Source: a virus. From it: 64,000 nt of DNA. The first letter of the stretch is position 1. The number at the start of each line of letters is the position of its first letter. The DNA lies in IMG/VR virus record IMGVR_UViG_3300036828_000667, positions 49,839-113,838 of that record; one strand, 5' to 3'. The notes under the pieces are model-generated. The model did no database searches. It was given only the letters and a program-made list of their open reading frames with translations, and was not told where the DNA came from. Shown here in pieces: positions 1-64,000 of the stretch. The position numbers were made by a program, and so were the translations under genes.

Positions 1-10
1 AAGTGTAAGT

Positions 11-36
11 GGGGCTGGTGACTTACCACCAGCCCC
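11..36. terminator. Stem-loop 3' of pentamer unit U1 (minus-strand reading)
   Basis: GGGGCTGGTG-acttac-CACCAGCCCC perfect 10-bp inverted repeat. Confidence 0.6.
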
Positions 37-70
37 TTTGGACTACGCTGTCTCTTATTCTCAGGGACTA

Positions 71-140
71 AATTGTGCGGTTTGGCCTGCAGCGGAGCGG
101 ATAGGCTAGGTTCGGATAGGCAAGGAAAGGCGTGGTATGA
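71..140 (-). ncRNA. Pentamer-coded guide-like unit U1 (NNN-CC periods)
   Basis: Plus strand reads ggttt ggcct gcagc ggagc ggata ggcta ggttc ggata ggcaa ggaaa ggcgt ggtat. The minus strand ends in the shared ACCGCACAATT handle and has its own promoter at 151-179. Confidence 0.75.
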
Positions 141-150
141 ACAATCACTC

Positions 151-179
151 CCTTAGCCTAGCTCACAAAAGCTGTCAAG
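151..179 (-). promoter_or_regulatory. Sigma70-type promoter driving U1
   Basis: CTTGAC-N17-CTAAGG on the minus strand, about 10 nt before the unit. Confidence 0.6.
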
Positions 180-189
180 GTTCTTTTCG

Positions 190-714
190 ATGTACTTACC
201 ACCTTGGGTGAAGGTCGACATGATTGCACTGAAAAATAGAAAACGGTTATCACAGTTGGTCAGGATGCTAAGTTCTGGCCATCAAGGTGAAGCAATGGCA
301 GCCAGAGACGCTGTTCAAAAAATCTGTTCTTTTAACGATCTAGCAGATTTGATCGAGAGTGGTAGTGATTTTAAAAAAGCAGAATTGCAGTTCGTGTACG
401 ACTCAGGACATGAGGATGGATTCAAAAAAGGTTTTGAAAAAGGGCTTCAAGAAGGAAAACTCGGTAGTAATAGCTCACGTCCTCCTCCCAGTTCTCATAA
501 GAAGGGCGACATTTTCTTCGACATTGGCGATAAACCTGACATAATTAAAGAAAAGATACAATTTTGTCAAAAGCATAAAGATAGACTCAGAAAAGATAGG
601 GAAAAAGAATTCATCGCCAATATAGTTAATTGGACCACGGTTTTAAATAGACCTCTAACTCCAGGTCAAGAGAACTGGCTAAACGATATATACGCCAGAC
701 TAGGGGGTAAATAA
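190..714 (+). CDS. Hypothetical phage protein (GF..G repeat region)
   Basis: 174-aa ORF, first of a tightly packed plus-strand run; true start may be at 220. Confidence 0.65.
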   Translation: MYLPPWVKVDMIALKNRKRLSQLVRMLSSGHQGEAMAARDAVQKICSFNDLADLIESGSDFKKAELQFVYDSGHEDGFKKGFEKGLQEGKLGSNSSRPPPSSHKKGDIFFDIGDKPDIIKEKIQFCQKHKDRLRKDREKEFIANIVNWTTVLNRPLTPGQENWLNDIYARLGGK

Positions 715-715
715 T

Positions 716-901
716 ATGAAAACAATTACTACAAATGACGCACTTGATCTCACTCGTAAAAGAGCCTACGAGCTAATAGAAGAACACACACTTTCAATAC
801 CTTACAGTGAGCTTATACCCACAGAACAACTAGTAAGTCGTGTACTCATGGAACTAGTAGCTAAGTACTTAAAACAGGAACTGGGGAGGACTCCTAAATG
901 A
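716..901 (+). CDS. Hypothetical protein
   Basis: Abuts neighbours, overlapping stop/start with next ORF. Confidence 0.6.
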   Translation: MKTITTNDALDLTRKRAYELIEEHTLSIPYSELIPTEQLVSRVLMELVAKYLKQELGRTPK

Positions 902-1230
902 AGCTAGAGAAAGTCATATCAGAAGCCGTCGAGAACATCCTTACCAATAACTTCGAAATTATTGATAAGCAAATAGTCAGACTTGTAGAGAACGAAGTGA
1001 TGAAGGCCCTAGAACAACTTCTTAAGGATAGGATAAGAACTAAGGTAATAGAGATCATCGAAGAACATAGCCAAAGGATCATTGAGAGGTCCCAAGAAAT
1101 ACTTCTAGTATACGAAGGTGGGGATTCTGATCTCAAAGAGGTAAATAACGTAGCCGAAAAACATCTAGACCAAGTTGAGGCTGATATGAGAAATAAAGTA
1201 CAAAGAAAAAAGGGAACTACAGAGGAGTGA
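898..1230 (+). CDS. Hypothetical helical protein
   Basis: GGAGGA RBS, overlaps upstream ORF. Confidence 0.65.
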   Translation: MKLEKVISEAVENILTNNFEIIDKQIVRLVENEVMKALEQLLKDRIRTKVIEIIEEHSQRIIERSQEILLVYEGGDSDLKEVNNVAEKHLDQVEADMRNKVQRKKGTTEE

Positions 1231-1233
1231 CCC

Positions 1234-1473
1234 ATGCCTATGGGACCTGACGACCATCTGGTTGAAACAATCAAGAACGTCCTCTGGAAAGATGAAGAAT
1301 TACTGGATAGGGCTATTCATAAGATAATAGAAAAGAGAATACATTTCATACTAGAACAGCACATAAACAATGGTTTGTCATCTAGACATATTTCAGAAGT
1401 TCTAGATGAATACATAACTTACCATATCAAAAGAATTCTCAGTTCGACTTTGGAACTGGAGGGAAAGGAGTAG
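1234..1473 (+). CDS. Hypothetical protein
   Basis: GAGGAG RBS, operon packing. Confidence 0.6.
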   Translation: MPMGPDDHLVETIKNVLWKDEELLDRAIHKIIEKRIHFILEQHINNGLSSRHISEVLDEYITYHIKRILSSTLELEGKE

Positions 1474-1559
1474 TGGTTCACGATTTGGTCTTTTTGCCAT
1501 TATTTAAACAGTAGGGAGGTCTAGATGTTGGCCGGCCCCTTTGGTAGAGTAGAGGCGAT

Positions 1560-2033
1560 ATGACTATTTACACTATCTACCATGTTCCTAATATAAAAGT
1601 AGGAGCAACCGATAATTTAAAAACTAGAATGGCTAGATACAAGTCTAGATACAAGGAGGTTGAGATAGAAATACTCTTGAAAATGAGATTCGAACAAGTA
1701 CCAGAATATGCAAGATGGTATATAGTAGGAACTTATGAATGGATATTTGCTGATATGTATGGATACCCTAGAGGTTTTCATTACTATATCAGCAGATATA
1801 GTAATAGAGTAAAACAAAGTCCATATAGCACTTTAGAACAAATTAAGTCTAATTACGGGAAACAACATGCAAATGATTACTTTAATCAAATTACTGTAAC
1901 AAACGAAACACTATGGAAATTCCTATCGTTGCTTTTAAATCAACAAAGTTACATAGAGAGACTTGTCAAAGAGATATTCCCAAATTCTTCTCCTCAATCC
2001 TTTCCTCTGGCACTCTTTCTCTTCACCAGCTAG
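1560..2033 (+). CDS. GIY-YIG-like nuclease-related protein (paralog of 49846-50550)
   Basis: IYHVPNIKVGAT.NLK.R...Y and EW.FAD.YGY.RG.HY match IYHIPGVKVGCT.NLK.R and EW.WAD.LGY.RG.HY in 49846-50550. Confidence 0.5.
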   Translation: MTIYTIYHVPNIKVGATDNLKTRMARYKSRYKEVEIEILLKMRFEQVPEYARWYIVGTYEWIFADMYGYPRGFHYYISRYSNRVKQSPYSTLEQIKSNYGKQHANDYFNQITVTNETLWKFLSLLLNQQSYIERLVKEIFPNSSPQSFPLALFLFTS

Positions 2034-2539
2034 TTAAATCACCAGTTAGTTAAGTCAGTAAAAGACGAGGGGAGTATGAGGGGAGTTTTTCAATAGTTTG
2101 TCAATTCTACTTAGGTATAGGTTTATATCACACTATGTTACAAACTGTAAGAATGGGATATACTTTAGACACGACAAAAAGCCCCATTAGACTATGTCTA
2201 GGGGTTTATGGTCATTTGGGGGTTGTTTTTAGGATGTAAGGAGGTGCTGTTGTGGATAGCCTCTTGGTTTTATCAGGCGCCTGATAAAATTCCCTGGATT
2301 ACCTGCGGTGCACCACCGTAACCCAGTATGGTTAGGAGAATAGCTTCCCCCTGGAATACAGGGGCCTGCTCGTCTATTAAAGATCCACGGGCCAGACCGT
2401 CAGTCGCTGGATTTTTCTCACCGTGGTAGCAGCCATGGCAGTCGCCGTTAGGTCGGCCCCATGGCACCGCTGTAACTCGCGGGTAAACGCATCTTCCATA
2501 TTAGAAAACGAACTGCTAGTCAACATCACTTGGAGATAA

Positions 2540-2602
2540 AATTGTGCGGTATGGGATGCATGGGGCAGGTCCGGCAGGGTAAGCGTCGGGGTGGGGTGGA
2601 CA
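2540..2602 (-). ncRNA. Pentamer-coded guide-like unit U2
   Basis: 11 GG/GC-NNN periods on plus strand; minus strand ends ACCGCACAATT; promoter at 2609-2637. Confidence 0.7.
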
Positions 2603-2608
2603 AAGCTT

Positions 2609-2637
2609 CATTACTATCATTGCAATCCATTGTCAAG
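2609..2637 (-). promoter_or_regulatory. Sigma70-type promoter driving U2
   Basis: CTTGAC-N17-GTAATG on minus strand. Confidence 0.5.
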
Positions 2638-2682
2638 AAGTCTAAAATCAAGCCTCCCGTCCTCCCCTGGCTGGAGCATAGG

Positions 2683-2877
2683 ATGAAAAAAGGCCCATAT
2701 CGCAGAAGAACCCTTGTCAGAAAATACAGGTTTCATCCCTATGAGAATTTTGAGTCAGGTAAGGGATGGAACCTTCCCCATAACAGAAAAAGGGTAAAGA
2801 AACATCATGGTCCAGCACTAAATAAACTAGGTCAATTAAGACGTTTTTGGATTACTGTTACAAGAACATACAGATGA
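2683..2877 (+). CDS. Basic hypothetical protein (MKKGPYRR...)
   Basis: GGAG upstream of ATG 2683; the track ORF start at 2530 runs through U2 and is probably too long. Confidence 0.45.
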   Translation: MKKGPYRRRTLVRKYRFHPYENFESGKGWNLPHNRKRVKKHHGPALNKLGQLRRFWITVTRTYR

Positions 2878-3239
2878 AAGACCTTACCTATCTCGACAAA
2901 TACAGAATGCCTATCCCTGAGGTCTGCCTTGTAGGAAGTGGTACAGTCGACCTAAAGTTCAACGGAGCCTTTGCATTTGCCATAAAAGGTGTTAGTGTTG
3001 TGGTAATAGCAGGACGCGGTAAGGGATGGGATCACGTATCAGTCTCTTGTGAAAACAGAACTCCAACTTGGGAAGAAATGGAAACGGTCAAGAGGATGTT
3101 CTTCAAAGACGATGAAGTAGCCATGCAATTGCATGTAGCTGTTGAGGATCACATCAATATGCACCCTTATTGTCTTCATTTATGGCGCAGTTACAATAAG
3201 CTTAGGCCAATTCCACTTCCACCAAAAGGATTCGTGTAA
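2847..3239 (+). CDS. Conserved phage protein (GWDHVSVS/PTWEEM/HP.CLHLW family)
   Basis: Recognisable widespread phage motif set; likely start ATG 2874. Confidence 0.8.
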   Translation: MDYCYKNIQMKDLTYLDKYRMPIPEVCLVGSGTVDLKFNGAFAFAIKGVSVVVIAGRGKGWDHVSVSCENRTPTWEEMETVKRMFFKDDEVAMQLHVAVEDHINMHPYCLHLWRSYNKLRPIPLPPKGFV

Positions 3240-3493
3240 TGAAACGAGCAGATTTCGTTAGAGCCTACGCAAATCGTTCTGGACTATCAGATAAGTGGGC
3301 AAACATAGGGTTGATAGATAGACATGATGGCTGGGTATTTGTAGCTCTGCCTTGTGTATGTGGTGAAGATGGTTGTCAGGGATGGGCCATGCTCTCAGCT
3401 GAGCAAGTCTTACACCACTTACAATTCAATGCTCCTGATGGGCTACGTGAAGCCTATATGAAATCTGTTGAAGACGAGGAAGCAAAGACATAG
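3239..3493 (+). CDS. Hypothetical protein (C.CG...C.GW)
   Basis: Overlapping stop/start, Cys motif. Confidence 0.65.
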   Translation: MKRADFVRAYANRSGLSDKWANIGLIDRHDGWVFVALPCVCGEDGCQGWAMLSAEQVLHHLQFNAPDGLREAYMKSVEDEEAKT

Positions 3494-3505
3494 GCATGAA
3501 TTGAT

Positions 3506-3775
3506 ATGAAGTATAGGCATTACAAACTACCGCAAAGAGGATATAGACACGACTGGAATGAAGCCAGAAGAATTCACGTATTTCTTCTAAGATGTGAAGG
3601 ATTGTCATATGGAGAAATTGCATTACGTCTTGGTGTAACCAGACAAGCAGCTAGAGAAATGTATCGTAGAGCAGCCCATATGTTAATGTGGGCATGGCGA
3701 CATATACTACAACCTCATACAATGATAGACCCAGAGTGTAGACTAGAGGCAGAGGAACATGAGAGCGACGAATAA
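3506..3775 (+). CDS. HTH DNA-binding protein (sigma region-4-like)
   Basis: EGLSYGEIALRLGVTRQAARE helix-turn-helix. Confidence 0.7.
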   Translation: MKYRHYKLPQRGYRHDWNEARRIHVFLLRCEGLSYGEIALRLGVTRQAAREMYRRAAHMLMWAWRHILQPHTMIDPECRLEAEEHESDE

Positions 3776-3974
3776 CCGTGACTTCCACCCAGTACCGATT
3801 TTAGGTGGAGATCACTGTCCGAAGTGTGGTAACATCATGCAAAGGTACACTCATAACCCAAAGTGGAAGCCTCTCCCTGGCCGTGGCTTCTACAAACACT
3901 GGGATCGGTGCATAGACTGTCGGCGATATTACAATCCAGCTGATGCCTATGTTAAAGGAAGTAAAGATGAGTGA
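3759..3974 (+). CDS. Small zinc-ribbon protein
   Basis: CPKC...CIDC. Confidence 0.6.
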   Translation: MRATNNRDFHPVPILGGDHCPKCGNIMQRYTHNPKWKPLPGRGFYKHWDRCIDCRRYYNPADAYVKGSKDE

Positions 3975-4155
3975 TGATTGTAAAAAGCGTCAACTTGCAA
4001 TGCTCATGATTGATGAAATAGAAAAATCATTGGCACGTGGCACTAAACATTACAACAAGAGTGGGAAGTTGCTAAAGACACCTAAGGCTGTCTTAGAATG
4101 CTTACTTAAAGACGGAAGTGTTGAACTCAAGTATAGGAAAGAGAAGGATGAATAG
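3943..4155 (+). CDS. Hypothetical protein
   Basis: Packed ORF, likely start at MSDD. Confidence 0.55.
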   Translation: MPMLKEVKMSDDCKKRQLAMLMIDEIEKSLARGTKHYNKSGKLLKTPKAVLECLLKDGSVELKYRKEKDE

Positions 4156-4360
4156 TGTAGTCAAATTACTGATAGAAATAGCTGGGGAGGTTGGAAGTGC
4201 TGTTGTGTTTGTAGCTGGTCTAAGAGCCTTAGCACTTTCTGTAGTTACAGAAGTAACCTCAACTTCCCCAGAGGAACGTGGTAAGATAAATAATCTGATA
4301 ATCAAAGCAATGGTGTTTATCGCAATTGCTTTTTCATTTCTCATACATACAAGACTATAG
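4118..4360 (+). CDS. Small membrane protein
   Basis: Two hydrophobic segments. Confidence 0.55.
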   Translation: MLNSSIGKRRMNSVVKLLIEIAGEVGSAVVFVAGLRALALSVVTEVTSTSPEERGKINNLIIKAMVFIAIAFSFLIHTRL

Positions 4361-4368
4361 GAGTCGAA

Positions 4369-4749
4369 ATGAAGCTAGTTGGATGTGTGGTTCTCTTATC
4401 GGTAGTCTTCTCCCCAGTTGCCTATTCTGAATTTGTCCCTGGTAATGTGTTTATTGAAAGCTGTAACAACCCTAGTCCTGAACGTCAGGCAGCTTGTATA
4501 GGTTTTACGGCAGGGGTTACCGATAGCTATCTCAGGTCTGGTCAATTTTGCTTACCACCAAATGTTACTCCAAAAGAGATTTCAGATTTCACGAAGTACT
4601 ACATCAACAAAACTGTTTCAATCCGCAATCAATCAGCCCTCATGATGGTGCTGTATGCATTGAAATCACGGTGGCCGTGTGTTAATAGTGGACCACGGAT
4701 GGTCTTCCAACTACCTCCCCAGTTCCAGTTTCAATTCCGTGGGTTCTAA
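4369..4749 (+). CDS. Rap1a/Tai-like secreted immunity-family protein
   Basis: Signal peptide, GN.F...C...C.G+..GV.D, FC.P, and WPC ending. Confidence 0.7.
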   Translation: MKLVGCVVLLSVVFSPVAYSEFVPGNVFIESCNNPSPERQAACIGFTAGVTDSYLRSGQFCLPPNVTPKEISDFTKYYINKTVSIRNQSALMMVLYALKSRWPCVNSGPRMVFQLPPQFQFQFRGF

Positions 4750-4761
4750 AGGAACAGTACG

Positions 4762-5025
4762 ATGATGACAAAAATCTACCTGATCGACCCGGGGGCATCA
4801 GACGGTTATCCTGGTCTTGTAAAAGAAATTGTCAGAGAGAACATCGAAGCGTTCGATATTGTCGAGTACACGAATTTATATGGAAAACATGGGTATTACG
4901 TGTTTGACGGCATGGTAAAAGATGATATCGTTTACAGACGGGTGATTCGCGTCGCTAGAATTGCAGAAAAGAAGGAACAAAAGAATGGCCAAGGCGGTCA
5001 GACGACCTCCGAAGGGACACCATGA
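4762..5025 (+). CDS. Hypothetical protein
   Basis: Packed ORF with RBS. Confidence 0.55.
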   Translation: MMTKIYLIDPGASDGYPGLVKEIVRENIEAFDIVEYTNLYGKHGYYVFDGMVKDDIVYRRVIRVARIAEKKEQKNGQGGQTTSEGTP

Positions 5026-5224
5026 TGGCAGTGGAATAAAACTTGCTGTCAAATTTACACCGAAGCTTTTTAAAAGAATAAACGAACGGGCAACCAAACA
5101 TAACAAAAACTTTTCAGAAATCGTGAATGAGACTTGTGAATGTGGTCTATTATGCTTGGAAGAATCGGAGCGGGACGAGCCTAATTATAAGACAGTGGTG
5201 AGCCAACATGAAGATCGGGCCTAG
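4961..5224 (+). CDS. Possible ribbon-helix-helix protein
   Basis: LAVKFTPKLFKRINERA...NFSEIV pattern. Confidence 0.45.
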   Translation: MQKRRNKRMAKAVRRPPKGHHDGSGIKLAVKFTPKLFKRINERATKHNKNFSEIVNETCECGLLCLEESERDEPNYKTVVSQHEDRA

Positions 5225-5374
5225 GTTCTAAAGCTTCCTGGACAGCCTAGGTCTGACGGTGGAGGAGTACAGGACTATACCTTAGTGCCCCCAGTACTCC
5301 TCCACTACACTATAAGGAATCCCATAGCAAATGACGAAGGGGGTTCCTAAACTGTAACACTAGGAGTAACTAAC

Positions 5375-5965
5375 ATGATGAAGCAAACCTCGTTGGCAAG
5401 GCATATAACCGTAGAGATTCCTAGTGAGAACTCAGCTGATGTTGACTTTCTTCATGAGCTAGAAGAAGCTCATGACCACGACAATTTGAAAGACGTAGGT
5501 GCTGGTGTCGAGAAAGCATTCAAGGACAGAGTTGAAAAAGAGTTCTCAGGACAAGACATTACACCAAAGACACGGGCGTCCATCACAGACTTCTGTATAT
5601 ATTTAATGTCGATTGCAAAATTTTACGGTTATGATCTTTTACTAGGTGGGTTTATTACTACTGTTCACGAAGACATGTTTTCTGTACGAACTCAACCTAC
5701 CAAAGGGATTACGGCTCTCATAGAGTCAACGTTCACGTATTTTGACGATGAGGGAAACTATAAACTCACTGCCAATGGTTTCATGAGAAGGGATTGGGCA
5801 ACTGCCCCAGACGATCCAGTCAGCCGACGTAATCAGATCCTGAGAGATAACAACGATATTTTTCCCGGATTGCAATACAGTAATGCCAACACCAATAAGC
5901 TCCATATTCATATAGAAATAACAGGACAGTTCCCGCTATTAATCCTCCCAGTTACCTACCAATAA
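5375..5965 (+). CDS. Hypothetical protein; C-terminal domain duplicated in the next gene
   Basis: AGGAG RBS; FTYF...G...L.A.G.MR.DWAT motif. Confidence 0.7.
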   Translation: MMKQTSLARHITVEIPSENSADVDFLHELEEAHDHDNLKDVGAGVEKAFKDRVEKEFSGQDITPKTRASITDFCIYLMSIAKFYGYDLLLGGFITTVHEDMFSVRTQPTKGITALIESTFTYFDDEGNYKLTANGFMRRDWATAPDDPVSRRNQILRDNNDIFPGLQYSNANTNKLHIHIEITGQFPLLILPVTYQ

Positions 5966-5999
5966 ATTATAGGGGCTGGGAAGATGGGGGGATTATTGT

Positions 6000-6260
6000 A
6001 TGTCCAATGTAATCAACTTACCTATAATGGTAAGAGCGAGATTCTCTTATTTTAATACCAAAGGTATATTTCAATTATCAGCAGACGGTCATATGAGGCA
6101 AGATTGGGCTACTCACTCCAATCTGCCACGGCCTAGACGTACCCAAATCATCCAAGACAATAAAGGAATGCCAGGAATGCCTGGAAGGGCTTCCGCGTAT
6201 TTCATACATATTGTCACACAGGATAAGAAACGAACTCTCGTACTTCCGGAGACACCTTGA
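6000..6260 (+). CDS. Paralog of the C-terminal domain of 5375-5965
   Basis: FSYFNTKGIFQLSADGHMRQDWAT vs FTYFDDEGNYKLTANGFMRRDWAT. Confidence 0.7.
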   Translation: MSNVINLPIMVRARFSYFNTKGIFQLSADGHMRQDWATHSNLPRPRRTQIIQDNKGMPGMPGRASAYFIHIVTQDKKRTLVLPETP

Positions 6261-6320
6261 ACAGGGAGGAAAATCAGAACTCAACATGAACAACAAGCAG
6301 AAAACCGTAATCACCTATAG

Positions 6321-6599
6321 ATGAAATACTCTAAGGATCGGAGACAAACCATGGATCACGCTGAACTTCTTGCTAACCTCAATACAGCACTAGACAACTT
6401 CGTGAACAGTAGTGATGGAACTAAGCAAGAACTGAAAGATGATCTCGAAGACTTTCGAGACGATATAGACGGACGTATCATGGCCCTGGAAGAAGAAATC
6501 GAGGAGGAGCAAGGCGAAGATACAGATGAAGATGAAGGAGATGACGGTGAGGAAGCGCCGATTGTAGAAACGGGAGAAATGGGAGAAGAGCCGAAGTAA
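6321..6599 (+). CDS. Highly acidic small protein
   Basis: D/E-rich; GGAG before ATG 6351. Confidence 0.7.
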   Translation: MKYSKDRRQTMDHAELLANLNTALDNFVNSSDGTKQELKDDLEDFRDDIDGRIMALEEEIEEEQGEDTDEDEGDDGEEAPIVETGEMGEEPK

Positions 6600-6607
6600 T
6601 AGAGATT

Positions 6608-6645
6608 AAGTCATCCTCTGTTTTTGAAATGACAGAGGATGACTT
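6608..6645. terminator. Stem-loop between a convergent gene and unit U3
   Basis: AAGTCATCCTCTGT...ACAGAGGATGACTT 14-bp inverted repeat. Confidence 0.7.
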
Positions 6646-6704
6646 GTGCGGTTTGGTTAGGAATGCAGTGGCTCGGCAGGGTTCGCTTCGGTTTGGTATG
6701 GTTC
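6644..6704 (-). ncRNA. Pentamer-coded guide-like unit U3
   Basis: 11 GG/GC-NNN periods on plus strand, ACCGCACAA handle, 3' hairpin, promoter at 6716-6744. Confidence 0.75.
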
Positions 6705-6715
6705 GAACATGCGGG

Positions 6716-6744
6716 ACGTAGCAGAACTTGACCGTCTTGTCAAA
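6716..6744 (-). promoter_or_regulatory. Sigma70-type promoter driving U3
   Basis: TTTGAC-N17-CTACGT on minus strand. Confidence 0.65.
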
Positions 6745-6754
6745 TGGGTGCAAA

Positions 6755-7345
6755 ATGTCCAAGAAGTTCTCAATATCAGTGGACCATAATGCATTAAGGC
6801 AATTTCCGTTTCTGGATCGACTCCAGAAACAACAATTCCCCATTTCAACCCTCAATGAAGTTATGTACGTTCTTGAAAATAGACCTGAAGGATTCAAAAT
6901 CGAGTTGGTTTATAGTGTATTGAAAGTGTCGTTAATTAACGTCAATAGAGACACCAATGACGACTACTTGGGATTGCCGAAGATTGAAGGTCAGTTGAAA
7001 GACCTGTGTGATGTGATCAGAGAGACCACGTCATATGGAACACGTGGGGGAGTCGACCCAAGGACACAAATATATTATAGTAGGAAGTCGTCTATTCTAC
7101 AGGGTAGTAACCTTAGTGATGATGCTCTGATAGCTCCTAATTATGTTTCTAATAGAGGTTTGAGAAAACGCCATCCTCTTGATCTTGTGTCCACAGAAGA
7201 GGTCGTTAAAAGAAGGGAACTTGCTAACCGACACTGGCAAGAACAGAAAAAAGAGCAACGAAGAAAACAACAGTCCAGTATCAACTCAAAAATCCGGAAT
7301 GCTCAGGACTTTTTGACAAGAAGCAATTTTGACAAGAAGCAATAA
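6755..7345 (+). CDS. Hypothetical protein; matched by unit U4
   Basis: Track ORF 6728-7345 with in-frame ATG at 6755. Confidence 0.7.
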   Translation: MSKKFSISVDHNALRQFPFLDRLQKQQFPISTLNEVMYVLENRPEGFKIELVYSVLKVSLINVNRDTNDDYLGLPKIEGQLKDLCDVIRETTSYGTRGGVDPRTQIYYSRKSSILQGSNLSDDALIAPNYVSNRGLRKRHPLDLVSTEEVVKRRELANRHWQEQKKEQRRKQQSSINSKIRNAQDFLTRSNFDKKQ

Positions 7346-7356
7346 TAATGTTAACC
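7328..7356 (+). promoter_or_regulatory. Sigma70-type promoter driving U4
   Basis: TTTGAC-N17-TTAACC(T). Confidence 0.55.
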
Positions 7357-7362
7357 TTCTTC

Positions 7363-7426
7363 GGCGAACCGGTCCAATCCGAACCGACCCTATCCCTACC
7401 GGACCCTTGCACAGCATACCGCACAT
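7363..7426 (+). ncRNA. Pentamer-coded guide-like unit U4
   Basis: 12 periods; decodes to EGNEDYLGL vs DTNDDYLGL in the upstream gene. Confidence 0.8.
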
Positions 7427-7429
7427 CTA

Positions 7430-7460
7430 CCCCTCAGGCTGTATTACACAGCCTGAGGGG
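7430..7460 (+). terminator. Intrinsic terminator after U4
   Basis: CCCCTCAGGCTGT...ACAGCCTGAGGGG followed by TTATTATT. Confidence 0.7.
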
Positions 7461-7483
7461 TTATTATTATTAGGAGGTTAGAG

Positions 7484-8080
7484 ATGGTGACCAAAGAAAT
7501 GGTAGATGAGTTCTGTAAGCATCTGATTGATGAAGGAAAGATCGTAGAAGCTGGGTGGCTAGGCTTTAAAATCATGGTGCTTGAACCTGTTGATCTCTCG
7601 GAGAATCAAGTCGAAGATATGAAAATGGCATTCTTTGGTGGTGCTTATCATCTGTTCACGTCGATGACAAGGATGTTAGACCCTGGCAAAGAGCCGTCAG
7701 ACAATGACATAAAGCGTATAGATCAAATCAATACAGAGCTTGAAGCATTCGTAGGAGTGTTTGAAGAAGAGCTAAGGAAACGTCAACAGAAACCACCTAT
7801 ATCAGAAGATCCAGCACCAACTCTAGGTGATGCGCCTATCGAACAAGAGTATCGTAGTAAAATGCAAGCTGTTGCCATGACCTTAGATAAATTCTTCAAT
7901 GGCGAGCTTGAAGGAAACGACAGACACACCGGATTTGTCCTACTAGTATTCCCCTTTGAAGAAAGGGAAGGACGGTGTAACTTCATTTCAAATGGTGCTG
8001 ATCGAGAGGATGTAGTCACACTTTTCAAAGAAATGATCCAAAAATTTTCTGGCCAACCAGATATAGTTGGACATGCTTAA
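7484..8080 (+). CDS. Two-domain hypothetical phage protein
   Basis: AGGAGG RBS; C-terminal half paralogous to 16148-16408. Confidence 0.8.
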   Translation: MVTKEMVDEFCKHLIDEGKIVEAGWLGFKIMVLEPVDLSENQVEDMKMAFFGGAYHLFTSMTRMLDPGKEPSDNDIKRIDQINTELEAFVGVFEEELRKRQQKPPISEDPAPTLGDAPIEQEYRSKMQAVAMTLDKFFNGELEGNDRHTGFVLLVFPFEEREGRCNFISNGADREDVVTLFKEMIQKFSGQPDIVGHA

Positions 8081-8091
8081 GGAGGTTAACA

Positions 8092-8730
8092 ATGACCAAA
8101 AAGGGACCGCCTAACGTTTTTTGTCTACTATGCAATGAAGGATTTGGAAACAATGTTCATCTAGGTCGTCACGTACTGCAAATGCATGGAATTAACTTTG
8201 CCGATTATGATTGGTACAAAGTACAGAATAACATCGAACCACCTTGCTGTGCCAATTGTCAAGGTCCAGCAAAGATACACTCAGGTCGATATATAAAATT
8301 TTGCAGCACTGAGTGTAGTAGCGCCGGCCATATGATTTCTGACGAAGCTAGAGAAAGAGTTGCGAAGAGTGCGAAGCTAGTAGGTCTAGCAAATCGTACA
8401 CATGGCGAAAGTAGTAAAGATAATCTGACACCTGAATATAGAGCGTATCACAGTATGCTCTCACGATGCTTGAACTCAGCTGACGCACGCTATCCTAATT
8501 ATGGCGGGAGAGGCATCAAAATCTGTGACCGTTGGCTTGGTGAAAATGGCTTCCGCCATTTTCTTGAAGATATGGGACGTAGACCGTCTAGCGACTTATC
8601 TCTTGATCGCTATCCCAACAATAATGGAAATTATGAGCCAAACAACTGCCGTTGGGCAACACGTAGCCAGCAACAGCGTAATAAGAGTCGTGTAAAATCA
8701 CTAGACAATCCTCCCGATATACTACCATGA
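8092..8730 (+). CDS. HNH-type homing endonuclease with N-terminal Zn fingers
   Basis: C2H2 finger, YGGRGIKICDRW, SLDR..NN.GNYEP.NCRWAT..QQ.RN. Confidence 0.85.
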   Translation: MTKKGPPNVFCLLCNEGFGNNVHLGRHVLQMHGINFADYDWYKVQNNIEPPCCANCQGPAKIHSGRYIKFCSTECSSAGHMISDEARERVAKSAKLVGLANRTHGESSKDNLTPEYRAYHSMLSRCLNSADARYPNYGGRGIKICDRWLGENGFRHFLEDMGRRPSSDLSLDRYPNNNGNYEPNNCRWATRSQQQRNKSRVKSLDNPPDILP

Positions 8731-9302
8731 AATCAAAAACAATAAAACTTATCAGGAACCGTAACGTCCCCTTACCTGGGGACGTATATATTAAGAGGCT
8801 TGCTGTGTATCGTGTCGTCATGTACGATGAGACTAACGATACTACACTATTCGCTACCACTAACGATATCATTACTATCTATGGTCAAATACCACGGTTG
8901 GAGATAAGAAAAAACGACTTTTACCCTTGTCCCTACCAGCTACTAGGTCCTGCCATTCAGGTATTCGAACTAGATGAAAAATACAGTGAAAAGAGTCTAG
9001 TAAACCTACAAGACTATCGCTTACAGCATGTCAAAACATATGAGAGGATCGGCCTACCTGAATTGTTTGAAGACATTGAAGACGCAAGGACTAGAGTTTA
9101 CACAGTGCCAGACGAGCAAGGAGAACAATTTCCTGGACTGAAAGGAAAGTCGTTCCAGGTATTGGTACCTTTCATGTGCATCTCAAAAGGGACATATAAA
9201 GAACGTTATCAGACACTTGACTTGCCAGCTGATAAGGGGTATTTCAAAGCAATGAGATATACGGCATGGCCAATCTTCTACGTCCCCAGTAGATTTGAAT
9301 AA
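8727..9302 (+). CDS. Hypothetical protein
   Basis: 191 aa, overlapping stop/start. Confidence 0.7.
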   Translation: MKSKTIKLIRNRNVPLPGDVYIKRLAVYRVVMYDETNDTTLFATTNDIITIYGQIPRLEIRKNDFYPCPYQLLGPAIQVFELDEKYSEKSLVNLQDYRLQHVKTYERIGLPELFEDIEDARTRVYTVPDEQGEQFPGLKGKSFQVLVPFMCISKGTYKERYQTLDLPADKGYFKAMRYTAWPIFYVPSRFE

Positions 9303-9377
9303 TCACTTGCGTCGTACCATCAGAGATGATAGGGAGCCAATCATGACATTCCTGGTGACGTGATATGAGGTAATTAT

Positions 9378-9584
9378 ATGAGACGGTCAGATGATTTGCT
9401 GATACTTTTAATTCGAGAACACCATATACAACTATCACCAAGAACTGTGAAATCACTACTAACTAGCATAGGTCTCTTGTCCAACAACAAATATCTAAGT
9501 GCAACTCAGGTGAAAAAGTTCAGAAAACCACGGATAAGTTCTAGTTCTAAAAAAGTAGCAGTAAAAAGAGGGAAAGTAACATGA
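9378..9584 (+). CDS. Small basic hypothetical protein
   Basis: GAGG RBS, overlaps next gene. Confidence 0.5.
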   Translation: MRRSDDLLILLIREHHIQLSPRTVKSLLTSIGLLSNNKYLSATQVKKFRKPRISSSSKKVAVKRGKVT

Positions 9585-9823
9585 CGAAGCATGTAATGAA
9601 TATTCTAGATCAAACTGGCCACACTACTATCGGATGGGATGCAGGCAACGAACAGGAAATAGCTATTGCTAAAGAAGCTTTCGATAGTGCTATAAAGAAA
9701 GGATACCATGCGTTTCACGTTATTGAAGAAAAGGGTGGAGAGACTAGACGTGGAGAACGTATGACAAGATTTGATTCTGACGCAGAACGGATGATCCTGA
9801 TGCCGCAATTACAAGGAGGTTGA
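9581..9823 (+). CDS. Small protein ending in a di-glycine (..PQLQGG)
   Basis: 80 aa, C-terminal GG, coupled to the next gene. Confidence 0.75.
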   Translation: MTKHVMNILDQTGHTTIGWDAGNEQEIAIAKEAFDSAIKKGYHAFHVIEEKGGETRRGERMTRFDSDAERMILMPQLQGG

Positions 9824-9824
9824 T

Positions 9825-10508
9825 ATGATATTTGCCGCCTATCAACGATCTATAGGCATCTCCACACCTCTCCCACAGTCTGTAATTTTTACAATGGCCG
9901 ACTCTATGACAAATACCTGTAGCTCAACCTATCCAACCTATCCAGTCTGGCATAATAACATAATAGTTTTTAACGACAGTACTCGTACATATAGTGTATA
10001 TAACCCCACCACCTGTACCAACAACACGGTTGCAAGCACCTGTTTTCCTATTATACTCCAATGGCCAGATTGGCATGATCACATTTCTATGCCAAACATT
10101 ATCCAAGAAAGGATGGAGGCAGAGAACGCTAGGCTAGAACTCCAAAGACAAGCTATTGCGGAAGCTAATAGAATTGAAATGGAGAGAGCTAAGGAAAGAA
10201 GACTTAGCTCTGAGAAGGCCAAGCAGTTACTTCTAGAACACCTAACGTCTGAACAACGTGAAACAGTTGAGAAGAATGGATGGTTTGTTATCGAAGGTGG
10301 TCGATCGAAGAAACGTTACCGGATAAGATCCAGTGGTGTTACTGGTAATGTTGAGGAGATGGATGGAGAAAGAGTCATAGCCAAATATTGTTGTCACATA
10401 TCACATAGTTATCCACGCTCGGACCATCATCTCACCCAAAAGCTCATGCTAGAATGGGATGAAGAAACCTTCTTACGACTAGCTAATAAAACTGCGATAG
10501 GCTCATAG
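9825..10508 (+). CDS. Conserved hypothetical protein (coiled coil plus C-terminal YCCH/P..D domain)
   Basis: AGGAGG RBS, globular C-terminal domain. Confidence 0.75.
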   Translation: MIFAAYQRSIGISTPLPQSVIFTMADSMTNTCSSTYPTYPVWHNNIIVFNDSTRTYSVYNPTTCTNNTVASTCFPIILQWPDWHDHISMPNIIQERMEAENARLELQRQAIAEANRIEMERAKERRLSSEKAKQLLLEHLTSEQRETVEKNGWFVIEGGRSKKRYRIRSSGVTGNVEEMDGERVIAKYCCHISHSYPRSDHHLTQKLMLEWDEETFLRLANKTAIGS

Positions 10509-10835
10509 TCTCTCAAATGACAACCAGCAACCTGTACGGTTATGCTCGGCCTTGGTGGAGACAAGCAAGCGTAGCCTTTGATCTTTGACCAGTTCAAGAA
10601 ACTCCTCGCAGTGTGGTAGTCGCAAAAACTCATTGGTTGCTTCAGTAAGATCGTCTAGGGGAACGAATGAATCCTGCCAGTGCGCACCAATGAGCAATGT
10701 GATCTGGACTGTCAGTTCGTCTTTTTGGGTAGTCATGTGCTCTCGCCTGTAATAAGGTGTGTAAAAAGGAATGTAACAATGAAAAAACGAATTATCAAGA
10801 AGGCCATGCGAAAAAATATGGTGTGGTGCACCCAT
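10503..10835 (-). CDS. Hypothetical protein (likely start MTTQKDE)
   Basis: Minus-strand ORF, GAGAG before the internal ATG. Confidence 0.45.
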   Translation of the reverse strand: MGAPHHIFSHGLLDNSFFHCYIPFYTPYYRREHMTTQKDELTVQITLLIGAHWQDSFVPLDDLTEATNEFLRLPHCEEFLELVKDQRLRLLVSTKAEHNRTGCWLSFERL

Positions 10836-11063
10836 GAAGTCTATGCCCCAAACATATTACCGTGTTCAGATCTTAACTGCCCCTTCAAGGAAGACAAAGC
10901 CCGCTTAGCCAAGCCAAAAGAACTCAAGCAATGCAGGTCATTTCAAATAACCAAGCCTACTGACGAGTTCGAAAACTCGGTTAGCGTCCTCATAGCAAAG
11001 AGAAAAGCAGTACCTGAGATAATACCAGATAAAACCATTAGACGAAAGATAGCAGTCGCCTGA
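10680..11063 (+). CDS. Basic Cys-containing hypothetical protein (likely start MKKRII)
   Basis: AAGGA before internal ATG; abuts next gene. Confidence 0.55.
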   Translation: MRTNEQCDLDCQFVFLGSHVLSPVIRCVKRNVTMKKRIIKKAMRKNMVWCTHEVYAPNILPCSDLNCPFKEDKARLAKPKELKQCRSFQITKPTDEFENSVSVLIAKRKAVPEIIPDKTIRRKIAVA

Positions 11064-11064
11064 G

Positions 11065-11490
11065 ATGGTGAAGATACGTAATGTCGACCTGAGTGATCTA
11101 GTCGACCAATTCAAGGACTTCACAAAAGTCCTTGGACCCGAGGAGGTCAAAATCCTCTCTGATGCTGATCTCCTCCTACATGTTACCATACCTCATGACG
11201 AACCTGGGAAGCTAGCCTACTTAAGCAAGAGCGCTCAAATCCAATCTAAGCTCAATAACCTTCTTTCACGACTATCCTATATTTTTAATATGACCACTAT
11301 CGATAGAGATAGTTATTGGGGAAACTTGATAGAATCACAAGAAGTCGAAGGCCGAGAAAAACGATACATAGCCTTAACACGTGATCCTAAATTCAGAGAT
11401 TTAGAAGAGACCAAGTCAGCCTTGGAAGTCATACGGGATCACACTAGTAGTTTACTTTGGATACTCAAAACCATAGCCGGGAGGCTGTAA
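11065..11490 (+). CDS. Helical hypothetical protein (possibly UvsY-like)
   Basis: Size and coiled-coil pattern only. Confidence 0.6.
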   Translation: MVKIRNVDLSDLVDQFKDFTKVLGPEEVKILSDADLLLHVTIPHDEPGKLAYLSKSAQIQSKLNNLLSRLSYIFNMTTIDRDSYWGNLIESQEVEGREKRYIALTRDPKFRDLEETKSALEVIRDHTSSLLWILKTIAGRL

Positions 11491-11491
11491 A

Positions 11492-11773
11492 TTGGCAAAA
11501 GCAACAACGCGAGAACGTCAACCATTGACTAAGCGTGCGTTGCGTATTTATATAATAGTCAAACAGTACGGTCCCCCAGTAGGACTTCCTATGTCCGTAG
11601 TGGACATACAGAAATATATTCCAGAAATAACCGTTGATTGTATCAGTCCACGTATGCCAGAGCTTCGTGAAAAAAGATGGCTTCTGCGTATTGGAAAAGC
11701 ACCGCGTCCAAATCGAACTGGACGTTCGCAAAGCCAGTGGGTTTATAGAGTAATTAACGAGGATGAACTTTGA
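11492..11773 (+). CDS. Winged-helix-like DNA-binding protein
   Basis: ISPRMPELREK...R..RTGR....Y pattern. Confidence 0.6.
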   Translation: MAKATTRERQPLTKRALRIYIIVKQYGPPVGLPMSVVDIQKYIPEITVDCISPRMPELREKRWLLRIGKAPRPNRTGRSQSQWVYRVINEDEL

Positions 11774-11810
11774 GTGGCAACAGATGGACGTGTAGCTCAG
11801 CGGTAGCATC

Positions 11811-12338
11811 ATGGCAAAACACAATGAAGAAAATGATCTATGGTTCCTTAGCAAAATCGCAGATGGAACCATTTCTGTATCCGAAGACGGAGAGGTCTTC
11901 AACAACAAGACAGGTAGATATATAGGCGCTCAACAAGGAGCAGGTTACCTTAAGATTTCTATGGCAAAGAGAGTTGATGGAAAACTTGTTATTGTCCATA
12001 TGCAAATCCATAGGTTAGTATGGCTACATTTCAAAGGACCTATTCCTCAGGGACTAGAAGTCAATCACAAAGATTTAAACAAATCGAACCCACGATTGTC
12101 AAATCTAGATTTACAAACACCCAAAGGGAATGCTGAACATGCCACCTTAAATGGTGTTGACCGACGCTCAAAAACAGGAGGCCATAAAAACGCTAATGCC
12201 AAATTTACACGTGAACAAGTCGAGATGCTACGGAGACAATTCAAATCGAAAGAAACCACAGTTAAAGAAATAATGATAAACTATAGTGTTTCTAAGCCAG
12301 TTGTGTATTGGATGCTGGAAGGAAGGACCTATAAATAG
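11811..12338 (+). CDS. HNH homing endonuclease
   Basis: HRLVW..F.G.IP.GLEVNHKD.NK.N....NL. Confidence 0.9.
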   Translation: MAKHNEENDLWFLSKIADGTISVSEDGEVFNNKTGRYIGAQQGAGYLKISMAKRVDGKLVIVHMQIHRLVWLHFKGPIPQGLEVNHKDLNKSNPRLSNLDLQTPKGNAEHATLNGVDRRSKTGGHKNANAKFTREQVEMLRRQFKSKETTVKEIMINYSVSKPVVYWMLEGRTYK

Positions 12339-12363
12339 CTACTAACCTGTAGGATTTATAACA

Positions 12364-12693
12364 ATGGTAGAATTTGGAGCGTTCATTCGCAAAGAACGAG
12401 AGGCCAGAGATATTAGCTTACGAAAGATGGCCAAGAAGATTGGTGTAAGTGCAACCTATCTATCACAAGTGGAACTTGATAGGTTCCCACCACCAACTGA
12501 GGATAGGGTAAAGGCTATTGCCAAGATCATTGACTGTAATCCTGACTACCTACTGGCCAAAGCTGGACGGATCTCGACCGACATTTCCGACATCATTAAA
12601 CGTCGTCCGATCGAGCTTTCGATGCTTATTCGAGCCGCCAAGTACTTGAGTAACGATGACATTGCCCAATTGATTAATGCGGCGTCAGCGTAG
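12364..12693 (+). CDS. XRE-family HTH transcriptional regulator
   Basis: FGAFIRKERE...SLRKMA..IGVSATYLSQVE. Confidence 0.9.
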   Translation: MVEFGAFIRKEREARDISLRKMAKKIGVSATYLSQVELDRFPPPTEDRVKAIAKIIDCNPDYLLAKAGRISTDISDIIKRRPIELSMLIRAAKYLSNDDIAQLINAASA

Positions 12694-12787
12694 GAGCCTC
12701 ACTGGTAAGTCTTTTAGGCCTGGAGGCCCTACCACCTGGCCTGTCCATAATTCGCGTCAGTGGGCTTCCAACAAAGAGGAGAGGGTA

Positions 12788-12973
12788 ATGCGTTGCGATC
12801 GGTGTCAGGGAACAGGCTGGGATCGGGCAGGAGTACACCCTGTACTTGGGCCGCTCTTCGATTGCAACCATCCGTGTACTGAATGCGGCGGGTCAGGCAT
12901 CGCCCACTGTTGCGACGGCATCTGCGAACAGCCTTCAATTGACAAGTCTATAGATGACAAGCTAACATCTTGA
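12788..12973 (+). CDS. Small DnaJ-type zinc-finger protein
   Basis: CDRCQGTG...CTECGGSG; GGAGAGG RBS. Confidence 0.65.
   Translation: MRCDRCQGTGWDRAGVHPVLGPLFDCNHPCTECGGSGIAHCCDGICEQPSIDKSIDDKLTS
12938..12968 (+). promoter_or_regulatory. Sigma70-type promoter driving U5
   Basis: TTGACA-N18-TAACAT. Confidence 0.55.
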
Positions 12974-13046
12974 CGCCTACCGTACCACTCCGACGCCAAC
13001 CACACCGAGCCGGTCCATACCTTTCCAAACCAAACCACACTTTTTT
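12974..13046 (+). ncRNA. Pentamer-coded guide-like unit U5
   Basis: 13 periods ending ACCAAACCACAC-TTTTTT. Confidence 0.75.
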
Positions 13047-13224
13047 ATTACTACTAGATATTCAGGAAAGGCGAACATGAGAGGTTAGGTTAAACTAACT
13101 TCGTTCTTCCTTTAGCTCAGCTACAAACTTCTTAATCAGAGTTGTTAAGGTTGGAGTGTGCTTAGCTGGAAAGTTACCAGCAAGTACCTTGGCAATAGCA
13201 TACCGAATTACCTTAAACTCTTCC

Positions 13225-13476
13225 TCAGTTAGCTCCAACGTTATCACTAGGCACCTCGCCTTTCTTTATCACGCTAACCTTACTATCATCGATCTTCAGA
13301 GTAAACCTCTTATTATCCACAACTTCTCGCCATCTATTTTCCTCAATATAAGCACAGGCTTTAAGGTAGTCCGTCAAACAAAAAACATGAGTATGTATCT
13401 GTGACCAACACGGATGCTCACGGCATAAGTGTTCAATCTTGGCGGCTAACTCCCTGAGTGGTGATTGCATACCCAA
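13225..13476 (-). CDS. Hypothetical protein
   Basis: GGAGG near start, plausible composition. Confidence 0.5.
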   Translation of the reverse strand: MGMQSPLRELAAKIEHLCREHPCWSQIHTHVFCLTDYLKACAYIEENRWREVVDNKRFTLKIDDSKVSVIKKGEVPSDNVGAN

Positions 13477-13571
13477 CCTCCCTTTTGTGTGACCATAAAG
13501 TTACACTTAAATTGAATCTGATTCTGGGAATTGACCTGCCAAGGCTGATAGGCGAAAACTCATATTGCAAG

Positions 13572-13641
13572 GTCGAACCGCTGCCTTGCTTGCCAAACCG
13601 GGCCAAGCCGGCGCGGACCAAACCTCCGCACACCGCACAAT
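13572..13641 (+). ncRNA. Pentamer-coded guide-like unit U6
   Basis: 13 periods decoding to EALLKGKGGKSTA, the peptide encoded at 13756-13794. Confidence 0.9.
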
Positions 13642-13676
13642 GGGAGTAGTCAAATGGCTTGCAGACTACTCCCATT
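13639..13676 (+). terminator. Stem-loop 3' of U6
   Basis: AATGGGAGTAGTC...GACTACTCCCATT 13-bp stem. Confidence 0.65.
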
Positions 13677-13695
13677 AACACAGGAGTAAAACAAC

Positions 13696-14337
13696 ATGCT
13701 AATTTCAGTCACGATCTCCGGAATCCGACCTTTAATCCTCGACGCGTTTTCCGAGGAAGCGTTGCTTAAGGGGAAGGGAGGAAAGAGTACAGCCCAGCCC
13801 AAGGAACTGAGTCCCTTGGATCAAGCCAAGCGTAGGTTATACTATAATGGAGATGGTACCGACGTTCCTATATTCCCAGCAGACAACCTACTCAGCTGTA
13901 TCATCGCTGCCGGGCGGTTTATCAAGGTCGGGAAAAGGCAACTAACTACTCGCGACAGTACGACAGTAACTTCATTCCTACAGATATCAGAACTATATCT
14001 TCCCATTAGGTCGATAGATGGATGGCGAGTCGACTCCAGGAGCATCGTCAACCCGTCTACAAAAGGTCGTCACATATGCTACCGTCCCATCTTTGACGAC
14101 TGGGAGTTAGATTTCACGCTCGACATCGATACGAATGAAGCGAGCGACAGCTTGGTTAGACAGTTGATTGATAGAGCAGGTAGGTTTATCGGGATCGGGG
14201 TCATGCGGCCCGAAAGGAAGCGGCAGTATGGGCAATACGTGGTGCGCTGCTGGGATTGCCGTTCAGAACATGAAGAGCTTGACAACATACCAAAACTTGC
14301 TAAGAAAACTAAGACTAGATCGAAAGAACTAGTCTAA
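13696..14337 (+). CDS. Stand-alone RAMP / Cas7-like RNA-binding protein, candidate effector of the pentamer guides
   Basis: N-terminal strand ISGIRPLIL, PIFPADNLLSCI (cf. RAMP P.IPGSSLKG), C-terminal Gly-rich loop GIGVMRPERKRQYGQYVV; AGGAG RBS. Confidence 0.75.
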   Translation: MLISVTISGIRPLILDAFSEEALLKGKGGKSTAQPKELSPLDQAKRRLYYNGDGTDVPIFPADNLLSCIIAAGRFIKVGKRQLTTRDSTTVTSFLQISELYLPIRSIDGWRVDSRSIVNPSTKGRHICYRPIFDDWELDFTLDIDTNEASDSLVRQLIDRAGRFIGIGVMRPERKRQYGQYVVRCWDCRSEHEELDNIPKLAKKTKTRSKELV

Positions 14338-14467
14338 CACTGGTTCATCGCGGACCGTACCGGAGCGTGCCATGCCCGTCCCCGCCGAGCCCGACCAAAC
14401 CAGACCCAACCTACGCGGACCCAGCCTATCCTTAGCGTAGCACACCGCACAGTTAAGGCCAAAACCA

Positions 14468-14511
14468 GAAGGAAGGAGATACGGAAATGAAACCACGCAT
14501 CTCCTTCCTTC
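14468..14511 (+). terminator. Stem-loop 3' of unit A
   Basis: GAAGGAAGGAGAT...ATCTCCTTCCTTC. Confidence 0.6.
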
Positions 14512-15110
14512 AAACCCAAGTTTCGAACAATCCATGCCACTGCAAACCGCGCCAGCCCTATGCCTACCACTGTGAACCGCTCCACACCATTCTTTTATCA
14601 ATTATCAAGTCAACACTCCGAACCAGACCCCGCCTTACCCAACAGCACCCCACCAAACCGGACCGACCCACTCCAATGTGCACCTCAGCAGACCGAAGCA
14701 CACCATACTTTATCAATTGCCTTCCCGACCCGAGCTATGCCCAACCGACCCGACCCACTCCGGGCCGCACCCCTCCCTCCCATCCCGCAGCACACCATAC
14801 TTTATTTCATTACGACTCTCCGGCCCTACGCCAACCACACCAGCCCGGAGCGTGCCATACCGCACCATACTTTTATCATTTCAATGCGCACCGTCCCTCA
14901 CCGTGCCATCTCTCACCCGACCATACCATCCCTCCCCACCTCGGCCCGGACCCCGCCGATGCAAACCACACCATACTTTATCAATTTTCAGAACCATCCC
15001 GACCGTACCAGTGCGCGCCATTCCAATGCAGCCCTCGCCTCCGCATGTCAGGCCGCCCCGACCCATGCCGCACCAAACCACACTTTCTTTATCAACTAAG
15101 GAGAACCAGC

Positions 15111-15311
15111 ATGACCACACATCGTCCCACATTCGAAGACTGGCAGCTAGACTTCACTTTGGATTATAATGAAACTGAAATAGATGAAGGTACTATACGT
15201 AAGCTAATCGAAGTAGTAGCTGGAACGCACATAGGACTTGGCTCTATGCGCCCAGAACGACATGGACCCTATGGACAGTTTAAGATCAAGGAATGGACTC
15301 CACATTCTTAG
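15111..15311 (+). CDS. 66-aa truncated paralog of the RAMP protein C-terminus
   Basis: AAGGAG RBS; RPTFEDWQLDFTLD...IGLGSMRPERHGPYGQF aligns with RPIFDDWELDFTLD...IGIGVMRPERKRQYGQY. Confidence 0.8.
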   Translation: MTTHRPTFEDWQLDFTLDYNETEIDEGTIRKLIEVVAGTHIGLGSMRPERHGPYGQFKIKEWTPHS

Positions 15312-15598
15312 TCTTATCCATCTCTGCTTACCGTAGCCCTCATCACCGCACCCGTGAGCACCGACCCATGCCTGAGCCTACCTCAGCATACCCAACCGCA
15401 GCAACCCGGTGCGAACCAAACCACACTATTTTTTATACAATTTCAACTTACCGTCCCGGCCCGAGCCAGTCCATCGTGCGCCGACCCGTCGCTCCCCATA
15501 CCGCACTATACTTTATTCATTACCAACCATGCCATACCATGCCATTCCGGAACGCTGCCCTCCGGTCCACACCACACTTTCTTTAGGAGTTTAACCAG

Positions 15599-15844
15599 AT
15601 GGCAAAGGTAACTGGTATTGACGGTAAAAGCTTTATCAAAGGTCAACGTTTTGGTAAGCTAGTTGCGGTACGTCCACTAGGCTGGAGTAGTGACCGCAGC
15701 TGGTGTTGGCTATGTAAGTGTGATTGCGGCAATGAGACTATCTTAAGTGCTAACAGACTTCGAAGTGGTGAAGTTCAAGCTTGTGGATACGCTGTAACTA
15801 TAAAATCAGACACAAATGAGGAACACTGTAACGGACAGATATAA
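15599..15844 (+). CDS. N-terminal fragment of an HNH/AP2-type endonuclease family protein
   Basis: GQRFGKLV...W.CKCDCG......LRSG...CG; no nuclease domain. Confidence 0.65.
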   Translation: MAKVTGIDGKSFIKGQRFGKLVAVRPLGWSSDRSWCWLCKCDCGNETILSANRLRSGEVQACGYAVTIKSDTNEEHCNGQI

Positions 15845-16158
15845 TGACAAAGCCTACCATTACTGTCAAACAGAATCCCAATGAAGGTGACGTAGCTGAC
15901 TTCGTAGTTTGTCACCGTGTTTCTGTGCTACCTATCCCGTACGTGTCAGCTGAGATCCAACATTGCTCCAGATGTAACGAAAGGATATGGGTTGCAAACA
16001 CCTCTCCATCTAAGCCTCCTAAACTATGCTGGGAATGTTCAATTCCTCTAATTGCCAAAGACGACGATACAAGAATAATGATTACCGAACGGCAACGGGC
16101 AGAGGTTCAGAAGTATATGCAACTAGTCCAGAAACTCCAGGAGAAAAATGAAAAGTGA
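15844..16158 (+). CDS. Zinc-binding hypothetical protein
   Basis: CSRC...CWEC. Confidence 0.65.
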   Translation: MTKPTITVKQNPNEGDVADFVVCHRVSVLPIPYVSAEIQHCSRCNERIWVANTSPSKPPKLCWECSIPLIAKDDDTRIMITERQRAEVQKYMQLVQKLQEKNEK

Positions 16159-16408
16159 ACGTCATAAGATGCTCGAAATAGCCATGAGGTATCTCGACAG
16201 ACTATTCAACGGTAATGATAAAACAATAGAAAAAAGCACTGGAATTGTATTACTTACGTTCTCCTTTACTGACGAAGATGGTAATCATTGCGGTGATGAC
16301 AATGGGACTATCATCACCAATGGCATAGAAAGGGAACACATTGTAGGCATTATGGAAGCAATGCTAGAAAGACTGAAGGCAGACGATATACTTTTCAGAC
16401 GACATTAA
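16148..16408 (+). CDS. Hypothetical protein, paralog of the 7484-8080 C-terminal half
   Basis: LDRLFNG...TGIVLLTF.F...ITNG. Confidence 0.7.
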   Translation: MKSERHKMLEIAMRYLDRLFNGNDKTIEKSTGIVLLTFSFTDEDGNHCGDDNGTIITNGIEREHIVGIMEAMLERLKADDILFRRH

Positions 16409-16414
16409 AGACCT

Positions 16415-16969
16415 TTAAGTAGCATCATAGGCAAACTCACCAGCCAAACGTTTGGAAGCTTCCTCATACGCCTGAACCGCCTCTTCTACTGTGTTAAAGG
16501 TACCGATCTGAACGTCTTTATACATATGTTTTATTCTAGCCTCCCATTTTCCTGTGCTTTTCTTGTACCTTACTCCCTTAAAACCACTTGTATTATTTTT
16601 GAACATAGGACGATTGTAGCAATTCTGCTGTGTCGTCGCTGGACGAAGATTAGTCCATATATTGTTACCTGGATTTAGATCCTTATGATCTATCTCATAA
16701 TTAGGCCATTCTCCTGTCACATATAACCATATAATACGATGTACTTGATACATTCTGCCATTAACTTTTACCTGTATACGTCCTCCTTTCTTAATAGAAC
16801 CCGCCGTACTTCCAATAACAATCCTCCAGTTTAACGCCTCCTTCCATGTAAGTATACCAGTTTCAGGATCATAGTTAAAAATCTGCCTAACAAACTCAGC
16901 TGTTAGACTATTGTTATAGATACGAGTCCCCATTTTTACGCTCCTGTAGTGGCAGCCTTTACTGCCCAA
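16415..16969 (-). CDS. HNH endonuclease with C-terminal AP2 domain (likely start 16933)
   Basis: YDPETG, HRIIW, IDHKD....NN...NLR, NNTSGFKGV..W.A.I. Confidence 0.9.
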   Translation of the reverse strand: MGSKGCHYRSVKMGTRIYNNSLTAEFVRQIFNYDPETGILTWKEALNWRIVIGSTAGSIKKGGRIQVKVNGRMYQVHRIIWLYVTGEWPNYEIDHKDLNPGNNIWTNLRPATTQQNCYNRPMFKNNTSGFKGVRYKKSTGKWEARIKHMYKDVQIGTFNTVEEAVQAYEEASKRLAGEFAYDAT

Positions 16970-17139
16970 TGAACAGCCTCTTCATAAGCGGTTTGTGCTA
17001 AGGACGCTAACCTAGCATCTTTCGATTTCAGAGTTTCACATAGGTCGATCAACTCAGCAGACTTTTGCTTGATCTCATCAACTATAGTATCTGCACTTGG
17101 ATTAAATGCAGTCCGAACTCGTTGTTCACCGATTGTCAT
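16936..17139 (-). CDS. Acb2/Tad1-like helical-hairpin protein (possible nucleotide-signal sponge)
   Basis: R.ASLAQT.YEEA..WAVKA motif; AGGAG RBS. Confidence 0.55.
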   Translation of the reverse strand: MTIGEQRVRTAFNPSADTIVDEIKQKSAELIDLCETLKSKDARLASLAQTAYEEAVHWAVKAATTGA

Positions 17140-17150
17140 AGTACTCTCCT

Positions 17151-17181
17151 CTTGACAAGTTCACCTTGTTACACCTACGAT
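17151..17181 (+). promoter_or_regulatory. Sigma70-type promoter driving unit K
   Basis: CTTGACA-N18-TACGAT. Confidence 0.65.
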
Positions 17182-17186
17182 GATTA

Positions 17187-17246
17187 CTCGAACCGACCCC
17201 GTCCAGGCCACTCCTCCGCCCACCGACGCAAACCGCACAATTTTAT
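17187..17246 (+). ncRNA. Pentamer-coded guide-like unit K
   Basis: 10 periods ending ACCGCACAATTTT. Confidence 0.75.
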
Positions 17247-17361
17247 ATCCTACCATTTTCCACTACTTAGTTGGCTAGCAATAAGTCAAGCGTATAATTC
17301 TAAGACCCTACAAGACATACAAATGGGAACGTCCTAAAACCCGCAACAGAAAGTCCCGATC

Positions 17362-17529
17362 ATGCTAAGCATGGGCGACAAGGTAATAAAGGACACTGGC
17401 GACTATACTTTTTCGGGTGTCGTCATCGCAGTATTCCTAAAACGCAATGGTACTGCTGTAAGGTATGTAGTAGAGAACGAAGAAGGTATCTGCCACATAT
17501 TCAACGACCGCCAAATTAGAAAGGTTTAA
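17362..17529 (+). CDS. 55-aa SH3-like phage protein, not in the ORF track
   Basis: MLSMGDKVIKDTGDYTFSGVVIAVFLKRNGTAVRYVVENEEGICHIFNDRQIRKV, translated by hand. Confidence 0.65.
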   Translation: MLSMGDKVIKDTGDYTFSGVVIAVFLKRNGTAVRYVVENEEGICHIFNDRQIRKV

Positions 17530-17534
17530 TTTAT

Positions 17535-17777
17535 GTGAAGAAGTGTGACTATGCACATCAAGAAAGGTACAGAAGAGTGACAAAGGCAGAACTGACTTGT
17601 AGCGTATGCGGCAAACGTTATGAAACTCTAGGAGACTATGGGGACGACGTTGACTGCCAAATGATCTGTTTTCGCTGCTTCGAACAAGCTGATGCCATCT
17701 CTGCTCAGCAGAATCGCTGGCCTGATGGTCGAGACTTTCGTTACTTACGAGATATGAAAAAGCATCATCAAAAGTAG
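17535..17777 (+). CDS. Zinc-binding hypothetical protein
   Basis: CSVC...CFRC. Confidence 0.55.
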   Translation: MKKCDYAHQERYRRVTKAELTCSVCGKRYETLGDYGDDVDCQMICFRCFEQADAISAQQNRWPDGRDFRYLRDMKKHHQK

Positions 17778-17812
17778 ACCACACAATTACCATAATCAGA
17801 TTATACAAACTA

Positions 17813-17915
17813 ACCATACCGAGCCGAGCCGTTGCCGCACCATACTTTATCAATTTGATTCCCACCACACCTCCCCGGACCTATCCAGCCCCCTGCAAAC
17901 CGCACCATACTTACT
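17813..17915 (+). ncRNA. Two short pentamer units: L (17813-17855, with a 1-nt phase slip) and M (17859-17915)
   Basis: Same period and ACCATACTT tail as the main array. Confidence 0.7.
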
Positions 17916-17928
17916 TGTAATATAAATA

Positions 17929-18237
17929 TCAGTGAGTGTAGCTAGACTGACCATGCCCATCAGCATCCAATTCTTCACTAATTTCGTTGATCTCAATAGA
18001 CAGCATTTTACCAAACTCACTAAAAGCTTCCGGCCTATCCTCAGTCGAGGTAGCTCCAACAATTGCTCTAGCAACTACTTCACAAAGCACAGAACTAAGT
18101 TCCTCATAGTCAATTTGATCTCCTGGACTACCGTCCGGGTTTCCATTACGGCGATAAAAATCCGTAATGACTTCATTGAAAAAACAGCTAAGACATTCGC
18201 GTTCCCTACCGTCATCCGCTTTGATCTTATGTGCCAT
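17929..18237 (-). CDS. Acidic hypothetical protein
   Basis: AGGAGG RBS. Confidence 0.7.
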   Translation of the reverse strand: MAHKIKADDGRERECLSCFFNEVITDFYRRNGNPDGSPGDQIDYEELSSVLCEVVARAIVGATSTEDRPEAFSEFGKMLSIEINEISEELDADGHGQSSYTH

Positions 18238-18321
18238 ATTTAAACCTCCTACCTTTCACAGAACCGCTATACTTTATCCATAATCCACACTTAGTGATTT
18301 AGAAGTCAGCCAAGAGTTCTC

Positions 18322-18457
18322 TGCGTACCGACTCTTTCCGGACCGGACTGTACCACACTATACCATACCTCACCTACCCATACCTCGCCTAACCACGCCT
18401 TTGCGACCCGGAGCGTGCCTCGCCTACCCAATGCGACCCTGACCACAGCACACAATT
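18322..18457 (+). ncRNA. Pentamer-coded guide-like unit N (26 periods)
   Basis: Decoded reverse complement reads VVQSLYDTPSNVYDMYDIIVTPPKST, matching the terminase C-terminus. Confidence 0.9.
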
Positions 18458-18477
18458 ATAGGACTAAAAGACATGAG

Positions 18478-18510
18478 GTGGTGACTTGTATGGTTTGGGC
18501 AAGTCACCAC
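18478..18510. terminator. Stem-loop between unit N and the terminase stop
   Basis: GTGGTGACTTG...CAAGTCACCAC. Confidence 0.65.
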
Positions 18511-18514
18511 TTCC

Positions 18515-20440
18515 CTACGCAATTCTTTGAAACCTATCACCAAGAGACTGCAACGTATCCCTTATAGAGCCGTAAGCTTCATATACGTTGCTGGGCGTGT
18601 CGTAAAGCGACTGTACCGCATTATAAGTCGCAGCGCATAGGCTGTCCGCCATGTCGCAATGACTACCTTCTAATTGCGCCTTCACGACCTTATTATTTTC
18701 GAACCAGATGGATTCCAGTTCCTTCTTCAAGTCACGCATCATTCCAGTTTTGAGGCAATCAGTCGCGACAATGTTACTAAGAACATCATATGGTGTACGT
18801 GTCTTTTCCACGCTCAACACCTCCACAGTCTCAGCATACCCTATCGATGTAAGCTTCTGTATCAATTGTTCACTCTGATATTGGTCAGCTGTGAAAGTCT
18901 TGAACCCTAGACCATAGTAATCTCTCAAGTCTATAATGAACTCCTTGACTGCTTCCAAATTGATACGGTTTGGACTTGTGATCCTTAGAACCAAATCAGC
19001 GACGTATATCACCTTGCCTGTCCGGCTAAGCTCCTTGTGGACTACGGATAGCCCAGCTGAACTCACAGCAGCACCGTCCCAAGCTCCGTATCTAGTAGCC
19101 GCTGGATATCTTTTCCATCTGTATCCTTCAGGCGTAGCTATAAACAAGTCTCTCGGTAGCTGCTCTCGTAGCGGGGCTGGGATAGGCTGATTGGCATTAC
19201 CAAGAGGTGCCGAAACATAAAGAATCGGGCAGAGGTTTGGATCTTCGACTTTGCTGAGGTCATCGAAAGGCACCTCCTGACCCATGCTCGCTTGACCAGC
19301 TAGATTCATCAGGGATTGCTCTGTCCTTCTTTCAAAGTCACGTTGATATCGCTTAGGGACTTTCACTAGTGTACAAGACGGTGGAAGATCAAACTTGTCA
19401 TTCTCAGCTAGTACACTTTCTCTAGGTTCAAGTACCCTTGATGGGTGTCTTTGAGTACCACGCATACACCAGAAGTGACCATCATGTTTAAGCGCATCAG
19501 GATACTTGGTATCCCATATGGAGTACTGACTGACTTTACCAGCTGGATCATTTCGAAGCTGGGCGATGTGAGTAGCCATAACCCCCTTCTCATGAGCAAT
19601 AGAAGACAATAGAGTCATTAGCGTATAGCGGACTCCCAAGAACCTGGACCTTATGCGTTCAAAGATGTTGTCATATAGTGTAAATGCCTTGTCTACGAGA
19701 CCCTTGCTACCAATTCGAAATTCTGCCTCGTCGAGCATACCTCCAAACACATCTTCACCCAGAACATGTCGATCCTGTGATCCAGCGTAAATCTTTACGT
19801 TATTAGGAAACTCAAATCCTTCTCCATTGAATACCCATGGTGTAAGTTTCTCTAATTCAGGATCGTTCTCAAATTCAAGGAAGTCCCTTAAATGATTCAC
19901 CTTCCTGTAGTCCTTACAGGCTGAGAGCAATATCCCAACACGTTCAATCAGAGTGCTCTGGGCCTTCTCCTTAGTAACAGTAAACAGCTGTAGGATCATC
20001 GGCTTTGATGGGCCGGTACCCATACTCAGCTGAGGATTCCTGAAAGAGTTTATCCTGTAAACATTATACAATTGTGCTATTAAACCAGCAGTGCTCTTAC
20101 CAGTGCCAATAGCACCAGTTACTCCCCATCTACAGATAATAGATTTAGGAGCAAATATCTCAATCAAATCCTTCTTCCAGTTAGGAAACAAGATTAGTGC
20201 ATCATCCCCTATATAATCAGGAGTTAGAAACTCTTCTATAGTAGGTATTGGTCTCTTGAAACACATAGTAGTCAAGTCAGGGACTTCTTTAAAATGACCT
20301 AGCATTGTCAACGCTAGGCCAAGACGTTTCTTCTCAGGTGGAATCTCCCTAAGTCGAGGGTTTCTGGCGTCCATATCCAACATAAACTGAGCAAACTCGC
20401 TAGACTCAGCAATTCTGTCAAGCTCCACAGGATCTATCAT
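18515..20440 (-). CDS. terL: Terminase large subunit
   Basis: Walker A GAIGTGKS, Walker B GMLDEAE, C-terminal RNase H-like acidic residues (WD, ADQYQS, D.AD). Confidence 0.85.
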   Translation of the reverse strand: MIDPVELDRIAESSEFAQFMLDMDARNPRLREIPPEKKRLGLALTMLGHFKEVPDLTTMCFKRPIPTIEEFLTPDYIGDDALILFPNWKKDLIEIFAPKSIICRWGVTGAIGTGKSTAGLIAQLYNVYRINSFRNPQLSMGTGPSKPMILQLFTVTKEKAQSTLIERVGILLSACKDYRKVNHLRDFLEFENDPELEKLTPWVFNGEGFEFPNNVKIYAGSQDRHVLGEDVFGGMLDEAEFRIGSKGLVDKAFTLYDNIFERIRSRFLGVRYTLMTLLSSIAHEKGVMATHIAQLRNDPAGKVSQYSIWDTKYPDALKHDGHFWCMRGTQRHPSRVLEPRESVLAENDKFDLPPSCTLVKVPKRYQRDFERRTEQSLMNLAGQASMGQEVPFDDLSKVEDPNLCPILYVSAPLGNANQPIPAPLREQLPRDLFIATPEGYRWKRYPAATRYGAWDGAAVSSAGLSVVHKELSRTGKVIYVADLVLRITSPNRINLEAVKEFIIDLRDYYGLGFKTFTADQYQSEQLIQKLTSIGYAETVEVLSVEKTRTPYDVLSNIVATDCLKTGMMRDLKKELESIWFENNKVVKAQLEGSHCDMADSLCAATYNAVQSLYDTPSNVYEAYGSIRDTLQSLGDRFQRIA

Positions 20441-20946
20441 TTATCAGACTCATCTTCGTTTGGCTTCAAATCAATAGTTTTCCTCTCCTTAAAATAAGCT
20501 GCAATATGCTCTAGAGACTCCAAGAGTTCACCTGCATCCTTCACAGGATTTCCTCCAGGACTAATACCACCTTGTCCCATTATGCTACCCAAGTTCTGTT
20601 GCACAGTGAATAGTGGTCCGCTCTTCGCCCCAGATCCACCTGCAATCAATTCCAAGTCTCTAGCACCCGCCCCAGAAAGGTTTTCAACCAATCTCATCAA
20701 CATATTATCAGACATGTTCTCTAGTCTACCTATCAGAATGTCCAAAGCTTTGAGTCTGGTATCCTCTGCCTTGACCGCTGAATGATACCTCGTCATAAGA
20801 AACTGATCTCTAATAGCTTTGATGAAAACACCCCTATCTCTACTCTTATCATATAGCTCTAGCTCTCGCTTTAGGTCTAATGCGACCTCTAAAGGATGCC
20901 TAGATACCGCTCTAAAAGGTCTCTTAGCTTTCCTGGTTTGTGTCAT
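20437..20946 (-). CDS. Hypothetical protein (possible terminase small subunit)
   Basis: Position directly upstream of terL. Confidence 0.5.
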   Translation of the reverse strand: MTQTRKAKRPFRAVSRHPLEVALDLKRELELYDKSRDRGVFIKAIRDQFLMTRYHSAVKAEDTRLKALDILIGRLENMSDNMLMRLVENLSGAGARDLELIAGGSGAKSGPLFTVQQNLGSIMGQGGISPGGNPVKDAGELLESLEHIAAYFKERKTIDLKPNEDESDK

Positions 20947-21350
20947 CGGACTTCTTCTTGTTTCTCTCGTGCGTTCTCATGCTGCTTAAGGCTTAGAACA
21001 AAATCACGTTCCCCTGGAGACAACTTAGATAGCCAATTCTCCATCCTAATCTTAAGCGATCGGATGTAGTTGCCGTCCACGTTGTATTTCAACGCTACCC
21101 AATCCCAACTCTTTCCTTCAACAGCGACGTGGTAACAAACCAAGGCTACCATAAGGTCCTTGTTGAATTCCTCAGCAGTTGGAATACGTATCGTTTCTCC
21201 ACCAAAAGCCTTGATGAAATTAAATATCTGTTTAGGAGATAGAAGGTATAGTATCTCTGGGACAAGACTGGTCTGACTGGCGCACAGTATCGATAGCGCC
21301 ATGTAAACTAAGCTCGATCCAGGATCAATTTGATCATAGTCTCTAGCCAT
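20943..21350 (-). CDS. Hypothetical protein, Mor-like GG.T.RIP motif
   Basis: FGGETIRIP followed by an HTH-like region. Confidence 0.55.
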   Translation of the reverse strand: MARDYDQIDPGSSLVYMALSILCASQTSLVPEILYLLSPKQIFNFIKAFGGETIRIPTAEEFNKDLMVALVCYHVAVEGKSWDWVALKYNVDGNYIRSLKIRMENWLSKLSPGERDFVLSLKQHENAREKQEEVR

Positions 21351-22003
21351 TACAGGTACTCAGCCACATCAGCTGTATAGAACTTCTCGCTCTCCACCAG
21401 CGACAACATTATTCGTAGTGCTACACGATCTCGAAAGCCCAAGCTGTTAAACAAGGCACTTCTGTCTTCCAAGAACAGTGACACGATCATTGGCCATAAT
21501 AGGTAATTGGCCTTATACTTAAACCTAGGAGAAGCACTTATCTTAGAATATATCTTACCAACAAAAAATGCGTATCTATCATTCCTCTTCAAAGTATCGT
21601 AGGGCGTCGTAAATTCCACAAATAAGGCATCTTCATCGTATTCATCCAGAGACACAACATTCTTACGAAACTCGTAAAAATCTGATATTACTTTACCCAC
21701 CCTACTTTTAAGTACAAATCTATAATAAGGATAGAAATTATCATAACCATAGATAAAGTGTGCAGGCTGTCTTTGAATACTTAGCAACACATCTTCGGCT
21801 ATTTGATTCACAGCCTCATATAATAGATAATCATCTACATTGCTGTACTCTTTGTAAACTGTCCTCATACCAATATCAATCAATATATGAAATATCTCAC
21901 TCAAGTCCTTTTGCTGATTATTATCAGCATAACTAACTATTCTCTCATAAATCATCTTTCCCAAGTCATAATATCCAACTGTGGTCAAGCGTCCTGTGGT
22001 CAA
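21350..22003 (-). CDS. Hypothetical protein (sigma-factor-like helices possible)
   Basis: 217-aa ORF coupled on both sides. Confidence 0.6.
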   Translation of the reverse strand: MTTGRLTTVGYYDLGKMIYERIVSYADNNQQKDLSEIFHILIDIGMRTVYKEYSNVDDYLLYEAVNQIAEDVLLSIQRQPAHFIYGYDNFYPYYRFVLKSRVGKVISDFYEFRKNVVSLDEYDEDALFVEFTTPYDTLKRNDRYAFFVGKIYSKISASPRFKYKANYLLWPMIVSLFLEDRSALFNSLGFRDRVALRIMLSLVESEKFYTADVAEYL

Positions 22004-22008
22004 GCGTC
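21979..22008. repeat. 15-bp tandem duplication CTGTGGTCAAGCGTC x2
   Basis: Exact direct repeat spanning a stop/start junction. Confidence 0.9.
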
Positions 22009-22266
22009 AGTCTCCCGGAGGAGCTTGTCAACAAGATGCTTTCTATCCAACATTTTCTTAATCTGAGTATTCGGACTCTCTATGATAAGGTGACCCTCGC
22101 CATTCATCTTTATCTTTCCGATAAGAGTTTGAGATTCCCCCTTGATGCCGAGGTCACGTAGCACCATAGCCAATTGGATATCAACAATCCGCGTTGTAAT
22201 AGATACGGACGTAGAACTAATCCTAGCAAGCTCCGCTACGTATTGACCTTCCTCATCCGAGTTGAT
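22000..22266 (-). CDS. Uncalled 88-aa ORF with a probable ATC start
   Basis: GAGGAGG-N5-ATC; open to a TGA overlapping the TTG of the next gene; fills the operon gap. Confidence 0.55.
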   Translation of the reverse strand: MNSDEEGQYVAELARISSTSVSITTRIVDIQLAMVLRDLGIKGESQTLIGKIKMNGEGHLIIESPNTQIKKMLDRKHLVDKLLRETDA

Positions 22267-22292
22267 AGTAACCTCCTCATGCTATTTTCACA

Positions 22293-22577
22293 TCATTCTT
22301 TTGGCCCTATACCCACACCAACTGTCTGATCTCCAAGTTTTTGCATTACCCGCCAATGAAACTCGTTGACAATTTCCGCATCGGTGAAATCAGATAAACC
22401 AGGAACTGGATGCGAAGTATTATTGGGGATACATTCATTACAACAATAAGGACCAAGATTGTTACTATATATAACATGGCAGTATTTTTGACCATTAGCG
22501 TCTTGGCGTTCAAGTGACCGACCACAGCTGATACAGTAACTATTCATATTATCATCTTTCTTTTTTGTACAACCCAT
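22293..22577 (-). CDS. Zinc-binding hypothetical protein
   Basis: CISC...CCNEC. Confidence 0.55.
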   Translation of the reverse strand: MGCTKKKDDNMNSYCISCGRSLERQDANGQKYCHVIYSNNLGPYCCNECIPNNTSHPVPGLSDFTDAEIVNEFHWRVMQKLGDQTVGVGIGPKE

Positions 22578-23226
22578 CCAAAAGAGCTTCCCGCTCTTCC
22601 TGTGTCATACGATAATTCTCACGCAAATGCCAAGCCTTGGCATAACGACTGAGTACACTACGTTTCATACTAGGGGATGAATACTTTGCCAAAATCTCAG
22701 TAACAGGGTCAACGTCCTCAACTTGATAATCTTCTAGCGGTGCTTCGCTTGTCATAACACGTGGTTTTTTAACAGAAACTCCTTTTTCCAGGACTTCCGT
22801 AAGGATTTTAACAAATGGATCATCTTCATTATCACATTCATACCAGCGTAACAACTCGATCGGTGTAGATGGAGGACAGACGACCCAACCACAGGCGTGA
22901 CGGTTCCTCGAATCAAGATGGGGACGACCACTCAATCCAAGGGCAGTCCAAACGTGTTGTGGAATGTCACGACCCCTTGCACGACAAGGCGTAACAGAAA
23001 GACCTTCTTTATTACAACGCTTCTCGTCAATACAACAAAAACGCTGCATTTTATTTCTAGTATTCCCCCCTGTAGCTTTAGGAATATGACGACACCACCC
23101 AAATGCCATGTCTTCTGAGACATAGGTAGATCCACCATTTTCCATCAGCTTACGAATATGTAGCGATAAAGACGCAGTAATCTTCTTGTCAGTTATACTC
23201 GCCATATCTTCTTCTGTAATAGCCAT
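22552..23226 (-). CDS. Cys-containing hypothetical protein
   Basis: 224-aa coupled ORF. Confidence 0.7.
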   Translation of the reverse strand: MAITEEDMASITDKKITASLSLHIRKLMENGGSTYVSEDMAFGWCRHIPKATGGNTRNKMQRFCCIDEKRCNKEGLSVTPCRARGRDIPQHVWTALGLSGRPHLDSRNRHACGWVVCPPSTPIELLRWYECDNEDDPFVKILTEVLEKGVSVKKPRVMTSEAPLEDYQVEDVDPVTEILAKYSSPSMKRSVLSRYAKAWHLRENYRMTQEEREALLDGLYKKER

Positions 23227-23768
23227 TAGGCTTCTGTCTTCTTATCCTTCCAATTTTTACCAATACGAATACTACGAATCGTATGTGATGAAACACCAAA
23301 TTCTTCACCTAACCTCGTATCAAATCCATGATACCATTTTCTAGACCTGATATCATCGACCTGAGACTGGGTAAGTATGGCTTGACTATGACGCTCACCA
23401 CGACCATCAGTTCGGTGCCTAGTTTTATCTTCATAGTTTTCTTTTGGAGTGCCCCATTTAATATTTTCAGGCCAACGATTATCAGAACGATTTCCATTAA
23501 GATGTCGACATTCCTGCCCGGAAGGCCGTGGCCCAACAAACGCGTTAAGAACCAGACGATGAACTTTCACTACTGTTTCCCTTTTTCTAACCGTCATATA
23601 TCCTTTTCGATCAGTTGTTTGTTTTAAAAGTTCTATTTGTAAAGCAATTCTCCTTCCCTTTCGTTTAGCTCCGGGCAAGGCTCTAACACGACCACGATTT
23701 GATATTTGATGAAAAGGCCAATTCTCTACATCCACATCTTTCCAGACTTCACCATCATCACTGTTCAT
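23226..23768 (-). CDS. NUMOD4-HNH homing endonuclease
   Basis: EVWKD...ISNRGRVR, VHRLVL.AFVG, CRHLNGNRSDN. Confidence 0.9.
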   Translation of the reverse strand: MNSDDGEVWKDVDVENWPFHQISNRGRVRALPGAKRKGRRIALQIELLKQTTDRKGYMTVRKRETVVKVHRLVLNAFVGPRPSGQECRHLNGNRSDNRWPENIKWGTPKENYEDKTRHRTDGRGERHSQAILTQSQVDDIRSRKWYHGFDTRLGEEFGVSSHTIRSIRIGKNWKDKKTEA

Positions 23769-23773
23769 TTGTT

Positions 23774-25120
23774 TTACCCTCCTAGTTTATCTGCTGCTTT
23801 ATCACGAAAACTAATTCCCTCTAGCCTAAAATCACCTACCTCCTTATGAGCGTTGTGATGCTGTTTCAATATAACTTCATACTCATTAGGAGATATCTCA
23901 GATATCCTTGAATGAGAATCGTCAAATCTTACTTTGGTAGTTACAGCAGACTCTCCCCTTCTTACCAAAGGAAGATGCATCGTCCCTATACTTTTCAACT
24001 TCTCATTACGACCACCTGTAATCATAATGTCTACTACGTGTTGTTTTCTGCTAGACTCTGCTGCAGAATCAAATTCCAGAACTTCCTTATCCCAGAAACC
24101 AATTTTAGGCTGGCACCCAATCATTACTACTGGACCTTCCTGTTGGCCAAATCCTTTAAATGTAGAATACATAACACCTCCACTCTCATACATCCCAGCG
24201 TCTTGTGGAGGCCTAACGTTTGAGTCATAGTCTATTACCAACATGTCGAATGGAAATTTCTTTCTATAGTTTCTGGCATAGGAAACGATCTCATTACAGT
24301 CCAAGGCAAAAGCTGGGAAGGCAGCCACCCGCCAGTTCTCCAGCCATGACTCACACCTCTTTTTGTAATGCTCAGGAGCATTGACCACATTGGAAATAAG
24401 ATCCCCAGTCACACAACTCATAAATTTACAGAGACCATCGAACTCAGTGAAGTCCCCAAAGAACATATGGACTACTTTAAACCCCTGATCAGCAGCAGCT
24501 GCTGCTTCTTGAACCATGTAAGTCGACTTACCCCCCTTTGGTTTCATTACAACCATGACCAAATCACCATTCTTATAACCCTTATATAACAATGACGAAT
24601 TAATCAACCCTAGTGAACTCTTTATAACCCTCCCTCCAGCCGGAAGATCCTTCGCTTTAAGATGCTCTATTATTCCTTCCTGTAAAGGATTTACAAACGG
24701 ATCGGTTAGTATGGTGAATGACGACGCTTTAGAAAAGTACCCTTCTGCTGATCCAAGATCACCCTTGACGTATAGGTCGACACCTCTCAGAAATATTCTG
24801 TTCTTGATGAAATTTCCTATAAGACGAGTTACATGCTCAACGTCCTCGCTCTTGATAACCTTGTGACTATTAAATAGGTCCTCGACAATTTCCCAGTCAT
24901 GACTATACATGTCTTTATAAGTATGCTTCATATGTAATTGGAGAACACTGAGATCGATATTATTGTCTCTAAAGGGATTACTAATCAGAGCCGAAACTAG
25001 CTGAGAATGGATAGTCCTTTGAAACATCCACGGTTCTAAAAATGAATGGCATAATTGTCTAATTTGGAGGTCAAACAACATCTTGAGGACCATAGGTTCT
25101 ATTTCAGTATCGTTAGCCAT
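23774..25120 (-). CDS. dnaB: Replicative DnaB-like helicase
   Basis: KPKGGKST, LVIDYD, Q motif, AESSRKQHVVD. Confidence 0.85.
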   Translation of the reverse strand: MANDTEIEPMVLKMLFDLQIRQLCHSFLEPWMFQRTIHSQLVSALISNPFRDNNIDLSVLQLHMKHTYKDMYSHDWEIVEDLFNSHKVIKSEDVEHVTRLIGNFIKNRIFLRGVDLYVKGDLGSAEGYFSKASSFTILTDPFVNPLQEGIIEHLKAKDLPAGGRVIKSSLGLINSSLLYKGYKNGDLVMVVMKPKGGKSTYMVQEAAAAADQGFKVVHMFFGDFTEFDGLCKFMSCVTGDLISNVVNAPEHYKKRCESWLENWRVAAFPAFALDCNEIVSYARNYRKKFPFDMLVIDYDSNVRPPQDAGMYESGGVMYSTFKGFGQQEGPVVMIGCQPKIGFWDKEVLEFDSAAESSRKQHVVDIMITGGRNEKLKSIGTMHLPLVRRGESAVTTKVRFDDSHSRISEISPNEYEVILKQHHNAHKEVGDFRLEGISFRDKAADKLGG

Positions 25121-25613
25121 TTGACCCCCTGAGCTTATAGAACTTTATGTATACCGCGATGTAATGCGGAGGACTTTGTATCTCTCTCGGTAGGATACAT
25201 TTGCTTTGAGAGTTAAACACTCCAAAAGCATCGTCGATATCTAGTCCTGGAAATATACCATCTTCAATAACCTTCCATAAGTTCGTTAGGTCAAGCAATC
25301 TTAGCTTAGTCCCATCGCCAATGATCCAATCATGTTTGCTAGAACAAAAGGCAGTATGACAAGCGTAGCAATATGTATCTTTAGGAGCTTTTATTTTGAG
25401 ATCTTCTATCTGATCTTTAATATGGCTTTGAAGAAGAGTAACTCTCTCGTCCTTCCGAATCCAAACTCTACCATTCATACTTTGGGCTTTGTACATATTA
25501 TTAGAACTAAAATAATAAGGGATGGATATACAAAAACAGTATGTAGAAATTTGCTTTAGGTCAGTTGCATTAAGAATGCAGTTTTGCGGAACAGATCCTC
25601 CTTCTATAGCCAT
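25113..25613 (-). CDS. RusA-like Holliday junction resolvase
   Basis: S.NN.Y and DL.N..K...D.......DD. Confidence 0.7.
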   Translation of the reverse strand: MAIEGGSVPQNCILNATDLKQISTYCFCISIPYYFSSNNMYKAQSMNGRVWIRKDERVTLLQSHIKDQIEDLKIKAPKDTYCYACHTAFCSSKHDWIIGDGTKLRLLDLTNLWKVIEDGIFPGLDIDDAFGVFNSQSKCILPREIQSPPHYIAVYIKFYKLRGSNG

Positions 25614-25840
25614 GTCTCGACGATAACAGGATCATCATCAGGAGACCTGGGTATCATATTAAGTCCAGAAGGAAGCAACCTATGTAGTTCTTCTATAGTA
25701 TCAGCTACAAACATCTCATTAGTAGGAGTTAACTTACCATCACCAACTAGCCATAACCTAGCGACAAACTGGTCAGGTTGATCCTTAGGATGATCATAGA
25801 TCGTCCAAATTCGAAGTAAGTCTTCGTCATTCTTTGCCAT
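25604..25840 (-). CDS. Conserved small phage protein (IYDHP.D.P...D.P.IVETW)
   Basis: Recognisable motif, coupled. Confidence 0.75.
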   Translation of the reverse strand: MAKNDEDLLRIWTIYDHPKDQPDQFVARLWLVGDGKLTPTNEMFVADTIEELHRLLPSGLNMIPRSPDDDPVIVETWL

Positions 25841-26165
25841 GGTCTGGACCTAGCAAGCTTATGATATCTTCTTCCGTAGGAGCTACGTTTACTATCGGGA
25901 CAGATTTAATAGGTCTTTTCGGATCAGGCAATAGACTACTTTGAACTCTAGCATTCACGGCTTCCTGAATAGTTATACCACCAGAAAACGCCGGATACAT
26001 GATGGCTATCAGGTTCAAATCATCAGCAGTTTCTACAAACAGATTGCTATTACATAAGCTCTCCGGATGATGACCCAGCCCAGAGACCATAAGCGTATCC
26101 GCGTAGATATAATATCGTTCTAGAATCCTTGCCATAACAGCTGCTTGACTAGAAGAAATCTTCAT
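25827..26165 (-). CDS. Hypothetical protein
   Basis: GGAG RBS. Confidence 0.65.
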   Translation of the reverse strand: MKISSSQAAVMARILERYYIYADTLMVSGLGHHPESLCNSNLFVETADDLNLIAIMYPAFSGGITIQEAVNARVQSSLLPDPKRPIKSVPIVNVAPTEEDIISLLGPDHGKE

Positions 26166-26195
26166 ATATTAGTCTCTCCGTACGACAGCTCTGTT

Positions 26196-29100
26196 TCATG
26201 TATAAGGCTCTCTTTGTACGTTACTGAAGTCAAGTCTCATTTTTCCAGTCACCAACTTACGTGACTGGCCAAGCGATAAGGCAAAGGCTCCACGAGCTAT
26301 GAATAGCTCTCCCATTGATCGCACACTCTCTACCTCTTCGTCAACAGTAATATAAGTCTTGACACCGTATGCGGATAGCCTACTATCCAAGGCTTCTACT
26401 GCGGTCTGCTTACTTTCATGAAACTCAGAAGATATAATAGGTCCATCAACTACAGCGTTCTTTAACTCTACCATCTGGTCTCCAGACACACCAATCTCAT
26501 ACTCTGCTTTAATCGGTATGTTGAATTCTTCAACTACTTTGTCTATAACGTATCTGGGGAGAGCAGAGATGATTTTTGGCAAGTCAGCGATCTGTACGTC
26601 CAAATCAGCCGCGTCATGAGTAAAGCAATCAATCCTTGCAGACATGTCTTGGTCTAGAGTATACTCACTCATATAGTAGATACCTAGCCCAGCAAGAACA
26701 GAAGAAGCATTTTGGATCGGGTAATTCTGGGCATTCCTAAAAGACTCTGATATAAACATGCGAAGCTTCTTATCTACCTCTCTATTAGAACTAAGTTTGA
26801 CCTTTCTGGAGAACACGTTTTCCAACAGCTGATCTTTACTCCACTGGCTTAGAGATAGAGCTTCATGCGGTAGTCCTACGTCGTAAATAGGGTCTCCTAA
26901 GGGAGTCAAGATGTAGCCGTTTTCTAGTAAGAAGCTGTGCTGTGCTTTTATCCATATCTCTATGTTAGGAAACGTGCTGAAAAGCTGGGTGAATATATAC
27001 TTAGCCAATTGGATATTACCATTTAAAAATTTAATTGCAAAACTTGGTGGACTATCTCCATATAGAACAGCAAACACAGCGCTCTTGGCATAACGACGCT
27101 CTTGCTTTGTAATCTGCTTTTCTGGTTTACCCCAAATCTTGCTGGCAATGAACAGATGAATGTCTGCACCTTCACGGAACTTCTGAAGCAAGGCTTCGTC
27201 CTTGGCTATAGTCGCCAGAACACGGATTTCACTCTGACTCAAGTCCCAATGGAGTCTAACACCGTCAATAAATCTAGATACCATAAGGTCAATAAGTTCT
27301 CCTGCGGGCACGGTATGGTCCCCACTGCGGAACCTTTTTGTTACCGCAGTACACACTCCGAAGGAAGTCTCTTTGATCCAAATTTTGTCTGTTGGCGTCT
27401 TCTCTGTCCAACCTGGATGTCTCAGAGCCCGAACGTTTCTCTTATCTACTAGCGTTGCATTACCTCTCCCAACGTCTCCCCAAATGTAAGTCGAATAAAC
27501 CTTCATTACCTTCTTGTATAATCGGAACAGAAATACGATACGAAACTCATCTACCCAAGTTGATTTGTCGTCTACATTAACACCACCAATATGCCAAAAA
27601 GCATTGTAAATATCCTCAATAACTTCTGAGGCCATACCCGGCAATGTCCACCCGTAAAATTCGATAAACACTTTTATTTCTGGAGGAGTAATCTTTATGT
27701 TATTATCATCTTTCCAAAGTTCAGATGAATTTGCAGGATGGTTTTGAACCTTGTTTCCAATACACTCAGATGCCTCTACTAGAGTATCAACCACCTTGAA
27801 CCGTTCTGCTGAGTCAGATTCCGCTAGCACTTGTTCAAGTGTAGGACCTAGTACAGGGTATTCCTTAAAACATTCATCCTTGCTATTCTGATACTCCTTG
27901 AATACAGTAAAAAGCATCATAAGGAATTTCAGTCTAGGCGTTACGATAAGCTTTGAAAACCTATCCCTCGTATCCTTGTGATTGGACCTTGGATTGAAAA
28001 ACTTCGTCAGATTGTCTAGCTCAGTAGTTGTCTGGATTTCAAGAACGTCCTGAGTATTATCAATTACGGGGACAAAGGTCTGATCGGTACTAAGAGACGA
28101 CGGCAATATCTTTTGAAATCTAGGGATCATTAGTATCGATCTAAGGGAGTCTATCGCTGTATCAAGATATACCTTATCAAGCTTTGTAGCTAACTCGTCA
28201 TTCCAGGCAATTCCAGAGGCCTCCAACTCGAACCCGAGCTTGCCTAGATTATTATAGATTTCAGATACCCGGACTAGACCAAGTTTCTGGACTTCCTCTC
28301 CCAGATGGTCTTTCAACCGATCCGTAAATTCTATATCCCTAATAGCATACGGAGCTATGATCTCAACAGGTACATCAGTGAACTTGTCCTCAAAATCCTT
28401 GTCAGTAGACCGCTGTATGATCAGAGTGAAAAACCGTTTGCAAAATTCAGTATATCTTTCTCTATTGTAATACTTCTTAGCTAATCTATTGATTTGGACG
28501 AAGTCAGTTCGAAGGTTTACGATCCTATCAGTAGGCTTTTTAACTGCATCAAACCATGCAATCAGAGTATCAATAGAGTTACATTTACTGTCTTGAATAA
28601 AAATAACCTCTTCCCTAATCCTGCCCTTGTAGGTTGGCTTTACGTACTTGATGATCTTCTGGAGAAGGCTGTTCCACTCATCGACTTCAGCATCCCATGT
28701 CTGTATACCTAGTCGAGTGCTAGCGATCTCTTTCAAACCGCCGCTACGACCTAGACACCTGTTCATCATCATTACATCAAGAACGTCTCTAATATATACT
28801 CCGAAATAACTTAGGCTAGCGGCACATTCATATTGGAGATTGAATACTATCAGTTTCTTTGATAGAAGCCATACTCCAATCTTGGCTTTCAGTTTATCAG
28901 GAATGACGAATTCTCCAGGTGTTCGCCAAAAATTATAGAGCATAACGTAAACACAGGTCTTAGTCGTCCTGCCCTTAAGAGCAAGGCCACCGACAAAGTA
29001 ATTATAGTGATACGTATTGAGGCCTGATGCTTCATAGTCCAATACCACTTCAGTATCGTTTTTGAAAATTTCTTCAACTCTAGACCATTCTAGTACGTCA

Positions 29101-29729
29101 ATCACCTCATACTTAAGTATATTGGATACAGTTTCTTTCTTAAAGCCACTCCAAGCTCTTTTAAGGTCGCCAATCAACGTCTCGAAGGACTCAGAAGTCC
29201 CTCGGGTCAGAATGCCCCAACCACTGACTCTCAGCACGAAGCTTGGATGGTAGGTGACAAAGACTGGAATGTCAAGATAGCTATAGGTGTGGACTCTAGC
29301 CGCCCCTACAGACGTGTCTATATCAAAAGCCGACATAGCAGATTTTCCAGTCAATAAAATCACTTTAGGCCTTGTCTTCTCTATATCCTTCCGTAGAAAT
29401 ACAGAGTACTTTTGAATCTCATGATGCTCTGGTGTCCTATCTTTAATTCTGGACCCTTCTCTAACTATAGGACGATATGGAATTACGTTGAAGTATCGTA
29501 TCTTAGTAGGATCAATATCACCAGTCTTTGCAGCTTCAACAATCGCCCGGTCCAGTGTTTGTCCCGCAGGACCTACGAACGGCGTACCCTGTTCAACTTC
29601 TTCTTTACCAGGACCTTCTCCTGCTATATATAAATGTACATCAGTATAACAACCTTTTGGCCCTACAAACAGTGGATCAAGTCCAGGACCTGGGTTTACT
29701 AAGCTGTCAGTCAATTCTAAACTAGACAT
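26196..29729 (-). CDS. polA: Family A DNA polymerase with N-terminal uracil-DNA glycosylase domain
   Basis: UDG GEGPG..E...G.PFVG.AG and TYHPS; exonuclease LDYE; polymerase motifs DLSQSEIR, R..AK...F..LYG, HD. Confidence 0.92.
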   Translation of the reverse strand: MSSLELTDSLVNPGPGLDPLFVGPKGCYTDVHLYIAGEGPGKEEVEQGTPFVGPAGQTLDRAIVEAAKTGDIDPTKIRYFNVIPYRPIVREGSRIKDRTPEHHEIQKYSVFLRKDIEKTRPKVILLTGKSAMSAFDIDTSVGAARVHTYSYLDIPVFVTYHPSFVLRVSGWGILTRGTSESFETLIGDLKRAWSGFKKETVSNILKYEVIDVLEWSRVEEIFKNDTEVVLDYEASGLNTYHYNYFVGGLALKGRTTKTCVYVMLYNFWRTPGEFVIPDKLKAKIGVWLLSKKLIVFNLQYECAASLSYFGVYIRDVLDVMMMNRCLGRSGGLKEIASTRLGIQTWDAEVDEWNSLLQKIIKYVKPTYKGRIREEVIFIQDSKCNSIDTLIAWFDAVKKPTDRIVNLRTDFVQINRLAKKYYNRERYTEFCKRFFTLIIQRSTDKDFEDKFTDVPVEIIAPYAIRDIEFTDRLKDHLGEEVQKLGLVRVSEIYNNLGKLGFELEASGIAWNDELATKLDKVYLDTAIDSLRSILMIPRFQKILPSSLSTDQTFVPVIDNTQDVLEIQTTTELDNLTKFFNPRSNHKDTRDRFSKLIVTPRLKFLMMLFTVFKEYQNSKDECFKEYPVLGPTLEQVLAESDSAERFKVVDTLVEASECIGNKVQNHPANSSELWKDDNNIKITPPEIKVFIEFYGWTLPGMASEVIEDIYNAFWHIGGVNVDDKSTWVDEFRIVFLFRLYKKVMKVYSTYIWGDVGRGNATLVDKRNVRALRHPGWTEKTPTDKIWIKETSFGVCTAVTKRFRSGDHTVPAGELIDLMVSRFIDGVRLHWDLSQSEIRVLATIAKDEALLQKFREGADIHLFIASKIWGKPEKQITKQERRYAKSAVFAVLYGDSPPSFAIKFLNGNIQLAKYIFTQLFSTFPNIEIWIKAQHSFLLENGYILTPLGDPIYDVGLPHEALSLSQWSKDQLLENVFSRKVKLSSNREVDKKLRMFISESFRNAQNYPIQNASSVLAGLGIYYMSEYTLDQDMSARIDCFTHDAADLDVQIADLPKIISALPRYVIDKVVEEFNIPIKAEYEIGVSGDQMVELKNAVVDGPIISSEFHESKQTAVEALDSRLSAYGVKTYITVDEEVESVRSMGELFIARGAFALSLGQSRKLVTGKMRLDFSNVQREPYT

Positions 29730-30564
29730 GGATAGAATAACCCTTATCTATCTTGTTAGAGTGCTTTCTATTAATAATCATACTATTGATCCAAATTTTA
29801 TATTCCTCTAGAGTACTTCGATTATAAATCCTAATATGTCCTCTTCTCAAATGCCGTCTTGGTGAATTGTGTGATCCTCCTAAAGAAACTCTATTCAAAG
29901 AATGCTCAGTTGGAACACTTAAGGTAAGAATTTTATACTCATATACAAGACATTTTCCTTCTAAAAGTCTTCTCTTATTTAACTTTTCTGGAGGAAGTAT
30001 TGTTTCAAGATAAACATTTGAACAAGAAAGAGCTTCTATAAGCTCTAAGACTGCACGTACCCCACTCTCATGTATCTCACGCATAACTTTCTGATCACAT
30101 CTTTTATATATTTCTTCAAATAGGACTTTTGTTCCAAAGGGAAATCCTCGCTCTGTCATCTTAGAATCCAAGTCTAAAGTAGATTGAAAACAATTGGGCC
30201 ACCAGTATGAATTTCCAGTTCTTGGATCTTTTGTCCAACCAGTTTTCGAATCTTTAAGTTTATGAAATGATGTTATTACAATAAGATCTTTCGTGGCATT
30301 TTCATTAGCAAGAATAATTGAACCTGAAAATTCTATCGAGATAGTTGGAAACGGAAGTCGTATCTTATTTGGAATTCCTCTAAACTCGTCATCGAATAAT
30401 ACTCCATTATCAGGAATCGCAAATTTAATCGTGTTAGAATCCTCGACGACTTCCCATATCTTTATTATCCTACTTACAAGCTCTTGTGAGTAAGGATTAT
30501 GATTTCTACCCTTTATTGACTTAAAATACTCTGCTGCATTCGTTATCAAATGTCTAGGTTCCAT
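29722..30564 (-). CDS. Conserved phage protein (RLPF / SPRRHLRRGH family)
   Basis: Motifs shared with 34272-34544 and 61195-62082. Confidence 0.75.
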   Translation of the reverse strand: MEPRHLITNAAEYFKSIKGRNHNPYSQELVSRIIKIWEVVEDSNTIKFAIPDNGVLFDDEFRGIPNKIRLPFPTISIEFSGSIILANENATKDLIVITSFHKLKDSKTGWTKDPRTGNSYWWPNCFQSTLDLDSKMTERGFPFGTKVLFEEIYKRCDQKVMREIHESGVRAVLELIEALSCSNVYLETILPPEKLNKRRLLEGKCLVYEYKILTLSVPTEHSLNRVSLGGSHNSPRRHLRRGHIRIYNRSTLEEYKIWINSMIINRKHSNKIDKGYSIHV

Positions 30565-30687
30565 AAGGTTTTCCCCTATATATCACGCAAACCATGTCAA
30601 TGGCTTTCCATAAGACTACTCCCCAAAGACATGAAAGGGCGGTAGTTTTACCTACCGCCCTAACACCAGCCCTTACCTCTAACCTAC

Positions 30688-31329
30688 TTACTTAGTAGAC
30701 GGCACTGGGTGGGGTATGGTCGGAACGCCTACTACTACCCAACCTGTACTCGGGCTCCAGCCCACCTTCCATTCGACCAACGGCTCCCGACCACCGTCGC
30801 CAACCGGCGGAATGTAGATCGGTGGAGTCGCGTACCCTGGCCATGGCGCATCTCCACCCCAAGTACCAAGCGGTGGCACAGGGGGTAACACAATCGGGTG
30901 TGTTGGAACTCCAGGTTCAATCGCATCCGGCGGGATCACGATCGGATGGGCTGGATGCGGTGGAGGCAGGACGATGGGATGTGTCGGAACTCCAGGCCCA
31001 ATTGCTTCCGGAGGGATCACAATCGGGTGTGCAGGATAGACCGGGATGTAGATGGGATGGGTCGGCACTCCCGGTGCAATTGCATCAGGTGGGATCACAA
31101 TAGGGTGTTCAGGATGTGGTTGAGGACCGGGGAGACCGATATCAACATAGTTTGGAGGTCGACCACCCCAAGTACCTAAAGGTGGAACAGGACCTCCTGG
31201 CGCAATCGGGTGCGAAGGAAACGGACCGCCTGGCATAGGACCTCCACCAACTCCTACGTCGGTATAGTGCATATACCCTACGAAAGTAACAGGAATTGCA
31301 GCCATATCTTTACTCCTCTGTTTTACCAA
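30688..31329 (-). CDS. Proline-rich repeat protein (HPI.IPP repeats)
   Basis: Repeated P(T/A/E)HPI(V/Y)(I/L)P; AGGAG precedes MAAIP. Confidence 0.75.
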   Translation of the reverse strand: MVKQRSKDMAAIPVTFVGYMHYTDVGVGGGPMPGGPFPSHPIAPGGPVPPLGTWGGRPPNYVDIGLPGPQPHPEHPIVIPPDAIAPGVPTHPIYIPVYPAHPIVIPPEAIGPGVPTHPIVLPPPHPAHPIVIPPDAIEPGVPTHPIVLPPVPPLGTWGGDAPWPGYATPPIYIPPVGDGGREPLVEWKVGWSPSTGWVVVGVPTIPHPVPSTK

Positions 31330-31370
31330 AACACGGTCTTTAAACTATCCTATCGGACCGCACGATAGTA

Positions 31371-32933
31371 CTAAACTCCAACCGTGACCAGTGACCGTTG
31401 AACCAAAGTTTGAACAACACGTAATAGATCATCAGCTTCAGACTTAATTTCCACCTCATATCTAACTATTGGTCCCCAGTGATTACAGCGATTACGTAGA
31501 CCGGTCGCGGACATGAAGACCGTAAAAGCTGGACAGAATTTCGACAACCACTGGTATTGAGTACCTTGATCGCCTTTGCCATAATTTTGTAGATCAGCTG
31601 ACGATGGGTTTAAACCCTCCGTAAAGATAGGCTGGAAACCCTGCGGTTTATCCCAGAAATAATCGAATAACCTCTCAATGTCAACATCAGAACTCGACAA
31701 ATTCCAGGAACTCTGCATGAGCCCGGCTTCTGCCGTTTCCGGACTGGTATTTGTAGCTGACTGGTCACGGCCACACCAATGGTTACCACTGGTTTCTCGC
31801 ATACCAAGACCAATCATCAACGTAAATAGATGACGTAAAGTATCAACCCCATCGTTACTATTATCCATACCAAGCGAATAAAACTTGTCTCCATAATAAG
31901 TCATAACGTCGTCGTCATTACTACCATTCTCAGCTTCAGCCATAGTCATAGCTGCACTATTGCCGTCATTCAGAGCTACGACTGCCCAAGCGAACGACAA
32001 TGCCATACCAGCAATATATCCCGGAGGAGCAACACCACGGTCATCCCAGCTGTATTCAACAATCTCTGATCTATCGACAATGTTTAAAATCTGTGCCTGT
32101 AAATCAGGTCCAATTGGAGTAACAGTTCCTGCCATTTTCTGTTCTAGTTCGATTAGCTTGGTCCAGGTGTTTTTTCCCACTACACCATCAACACCAAGAT
32201 CCACTGCGGCTTGGAAGCCCTTCACAGCTGCGTCGGTCCGGCCTCCAAAATCCCCATCAACAGGAATGCCTAGGTCCCTCTGGACGCGTTCAACGGAACG
32301 ACCACTATCGCCTTGGCTCAGTACAACATCAGGCACTGTAGGGCCTTCTGGCGGCCTCCCCGGGGCTATTGGGGGTCGGTCTGTCGGAGGCTCAACCGGC
32401 TTGGGCGGTTGCTCGACCTCCTGACCACTGATCGCCCCGGCAATAGCTGTACATATCTGAGAGAAGTATTGCCTATATAGTTCAGCATCCTTACTACTAT
32501 CTACAAAACAGGTTTCTATTAGTATAGAAGGTTTACTAGTATTGTTCAGGAAGAATAGATCAGTTCGTTTCTTTGGACCACGGTCAATGAAATGACCAGC
32601 AGAAGCAATAGCAGCTGATACTTCATCAGCCAAGGTTTGCTGAGTTATATACAGACACTCAACACCCATTGGATTTGACGTATGGTTATAGGCATTAAAA
32701 TGGACAGAAACATCCAAATCCCTACTTTGGCTATTATGATAGTTTACTATTCTATTTAGGTTCTCGTTTTGTGAAGTACTCACATCGTCATGGAAAGTCT
32801 TTATACCAACACCGATATTCCGAAGCACAGTAGCTACTTGCTCGACTACTTTTCGAGCTTCATTCACTTCATCAAGGATATCTGACGCTCCCCTGATATG
32901 TTTCCCATGTCCTGAAGACAGAACGATATCCAT
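31371..32933 (-). CDS. Modular endolysin: amidase_3, peptidoglycan-binding domain, C-terminal domain
   Basis: GHG..E, SVHFNA, ILIETCFVD; DGDFG..T..AVK.FQ....L.VDGVVG..TW. Confidence 0.9.
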   Translation of the reverse strand: MDIVLSSGHGKHIRGASDILDEVNEARKVVEQVATVLRNIGVGIKTFHDDVSTSQNENLNRIVNYHNSQSRDLDVSVHFNAYNHTSNPMGVECLYITQQTLADEVSAAIASAGHFIDRGPKKRTDLFFLNNTSKPSILIETCFVDSSKDAELYRQYFSQICTAIAGAISGQEVEQPPKPVEPPTDRPPIAPGRPPEGPTVPDVVLSQGDSGRSVERVQRDLGIPVDGDFGGRTDAAVKGFQAAVDLGVDGVVGKNTWTKLIELEQKMAGTVTPIGPDLQAQILNIVDRSEIVEYSWDDRGVAPPGYIAGMALSFAWAVVALNDGNSAAMTMAEAENGSNDDDVMTYYGDKFYSLGMDNSNDGVDTLRHLFTLMIGLGMRETSGNHWCGRDQSATNTSPETAEAGLMQSSWNLSSSDVDIERLFDYFWDKPQGFQPIFTEGLNPSSADLQNYGKGDQGTQYQWLSKFCPAFTVFMSATGLRNRCNHWGPIVRYEVEIKSEADDLLRVVQTLVQRSLVTVGV

Positions 32934-32982
32934 CGCTCGCTCCTATTCGAAGCAGGCCAAGCTCTGAATACTGTTACAGCTT

Positions 32983-33222
32983 TTAGTATTTAGTCTTAAC
33001 TATTCCGTTATCATCACAGAATTTAGCTCCCTTGGGAGTAAGCAAATAAATATCGGCACCTACAGTGTTGGACAACATAGCAGTATCTAACCACACAATA
33101 TACCCAGCGTCTTTAAGCCCATTCATAGCACTTTGAATACTAGATGGTCTATTATATTTAGAATAGAAGATTTTGTTTTTCGTATTCCTGAGAGACAGTA
33201 TCTTTCTCCACTCAGGCTTCAT
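32983..33222 (-). CDS. Small winged-helix-like protein
   Basis: L...GYI.......Y.LT.KG. Confidence 0.55.
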   Translation of the reverse strand: MKPEWRKILSLRNTKNKIFYSKYNRPSSIQSAMNGLKDAGYIVWLDTAMLSNTVGADIYLLTPKGAKFCDDNGIVKTKY

Positions 33223-33231
33223 GCTACTAAT

Positions 33232-34272
33232 TTATGCTACTAATTTTCTGATATATTCTTTAACATCGTTCCTAATGTTGCTTTCTATTATGTTACTGAC
33301 AAATGTTTTAGCAACTCTCATATCCATCTTATGTAACTGTTCTTCTAGCAAATCTTGGTTGATATCGAAAATAAAAGCTGTAGCTATCTCAGATCGGATG
33401 TCTTCAACAATTGAAAACTTATTATCTATAGGATATCTCAAATCCATTAGCTTAAAGTTTCTAAGAAGTATATCATGCCCATTTTTCAAAGCTTCATATC
33501 CTGAGGTTCTGGCTCCAGTAGGTCTCTCGAGCTTTGTCAGAGAATCGTATAAAGTATAATGTTTGTTATGCTGCAAGTCAATTAACTGGGAGGCGTATTT
33601 CTCAGCTGTCTCCCATCCACAAAACCCGGGAATGTTGTCAGATGTATCACCAGCAATAGCCCTGATCGTAAGCCAGTGGGCTCTCCAACAATCCTTATTT
33701 AGATTATTATCTCTGATAAGACTTTCGACAGTATACATTGTATCAGTCCTACTATCATATAAGTCAATATTTTTCGTAACCAGCTGAACTAAATCCATAT
33801 CTGAAGAATAGATGGTAACCCTTTCATTCGGGAGCTTACTACATATATAAGCTATGATATCATCAGCTTCACAATTTGGGACTTGAATCGACAGACATCC
33901 CGACAAAGGAAGAATTTGAGAATGCAACATTCTTGTTGTCATAACAAGCTTAGCTATATAATCATCTCTAGCCTCATCTCCCTCTTTAGCTAACAGATTA
34001 TCTGCTGATTTAAGACTGTCAGACACATTTCCAATTGGTATCTTATGAGGCTTATATTCTTTATATAATTCACGTCTAAATATAGGAATACCTAAATCCC
34101 AGCCACCTATAACTTGATCTTTAAGCTGATGCTTTAGTACGATCTTTGATAATGAACTTAAAGCGCCATGAACGCCACCCGTAAATCTTCCTTTACTGTC
34201 TTTTAATTCAGACTGAGGCGTATGTAAAGAAGCGTGAATAATAGAATGCATATCAGCCACGATAAGTCCCAC
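33232..34272 (-). CDS. 5'-3' flap exonuclease / T4 RNase H-like
   Basis: FR...Y..YK, EADDII, SSD.D..QL, GD.SDNIPG. Confidence 0.92.
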   Translation of the reverse strand: MGLIVADMHSIIHASLHTPQSELKDSKGRFTGGVHGALSSLSKIVLKHQLKDQVIGGWDLGIPIFRRELYKEYKPHKIPIGNVSDSLKSADNLLAKEGDEARDDYIAKLVMTTRMLHSQILPLSGCLSIQVPNCEADDIIAYICSKLPNERVTIYSSDMDLVQLVTKNIDLYDSRTDTMYTVESLIRDNNLNKDCWRAHWLTIRAIAGDTSDNIPGFCGWETAEKYASQLIDLQHNKHYTLYDSLTKLERPTGARTSGYEALKNGHDILLRNFKLMDLRYPIDNKFSIVEDIRSEIATAFIFDINQDLLEEQLHKMDMRVAKTFVSNIIESNIRNDVKEYIRKLVA

Positions 34273-34544
34273 TATCTGATACCCACGTCATACATTTTTT
34301 CAATTTTGTAAGGATTTTTTCTGCTTATAACCATACTATTGACCCATATTTTATACTCGCTAGGAGTTCCTCTGTTATATATTCTAACATGCCCACCATC
34401 ATCAAAAATAGCCCCGTCAAGAGGTAACTGGAACTTTACTGTAGATACATCAACTACCATACTCCAGATACGCCTAAAAGACTCTACAGGTACTGACTGA
34501 AATGATGCTGAAGCTCTCTGTATTAGATTAAGTGCTTGTGTCAT
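34272..34544 (-). pseudogene. Internally deleted paralog of 29722-30564
   Basis: N- and C-termini align; roughly 190 central residues missing. Confidence 0.6.
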
Positions 34545-34549
34545 CTTAT

Positions 34550-35098
34550 TTACGCTGCCACTCTCTTCTCGAAGTCGGCATCCTTCTCCATCTCCCTCCT
34601 AAGATCGTTAATCTCAACAAAGCTATCAGCTGCTCTTCTCAGAGCATCTGAAACCATTTTTTGATTCAGCAAGGTCGAACATATTGTAACAACCTTGCCA
34701 GCGTCGTCGAGATGTTTAACCAGTGGAACAAACTGGCTATTTCCTGTAAATAGGATGAAATGGTCAACTGCTGGAATCAGCTTCATCGCCTGAATAGTAA
34801 AGTCAACCTGTATCCCTCGGTTACGCTCGTCAGTATCTGTAACTTTGCAGATGAACCCATTGTAGTCCAACCAATCAATCAACCTGATAATCGAGTTTTC
34901 CTCTTGGTCCTTATCAAGAGATACAAAATAGTAGATTTTCTTCAAGATAAGCATTCTCCTAAAATAATCGAGCATCTTCTTGTAATCAGGACTCCAATTA
35001 AGAGACTTAAATCCGTAATGCGAATTGATCCCATCAATCAAAACAGCTGCTGAAAGATCTTCGAATCCACCAAATGGCCTATTTTGTTCCATAGACAT
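34550..35098 (-). CDS. NYN/LabA (DUF88) domain protein
   Basis: IDG.N, IDWLDYNG, LFTG...F.PLV, SD.LRR.AD.FV. Confidence 0.85.
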   Translation of the reverse strand: MSMEQNRPFGGFEDLSAAVLIDGINSHYGFKSLNWSPDYKKMLDYFRRMLILKKIYYFVSLDKDQEENSIIRLIDWLDYNGFICKVTDTDERNRGIQVDFTIQAMKLIPAVDHFILFTGNSQFVPLVKHLDDAGKVVTICSTLLNQKMVSDALRRAADSFVEINDLRREMEKDADFEKRVAA

Positions 35099-35116
35099 TT
35101 TTTACTCTCCAATTTT

Positions 35117-36559
35117 TTACAACGCGTTCTCATCAAGCATAATCGGTGCCTCAGTAAGCTCGATATCACCCTCGACAACATCATCAGGGTCAAGCTCATG
35201 AGGATTATCTTCTGTATCCAAAGCTGCCTCTTCTACATCCTCTGGTTTCTCCTTTCCAGCCTCCTTCGGTTGGTCATCTGGGATGATAGGTCTAGAAACG
35301 TTTCTCTCATAAATTTTGTCTCGCTCCTCCAAGTCCTTCTTAGAAAGACTACCAAGCGTCAAACCAAGTTTCTCATACACTATATTCAGTGTGTAGTAGT
35401 TCTTTCTGAAATGTCTAGCTATGGCATCGAGAAACAATTCACGTAGCTTAGGATTTTTTGAAATGTAGTTATCCCCAGTAACCGCTTCCTTCTCCCACCT
35501 ATAAGACTTATCCTTATTATTAAGAAGTCGCCACCAACCACCGCTGGAGTATAAGATACCTAGGTCAGCGGCAACCATCGCAGCTTCATCATCAGGGACG
35601 ATCTTGCCTCCCATCTGATCGTTGATGTAGATTGGAATATTGTCCAGAGTCGGCCCGAATTTTGACTTCCTGACACTGACCTTACTAGAAGATCCAATAT
35701 ACATCTTCAAGCTTTCATCATAAACCTTCTTGTTCTTACTAAACCAGAAATAGTAGTGGTTCGCATGTTTAAGCGCGTTCCCACCTGAAGAGACTTCAGT
35801 CACGTTATAGGACCCTAGACCAGTAGTCCTTATTTGATTCAATAGGAATATGGTAACAGGCTTATTGAATAAGGAACTCATTACTATTGCAAGATTTATT
35901 TCGTTAATTCTAGCTCGTAGTCCCAGGCCTCCTGCGTCGCGTGGGTCATTTCCCTTCATCGCCTCTTCAACTTCTTTGGCAGGTTTAGAAGTCGCTATAG
36001 TGTCCCATATGACAAGAACTGGCGTAGGTCTACTAGGCTTTAGCAACCCCCTAAAAGCAAGAAGCGTAGCTAGGCTTTTCTGTGCTAGTAAGACTACCTC
36101 CTTAGAACTTACGGTATCATCAAGCAAGCTCAGATCAGGCTCTAGCTCAACTGTCTTCATCAACTTGATAGCGTCTTTCAGATTCCAGTCTTTTACAAAG
36201 TCCTCCACTGTAATCTTAGCTAGAGCTTGCCTATCTTGATCACCCAGGATACGATATATCTCACCGTAGCCACTTTCAAGTGTTCGAGCATTCTTGATAA
36301 TGGTACGAGTCATGTCAAGTTTGAAGGTGTACTCTAGTCGGATCAAGTCTACTGATAGTTCCGGGTCCAAGATAACGACAACACCATCTTTGTTATCTTC
36401 CAAAAAGTTTGCAGCAGTATCGTAGGCATATGCTGACTTTCCACTACCGGGTGGACCTGCTAATTCTGTTATAGTAGATTGATCAATCCCACCGGCTCCT
36501 ATGATGTTAATAGTATCTACCGGAGTTCTTATAGTATTGTGTGACCAAATATGCTTCAT
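35117..36559 (-). CDS. recA: RecA/UvsX-like recombinase
   Basis: GPPGSGKS, LDPE, WDT, NQIR, GGNALKH, KSKF. Confidence 0.9.
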   Translation of the reverse strand: MKHIWSHNTIRTPVDTINIIGAGGIDQSTITELAGPPGSGKSAYAYDTAANFLEDNKDGVVVILDPELSVDLIRLEYTFKLDMTRTIIKNARTLESGYGEIYRILGDQDRQALAKITVEDFVKDWNLKDAIKLMKTVELEPDLSLLDDTVSSKEVVLLAQKSLATLLAFRGLLKPSRPTPVLVIWDTIATSKPAKEVEEAMKGNDPRDAGGLGLRARINEINLAIVMSSLFNKPVTIFLLNQIRTTGLGSYNVTEVSSGGNALKHANHYYFWFSKNKKVYDESLKMYIGSSSKVSVRKSKFGPTLDNIPIYINDQMGGKIVPDDEAAMVAADLGILYSSGGWWRLLNNKDKSYRWEKEAVTGDNYISKNPKLRELFLDAIARHFRKNYYTLNIVYEKLGLTLGSLSKKDLEERDKIYERNVSRPIIPDDQPKEAGKEKPEDVEEAALDTEDNPHELDPDDVVEGDIELTEAPIMLDENAL

Positions 36560-37110
36560 TTATCACCTCTCCATATATGACCACGACGGATAGCAGAAAT
36601 TGTTGAAAAGTGAACTCCAAATTCTTCAGCCAATTTATTGTTGATCCCACGAGGCCCTTGACGTGATCTTATCTCACCCACCTGAGCCTGTGTAAGTTTT
36701 GACCAAGAATGTTGTTCTCCTCTAATAGCTGTCCCATGACTAATTTTATCTTCATATTGCTCCCCATAAGTTCCCCATTCAAGATTCTCTGGCCAACGAT
36801 TATCAGACTTATTACCGTTAAGATGACGACACTCGTCTTTTCCTAAAGGACATGGACCAACAAACGCATTTAATACCAGTTGATGAATATAAAATTTGCG
36901 TGTACGCCCATTTTCTTCCATAAAGACACAAAGATACCCAGTAGACGGATCAGGCTTTGGATTTTTTATTCCTTTCCTAAATCCACGGCCGATCTGTCCA
37001 GGTAACACTCTAATCCTTCCCATGTTTGATACTTGATGGAAAGGCCACTCAGGTTGATGATAAGGTATAAGTTCAATATCTTTCCAAACCTCACCTTCCA
37101 AGTCTTCCAT
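36556..37110 (-). CDS. NUMOD4-HNH homing endonuclease
   Basis: EVWKD, VSNMGR, HQLVL.AFVG, CRHLNGNKSDN. Confidence 0.9.
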   Translation of the reverse strand: MEDLEGEVWKDIELIPYHQPEWPFHQVSNMGRIRVLPGQIGRGFRKGIKNPKPDPSTGYLCVFMEENGRTRKFYIHQLVLNAFVGPCPLGKDECRHLNGNKSDNRWPENLEWGTYGEQYEDKISHGTAIRGEQHSWSKLTQAQVGEIRSRQGPRGINNKLAEEFGVHFSTISAIRRGHIWRGDK

Positions 37111-37146
37111 AATAGTGACCTCCCATACTTTTATCTTATGGTCTTA

Positions 37147-38241
37147 TCAAGCAGCCTTCTTCGCTTTTTCTGTGGCTATAGTGCACAATTCTTCATAGTC
37201 ACATGCAAGACAGAAAGGATTTGCTTTAGTAGGTTTATTTGCGAACCTTACGTTGGGGTACACTTCAGACATTTTGGCGTTAATCTTACACTGATTGGCT
37301 AGTCTGCATTCGATTTCATCTGGATTAGCGGCTGTTGTCATCACAGCGGTTGACGATGATGCCTGAACCGATGCAGACTGCTGAGGCACAGCTGTAACAG
37401 AGGCTGAAGAGGCATTGGATGTTGTAGGAGCCTCAGCTGCTTTATCGCTGAACTTATGCGCTTCTGAAGACTTATCTTTAGCTTTTCCTCCAGAAGCACG
37501 AAAATTCGTGATCTCTTCATAGACAGCATTCTTCAGCTTGAAAAAATCTTCGTCAGAAATTTTGTCATCTTCATTGATATAGATACTATCCAGTCCGGTG
37601 TATGGAATCACCTCACCATCTTCGTTTTTAAACTCTAAGTCTGGTAAATCTAATGCCGTCATTCCTGCTATGCCACAACTCACGTTAGCCTTGCCACTTC
37701 CTCTAGCAATGGAAATTTTGATCCCAGGAGCCGCATTGTTAGGATCAAGCATTTTTCGCTTATCGTCCAGGTGCAATCCCGCGATAAAATCCTGGATAGC
37801 AAACATCTGACGACGGTCAAGAATTGCACCGTAATAATGCTTAGCCTTCGTAAATTCCTCGTCAGAAGATTCATAGAAATACGCCATCATATACCCATGT
37901 TCACGAGACTTGTATTGCCAAACTGGCTTTCCCCAAATCTTCTCCAACCCAGCGTCTGCAGCTTCAGTAAGTAAGTTGTCTACTCTATCATCTTTCCAAA
38001 ACCGGAGCTTCTTACCTTCCACAGGAATTCGGCTATGTATCCAAGCACGTCTGATCAAACGTACAAAACCCTTGGAATCACGATCTGGGAGAATGCGAAA
38101 AACGTAGGTGCCGTCTCCTAGAAAACAGACAGGAACTCCAGCTTGAAACCCGCCACGTTCTTTATATTCTTTACGGTACGCTTCTGCATCTTCATTTATT
38201 TTATTGATATCTTCATTTCCTAAGTTGAAGTTAAACTTCAT
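37147..38241 (-). CDS. Probable single-stranded DNA-binding protein (gp32-like)
   Basis: G...FRILP motif; position beside recA and primase. Confidence 0.6.
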   Translation of the reverse strand: MKFNFNLGNEDINKINEDAEAYRKEYKERGGFQAGVPVCFLGDGTYVFRILPDRDSKGFVRLIRRAWIHSRIPVEGKKLRFWKDDRVDNLLTEAADAGLEKIWGKPVWQYKSREHGYMMAYFYESSDEEFTKAKHYYGAILDRRQMFAIQDFIAGLHLDDKRKMLDPNNAAPGIKISIARGSGKANVSCGIAGMTALDLPDLEFKNEDGEVIPYTGLDSIYINEDDKISDEDFFKLKNAVYEEITNFRASGGKAKDKSSEAHKFSDKAAEAPTTSNASSASVTAVPQQSASVQASSSTAVMTTAANPDEIECRLANQCKINAKMSEVYPNVRFANKPTKANPFCLACDYEELCTIATEKAKKAA

Positions 38242-38272
38242 GATTGTTCTCTCCTCTTTCAGACTGTTAAGG

Positions 38273-38680
38273 TCAAAAGGGTTGGTTTCCTTGTGCTGTA
38301 GTTGGTGCTCTAGTTACGACCTTCACTCCAGAGTTAGCCTGCATCTCTCCATAGAGGTGTACCGACTCAACAATAAGCTCCAGGATAGTGTCTGGGAGAA
38401 ATGACTCATTACTCTTATCTCCTGATGTCGCCTTAGCCCTAAGAGTTAGGTACCTCACCAGCTTGGCAATACATTCTCCGGCAATATGACTCTCACCACC
38501 AGGGACATCGGCCTTATCATACCCTGTAACTGCGAATACAAGATCAATGATCTCAGATGTAGAATCACGTGGCTTAGATTGAGCAAGCTCTAAAGTTTGT
38601 TTAATAACATCAACTTCAATAGCAGTCTTTGCCGTACTCATAGATTGAATAAACCCTTTCACGGACTTATCTTCAGGCAT
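38273..38680 (-). CDS. Hypothetical protein
   Basis: Packed ORF. Confidence 0.65.
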   Translation of the reverse strand: MPEDKSVKGFIQSMSTAKTAIEVDVIKQTLELAQSKPRDSTSEIIDLVFAVTGYDKADVPGGESHIAGECIAKLVRYLTLRAKATSGDKSNESFLPDTILELIVESVHLYGEMQANSGVKVVTRAPTTAQGNQPF

Positions 38681-38686
38681 GGACTT

Positions 38687-39634
38687 TCACTTTCGCCTAA
38701 CGCCATAAGCGTTACGCCTTAGAATGTTAGTCATCAGAGGTTGAAACTGGTAAATCTCTTTCTCGAATATCTCTTTAAATCTCTTCCTAGAAACTGAGTT
38801 TGGATCTTGTTTCCAAGGAAGCCTTAGTAGAAATACGTCTTGACGATCAAGAGACTTGTAAACCGATCTAGCTATCTTGATACCATTTTCAAATGCGCCA
38901 CCGTCAGGGGCTATGTATATCTTATCAATATGTTTAAATGAAACCATCTCTTTTAACTGGGAGAGTTGAAATGGGCTTATTGTCTTGCCTAAGAGAACTA
39001 AGGGGCAAATACTTCCATCCAAGTGTTGGTAAGCTGACAATCCAGAAATTGTACCTTCAACGAGTATAACCTGATCAGTGTTAACATAATTAAGCCATAA
39101 AAGAGGTTTTACTTGGTCATGAATATTGGTATGACGTATAGTACTATTAACGTTTCTGATAGATAGAAAGTCAGTAACTCTTGATAATCCGTCTGTCCAA
39201 ATCTTGTTACAAAATATAACTCCTAACCTAGGAGTTCTCGTAGCCAGTATATTGAACCTATCAAGGACCTCAGGGAATATCCTTCGGTCATTGACCATAT
39301 AGTCTAGGCATTCTTGGTTATCTCTAATAGGAGAAGTCCAGTCGCCTAGCGAGAGTCTTTGGTAGGGGTAACGCTGTTCGTCCGGTACGGTTTCAAGCTG
39401 TTGGCGTATTAGTTCTGGCGTACGCAGAGCATCAGATATAATCACAGTTTCGCATCGAAAACAATGCCCAATTTGCTTCACTGTGTTGTAATAAAAATGC
39501 CCGGTGGTATCAGCAGTTTTAGTGAGTTCTACACAGTACGGGCAAATCCACACTTCTTCATAACCAGACTTTCTGACAAGGGTCCTTAAATCAAGGAATT
39601 CTCCAAAATGTAAAATCCCACTCTTTTTAAGCAA
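38687..39634 (-). CDS. DNA primase (Zn ribbon plus TOPRIM)
   Basis: CPYC...HCFRC, LVEG, LG, PDG, DPN. Confidence 0.85.
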   Translation of the reverse strand: MLKKSGILHFGEFLDLRTLVRKSGYEEVWICPYCVELTKTADTTGHFYYNTVKQIGHCFRCETVIISDALRTPELIRQQLETVPDEQRYPYQRLSLGDWTSPIRDNQECLDYMVNDRRIFPEVLDRFNILATRTPRLGVIFCNKIWTDGLSRVTDFLSIRNVNSTIRHTNIHDQVKPLLWLNYVNTDQVILVEGTISGLSAYQHLDGSICPLVLLGKTISPFQLSQLKEMVSFKHIDKIYIAPDGGAFENGIKIARSVYKSLDRQDVFLLRLPWKQDPNSVSRKRFKEIFEKEIYQFQPLMTNILRRNAYGVRRK

Positions 39635-39940
39635 TCATTCTTCCTCCTTACCATTACGACTATGTCTTATGAGATTTAGAAAAGAGGTAGTCGGTCTGAA
39701 TATAACAGTTGGCTGGACAGTCTCTTCCATACATCTTTGATTTATATCATAATATCGTTTCTTCTGCATGATACCCCGCATCTGACCAAACCCACGAATA
39801 TACACAGTTTCATCGCAAATCTTATCCTGGAGAATTCCAAGAAAAGAATTGACTACAGTTTTCACGCTGTCCTTAGTGAACCCAGTCTCCAGCACGATAG
39901 CATTTATGATATCATGCTTGGCATCCTTTTTCGCGCCCAT
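39635..39940 (-). CDS. HU/IHF-like DNA-binding protein
   Basis: V.IRGFG and V.FRP motifs. Confidence 0.8.
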   Translation of the reverse strand: MGAKKDAKHDIINAIVLETGFTKDSVKTVVNSFLGILQDKICDETVYIRGFGQMRGIMQKKRYYDINQRCMEETVQPTVIFRPTTSFLNLIRHSRNGKEEE

Positions 39941-39960
39941 TGTACGCTATGCCACCTCTC

Positions 39961-40335
39961 TCACGTCCTATTCTTACTATCAGAAAATGATGCAGCTGTC
40001 ACCAATCCTGCTCTTGCAGCCAGATAGTTCTTAACGAACGTCTCGTCCGGAGAACACATGAAGGCTATAGCTGACAAGGGCACTTGGATTTCTTTATGAA
40101 CTATAGGATTAGCATCATGAAAGACTATAAAGTTAAACCTTTTTACATCCTTTTGATCACGACTCACAAGGATAGGGTCCTTCACAATAGCAATAGCATC
40201 TATTATTTGAACAATCTCTCCAATAAACTCAATATTTCTTCCATTTATTGAAATAAACTTTACACCTGTTATGGGATGTACTGGTGGTACTATATCAGCT
40301 GGTCCACTAGTCAAAAAGTCTTTGGTATTATTCAT
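39961..40335 (-). CDS. Sm-like small protein
   Basis: Beta-rich pattern, E.IG...VK.P. Confidence 0.5.
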   Translation of the reverse strand: MNNTKDFLTSGPADIVPPVHPITGVKFISINGRNIEFIGEIVQIIDAIAIVKDPILVSRDQKDVKRFNFIVFHDANPIVHKEIQVPLSAIAFMCSPDETFVKNYLAARAGLVTAASFSDSKNRT

Positions 40336-41003
40336 TTGAGAACTCCACGGTATGAATCAAGATGCTTCCATTTTTTGCCACTCTTAATATGACTAATCAA
40401 AGATCGTGCAACACCATAATCACGCGCGATCTCATGCTGAGTGCGCTGGTCATTGATAATCGCAATAGCTTGAACCTCAGTTAGCTTTGCATTACCATGG
40501 GTTTCACCCTTACTACGATCTTCAATCTTGTTCTGGCGATCAAGATACTCCCAGCTTTTACCGCTCTTAATCAAGCTGATAGTTACCGGATTAACATTGT
40601 AGTCAAACGCAATCTCTCTATAAACACGATTGTCGTTAATGATCGCAATAACCTGAGCTTCAGTCAACTTCGCTTTACCGTGGTTCTCACCCTTACTCTG
40701 ACGACCTTTAGTGTTTCTATCATCCATGTTAATTTGATGATCACCTTCGAACAAATGATCTGGGTTGACACAATGCGGGACATCACAGCTATGCAAAATC
40801 TGTTGATCATCAGTAAGTGGACCTCGAAAAAGTTTCCAGGACAGTCGATGAGCACTATGTTTCCCACCTAAGATCGCCCAATTAACCCACCCATAACCAC
40901 CCACCAGTGTCCCAGTCCATAGCCAACATCCACGATTTGGTTCTAATACATAGTGAGCTTCAAAGCACTCTAATAAATTTTCGTCTGTTATTTCTCTACT
41001 CAT
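40332..41003 (-). CDS. HNH endonuclease with two C-terminal DNA-binding repeats
   Basis: CWLW.G, AHR.SW, HSCD...CVNPDHL; duplicated KGE.HG.AKLTE.Q.IAIIND. Confidence 0.9.
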   Translation of the reverse strand: MSREITDENLLECFEAHYVLEPNRGCWLWTGTLVGGYGWVNWAILGGKHSAHRLSWKLFRGPLTDDQQILHSCDVPHCVNPDHLFEGDHQINMDDRNTKGRQSKGENHGKAKLTEAQVIAIINDNRVYREIAFDYNVNPVTISLIKSGKSWEYLDRQNKIEDRSKGETHGNAKLTEVQAIAIINDQRTQHEIARDYGVARSLISHIKSGKKWKHLDSYRGVLK

Positions 41004-41007
41004 TTTG

Positions 41008-41241
41008 CTACTCCTCCGGAATAATTGATACCTTCACCTTATGACCCTCAATTAAATCTGGCTTATCTCTGCCTAAATATATGGACTCTCTGCTGCCCTG
41101 AAGAGTAATGTACCAACCTATTGAAACTTTATCACATTCGTGAGTTTTTTGACCATCACGAACTTCTAATCTCCAGTTTATATTTTCAAAATGTTCATTT
41201 ACACTAGTAATCTTCGTCTTGAAAGAGTACATTGTAGTCAT
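41008..41241 (-). CDS. Hypothetical protein
   Basis: Packed ORF. Confidence 0.6.
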   Translation of the reverse strand: MTTMYSFKTKITSVNEHFENINWRLEVRDGQKTHECDKVSIGWYITLQGSRESIYLGRDKPDLIEGHKVKVSIIPEE

Positions 41242-41656
41242 CTAGATCACCGCCATCTTGTTCCAAGGTCGGAACTTCAGCAACTGTTCTGGATCAAGCT
41301 TCGTCCAGTCGCCATCAAAGAGAATAGCCCTATCATCAATCGTAAGAAATGCTGCTGGTTTTTCGTGAGCAAATGCAATAGGCGAAGCGTCTTCGTTTGC
41401 TAAAACGTGGTCACGGCCGAACTCCTCCGTCGCATGACGAGTGAACCACTCCCGCATCGCCCGGAGGCCTGAAGGCTCTTTGCTCCGGCTGCTGTAGATC
41501 ACCACCTGGAACGTCTTAGTCGCCTCGTAGAGCCACTGTAAGGCCCCTGGCACCGGTCCGTCAACGATCGTCCAGGCGTTCACCCACGGGCTGGTGTATA
41601 GGTGGATAACACCGTCAAAAATCCACGCAAAGGATCGGTTTCGATCTTATAGTCAT
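41242..41656 (-). pseudogene. Frameshifted HAD-superfamily (5'-nucleotidase-like) gene
   Basis: MTIRSKPILCVDF then an extra T breaks the DFDGVIH motif; downstream frame has YSSR and KP....IDDR. Confidence 0.75.
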
Positions 41657-41669
41657 TGCGTACCTCCTT

Positions 41670-41855
41670 TCATTTGTTGTTTTGGTTAAACCACTCCAGG
41701 TCACGCCTTAGAGTGGCTTGAGAGTGTTTACTGCCATTAAACTTGACAAAAACATAGTCCTTGTTAACAGAGGTAATAACACCTTTTTCAGCCATACCAT
41801 CAAAAGACTTGTAAATCACTATACGACCAACATCGGATGATTTAGCCTTGATCAT
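41670..41855 (-). CDS. Small SH3-like protein
   Basis: E.G.ITS.N..YVFVKF. Confidence 0.65.
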   Translation of the reverse strand: MIKAKSSDVGRIVIYKSFDGMAEKGVITSVNKDYVFVKFNGSKHSQATLRRDLEWFNQNNK

Positions 41856-44631
41856 ACCAGTCCCCTACCCAGTTCTTGGTATACACCGAACTATCCGATC
41901 CTTCTAAAGTTACATTTATCTCATGATTAAATTTACTGATCAACGACTCATCATGCGTGACCACAATCTTTTTTGGAACGTTAGCTTTGTTAATTAGCTC
42001 GAAGCAATACTCAGAGTAGCTAGGATCAAGGAACGATAGTACTTCATCAAAAATCACTACACCAAGAACACCATGATCCATACCATACATTTGTGTGAAT
42101 AGATTATTTAAACTTACCATCATAATAATATCGACAACTCTAGCTTGACCTGTCGAAAGCTGATCATAATCTGCCTTCTCCCGCCCCATGAACATAGCTG
42201 ACACACTCAGGTCATCCTCGATTATAACTCTAAAACTTTCCCCGTCAGTTAGCAGGTCAACTTGATTTTGTAATAATCTCTGTCCCTGTTTTGCTAGCTC
42301 CGAAATCAGAAGTCCGTTACGTTTGAGCAGAGTCTTCTGAGTCCAGTTCATAGCTTCTTGTAAATTGCTTTTAGTCTCCAGACTCAATTCAGTAGTTTGA
42401 ATTTCTGTATTAAACTCAGAGATACTACTGGCTTCCGCTTGGATCAAAGCTTCATAGTTAGTACGCGCTTCCTTAACTTCAGCTAGACCAGAATTGATCA
42501 ACGCCAAGCGATCCTCTAAAATAAGAATCCTTTCTAACTTGGTTTTTAGACTAGCTATATCTTCATTGTTGGACAAGTACTCTATATCTTTTTCGGTAAG
42601 CCTGATCGTCAATGTCCTTTCCAATCCAGTATTAGGTAACTGTGCTTTAAGAGATTCAATCTCTACAGTTAATTTATCTACTACATCTTCATTAAGCAGT
42701 TGCTGGTGACAAGTAGGACACTTGCCATCAAGAGACATTCGTAAACTAGCTTTCTTCGTTTCTATCTCTCTTGATATACGACTGACCATATTACGTACAT
42801 CTTTGATACCAGCTTCTAGAGCAAACTTCTCACTTGCAAGAACATTAGACCTGTAATTGCATCTATCAAGGCTTTCTCTAATACCCTTACTAGGTACAGT
42901 CAATTTTAGTTGAGCTTCAATTTCATTCCTCTCACGTTCCAGACTCGTAGTGTCAACAGTGCTCTGGGCATCTCGTTTGGTGAGGTATTCACTTAATTTG
43001 TTCTTGCTAATGTCTCTGATATCTTTTAGAGTCTTGATCTTCGATTCAATTTGAACGATAGTAGAACTATTGTCTTTTATCAAGTCTCCTAGCTTATCTC
43101 TAGCAGTGTCAACAGCACTCATACCAACAATAGTAGAGAGAAGAGTGTAACGATCAGACTTCGTGATAGATCCAAACAAGCTTGGACTCTTAGCTGGGAA
43201 ATAGGAGAGTAGTTTAATCTCCCATTCCGAGATACCAAGGAGTTCGTATATAGTCTCTTGAGTAATAGAAGTCTTACTACCTGTATAAGGTAGCCATTTG
43301 TCGATGAATGTAAAGATTTGCAGCTGAGGACCGGAGTCCGTCCTGCCCCGGCCGATCCGATACATGACCCCCTCAACCTCTATCACGACAGCGACGAAGG
43401 TACCCGTGTCGCCATACCAATTTCTCACTTCATTGGCGGCAACTCCCTTTGTCGTAGAACCAGTTAGGCACCAAAAAATCGCTTCAACAACAGAACTCTT
43501 GCCCGATCCGTTCTTCCCAGTCAGAACCAAGCTATCAGGGAATTCTTTCAAGTTCAAGGCGAAATCTTCTATTGACAAGAAGTTATGAGCCTCTAGGCTA
43601 TGGAGCTTAGACCTTGGGACCTTCCTGTCTGAACTGGGGAGGGATTCCATGAGCTTGTAAAAGATGTTTGAAACAAGCTCTTGATTGTCTATTTTAGACC
43701 GTTTGATAATTGATAGTCCAAGTTCAGTAATTGAACTTGTATCTTTCTTGAATTCAAGGGCCTTTCCTTTAGACTGTCCAACACTCTTGGGTGCTCTATA
43801 CCTATAGTGGACCAGCCTAGAAGATATTCGTTCTGGATCATCAGTAAACATAAATTTATGATAGTGGTTTGGATGAATGTCTTGAATTGAAGTGAACTCA
43901 CACTCTGGTGTATCAGAATATTTGAAGACCTTACATTGCCAAAAACCTGTTGCAGGACTGTCTCTGTAGTCGAACTGAATTGGAGAGCCTGGGATTAGTA
44001 TGGTCCTTCCCCACTGGCCGGTGAAAACCTGCCCGTTATGAATATCACCAATAATAGAGAGCTTGAATTTTGAGAATAAGTCCTCTTGGCTAAACCCAGA
44101 ACGAAACTGATGCCCTTCAGCATTCGTACAACCTTGGACCATCCCATGACCAATAAAGACATCACCCTGTAGATCAGATGGGATCTTGTGTTCAGAATTC
44201 CACGGGACTCCACATATCCTAAAGTCTTCACAGTTGACGATCGTAAAACTAGTAGCGTCATGCATATACACTACATTTTGCTTGAGTCCAAATCTACGTA
44301 ACACACTGTGAAAATGAGCCAAGTTCTCAGTTTTTGTGTCGATATCGTGTTGTCCATGGGTAACGAGCAAAGGTCGGTCATGAGATAGTGTTTCAATTAC
44401 AGATTCTAGTATATCTAATACCATAGGCTTCATGACAGCGTTATCTACAATGTCTCCTGCAATAACTGAAAAGTCAGCATCGATACTATTAGCAAATGCA
44501 CGAAAGTCTTTGGCTAGAGCTTCAAATTGCAGCAAACGGCTAGGTCTACCTGTGTCGTCTATCTCAGAGAACTGAGTATGGTTTGAGATATGCCAGTCCG
44601 AACTCGCAGCTATTATTATATGGTCTTTCAT
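41842..44631 (-). CDS. Fused SbcD(Mre11)-SbcC(Rad50) recombination nuclease
   Basis: SDWH, GD, GQHD, GDIH phosphoesterase motifs, then GKNGSGKS, CPTC hook, LSTGQ, IFDE, VTH; GGAGG RBS before ATG 44631 (track start 44703). Confidence 0.88.
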   Translation of the reverse strand: MKDHIIIAASSDWHISNHTQFSEIDDTGRPSRLLQFEALAKDFRAFANSIDADFSVIAGDIVDNAVMKPMVLDILESVIETLSHDRPLLVTHGQHDIDTKTENLAHFHSVLRRFGLKQNVVYMHDATSFTIVNCEDFRICGVPWNSEHKIPSDLQGDVFIGHGMVQGCTNAEGHQFRSGFSQEDLFSKFKLSIIGDIHNGQVFTGQWGRTILIPGSPIQFDYRDSPATGFWQCKVFKYSDTPECEFTSIQDIHPNHYHKFMFTDDPERISSRLVHYRYRAPKSVGQSKGKALEFKKDTSSITELGLSIIKRSKIDNQELVSNIFYKLMESLPSSDRKVPRSKLHSLEAHNFLSIEDFALNLKEFPDSLVLTGKNGSGKSSVVEAIFWCLTGSTTKGVAANEVRNWYGDTGTFVAVVIEVEGVMYRIGRGRTDSGPQLQIFTFIDKWLPYTGSKTSITQETIYELLGISEWEIKLLSYFPAKSPSLFGSITKSDRYTLLSTIVGMSAVDTARDKLGDLIKDNSSTIVQIESKIKTLKDIRDISKNKLSEYLTKRDAQSTVDTTSLERERNEIEAQLKLTVPSKGIRESLDRCNYRSNVLASEKFALEAGIKDVRNMVSRISREIETKKASLRMSLDGKCPTCHQQLLNEDVVDKLTVEIESLKAQLPNTGLERTLTIRLTEKDIEYLSNNEDIASLKTKLERILILEDRLALINSGLAEVKEARTNYEALIQAEASSISEFNTEIQTTELSLETKSNLQEAMNWTQKTLLKRNGLLISELAKQGQRLLQNQVDLLTDGESFRVIIEDDLSVSAMFMGREKADYDQLSTGQARVVDIIMMVSLNNLFTQMYGMDHGVLGVVIFDEVLSFLDPSYSEYCFELINKANVPKKIVVTHDESLISKFNHEINVTLEGSDSSVYTKNWVGDWYDQG

Positions 44632-44653
44632 CTTACCTCCAGAGGGATAAGCT

Positions 44654-44965
44654 ATGCCAAGGAAGTTCGCAATCTGGGAGCTAAGCCTAGTGGACAACAC
44701 CAAGCCGAACGAACCGCAAAACGACGATATTTGCCAATGTCGTTATTGCGGCCGTCTGCATAAGCCGCTCGGCTCTCCGCCCTGGAGAACAGAGGACGCG
44801 GAAAAGCTCGCTGGCTTTATTGCTGACCAGCTGACTTACCAAGGAAACGAGATCGACAACTTGGGAGACTGCGAAAGTGTTGTGTTTGTCAGTACCGTAC
44901 CAACGATCAATCTGAATCTACTAGCAGAGAATATAATAAAGTGGATACACCAAGAGAAACCCTAG
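44654..44965 (+). CDS. Hypothetical protein inverted relative to the operon
   Basis: Plus-strand ORF with CRYC filling the gap. Confidence 0.45.
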   Translation: MPRKFAIWELSLVDNTKPNEPQNDDICQCRYCGRLHKPLGSPPWRTEDAEKLAGFIADQLTYQGNEIDNLGDCESVVFVSTVPTINLNLLAENIIKWIHQEKP

Positions 44966-44968
44966 TGG

Positions 44969-45223
44969 TCAATCACGTTTTTTCTTAACATTAGCTATGG
45001 CTTTTTGAGCTATGAGAATGTCCTTATGTCCAGCCACCTCTATAACTTCTTTGTCGGTCAATGGCCTTAGCTTCAATTTCGAGTCATACGCCGCTAAATT
45101 TCCACACCAAGCACAAACACTAACGTCACCTTCAGATGGGAGATCATCAGGACTTTCTACACCAGTAGCCGCATCTAAAGATATTCCGCAAGAAAGACAT
45201 TTAGATTCAGGTAGCTTTCTCAC
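44969..45223 (-). CDS. Zinc-binding hypothetical protein
   Basis: CLSC...CAWC; AGGAGG RBS. Confidence 0.7.
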   Translation of the reverse strand: MRKLPESKCLSCGISLDAATGVESPDDLPSEGDVSVCAWCGNLAAYDSKLKLRPLTDKEVIEVAGHKDILIAQKAIANVKKKRD

Positions 45224-45775
45224 TACCTCCTCCTATTTATAAAGCTCGTCCCGGCCATTCTGGATATGCTCAGCACGTCCTTCTTTAGGATCAACGACAA
45301 TGTATGCCCACAATGACTTGATCTCAGGCATGGTACCATGTGGTTGATTAAAAAATCCAGTATCAGCTGTCATAGTCTTTTCCACCATCTATTTGTAACA
45401 GATTTATCCACACCATCTAAACTCCAATGCGTTGTCTCTGCCCTAAATCTAATTACATAACTATCACGTGAATATAAACGTAAACGATCCACCTTCACAA
45501 TTTTCTCATGTCTAGCCGCTGAAATTCTCACGCCAGCAATAATAACTTCCCGACCTGGGCACAGTTCACAATAAGCAACCATAACTAATTCCTTACCATC
45601 TATTATTACTTCAAGCGGAAATAGTCCTGAAGTAACTACGGCATCGTCATCGTCAAGTAATTCAACTAACAAATTGGCGGCCATGCCGCAACCCACCTCT
45701 AATTGTAAGAAGTGTATTGAGTTATGGTTCTCATTGCGTCTTCTCCTCACTCGGGATATCTTTAACTCTAACCCA

Positions 45776-46294
45776 TCACACGCTCTTCCGTCTCTTGCCA
45801 CAACGGATGCGCTGAATTGTTGAATCCCGTACTCCATATTCTATTGCTAAGTGGGTATTGACCCCATGATATTGAGGTCTGGCTCTAATGTCAACAATGT
45901 CGGCTTCCGTGAGCTTAGACATACCATTACGTTCTCCGTGATTGCTTGTCCCGTGACTAACACGATCTCCCTGATTTTCCTTGTCTGTTCCCCATTTAAT
46001 ATTTTCAGGCCAGCGGTTATCAGAAGGATTTCCATTAAGATGACGACATTCAAGTCCAGGAGGACATGGACCAGAAAATGCTTCCAAGACAAGACGATGA
46101 ACATAAAACATTTGGTCACCACGACTAACCATCATATAGTCGTCTTTTGATACCAGCGTCTTCAGTTCTATATCAGTGACAATACGTCTCCAATACAAGC
46201 CGCCTGGCAATATACGAACACGTCCAAAATTTGAAACTTGATAAAACGGCCAATCAGAAATATCTTTCCAAATTTCACCATCTAAGTCATTCAT
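45776..46294 (-). CDS. NUMOD4-HNH homing endonuclease
   Basis: EIWKD, YQVSNFGRVR, HRLVL, CRHLNGNPSDN. Confidence 0.9.
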   Translation of the reverse strand: MNDLDGEIWKDISDWPFYQVSNFGRVRILPGGLYWRRIVTDIELKTLVSKDDYMMVSRGDQMFYVHRLVLEAFSGPCPPGLECRHLNGNPSDNRWPENIKWGTDKENQGDRVSHGTSNHGERNGMSKLTEADIVDIRARPQYHGVNTHLAIEYGVRDSTIQRIRCGKRRKSV

Positions 46295-47817
46295 AAGCTT
46301 GCCCTTTCTATTAAACCTAGAGTAGTCTTTAATTTAGCAAGAGAGGTCACTTCATAAGATTCTGGATCAAATTCCCTAATAGTTACCTGTCTCCTTTCTT
46401 CACTATGTCTAGGAAGTATCCACAAGCCAGAGTCTACGAGATTCACAATAACAGAGGACTTTTTACCAGGCCTCGTGATTCTCCCAGATTTTTGGAGAAC
46501 TTGTCTAGCATTTTTTCCGTCCCATAGGACAATTGCATTTAAAGGCGACTCAAGGTCCATCCCTTCAATTAGATGCTGCGTTCCAATGATCCCAAGAATT
46601 GAATTACCAGCCTCCTTTCTCAACCACTCAGCTGAGTATCTATTATTAGATTTATCAATCACCTTTCCCCCGCCATACCAAGCAACACACTTATCACTAT
46701 CAACTAACCTCAATAGGTCAATTCCAAGTTCTTTCTCACTCACATGAATTATAGTATTATATTGCCTGTCAATCAGTAGTCTGATAACGGTTGCAATCAA
46801 GTTTAGTCTGTCTATATTCTTGTATTGCAACTGACGTAGCTTATGCCAATCGTCAGTCCTCTGCTCAGCCCATTTGTCCTTAGGCCAAGTATAATGAAGA
46901 TTGATCAGCTTAGGTATGTTGAGAAAATCCTTAAGCTCCCGAGCAGACTTCTCGTAAATTATAGGTCCCATAGCTGAGATAATCAGAGCGCTTTCTATAT
47001 CCATTCCAGAAAAATTCATCGCATTATTAACAGAGTAATCCATAGGCATAGCACTAAACCCATATGACCTAGTTACATTTGGTAATGCCATAAAAATAGT
47101 ATGCCATGTATGTGCAGAAACATGATGACACTCATCAGCTATTATCGTGGATATCAGTTTAAATTGCTCTTTATATTTGCTGGAGATGATATCATTATAA
47201 ACTACTCCTGGTGTAGATAAAAGTATCATCGGCTCCTGATTAGAACCAGCTACCCGCTCTCTATAATCCACCATTGGAATATCATACATTCTTGCAGAGC
47301 CTAAAAACTGAGAGTAAATGGGATAAGAAGGAACAAGAATTAAAGTTGTATTCTTCTCCATGAGAAGAGAATATGCTATAATCAATTGAAGAATAGTCTT
47401 ACTACTACCTGTCGGTAACTTAACAGTTCCATTATGATGTTTACGACAAGCTTCAGCCGCCTCTTCTATATACCACCTCTTCTTGCCATTGACCAGCCAT
47501 TTAGAAGACTCTAGAATACTCTTAGGAATTTCAATGCGAGCAAAGATGCTGCGAGGAGGATCAATAGAATTAAACTCAATAGTACAAAAAGGATTATTTT
47601 TTGTGAGGAATAAAAGTGCTCCAAGTCCACACGTAATTGTTCCATCCTCGTTTTCATAGTAGCAAGGATCGTAGGATATTTCAGTTTTAAATCGTCCACT
47701 GTCCTTACCTCCACGTATTCTGACTTTGACTTCCGTACGGGCAGTGAGGTCACTTTCAAGAGTACCTTTAGCAAAGGTACAAGCTAATCCCTGAACTTTG
47801 CAGGAGACCTCACGCAT
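46291..47817 (-). CDS. SF2 (UvsW-like) helicase
   Basis: PTGSSKT, DECH, GFSA.P, EG.D, Q..GR..R. Confidence 0.88.
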   Translation of the reverse strand: MREVSCKVQGLACTFAKGTLESDLTARTEVKVRIRGGKDSGRFKTEISYDPCYYENEDGTITCGLGALLFLTKNNPFCTIEFNSIDPPRSIFARIEIPKSILESSKWLVNGKKRWYIEEAAEACRKHHNGTVKLPTGSSKTILQLIIAYSLLMEKNTTLILVPSYPIYSQFLGSARMYDIPMVDYRERVAGSNQEPMILLSTPGVVYNDIISSKYKEQFKLISTIIADECHHVSAHTWHTIFMALPNVTRSYGFSAMPMDYSVNNAMNFSGMDIESALIISAMGPIIYEKSARELKDFLNIPKLINLHYTWPKDKWAEQRTDDWHKLRQLQYKNIDRLNLIATVIRLLIDRQYNTIIHVSEKELGIDLLRLVDSDKCVAWYGGGKVIDKSNNRYSAEWLRKEAGNSILGIIGTQHLIEGMDLESPLNAIVLWDGKNARQVLQKSGRITRPGKKSSVIVNLVDSGLWILPRHSEERRQVTIREFDPESYEVTSLAKLKTTLGLIERASL

Positions 47818-47821
47818 TTAC

Positions 47822-48244
47822 TTACTTCATCGTTTCTTGATCTAGTGAAACCAGATTTATAGCATAGCGTCCAGGCTCATACTCTTCAACCCATTTATTA
47901 CTATCTTCGAAAGAAATCCCAAAGTGATCGGCTATTATTTTAACTGCTTCCACTCCAGGCATAGTTCCTGGATCTTTCTCAATTGAAATAGATAGGTGAC
48001 GGCAGAGACCTAGGGGCTGATGTTCAAACGAAATGGCTGCACGATATCCAAAGGGGATCAGAACTTGTTCAGATGACCTAAGCGGTTCATAGCCAGGAGG
48101 ACGGTCCTTCAATTCCAAGGTTGATTTTTCTTTAGCTAATGCCTTCTCTTTAACAACATCAAGCGGGATTACATTCTTACGTGCTTTATCTATAGCATAA
48201 GCAATCGAGTTAAGTGTCTCTTCATCTAGGAGAAGTGTCGACAT
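47822..48244 (-). CDS. Hypothetical phage protein (CRHLSIS)
   Basis: Packed ORF. Confidence 0.7.
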   Translation of the reverse strand: MSTLLLDEETLNSIAYAIDKARKNVIPLDVVKEKALAKEKSTLELKDRPPGYEPLRSSEQVLIPFGYRAAISFEHQPLGLCRHLSISIEKDPGTMPGVEAVKIIADHFGISFEDSNKWVEEYEPGRYAINLVSLDQETMK

Positions 48245-48245
48245 G

Positions 48246-48821
48246 TTATTTACCTACATCCTCTAGGATCACATCAACTAGCTCTTTCGGAGTCATCTGT
48301 CCATACTTATCATTTCCCAAGTTATAAACTAGTACTTTATAAGTCTTTGCACAAACGATTGCAGTTCTGGTACCTCCGATCAGCTGGCCATCCTCAGTCC
48401 AACAGATCAGAAATCTGGAAGGTGTTTTTAGGTCATCTCCTAGAACCTGATGGATGTTCCTGGCATGAAGTCTTTTAGCAGGGTCACCAAGACGGTCCCA
48501 AGTCGGATGAATACGTGAAGCAATTGCAAATGCCTTTATGTCTATTTTGTAAATGTCGCCTTCTTGACTGTCTTTCCTACTCTCAAACCCCTTCCATGGG
48601 ACGTAGATTCTCTTTGGCAGTAGTGTCTCTGACTTTGGTCTTCTCTCTAGTGCATCGTCCACACCCCTCTCAAACGAAGCATCCGCTCCAGCAGCCCCAC
48701 CAGAACGTAAGATATATCCAGCATCGTACAACAGAATGGCTATTTGTCGCATTTTTAAAAGAATAGGATCAGGTGTAGCCCTACTGCCAACCCCTGTATA
48801 ATATAAGGATTTAAGGACCAT
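48246..48821 (-). CDS. SLOG/DprA-like nucleotide-binding protein
   Basis: YTGVGSR.TP, LRSGGA.GAD, ARN, GGT. Confidence 0.85.
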   Translation of the reverse strand: MVLKSLYYTGVGSRATPDPILLKMRQIAILLYDAGYILRSGGAAGADASFERGVDDALERRPKSETLLPKRIYVPWKGFESRKDSQEGDIYKIDIKAFAIASRIHPTWDRLGDPAKRLHARNIHQVLGDDLKTPSRFLICWTEDGQLIGGTRTAIVCAKTYKVLVYNLGNDKYGQMTPKELVDVILEDVGK

Positions 48822-48824
48822 TTC

Positions 48825-49046
48825 TTACGTCCTAGGCTCTTCGGATGATTCCTTCCAGGAGTGTATATCTTGTATTGAGAAGGTTCTGATTTCGTCACGA
48901 TCTAGATCAATTGCAACAATGTAATAGCCTTCCTTATGCCATTGACTTGAACCGTAGACCATTCTCACAGGCAAAATACGCCTAAGTGATCGTACTCCCT
49001 TATAGTCAGTGTAATCAATGTTTACTTCCTTTTTATTCACTGCCAC
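48825..49046 (-). CDS. Stand-alone WYL-domain protein
   Basis: IDY.DY.G..S.R.I.P...Y..A.D..R...RTF. Confidence 0.8.
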   Translation of the reverse strand: MAVNKKEVNIDYTDYKGVRSLRRILPVRMVYGSSQWHKEGYYIVAIDLDRDEIRTFSIQDIHSWKESSEEPRT

Positions 49047-49107
49047 CTGTTTAGATATCCTTTTTCATTGGTTAAGGTCCTAGTTTTTAGACTAGGACCT
49101 TTCTTGC

Positions 49108-49431
49108 TTATGGATCTTTTCTTAGATTGACTGCCCACCCATGAAGAACGTTGGATATTTCTACAGGATTGAGCTTATCCTGGGTGAGGGCAGAGACTGC
49201 GTTGCCTACCTCCATCATCTCGCCATATGTTAGTTCAGTCAAGAGCCTAGCAATAGCTTGAGACTTACTAGGTGCTGGAGGCATGGTGTAAGGAGAAGTT
49301 GAACTGGGAAGAGAATATGGGCTTGCCGCTTTGCCATTACTCTCAGATGATCCTAACTCCCGTAGTTTACCAAAGGTCCTTTCGGTATCCGTTACTGTTA
49401 CTGATGTATCTGTCATATTGTAACCCCCCAT
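49108..49431 (-). CDS. Hypothetical protein
   Basis: ORF followed by a hairpin at about 49074-49100. Confidence 0.6.
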   Translation of the reverse strand: MGGYNMTDTSVTVTDTERTFGKLRELGSSESNGKAASPYSLPSSTSPYTMPPAPSKSQAIARLLTELTYGEMMEVGNAVSALTQDKLNPVEISNVLHGWAVNLRKDP

Positions 49432-49845
49432 TTATGACCAAGTTACGGAAGGGGCGAAGCCACATGTAAAATGGCACAAAACATGAGACTTGCCCCTCCC
49501 GCTTCTTCCCAACCTGTAGAAGTTGCCTGCTAAGCACTACAGATTGGAAACATAGAAATGGAAGGGACAGGTTCGCATTTGTCCCTCCCACTCCACCTTC
49601 TAGCCCAGAACCATAGCGACGGGAGCCCTGGACCAGAAAGCTCTAATCCTTTACCCCAACTCTTCGGAAAAAGAAAGGGGAGAGAGCCTTCAATTCTCTC
49701 CCCTTTGCGCAATTTTCAACAGCCGTATTCGAACGACCTTTCCCTTTCTATCACAGGTGAAATCATTTTCACCAGATCCGGCTCTCACCGAATTCTGTCA
49801 CTCGATTCGCCAGATACGAACTCCCCCTTAAATATAGCGATTAAG

Positions 49846-50550
49846 TCATGGTTTCTTTTTCCATTTACATTTGTCGAAGTGCCAGCGGTACATAGCAAAT
49901 CCAGTACCTGTAAAACCACAATTAGGATGAGGACAGGTCAGGACTTGTTTAGTATTATGATTAGGACCAGCAAGAGCCTTACGTCCTCCCTTACTAGTCC
50001 ATTCAATCTTTTGTTCTGGACTTGCAGTTTTACTTACATGATTGGGACCTTCGAAAGCTTTACGACTCCACTCAGAAAGCTTTTCTGGGGTTGCAGCATG
50101 TATTCCTAGCCCAAGCTCGGCCGCTCTACGTCCTGCTTTACTAGTCCATTCAGCGCGCTGTTCTGGCGTCATAGCGTGTATTCCTACTCTAAGTTCAACA
50201 GTTTTATATCCTCCGGTATTCCCTGCTGCGATCCTTTGTGCATGAGTCAACTTAACATTCCAATTATATTCAGCATAATGTAGACCCCTTTCGTATCCAA
50301 GCTTATCAGCCCACTCCCATTCTCTGTCTCCAGCCACTTGGGTCGTACATTTTATAATTTCCAATATTTCAATTACAGTTCCTTCTGGATATTGCGTCTT
50401 TCTCATCTTAAGATTTACAGTACAACCTACTTTTACTCCAGGAATGTGATAGATAATATGCTCCCTAATTTGCATCTCGATAGGGATACCATCTATGATT
50501 TGGTGTTCTTCCTGATCTTCCATTTGAGTAGTCCTTTTCAATTTACTCAA
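49846..50550 (-). CDS. GIY-YIG-like nuclease with C-terminal repeats and Zn knuckle
   Basis: IYHIPGVKVG; repeats GIHA.TPE...EW..K.G; CPHPNC...WHFDKC. Confidence 0.65.
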   Translation of the reverse strand: MSKLKRTTQMEDQEEHQIIDGIPIEMQIREHIIYHIPGVKVGCTVNLKMRKTQYPEGTVIEILEIIKCTTQVAGDREWEWADKLGYERGLHYAEYNWNVKLTHAQRIAAGNTGGYKTVELRVGIHAMTPEQRAEWTSKAGRRAAELGLGIHAATPEKLSEWSRKAFEGPNHVSKTASPEQKIEWTSKGGRKALAGPNHNTKQVLTCPHPNCGFTGTGFAMYRWHFDKCKWKKKP

Positions 50551-50806
50551 TTCGCCATATTCTTACTCCCCCTTCTACTATTCTAGTAGACATTTCCCAA
50601 TTTAAGTTATGTTCCTTTAAAAACCGTCGTTTCCAGATTAGAATTTTTCGCTGTAGATATAATTGGTCCAATCCATCAAGTTCATAGAAGATAGATTCCC
50701 CGGGCTTCAACTTTAACCACGTTTTGTAAAAGCTATCGTCTCTTACACGAGTGCCTCTACGAGATGGCATCGGTATATTTTTTTCTATTTTCGGCTCTCT
50801 AATCAT
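50543..50806 (-). CDS. Conserved small phage DNA-binding protein
   Basis: KIEKNIPMP...GES...GVRIWR. Confidence 0.75.
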   Translation of the reverse strand: MIREPKIEKNIPMPSRRGTRVRDDSFYKTWLKLKPGESIFYELDGLDQLYLQRKILIWKRRFLKEHNLNWEMSTRIVEGGVRIWRIE

Positions 50807-51032
50807 GATCGTTCCTCACGTATGGATTATTCCGGTTGCTTCCTGGCTCAGAACACTCCGTTTGTTCGACATTCGGAAACTCATAATGAAATCCCATTTC
50901 CGAATCATCATCTACTTCTATATAGTTTCCATCAGCTAACGCTATCTCGATAGGGTCCTCACAACCACAATCAAGACACCAAGCACCGGGCCAACCGCTC
51001 CATCGATGACCTACGCCTTTTTCTTCTCCCAT
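50799..51032 (-). CDS. Hypothetical protein
   Basis: H.WSGWPGAWCLDCG. Confidence 0.6.
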   Translation of the reverse strand: MGEEKGVGHRWSGWPGAWCLDCGCEDPIEIALADGNYIEVDDDSEMGFHYEFPNVEQTECSEPGSNRNNPYVRNDHD

Positions 51033-51268
51033 GAGTCATCCTCGTATGCGAGATCAGCTAGTTTCAATATAGCCCGTGCACGGGACAACATCAACGATTG
51101 AAACTTCTCCTGATTGTGATCAGGGTACTTCTGCCACTCACGCCCAGGCAAGCGCTGGGACAACGCAGTTACAGATTGACAATCGCAACTCTCAGTCTTA
51201 AAGTCAATATGTCCGACATACTGGCAATATGTTGAGAGACTTGTTGGCTGTTTGACATAGTGAAACAC
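51011..51268 (-). CDS. Hypothetical protein
   Basis: Overlap with the next ORF. Confidence 0.45.
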   Translation of the reverse strand: MFHYVKQPTSLSTYCQYVGHIDFKTESCDCQSVTALSQRLPGREWQKYPDHNQEKFQSLMLSRARAILKLADLAYEDDSWEKKKA

Positions 51269-51417
51269 CTAAACCTACTACTGGTGTTGGGCAGAGTAGA
51301 ACCCTGCCCTTTTTACGTTTGCTCAACTGTCATCAATTCCACGTTGAGTTAGATGCCGCTTGACAGCGGTTGATATCAGACCTATCTATGCATTTAGATG
51401 CACCTGACGAGCGATGT

Positions 51418-52269
51418 TCAGCAAACAACCTTGAGGTGATTTTTCTTTAGACTGTCAGTTCCTGTCAAAGCAAATCGCTTTAATAGAAGCAGTTGTGTGG
51501 CTTCCTTACGCTTAGTCTTAGAAGCTACATTGTCCTCGTGACAACACATTAGTATCAACTCGTATTCTACGTTCGTGAACATCTTTTTTGCCTCTGCTAA
51601 GTAACGTCGGTATAGCTCCTTTTCTCTAAAGGTTTCATTCTGAGCTTCTTGCAGACGAGGAAAAGCAGAGTCACACTGCTTCTGAACTTCTACTCTCACA
51701 GCCTCTCTAAATTGAACATCGAAGTCATGCTGCAGTTTCTTCTGCATTGAACGTACAGCTGCTGTATACTTCTCTTTCATCGAAGCACTTCGGAGTGCTT
51801 CGATAGAGATGGCGTTGATCTCAGCAAAAGCCTTCTGGCGACCTTCTTCCCTAGCTCTAGCTATAGTAACTGTATGTTCAGTAACGTTGAAATCTTTAGC
51901 AACCTTCTCACGAGAGATCGCTTCATCATTCTGTACAGCAGACCGCACATAGTCTTGGACTGGTTCAGTATCTGTCTTCTTAGTGGTACGACGCTGCTTC
52001 TGCTTAGACTTAGATGACGCTGGATATGCTTTGCCATCCTTGCCGACACGCTTTTCATCAGGTGCGTAATTTTGCGCACCTGACCTCGCGTTCCTAATTG
52101 TGCCCTCAGACACCCCCATTTCCTCAGCGATAGCACGATTCGACTTCCCTCGATTAGCCTCAGACTCCACTGCCCTACGAGCACGTTCACCAGCAGTGAT
52201 ATAAGATACACCACAGCCACATGTTACCGTTGCTGAGGCATCACACTTAGAACAATACATAGTAGTCAT
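51418..52269 (-). CDS. HTH-containing protein (SNRAIA..GVS...R.GKDGK.Y family)
   Basis: N-terminal Cys knuckle, HTH, GKDGK motif. Confidence 0.7.
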   Translation of the reverse strand: MTTMYCSKCDASATVTCGCGVSYITAGERARRAVESEANRGKSNRAIAEEMGVSEGTIRNARSGAQNYAPDEKRVGKDGKAYPASSKSKQKQRRTTKKTDTEPVQDYVRSAVQNDEAISREKVAKDFNVTEHTVTIARAREEGRQKAFAEINAISIEALRSASMKEKYTAAVRSMQKKLQHDFDVQFREAVRVEVQKQCDSAFPRLQEAQNETFREKELYRRYLAEAKKMFTNVEYELILMCCHEDNVASKTKRKEATQLLLLKRFALTGTDSLKKNHLKVVC

Positions 52270-52353
52270 GATATTTTTCTTTCTATAGTTAATGTTAATA
52301 TCTTCAAGGTAGCGGAAGGTCAGAGCGGTAACTCTGACCTTCGTTAGTGGTTT

Positions 52354-52755
52354 TTATTCCCCAGTAGACGAGAGTGCTAACTGCGCTTCCCTAGCCCCAG
52401 TCAACAGGTCAGTCCTTGACGCCTTAAAGCGATGCAAGACCCGTTGGATCATGGTTGCGATCTTTGCCGACGTGAATGTGTCAAACATGTCACACATACC
52501 AACATCATCTTTGATAACAGCCCTAAGCTGTATCACTGCATGGGCATCATCATGCTTGATGTTACCGTTTGGCGAGCTAGCCGCCGACAAGCTAGTAACG
52601 AGTTTCTTCCAAAGATCGGAAGTCTCGTAGAGACGCTTGACGATAGGCTCCAAGATATCGATCAGCCGGATCTTAGCTTTCTGCGTTCGAACCAAAGTGG
52701 CTGGAACAGCAGCGTATCTCAGTAACTCTTGACGCTTTTTAATATGATTATACAT
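52354..52755 (-). CDS. Hypothetical protein
   Basis: AAGGAG RBS. Confidence 0.65.
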   Translation of the reverse strand: MYNHIKKRQELLRYAAVPATLVRTQKAKIRLIDILEPIVKRLYETSDLWKKLVTSLSAASSPNGNIKHDDAHAVIQLRAVIKDDVGMCDMFDTFTSAKIATMIQRVLHRFKASRTDLLTGAREAQLALSSTGE

Positions 52756-52864
52756 CTCCTTTACCTTTCACTGTTTCGACAAACAGGACCTTAACACAGT
52801 GAAAGAGTATCAACAACTTAAAAGTTCTAATGCATACCTGCCATACTAGAAATGCATATCAATC

Positions 52865-53095
52865 TCAGGCGCAGTTTCCTCTATATAAATCCGGCCGCAG
52901 CTTTTCTCTTGGAATCTTTGTCACCTCCTCAATTTTCAAGAGACGGCTAGCAGGGATACGCTTCCACGATAAAACCGCTGTTGGACTTATGCCAAGTAAC
53001 CTAGCGAGTGCATGGGCTGATCCAGCAATGTTTATAGCATGGATCAAACCCGGCTCACGTTCCACTAAGCTCATCTTTGGACCGGGTTTATGCAT
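52865..53095 (-). CDS. Cro/YdaS-like HTH repressor
   Basis: AGS..ALA..LGIS..AV..W..IP..R...IE........LRPDLY. Confidence 0.85.
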   Translation of the reverse strand: MHKPGPKMSLVEREPGLIHAINIAGSAHALARLLGISPTAVLSWKRIPASRLLKIEEVTKIPREKLRPDLYRGNCA

Positions 53096-53191
53096 CTCGG
53101 CTTCCCTATAATAGCTAGTCTGCTGACTAGAGATATCTGTCCAATACCTTATAGTACTTGTCAAGACTATACTCAAAAACCACATTTGGTC

Positions 53192-53377
53192 CTATTTTGG
53201 TTTACCTGCCTGTTCCCACTTCATCGCAGCTTCCGCTCCCCGATCCCAACCTTGGGCTGCTACACCATCACCGTAAGGGTTACGATACCTTCGGTCAAGG
53301 TAGTCTTGCCATCCTATATGGAACTCAGCAAAGTTATGATATGGAGCATATAGTTCCTGAATTTGATACTTGGTCAT
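53192..53377 (-). CDS. Small hypothetical protein (NPY...AQGWDRG)
   Basis: Motif-like C-terminus. Confidence 0.6.
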   Translation of the reverse strand: MTKYQIQELYAPYHNFAEFHIGWQDYLDRRYRNPYGDGVAAQGWDRGAEAAMKWEQAGKPK

Positions 53378-53412
53378 TTGATTTCCATTCTACTGTCAGA
53401 TATAAAGTAATT

Positions 53413-54324
53413 TTACAATTTGAGAGCCTGTCGGATCAACTCAAACTGTTCAGCTGGAAAGGTGACATTGACAACAGGCTCGCCCTTCTCGTTGACACAC
53501 TCGTCATCGATGATAGCATACTCGAAAGCTTCGAACACGGTTTTCTCAATATCGAGATTCCTATTCTTCTTCTTAGATTCTTGGACAGGTGGCGTATCGT
53601 CCTCGTCTTCTGAGAAGGGAACTCCATCAATGATTTGCATATCATCTTTGGAAGCTCCTCCGTTCAGATGCCTAGGGGAAACTCGTTTCTTACCTGCCTT
53701 CTTAGCAGTGGCCATTCCAGTTCGAAGCGTCTGGACAGCTTCAGTAGCAGTGCCAGCCCCAGCCGTGACCTTCTGGGCTAAGCTAGCACTTACTTCACCA
53801 GCTGCCACCATCTTTTTGATCGGTTCAGGCAAACATAGTAAAGCCAACACCTGACCAATTCGTGATAGTGAGATCCCTGACTTCTCCGCGATCTCGGCTT
53901 CTTCCCAACCAAACTCCAGCAAGCGTCTAAAAACATTCGCTTGCTCCATCGGAGAAAATGGTTTACCCCCATTGCGAAGGACCTGGGAGAAGAGCCTATC
54001 GGCCTCATTCTGGTAACGGTCTTCTGCCTTGACAGGAATAGCTTTAATGTCATGCCCCTTGCTGATTGCCAACAGGGTAGCTCGGAGACGACACTCGCCA
54101 TCGGAAAGGTATGCATTGCCACCTTCCCAGTAACACGTGATCGGCTCCTTGACGCCAACTCGGGCAATAGACCGGGCAAGCTTCTCGATATGCTCAACGT
54201 TCTCGGGATCGGTGAAATCCCGTCCGTTCCATCCTGGCCTTGTCAGAATCAGCCTAGGATCAATTTTATGTATATCCGATCGACCTAGAGAAACCGATGC
54301 AAGTCCGCTTTTTTCGTTTGCCAT
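53413..54324 (-). CDS. ParB/Srx-domain protein
   Basis: LA.SI...G...PI, DGECRLRA, N....SP.E, HTH. Confidence 0.85.
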   Translation of the reverse strand: MANEKSGLASVSLGRSDIHKIDPRLILTRPGWNGRDFTDPENVEHIEKLARSIARVGVKEPITCYWEGGNAYLSDGECRLRATLLAISKGHDIKAIPVKAEDRYQNEADRLFSQVLRNGGKPFSPMEQANVFRRLLEFGWEEAEIAEKSGISLSRIGQVLALLCLPEPIKKMVAAGEVSASLAQKVTAGAGTATEAVQTLRTGMATAKKAGKKRVSPRHLNGGASKDDMQIIDGVPFSEDEDDTPPVQESKKKNRNLDIEKTVFEAFEYAIIDDECVNEKGEPVVNVTFPAEQFELIRQALKL

Positions 54325-54437
54325 TTTGTTCTCCTGTAGTCTTCAAGCTATATTTTCAAAAACTACTTTATCATCTAACTTTAGAATACGCTTTTCAGGC
54401 CGATTCGTCAAGCCCCGACCGGTCGAGTTTCATCTGA

Positions 54438-54737
54438 TCATTGAAAAAACTTGATGCTCGTCAACGCAGCAAACAACGCTACTGCGATCATGCCCATGCG
54501 AATAGTCATGTCACGAACAGCAAGGTCGATCTTGTGTTCGACACTAACAATATCAGACTTCAAGATAGCAATATCCGACTTAGTCGCCACACTCTCATGC
54601 AACGCTTCATCCATTGCCTCAGCATGAGCACGGGCATGATCGTCACTTATACCAGCACGTTTAAGCCGATCTATATAAGAAAGCCTATCAAACAAGATTT
54701 CAGTCATGGGATATTTGCTCCATAGCCCTTGATCCAC
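54438..54737 (-). CDS. DUF1640/CCDC90-like coiled-coil membrane protein
   Basis: FD....RL..AG....A.A, ATK.D, C-terminal TM segment. Confidence 0.75.
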   Translation of the reverse strand: MDQGLWSKYPMTEILFDRLSYIDRLKRAGISDDHARAHAEAMDEALHESVATKSDIAILKSDIVSVEHKIDLAVRDMTIRMGMIAVALFAALTSIKFFQ

Positions 54738-54784
54738 TTTGGAGAGGTGAACCTGTCACCTCTCGGAAGTAGATCAAGCTCCAG

Positions 54785-55267
54785 TTAGAAAGTATACACC
54801 CTCACTTGATCATCAGAAGTCGTTACAGAGACTTCCAGGATTTTATCACAACGTGGCCCAATTTTTATCTGTTCTCCAAATTTCAGTTCTACTGTGGTAG
54901 CTTCATAATGCATTTCAGGTCGCTTCCATCCTTGGATATCTTCTTTTCCTTTTATCTCATAATCCTTACCATCAGCTTTTAAGAAGCCATCACAATTACC
55001 TCTATTCAATACAATCTTCTTAATTGTAACTGTGTCAACAGTAGAAGTTATCAGGATACGTAACGCAAGGTACGCCTCAGGTTGCCCTATCCTAATCCGG
55101 TAATCTAATTCAGAGGTCTGTTCTACAAGATATCTAACACCCAACACTCGTGCTGCGTCAGCATCATAATCCCCACTCTTTACACGATTGTTGTTAGGAA
55201 CTCCAGCAAGTCCATAGACAGTTCCAAACACGACAGCAGCTATTCCAAAGATTTTCGGTAACGACAT
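54785..55267 (-). CDS. Exported hypothetical protein
   Basis: GGAG RBS, N-terminal hydrophobic segment. Confidence 0.65.
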   Translation of the reverse strand: MSLPKIFGIAAVVFGTVYGLAGVPNNNRVKSGDYDADAARVLGVRYLVEQTSELDYRIRIGQPEAYLALRILITSTVDTVTIKKIVLNRGNCDGFLKADGKDYEIKGKEDIQGWKRPEMHYEATTVELKFGEQIKIGPRCDKILEVSVTTSDDQVRVYTF

Positions 55268-55364
55268 TTGTATTCTCCATTTTGTAAGGGTTTTATGTAT
55301 ATGGTGGATCACCCACCTTGGAGGAGTAAACCTGTTACTCCTCGGAGGTAGATCAATCAATCAG

Positions 55365-55652
55365 CTACCATAACTGAACCGGATTGGGTTCTTCAGTATC
55401 TCTAGTACATGACCACACAATAGCGACAACCCATCCCACAAGAGTCCAACCTGCAAAGAAGTTGAGAGCAAAGATCGCTAGTCGGTTGTTATGACGACGA
55501 TTGACAGCAACAATCGTCGGAAGAAAATAAGAAACCACTAATATCCCGACCATAACTAAAGCTCCTGCCGTATCAGGTCCATAATTTTTAGCAACATACC
55601 CAACCCCCATCATCATCCCAGTCAATACAAGAACATTAACTACTATTCTCAT
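55365..55652 (-). CDS. Superinfection immunity protein (T4 Imm-like)
   Basis: YFLPTIVA..R.H.N..AIF.LN...GWT..GW..A.VW. Confidence 0.85.
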   Translation of the reverse strand: MRIVVNVLVLTGMMMGVGYVAKNYGPDTAGALVMVGILVVSYFLPTIVAVNRRHNNRLAIFALNFFAGWTLVGWVVAIVWSCTRDTEEPNPVQLW

Positions 55653-55939
55653 TTTGTATTCTCCATTTGTAGGGGTTGTGTATCGGTTATCCATACTTCG
55701 ATCAGACTTTCGGTAGGAGGATTCACGCCACATGGCGTCAACGGAGTCCACTTATAACCTTTTGTCTTGAGTTTGGCCATAGTCTTTAACCTTTTATCGT
55801 TAGGAATGTCCAAGAAACAGCTTACCTACTATTGTGACTGTTAGTGCTAGATTGAAACCTAGCATCCACTTTACGATAAGTAATTCTCCTCGCATAGATT
55901 CAAGTTTGGACATCATTATTTTTCTCCAATGTGTAGGTT

Positions 55940-56140
55940 TTATGGTTGCTTAAACTCAATCACGATAGGTGCTAGTGGCATTTGGCCAATCTTGAAACCA
56001 AGCACGCCTGCAAGAACCGCAGTAGTTGCCACTACAAGCAATACCCCTTTTGGAGTCTCCCAGAATACCTGTTTTCGACGCAACAGGATATCTAGGCGTG
56101 TCAATTCTTGTTTTAGATCATTGTCAGGCGTGTCATTCAT
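55940..56140 (-). CDS. Small membrane protein
   Basis: GGAG RBS, TM segment, own promoter. Confidence 0.65.
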   Translation of the reverse strand: MNDTPDNDLKQELTRLDILLRRKQVFWETPKGVLLVVATTAVLAGVLGFKIGQMPLAPIVIEFKQP

Positions 56141-56179
56141 TGACTACTCCAGTTTGCCTTCGTCGCACGGTTCATAATA

Positions 56180-56208
56180 ATATAGTCTATTCAATGTTGA
56201 ATTGCAAG
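56180..56208 (-). promoter_or_regulatory. Sigma70-type promoter
   Basis: CTTGCA-N17-CTATAT. Confidence 0.8.
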
Positions 56209-56335
56209 TAGTCAATTCCAGTTTTTTATTTAAAGGGGAACTTAGAAATAGGAAAAGCCTCTTGGCAAGGGTCATGCCAAGAGGCCTAGCAGGTATTTCA
56301 GCGATGACGCTCTCCTTCTATCCCTTGACTCCCCG

Positions 56336-56764
56336 CTATTGAATATCCTTCCAGATAACACGATTAACGATGTCGTGAATCGTGTTCACATGGATACCGT
56401 ACTTCCTAGCTAAAGCCACACTACTAGTAGCTCCACGAGAACTTTTGACATATAACTTTCTAATCTCCCGGACAATCTCAGGCGTCACCTTCACACTAAG
56501 ACTATTCACCCTCTTAGTTTGTATTGCGCCCTTATTATTCTCCTCAACTAAAGTAATCTCCACATTACCAACTGCATAAGGTCCTTTGTCTCCAAACCTA
56601 GCCATACAGTACTGACCATTTTTCTTACCTCGCTCAGAAAAGTGCCCGGAATCATTCCAAATCTTTTGCCATTCATCGAAAGACAACAAGAACGGGATTC
56701 CACGCCCTTTCGCTAGGTTCTTTTGATCCGTATACGCCTTCTTTACTAGATCACGATATGGCAT
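56336..56764 (-). CDS. HNH-like endonuclease
   Basis: A..RGI.F.L...EW...W, YCMAR.GD.GPY..GNV. Confidence 0.8.
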   Translation of the reverse strand: MPYRDLVKKAYTDQKNLAKGRGIPFLLSFDEWQKIWNDSGHFSERGKKNGQYCMARFGDKGPYAVGNVEITLVEENNKGAIQTKRVNSLSVKVTPEIVREIRKLYVKSSRGATSSVALARKYGIHVNTIHDIVNRVIWKDIQ

Positions 56765-56996
56765 AATGACTCAACTTGTGAGACCAGTGTTCGTGGTGAA
56801 AGTAGCTGGCGGTCAAACGCGCTACGAACTTGCTCCCGCCAACGCCGAACCTTATTCCTACCGGGACAATGGACCACCAGATAGGTGGAATTCTTAGCAT
56901 CGTCCTACTTCTCTCACGGACCTCTTGGGGACTAAGCGGCTACGTACCTTACTGGTCTCGCAGGTTTAGTTCTCCTTTCCTTTTCTTGTAACCATC

Positions 56997-57025
56997 ATAT
57001 AGTCTATTGGATGTTGGATTGCAAG
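56997..57025 (-). promoter_or_regulatory. Sigma70-type promoter
   Basis: CTTGCA-N17-CTATAT, near copy of 56180-56208. Confidence 0.8.
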
Positions 57026-57320
57026 ATGGGAACTCAAATTTCTTTCATGAAGGGAACTCGCCAGTGCCTGGGCTGTAGTCCGGGGGAGTCCGATCAGGCT
57101 AGATGGCCTCAGGGAGGCCCGTAGGAGCCTCACTGGTGAGACTTTCCAGGGTCCCGGCTACCACCCTAGCTGGAAGGGGGTGGCTCTCGCCCACGGCCTT
57201 CATACGCCAGCCTGGAGGCATGACATCCTGGAGTTGAAACCTCGTCGAGGACATCTATTGGTTGGTCTCATTGATATCATTAGGATTTTTCCTCCAGGTC
57301 AAAAATACATCTAACGGCTA

Positions 57321-57349
57321 CTTGAAAAGACCGTATGCAGTCACCATAT
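57321..57349 (+). promoter_or_regulatory. Sigma70-type early promoter
   Basis: CTTGAA-N17-CCATAT. Confidence 0.7.
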
Positions 57350-57492
57350 CTAGTTCATACAGAGACACTACATAGAAAGGTTACCAAATGTTCCCGGTTC
57401 TGATCGTTCTTGTCGCCGTCGCCTTTGCAGGCTACAATGTCCTCATGGATGGCGCTGCCTAAGCCCTTCACCCCTTTCAAGGAACCCTACTA

Positions 57493-57690
57493 ATGAACCA
57501 CATTGCAAAGCTCACTAAAGACCGGAACGACCTTCGTGATAAGCTGGCCGCCATCCGGGAAGAACTGGCAACCCTGGAAAGCTACTATACCAGCAGCAAG
57601 TTCTCTTGGCCAGACAATGACTACGCTCATGTCCGGACCGATCTTCTCCCCCGACTGTCCACTTTGAAGTCCTTAGCAATCGAGGACTAA
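57493..57690 (+). CDS. Small hypothetical early protein
   Basis: AAGGA RBS; terminator follows. Confidence 0.7.
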   Translation: MNHIAKLTKDRNDLRDKLAAIREELATLESYYTSSKFSWPDNDYAHVRTDLLPRLSTLKSLAIED

Positions 57691-57758
57691 TCCCCAGGCC
57701 CTTGTGCAGTGCACAAGGGCTTTTCATTTAGACTAGAAAATAAAGGTAGCCTTTACCT

Positions 57759-57787
57759 CTTGCAAAGACCGTATCTAATCACTACAT
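57759..57787 (+). promoter_or_regulatory. Sigma70-type early promoter
   Basis: CTTGCA-N17-CTACAT. Confidence 0.75.
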
Positions 57788-57808
57788 CTAGAGCATAGGA
57801 GAAACGAT

Positions 57809-58171
57809 ATGAACCGGATCGAAATAAAATCGTGGCGTAAAGACCCCACCATTGTCAAGCTGGTCAAAGCCACTTTTCCCAACTATAACAAGCGGGCAGT
57901 CTACATCACGACCTCTGAAACTGTTACACTTTATGACCTCAACTGGTCTGGTGGAACTCGGAGCGAGTACAAGGTTAGCACCTTGGACGGCGAGCCTAGA
58001 GGCAACTCGGACAAATACAACGCAATCGCGCCATGGGAAAACCCCGCGGAAGGCAAGGAACTTCCCATCCCACCCGGCTTTGTAGTGGTCGAAGGTGGTT
58101 ACTTCTGCGGTAAGGAACGTGCATTGACCATCCACGTCAACCCGGCCGATATGCCCAAATACTTGACGTGA
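57809..58171 (+). CDS. Conserved hypothetical early protein
   Basis: AGGAG RBS; WSGG.R..Y and F.GK motifs. Confidence 0.8.
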   Translation: MNRIEIKSWRKDPTIVKLVKATFPNYNKRAVYITTSETVTLYDLNWSGGTRSEYKVSTLDGEPRGNSDKYNAIAPWENPAEGKELPIPPGFVVVEGGYFCGKERALTIHVNPADMPKYLT

Positions 58172-58238
58172 ACTCCAGCCCTTGGCACTAGCCAAGGGCT
58201 TTTTTTCATTAGACTAGAAGAGAAATTTGAATTTCCAT

Positions 58239-58266
58239 CTTGCGGTTAGATATAAAGTCACTATAT
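58239..58266 (+). promoter_or_regulatory. Sigma70-type early promoter
   Basis: CTTGCG-N16-CTATAT. Confidence 0.65.
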
Positions 58267-58290
58267 CAGTTCTGTACAAGGAGACACGTT

Positions 58291-58902
58291 ATGGACAAGC
58301 TCTTAAACAACTCAGTTGACCTCGAAAGCCTTTTCGACCTCAGCTTCGACACTTCCACTACCGATACGACTACTACGATTGATTTGACGTGGAAGACCCT
58401 GAAATGCCACAAGTGCAATGGCACTGGCAACTTCATCGGCTACACTGGTCGAATTGTTGGCCCCTGCTTCACTTGTAACGGCAAGGGTATCAAAAAGGAA
58501 AAGCCCGCTCCGGTCGCTGGCAACACTGTGGACGTAAGCAAGATTGTCACAGCGCTCAACACGGCCTTTTCCAACGGCAAAAAACGGCCTAAGCTCTCCC
58601 TCGGAGCGTTCACGTTCTCCAGGGCACCTGACACCGGCAAAAACCCCGGAGCGATCTACGTGAAGAAAGGTATGAAGTATCTGGGAAAGGTTACGGAGGG
58701 TGAGTTCCATCCTGTTCGAGATTGTGATGACGACACCACTAAGGCCGTCATCGAGGTTGCCTCTAAGCCGATGGAAGCGGCTATCGCCTTCGGACGGACC
58801 ACCGGCAACTGTGCTTGTTGTGGCAAGGAGTTAACAAACCCTGAGTCCATCAAGCGTAAGATCGGTCCGATTTGTGCCGAGAAGTTTGGCTTCATCTTCT
58901 AA
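58291..58902 (+). CDS. Zn-finger protein with DUF6011-like C-terminus
   Basis: CHKCNGTG..CFTCNGKG; CACCGKELTNPESI...IGPICA; AAGGAG RBS. Confidence 0.8.
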   Translation: MDKLLNNSVDLESLFDLSFDTSTTDTTTTIDLTWKTLKCHKCNGTGNFIGYTGRIVGPCFTCNGKGIKKEKPAPVAGNTVDVSKIVTALNTAFSNGKKRPKLSLGAFTFSRAPDTGKNPGAIYVKKGMKYLGKVTEGEFHPVRDCDDDTTKAVIEVASKPMEAAIAFGRTTGNCACCGKELTNPESIKRKIGPICAEKFGFIF

Positions 58903-59378
58903 AGACCTTGGCCCCTGGAACTCCCCCAGGGGCTTTTTATTTGACCGTAGAAAATAAAATAGCTAAAGCCTCTTGTAAGACTACTAGCAATGACCATATT
59001 CAAGAGACCAGAAACGATACACAGCGAGTTGACTACAATGTTAGGACTTCTTATAACCGTATCCCTTCTCTGCTTGATTTCAACATCTGCGATCGAGGCA
59101 TAAGGTCACAGGAAAAGGAAACATACATGAAAACGTACAGTGTCAGATCCCTTGATGAACTCGCCGAAGTGTTCGAAATGTTCGCAAAGAACGTTGAGAA
59201 CTCCCCTCTACAAACCACGAAACGCACAAAGGAACTCGTGGCGATGGAAGCAGCGACATGGCGAAATGCTGCAGAGGTCATAAGGGATACCATCCTCGAA
59301 ACAAACCCCTTACCGATCATAGAACTCAACGAAGGCAGCAAGAAATCTCTTGCCCGTGCCCTGAAAGGAAACCCATAA
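58872..59378 (+). CDS. Hypothetical protein (true start probably the internal MKTYSV)
   Basis: AAGGA before the internal ATG; the 5' part of the track ORF crosses a terminator and promoter. Confidence 0.5.
   Translation: MCREVWLHLLKTLAPGTPPGAFYLTVENKIAKASCKTTSNDHIQETRNDTQRVDYNVRTSYNRIPSLLDFNICDRGIRSQEKETYMKTYSVRSLDELAEVFEMFAKNVENSPLQTTKRTKELVAMEAATWRNAAEVIRDTILETNPLPIIELNEGSKKSLARALKGNP
58972..58999 (+). promoter_or_regulatory. Sigma70-type early promoter
   Basis: CTTGTA-N16-CCATAT. Confidence 0.55.
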
Positions 59379-59549
59379 AATGGACCCCCAGGCTTGTTTG
59401 AACGACCTCTTGACCGCAGTCCACGACGGGGATTGCGATCTCGCCAGCGACCTTCTCGACGGTTTGCTGAGTTGGTTTGCCAAGGATGGCTTCATGCCTA
59501 GTGTTGCCGTAGCACTCGACAAGGTACAGGATCGGATTAACGAAAGGAG

Positions 59550-59780
59550 ATGCGTGTGACATACCCTGTTATACCTTGGGAAGAGGCCCTAGCCTTGCTG
59601 AAGTCGATTCAGGATGCTCTAGGAACTGACGAGACTGGGGAAAACCTAGTTGCCGTCGCCAGTGACGCCCATAGGGCAGAGCAAGAGCTAGCTGCCTTGA
59701 GAAGTAGAACACGGTCCGATCCTAATAAATTACAGAAAGGACTAAAAAACTCAAACTTCCCTCTTGCAAAAACCAGCTAG
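59550..59780 (+). CDS. Hypothetical protein
   Basis: AAGGAG RBS. Confidence 0.55.
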   Translation: MRVTYPVIPWEEALALLKSIQDALGTDETGENLVAVASDAHRAEQELAALRSRTRSDPNKLQKGLKNSNFPLAKTS

Positions 59781-59791
59781 ATAGACTACAT
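59763..59791 (+). promoter_or_regulatory. Sigma70-type early promoter
   Basis: CTTGCA-N17-CTACAT. Confidence 0.7.
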
Positions 59792-59946
59792 TACAAACAC
59801 AGGACGGAGACATAGGAAGGTGACGCAGTTTATACCCAAACGTGAACCTACCGATACTGCGGTAGTCCCATAGACGATTGGGTATAGCCAGCGACACCGC
59901 TGATCACAACGAGCCAATATGTAGCTCAAAACGATAGGAGTAACAC

Positions 59947-60960
59947 ATGGACAATATTGATATGACCAATAATCGGGCTAATATGGCCTTTTTGGGGGAC
60001 CGGAATAACATCTGGCACCGCATGGGCGAAGAGATGAAAGAGGGTATGACCACTAAGGAGTGGGCAAAGTCCTCCGGTTTGACCTGGACCGCCGAAAAGG
60101 TTCCTGCTTTCGCCCAGCTTGACGATCGGTTCCCTAATGCGGGACTGGTTAAGGCAGATGGCCGGTATTTCCTCTGTCGGAATGACAATGGTTATATCTT
60201 GTCACCTACCACGGTATCGAATGTCTATCAGGCCGTTCAGCCTGCGGACCTTCTCGCTTGGTTCGATCGGTACGTCTCAGTTGACAGTCGTTTCAAGCTT
60301 GACGTTTGTGGTAGCCTGAAAAAGGGCGAGATCATCTGGGCCACGGCAGTTTATCAGGAACCGGTGGAAGTAGCTGGAGATAAGCATGTCATGCGGCTTC
60401 TTATGACTACCACGTTTGACGGTAGTGGTGCTACGATCAATAAGGGCTGTACAGAACGAGTGGTCTGCAATAATACTCTGGACGTGGCTCTTGGTGAAAA
60501 GCATACCCCCGTCATTCGGACTCGGCATAATACCAAGTTCGATCCGGCAAAGGTTGCCAAGGAATTGGCAGCTGTTGCACAGGGCTTCACCTACTATAAG
60601 AAAATGGGCGATGCTCTAGCTCAGAACGAAATGGCTAAGGAAGAGGTTTCCAGGTTCTTCAAAAGTCTCTTGGACATTCCTTTTGAAGCCAAACCCGATG
60701 ATGTATCTACACGTAAGCTCAATCAGTTCGAAGCTTTGAGTGATGCTTACCGAACTAGCCGGGAGGAAGGTGCCACAGGTGCATGGGCTTCACTTCAGGC
60801 GGTGACCCGGTACTGCGATCATGATCGATCGGTCAAGGCGGTTGGTAGTGATGCTACTGAGTCTAGGTTTCTTAGTAGCCAATTCGGTTCGGGCCACCTA
60901 CTAAAAGCAAAGGCGGTTGGCCTTCTCATGCCAAGGATAAAGGATAAGATCCTGGCCTGA
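59947..60960 (+). CDS. DUF932-family (LGT_TIGR03299-like) protein
   Basis: WH.MG, Y..VQ, GSL..G..IW, FDG, RVVC.NTL, RH. Confidence 0.88.
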   Translation: MDNIDMTNNRANMAFLGDRNNIWHRMGEEMKEGMTTKEWAKSSGLTWTAEKVPAFAQLDDRFPNAGLVKADGRYFLCRNDNGYILSPTTVSNVYQAVQPADLLAWFDRYVSVDSRFKLDVCGSLKKGEIIWATAVYQEPVEVAGDKHVMRLLMTTTFDGSGATINKGCTERVVCNNTLDVALGEKHTPVIRTRHNTKFDPAKVAKELAAVAQGFTYYKKMGDALAQNEMAKEEVSRFFKSLLDIPFEAKPDDVSTRKLNQFEALSDAYRTSREEGATGAWASLQAVTRYCDHDRSVKAVGSDATESRFLSSQFGSGHLLKAKAVGLLMPRIKDKILA

Positions 60961-61194
60961 TCCCAGAAATGAAAAACTGCCCCGGCACGTATGCCGAGGC
61001 ATCTACACTAGGGAGGCGTTCACATGACTTGGCTTGTAGTAGGCTATTTTCCATCAGGTTTTAAGACAGTATGCCCTATAGAGTTCGATACCAAGGCAGA
61101 GCAAGCCCGTGATGTTTCAGAACAGTTAGAAGCACCAAGCTGTCGATTTGTAGTCGAAGAAAAGAAGGAACAATCACGTCATTAAAGGATAAGG

Positions 61195-62082
61195 TTGACG
61201 CCCATGCTGTGTGATACAATGATAGGAGCGGATTACCTACGCAAAGGATACCCTGGATTCGAGATCACCCAGAAAGCAATTGCCAGGGCCAACAAGTTTG
61301 TACTAGCACCAGATATTGCGGCAGGTACTGACGGACTCACGAACAATCGCCCACAGCTAGCACGTATAGCGCCCTTCTGTCGATTACCATTCCCCTTCTG
61401 TTGGTTCGAATTGGCCCAAGCCGATCGGCCACACTTTATGGCCGCTGGCGTACACCATCCTGGCTACCAGACTAAGCCAGTACGTATTGGATTCCTATGC
61501 ATATCCTATGCAGATGATATACTATGGCGATGGCGTACTACGCTATGTTGGTCGCTTCGTGACCCACGTAGTACATACGAAGCAAACGCAAGTATGCTAG
61601 GAATAGAGTTCAATACCAAAGACCCTATCAATGACCCAGCAACTTCAAACCTAGGCGAGATCGGTAAATACGTAAAACCACACTGGTCACCATTCTGCCC
61701 ACTACTATTACGTAGTCTTGAGAAAATCACAGAACTAAACGCTTCGGACTGGGGAGGTGAGATACAATACTTAATAGCTCTTCTCGGCTTGCTCAATAGC
61801 CGTAATGTCGCGGAACACCATGAAGTTGACAACAGTGCATATAACAAGAAACGTACAAAACAAGGTAAGTCGCCACTATCGTCTCACACTCTTTTGAAGA
61901 TCAGGGCAATCCATAGACACTCTTTCACACGTCCAGGTCGCCCGCCGTCAAGCTCTGAAGAAATCAGAAAACATTTCGTTGTTGGCCATTGGAAAACAAG
62001 AAAAACAGGATTATTCTGGTGGAACCCATTCATGCGAGGGAAGCGTGGTCTCGTTACACATGATTACCTGTTAACAGAGTAG
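61195..62082 (+). CDS. Conserved phage protein (RLPF / R.H.V.GH family)
   Basis: RLPFPFCWFE, N.KR...GK.PL, RKHFVVGHWK. Confidence 0.8.
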   Translation: MTPMLCDTMIGADYLRKGYPGFEITQKAIARANKFVLAPDIAAGTDGLTNNRPQLARIAPFCRLPFPFCWFELAQADRPHFMAAGVHHPGYQTKPVRIGFLCISYADDILWRWRTTLCWSLRDPRSTYEANASMLGIEFNTKDPINDPATSNLGEIGKYVKPHWSPFCPLLLRSLEKITELNASDWGGEIQYLIALLGLLNSRNVAEHHEVDNSAYNKKRTKQGKSPLSSHTLLKIRAIHRHSFTRPGRPPSSSEEIRKHFVVGHWKTRKTGLFWWNPFMRGKRGLVTHDYLLTE

Positions 62083-62088
62083 ACAACA

Positions 62089-62160
62089 ATGACTGAAATC
62101 TGGAAGGACATTGCAGACTGGCCCGCGAGGATTAATAAGAATGCTCGCAACCAAATATAA
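62089..62160 (+). pseudogene. 5' relic of a NUMOD4-HNH gene
   Basis: MTEIWKDIADWP matches GEIWKDISDWP of 45776-46294, then stops after 23 aa. Confidence 0.55.
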
Positions 62161-62202
62161 CGTTAGCTCTCCTTGCATATCTATGATACGTAGTAACAAG
62201 CG

Positions 62203-62469
62203 ATGGAATACATGACAGGAGTAGTAATGACTAAAGCTGAATTGCACAACGCTCTTAGAATACTGCGATCAATAGACCTGTTCGAGCTACAGGAAGTTGG
62301 ATTATGGGTTGATCCAGATGCACTAGCTACGAAACGATGGGAATCATTCCGAGATAACCCATACGAGTTCTTCATCAGGTGTGATGACGATACCGTGGAC
62401 AAAATATGGTCTATAGTCCAACGCCGATCGGAGAAGAAACCACCAGTACCCTCAATTCGGAGAAAGTAA
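62203..62469 (+). CDS. Hypothetical protein
   Basis: AGGAG before MTKAEL. Confidence 0.7.
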   Translation: MEYMTGVVMTKAELHNALRILRSIDLFELQEVGLWVDPDALATKRWESFRDNPYEFFIRCDDDTVDKIWSIVQRRSEKKPPVPSIRRK

Positions 62470-62919
62470 ATGCAATTCGCTGCAATCAAACCTAAACTAC
62501 AAGTATTAGAATGGATCAACACCGACACGCTAAAAACCGCGGAATTAGCGTGTGGATTAACTAGTGTAGATCACGGTGTATTCTGGCGTAAGGATGACGG
62601 GCTAGGATTAGGCTATACGGTCTACGAATATGCACTATATGAACCACGTCCAGAAGAACAGAGCTATGCAGCTGTGTTTGGAACGTTCATTGCAGGCAAT
62701 GCCATAGTCTATGCTTTCGATGCCAGTGGAGAGACGATTCCAGTTACCTCGGAAATGATCTCATTAAAGGATATCAAATGGTTACCAGACCTACTTAGGG
62801 CTGAATTAGCAATCGCACATAGGATAGTAAAAAGGCCTATGATTGCTGTTAATGGTAAGGTCTTGTGGAGATGGCCAGAACCCAAGCCGGATCTAGATCA
62901 CATCGCTGAATTAATCTGA
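62470..62919 (+). CDS. Hypothetical protein
   Basis: Directly abuts the previous stop. Confidence 0.75.
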   Translation: MQFAAIKPKLQVLEWINTDTLKTAELACGLTSVDHGVFWRKDDGLGLGYTVYEYALYEPRPEEQSYAAVFGTFIAGNAIVYAFDASGETIPVTSEMISLKDIKWLPDLLRAELAIAHRIVKRPMIAVNGKVLWRWPEPKPDLDHIAELI

Positions 62920-63196
62920 TGAGATTAAAAATGAGAAAGATGGGACCAAAGCCAGAATAACTAAGTTGGACAAGGGAAAGGACAGATGAAAACCGAGTAC
63001 ATTGTATCTCTCATTTTATTGTTGTTTGTAACTTGTTTAATCCTTTCATTAGCATACGAAGTCTTACACTTACGACACTAGACGCGATCCATCTTCCTGA
63101 ATATTGTAACTCCGACAGGAAGATGGCTAGGGGTTGGTGTGGAGGTCATCCCCCTGTGCGCCAACCCCGACCCTAACAACCAAAGAGGAAAGACCT

Positions 63197-64000
63197 ATGA
63201 ATGAGATGTTCGATATAGAATCGATCATGCTTAATAGACAACGAGAAATTATCTCTGAAATAGAGAAACTACATATTGAGAGTACTGAGATTGATACTAC
63301 TCTCCGAGTGATAAAACGATATAAGGTAATGAAGCCAAGACAAGAGACGGAGAAAGGTCCCGATCCAAAACCAGATTCAGAACACAAAGAACCAGAAGAA
63401 CCTGAACCAGAAATTACGCAACCTATCTATTCCAACCGTAAGGAACGTCGTAGGTATGAACGAGCTAGAAAATGTCTAGATAAGTTCGTTGAACCAAAAG
63501 GTCCACACCCAACAATAACCAGAAAACCACGTGAACCACGTAAACCAAGATCACCAACAAAACCACAAGAGCCACAAATAGAAGTTGGCTCAGAGAAATT
63601 GATAGTTGATAAGATCAATGGCGAAGATGTTCTTTTTGAAATAGAAGAATTTTACGGCCAGTTCAATTTTAGAGACACGATCTTAGATCAGTTGGATAGA
63701 TACTTCTTTTACTTGTCAAGAATGAAAAAATCAGATCCTGAAGCATTTGAACTGTATTCTAAAGTCGGAGGATCAATCCTTCCATATATAAGTACATGGA
63801 TCGAGGGAGAAGACGAAAAAACAATTGATGTTGAGAAACTGAAGAGTAGGATCAAAGTACCAGCTTGGTTTAATCAACAGAGACCAGCATTTGGCTGCAT
63901 TGCTTGGGGTGCTGATCCAAGATCAGAACAGTTCGAAAAGAAACATACTGTTGGCAAATACCACATGTACGTGCCAACAGTATGTTTCTTTTCGAACTGT
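63197..64000 (+). CDS. Hypothetical protein, runs off the window end
   Basis: GAGGA RBS; open frame MNEMFDIESI... with Pro/Glu-rich linker. Confidence 0.7.
   Translation, partial: MNEMFDIESIMLNRQREIISEIEKLHIESTEIDTTLRVIKRYKVMKPRQETEKGPDPKPDSEHKEPEEPEPEITQPIYSNRKERRRYERARKCLDKFVEPKGPHPTITRKPREPRKPRSPTKPQEPQIEVGSEKLIVDKINGEDVLFEIEEFYGQFNFRDTILDQLDRYFFYLSRMKKSDPEAFELYSKVGGSILPYISTWIEGEDEKTIDVEKLKSRIKVPAWFNQQRPAFGCIAWGADPRSEQFEKKHTVGKYHMYVPTVCFFSNC

What the first reader, a model, noticed from the sequence alone, without database searches (positions are those of the whole stretch)
18322..18616. Unit N targets the terminase tail on the opposite strand, which points to dsDNA recognition
Decoded N, reverse-complemented, is gtt gtt cag tca ttg tac gac act ccg tca aac gtt tac gat atg tat gat att att gtt act cct cca aag tct aca, a stop-free frame (VVQSLYDTPSNVYDMYDIIVTPPKST). 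Resident terL at 18581-18616 encodes VQSLYDTPSNVY with 8 of 12 codons silently different, then diverges, so the guide preserves another phage's terminase tail. N is antisense to its mRNA while U4, U6 and A are sense, so mRNA pairing cannot explain all four. In every case the base before CC falls on the wobble position, hinting that it is read loosely. Caveat: I searched in that phase, so this last point has ascertainment bias.
Basis: partly seen in the sequence, partly recalled or inferred. Interest (0 to 1): 0.9.

Follow-up and report, generated by a model that had tools for sequence, protein, structure and literature searches.

The report
Phage VIPR guide RNA aimed at terminase
Unit N is a guide-RNA gene of a phage VIPR system (a CRISPR-like RNA-guided DNA binder first described in 2026 preprints).

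Summary
At 18323-18452 there are 26 phase-locked pentamers, (C/G)C plus three variable bases. Reverse-complemented, it reads VVQSLYDTPSNVY..., identical over 12 residues to the resident large terminase tail at 18581-18616, with 8 of 12 codons silently different.

An unbiased scan of the whole 113.8-kb virus record finds that site as the unique best hit: 22/26 read bases, against 17 for the next best and 20 for the best shuffle.

The element is a vrRNA of a VIPR system, with a Cas7-like Vipr gene at 13696-14337. The 2026 preprints already show a pentamer-to-codon code, wobble alignment, targets on both strands, dsDNA binding and aim at rival phages. This scan has also noted guides beside recoded alleles on other DNA.

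Three things differ from the published systems:
- The repeats are C-rich on the strand that carries the promoters, the terminators and vipr.
- The two G-reading Vipr residues are replaced.
- The third variable base is informative (33/34 codons).

No terminase carrying the full predicted tail was found. The RNA strand is not measured.

The parts
18255..18284 (+). Promoter-like site TTCACA-18-CATAAT upstream of unit N, in the C-rich sense
   Evidence: 10 of 12 consensus matches; a consensus match only. Other stand-alone units carry TTGAC[AT]-N16-18-TA 35-43 nt upstream in the same sense.
18323..18452 (+). Unit N: 26 pentamers, (C/G)C plus three variable bases; candidate vrRNA guide region
18388..18452 (+). 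The 13 handle-proximal pentamers of N, the part that matches the terminase tail
   Evidence: 22/26 read bases at 18582-18620, a unique best hit in the genome.
18443..18457 (+). 3' handle-like end CCACA GCACA CAATT; the family consensus is (A/C/T)A CCGCA CA(A/T)
   Evidence: a related end closes nearly all 29 units.
18475..18513 (.). 15-bp hairpin between N and the terminase stop codon; possible bidirectional terminator and 3' cap of the RNA
   Evidence: -25.1 kcal/mol, z = -2.8. Similar hairpins directly follow other units.
18515..20440 (-). Large terminase gene (641 aa)
   Evidence: Translation. No Pfam, PHROG or PDB sequence hit. The predicted C-terminal domain matches large-terminase nucleases: HK97, G20c, T4 gp17 and D6E, Foldseek E 2e-5 to 1e-3, target TM 0.64.
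18543..18620 (-). Terminase tail codons aligned with decoded N. 18582-18620 is the well-matched half.
13696..14337 (+). vipr: Cas7/Csm3-like RAMP protein (213 aa), the presumed partner of N
   Evidence: Model pLDDT 82; Foldseek top hits are Csm3/Cas7 at E about 1e-6. It hits phrog_4652. It is weakly similar to proteins of Felixounavirus, mycobacteriophages and Gordonia phage that are flanked by GGY-NN repeats.
14350..15576 (+). Two vrRNA arrays downstream of vipr (units at 14350-15082 and 15326-15576), same pentamer type as N
13578..13637 (+). Single unit upstream of vipr; it decodes to vipr residues 21-32
   Evidence: 20/24 read bases, 12/12 residues.

Best explanation
Unit N is a stand-alone guide-RNA (vrRNA) gene of this soil phage's VIPR system.

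The RNA is most likely the C-rich + strand. It would start behind the promoter-like site at 18255-18284 and end at the hairpin 18475-18513. Protomers of the Cas7-like Vipr protein (13696-14337) would coat it, one per pentamer.

The constant CC is held by protein. The variable bases are presented so that five RNA bases span three DNA bases. The guide therefore reads a coding sequence codon by codon on double-stranded DNA.

N spells the last 25 or so codons of a large terminase as carried by related phages. During co-infection the filament would bind the 3' end of the rival's terminase gene and block its expression, as shown for other VIPR systems.

The phage's own terminase, 60 nt away, escapes. 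It differs at a third of the read bases: two six-fold codon switches plus a diverged last 12 codons.

What is shown here: the pentamer code, the codon-phased match, its significance, the RAMP fold of Vipr and the terminase fold. What is inferred: which strand is the RNA, binding, silencing, and the existence of the rival allele.
For: - Decoding and the 12/12 residue match.
- Unique, significant genome-wide hit.
- Twenty-nine units of one family, with a shared 3' end, lie in the record.
- The Vipr model is Csm3/Cas7-like and it has about 95 homologues.
- Homologous proteins in Felixounavirus, mycobacteriophage, Gordonia and Pseudomonas phages sit beside GGY-NN arrays.
- The published mechanism covers dsDNA binding, one skipped target base per codon, wobble alignment, rival phages and rival vipr genes as targets, and lower self-match.
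- All 6 significant in-genome matches lie 59-294 nt from their unit and match at about 80% of read bases, with the same peptide.
- At the two resident mismatches in the matched half, sister phages carry guide-like codons: TTG in L007 and TCC in L006.
- Sister terminases share the decoded first 13 residues, and P0004 shares the register beyond them.
- C-rich strand as RNA: TTGAC[AT]-N16-18-TA lies upstream of 11/29 units in that sense against 1/29 in the other, with a background of 1.5%. Hairpins, some followed by a T-run, come directly after the handle. The repeats are on the vipr strand in three related phages.
- The G-loop reads V-M here. Four GG-type systems have D/E plus W/Y at the positions that read G1 and G2 in the SUSP1 structure.
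Against: - No sequence carrying the full decoded tail was found. The collections searched were INPHARED, IMG/VR, the 5.8-billion-protein set and the own record.
- The two sister terminase tails with DNA in hand match N no better than the resident does (31-32/50 against 33/50).
- The promoter-proximal half of N has three degenerate constant dinucleotides and no significant match.
- N lacks the TTGACA-type promoter of the other stand-alone units.
- The handle-proximal 13 pentamers match the resident at 85%. That is above the 80% cut-off the preprints use to call targets, so self-avoidance rests on the other half of the guide.
- No vap gene was identified.
- The published motif GGY/NN is the exact reverse complement of the motif here. 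By homology that argues for the G-rich strand as the RNA.
- Neither the RNA strand nor expression was measured.
Confidence: 0.75

Rival explanations
1. N acts on the phage's own terminase gene. The Vipr-N filament binds the resident 3' end (18582-18620) to time or damp late gene expression, or to stop convergent transcription. It would then not be a weapon against rivals.
For: The handle-proximal 13 pentamers match the resident at 22/26 (85%) and 17 pentamers at 27/34 (79%), at or near the published 80% target cut-off. The guide lies only 60 nt from the site. All six significant matches in this genome are to neighbouring resident genes. No better foreign target was found.
Against: A self-regulator should match perfectly. 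Instead every mismatch inside the identical peptide is a six-fold codon switch, and the third bases agree in only 8/25 codons although they track the amino acid. The whole guide matches at 66%. The preprints report self-match scores lower than non-self scores in other VIPR phages.
Confidence: 0.12
2. N is a decaying relic: a former guide, or two fused guides, that is no longer expressed or loaded.
For: There are three degenerate constant dinucleotides in the promoter-proximal half. The handle reads GCACA instead of the CCGCA consensus. There is no TTGACA-type promoter. A handle-like remnant CCGCTATACTTTATCC lies just upstream at 18266-18281. At 26 pentamers it is longer than the 9-16 reported for type II vrRNAs.
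Against: The decoded frame is stop-free over 25 codons and codon-phased. A promoter-like site and a strong hairpin flank it. The preprint notes frequent internal degeneracy in functional vrRNAs.
Confidence: 0.08
3. N works as an ordinary antisense RNA against terminase mRNA, or the C-rich periodic tract is a structural or termination element (i-motif, G-quadruplex or Rho-binding site) with no guide role.
For: In the C-rich sense N is antisense to the terminase mRNA and convergent with it. The tract is C-rich and G-poor, like Rho-binding sites (own knowledge).
Against: Contiguous pairing is impossible because the match appears only after two of every five bases are removed (one search found no direct match). 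Twenty-eight sister units have the same build, most of them in sense orientation to their matched genes. A structural element would not encode a neighbour's peptide in phase.
Confidence: 0.03

Closest known systems
Type II VIPR systems of Escherichia phage SUSP1 and the Pseudomonas fulva prophage (bioRxiv 10.64898/2026.04.26.720920, 10.64898/2026.04.26.720927, 10.64898/2026.10.15.759431)
   Same: A small Cas7-like Vipr gene has one guide upstream and an array downstream, plus solo guides. The repeats have a 5-nt period with constant and variable parts and are followed by a conserved 3' end with a hairpin. Five guide bases span three target bases. Read bases fall on codon positions 1-2. Targets lie in both orientations. 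Guides are aimed at rival phages and at rival vipr genes.
   Different: The constant part here is CC (97% C at position 2, C/G at position 1) on the strand that carries vipr, promoters and terminators, not GGY. G-loop residues D177/W178 of SUSP1 are V/M here. The third variable base is informative rather than a fixed pyrimidine. No vap gene was recognised. No pseudoknot tail was seen. There are up to 26 repeats. The target here is a terminase tail, which the preprints do not mention.
Non-canonical vrRNAs listed in the first preprint's methods (NNNGG, YNNNG, NNNNG repeats)
   Same: If the G-rich strand were the RNA, these units would read NNNG(G/C), a repeat with three variable bases.
   Different: The preprint gives no targeting rule for those types. 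Here the invariant base would be the first G, not the last, and the transcription signals point to the opposite strand.
Free-standing HNH homing endonuclease genes next to phage terminase genes (example in sister contig L007)
   Same: L007 has an HNH gene inserted exactly after the terminase stop codon, at the same site as N. A selfish element there sits beside the gene end it would attack in naive relatives, next to a diverged resident allele.
   Different: N is an RNA guide for a DNA-binding filament. No nuclease is linked to it, and neither homing nor gene conversion has been shown.
Class 1 CRISPR Cas7 backbone filaments (Cascade, Csm)
   Same: The protomer has the RAMP fold. One protomer binds per repeat of the guide, and bases are flipped out periodically.
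   Different: There is no CRISPR repeat-spacer array, no cas1/cas2 and no other cas genes. The period is 5 rather than 6. The guide is genetically hard-wired and the system is phage-borne.

Membership tests
VIPR system (Vipr + vrRNA) | A Vipr protein is encoded in the element: a minimal RAMP with an RRM core, G-loop and thumb | tested here: met
   The model of the 13696-14337 product has pLDDT 82, and Foldseek top hits are Csm3/Cas7 chains (E about 1e-6). A YRP thumb arginine and a G.G..RP loop align with the Felixounavirus and mycobacteriophage proteins.
VIPR system (Vipr + vrRNA) | Guides are tandem 5-nt repeats with a constant part and a hypervariable part | tested here: met
   There are 29 units and 397 pentamers. 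Position 2 is C in 97% and position 1 is C/G in 98%. The three remaining positions vary.
VIPR system (Vipr + vrRNA) | The constant part of the RNA is GGY | tested here: inconclusive
   GG(Y-biased) is on the strand opposite to vipr, the promoters and the terminators. The G-reading residues D177/W178 are V/M. The RNA strand was not measured.
VIPR system (Vipr + vrRNA) | The repeat tract is followed by a conserved, structured 3' tail | tested here: inconclusive
   A conserved CCGCACA-type end closes nearly every unit. A hairpin follows directly in many units, N included. The hairpin sequences differ and no pseudoknot was shown.
VIPR system (Vipr + vrRNA) | Five guide bases per three target bases, with the unread base on the wobble position | tested here: met
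   6/6 significant matches are in that register. Stop depletion occurs only in the two wobble-phased frames. One departure: the third base is informative (33/34).
VIPR system (Vipr + vrRNA) | Natural targets lie on rival mobile elements, with a weaker match to self | tested here: inconclusive
   No foreign sequence matches N better than the resident does. The resident match is 66% over the whole guide but 85% over 13 pentamers.
VIPR system (Vipr + vrRNA) | The ribonucleoprotein binds double-stranded DNA and silences transcription | not testable with these tools
   Only indirect evidence: guides occur in both orientations.
VIPR system (Vipr + vrRNA) | An accessory vap gene lies beside vipr (typical, not universal) | tested here: not met
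   The array starts 13 nt after the vipr stop. No vap-like ORF lies between them. The neighbouring ORFs were not searched for vap families.
CRISPR-Cas | Identical direct repeats separated by unique spacers, plus adaptation genes | tested here: not met
   The repeat search gives only pentamer-phased families and no repeat-spacer array. The ORF survey of 12.3-18 kb shows no cas1/cas2-like gene.

The most novel reading that the evidence does not exclude
This Vipr clade would use a mirror-image guide. The RNA would be C-rich, 5'-CC-NNN-3' repeats closed by CCGCACA and a hairpin. The protein has swapped its two guanine-reading loop residues (D/E-W/Y to V-M). All three variable bases would be matched to the target, so the guide is a literal codon-by-codon copy of a rival gene.

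The guide genes sit within 300 nt of the phage's own diverged allele. N occupies the very site where a sister phage carries an HNH homing endonuclease. That pattern suggests guide-plus-immune-allele cassettes that spread between related phages by recombination, like RNA-guided homing elements.
Probability: 0.4. Interest if true: 0.7.

Novelty: new variant of a known kind. Interest (0 to 1): 0.42.

Why it matters
The specific claim (targets on both strands, hence dsDNA recognition, with a wobble-phased code) adds nothing beyond the 2026 VIPR preprints.

The locus is still useful to people who work on VIPR, for four reasons:
- It extends natural targets to an essential packaging gene of sister phages in soil.
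- It gives a sequence-only case that some Vipr clades read a C-rich repeat, with matching changes at the two base-reading loop residues.
- It suggests that in this clade the 'skipped' base is specified. That would change how targets are predicted and how such guides are programmed.
- Guides sitting beside diverged resident alleles, at a site used by a homing endonuclease in a sister phage, give a testable model for how guides and immunity travel together.

Tried and rejected
- **RNA evidence.** No RNA holder was listed.
- The DNA of the closest sister terminases (P0003, P0004, P0007, P0008) could not be fetched.
- **Exact read-base pattern scans** of IMG/VR for the decoded target found nothing, either for the full length or for 14 codons. 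The own record had no hit with up to 3 mismatches.
- **Phage collection.** tblastn of the decoded peptide and blastn of the terminase region against the phage collection gave no match.
- **Related-locus scans** gave only 60% relatives in IMG/VR and two 80% relatives in JGI metagenomes.
- **Chimeric query.** A 40-residue query (resident helix plus decoded tail) found only known sister proteins.
- **N as two fused units.** I considered this because CCACACTATAC in the middle looks like a handle. I rejected it as the main reading. The decoded II codons explain that string, and P0004's tail stays in register with the decoded second half.
- **TTGACA motif as the end of a 40-nt 3' tail of a G-rich RNA.** Rejected. 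The spacing to TA is fixed at 16-18 nt, as in a promoter, and I saw no shared fold by eye (inference).
- **'Maximal recoding' of resident genes.** Third bases differ in 19/20 codons for the unit at 14350. Pooled over six units the agreement is 25/96, close to saturation, so no claim is made.
- **Scan of all 29 units against the fetched foreign loci** (32 kb) gave no near-perfect target.
- **Terminase sequence searches.** Pfam, PHROGs and PDB sequence searches did not name the terminase. Only the fold search did.
Full report
**What is there.** The window is the right-hand 64 kb of a 113,838-bp IMG/VR virus record from soil. No DNA relative exists in the phage collection.

At 18323-18452 the + strand is a run of 26 pentamers. 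Each has a constant dinucleotide (CC 18 times, GC 5, and TC/CT/CT once each) followed by three variable bases. The run ends in CCACA GCACA CAATT.

The same build occurs 29 times in the record. It occurs once just upstream of the gene at 13696-14337. It forms two arrays just downstream of that gene. The rest are single or paired units on either strand. Position 2 of the pentamer is C in 97% of 397 pentamers, and position 1 is C or G in 98%.

**The observation.** Its reverse complement is open and reads VVQSLYDTPSNVYDMYDIIVTPPKS.

The resident gene 18515-20440 (-) ends ...AVQSLYDTPSNVYEAYGSIRDTLQSLGDRFQRIA. The 12 residues at 18581-18616 are identical to the decoded string. Four codons are the same and eight differ silently, including Leu TTG/CTT and Ser TCA/AGC.

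I repeated the search without choosing a phase. The guide was slid over both strands of the whole record and only triplet positions 1-2 were scored.
- The 13 pentamers nearest the handle score 22/26 at 18582-18620. The next best site anywhere scores 17 and the best of 100 shuffled guides scores 20.
- With 17 pentamers the scores are 27/34, 22 and 24.
- The other half of N has no significant match. The whole guide agrees with the resident at 33/50 read bases.

**Is the gene a terminase?** Pfam, PHROGs and PDB sequence searches are blank, and the neighbours upstream are replication genes.

The model is poor overall (pLDDT 62) but good for residues 430-620 or so. Its Foldseek hits are large terminases throughout: HK97, G20c nuclease (target TM 0.64), T4 gp17, D6E, P22 and Sf6. 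The protein has Walker A and Walker B-like motifs (own reading), and two homologues carry inteins. I accept it as the large terminase. N's footprint starts just after the last nuclease-domain helix.

**What the system is.** A literature search led to three 2026 preprints on VIPR systems. They describe the following:
- A phage-borne minimal RAMP protein, Vipr, coats a vrRNA made of GGY/NN pentamers.
- GGY is sequestered, and NN pairs with DNA while one target base per repeat is skipped.
- The skipped base lies on wobble positions.
- Targets occur on both strands.
- The complex binds dsDNA as an R-loop triplex and silences transcription.
- Natural targets are satellites, rival phages and rival vipr genes.
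- Self-matches are weaker than non-self matches.

The 213-aa product of 13696-14337 fits this description.
- The AlphaFold model has pLDDT 82, and the top structural matches are Csm3/Cas7.
- It has about 95 metagenomic homologues.
- It hits a PHROG of unknown function.
- It shows weak similarity to proteins of Felixounavirus, mycobacteriophage, Gordonia and Pseudomonas phages. In the four loci I fetched, those genes are flanked by GGY-NN runs on the gene's strand.

N is therefore a solo vrRNA gene of a VIPR system.

Six units match a gene in their own genome above the shuffled null. Every one of those matches lies 59-294 nt from the unit, at about 80% of read bases and with the same peptide. 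In five the C-rich decoded strand is the coding sense, and in N it is the antisense.

A target-independent test gives the same picture. Stops are depleted only in the two frames that put the third variable base on the wobble position (8 and 7 stops against 20-37). Twenty-two units are open in the sense frame, and five more, N among them, only in the antisense frame.

So whichever strand is the RNA, some guides cannot pair with mRNA. This supports DNA recognition, but it repeats what the preprints show by experiment.

**Where this locus departs from the published systems.**

(1) Strand.
- The pentamers are C-rich on the vipr strand here and in two phages whose Vipr is 58-62% identical.
- TTGAC[AT]-N16-18-TA lies 35-43 nt upstream of 11 of 29 units in the C-rich sense, against 1 of 29 in the other sense. 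The background is 1.5%.
- N has TTCACA-18-CATAAT.
- Strong hairpins, several with a T-run, follow the handle directly in the C-rich sense.
- In the SUSP1 structure, G1 and G2 are read by loop residues D177 and W178. Four GG-type proteins have D/E plus W/Y at those positions, whereas this clade has V-M, which is nearly invariant in 32 sequences.
- I therefore think the C-rich strand is the RNA, at about 80%. It is unmeasured, and the motif is the exact reverse complement of GGY/NN, which argues the other way.

(2) Third base.
- In codons where the first two bases match the resident and the box is split, the guide's third base gives the resident's amino acid in 33 of 34 cases. The shuffle mean is 19.7, the maximum 29, and p<=2e-4.
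- Shuffling third bases doubles the number of stops (16.2 against 8, p=0.0005).
- In four-fold boxes the third base does not follow the resident.
- The base therefore tracks the protein of the true target, not the resident DNA. In this clade it is probably specified rather than skipped.

(3) Linkage. Guides lie beside their own phage's diverged allele.

**The target.**
- Sister terminases at 78-89% identity share AVQSLYDTPSN[VI]YE.[FY]G.[IV]R.TL. P0004's YESYGIIRTTLES keeps register with the decoded YDMYDIIVTPPKS.
- For the two sisters whose DNA I could fetch, N matches no better than it matches the resident (31-32/50). At the resident's two read-base mismatches they carry guide-like TTG or TCC.
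- No collection holds the full decoded tail.
- The rival allele is therefore inferred, not found.

In one sister (L007) an HNH homing endonuclease gene is inserted exactly after the terminase stop, at the site N occupies here. The phage also carries several paralogues of that HNH gene.

**Verdict.** N is a new member of the VIPR guide class, within a clade that looks like a new variant: C-rich repeats, altered reading residues and an informative third base. Earlier notes of this scan describe guides beside recoded alleles, and arrays antisense to vipr, on other DNA.

Noticed in passing
window 15114-15311 (+): A 65-aa ORF with a ribosome-binding site, between the two arrays, encodes only the C-terminal half of a Vipr-like protein (...FEDWQLDFTLD...GLGSMRPERHGPYGQF). 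The guide at 14350-14449 matches it at 28/40 read bases as well as matching the resident vipr at 32/40. It could be a vipr remnant or a decoy.
   Followed up: partly
window 13578-13637 and 14350-14449 against vipr 13759-13794 and 14191-14250: The two guides flanking vipr decode to vipr's own residues 21-32 (12/12) and to its G-loop (16/20). All read-base mismatches inside the identical peptide are Leu/Ser/Arg six-fold switches. For the G-loop guide the third base differs in 19 of 20 codons, the exception being ATG.
   Followed up: partly
locus L007 1167-1680: A sister phage has an HNH homing endonuclease gene inserted exactly between the terminase stop codon and the intergenic sequence that a second sister (L006) has directly after the stop. 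This is the site where unit N sits in this phage.
   Followed up: partly
window 16415-16969 (-), 11811-12338 (+), 23370-23732, 36739-37092, 45791-46276: Several HNH homing-endonuclease genes or paralogues lie in the window (phrog_99 hit; tblastx to the L007 HNH). Some lie inside the repeat families at 23385-23564, 36847-36894 and 45923-46108. Two terminase homologues elsewhere carry inteins.
   Followed up: partly
window 9581-10499 (+) against loci L001 and L008: In the 60% relatives the genes that follow the terminase on the same strand are homologous to window 9581-10499, which here lies 8 kb away on the opposite strand. A rearrangement breakpoint therefore lies right after the terminase. 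The VIPR locus occupies the convergence zone at 13-18.5 kb.
   Followed up: no
window 18266-18281 (+): CCGCTATACTTTATCC, just upstream of N, resembles the 3' tail of the array units (CCGCACTATACTTTATTC). It is possibly the stump of a lost unit.
   Followed up: no
window 18515-20440 (-) and neighbours 20437-29729: The large terminase has no Pfam or PHROG hit. It sits next to replication genes (DnaB-like helicase, DNA polymerase) rather than head genes.
   Followed up: partly
window 30881-31115 (+): Three tandem copies of a 76-81-nt unit at 67-78% identity lie inside ORF 30688-31329 (-). This is probably a repeated protein module.
   Followed up: no
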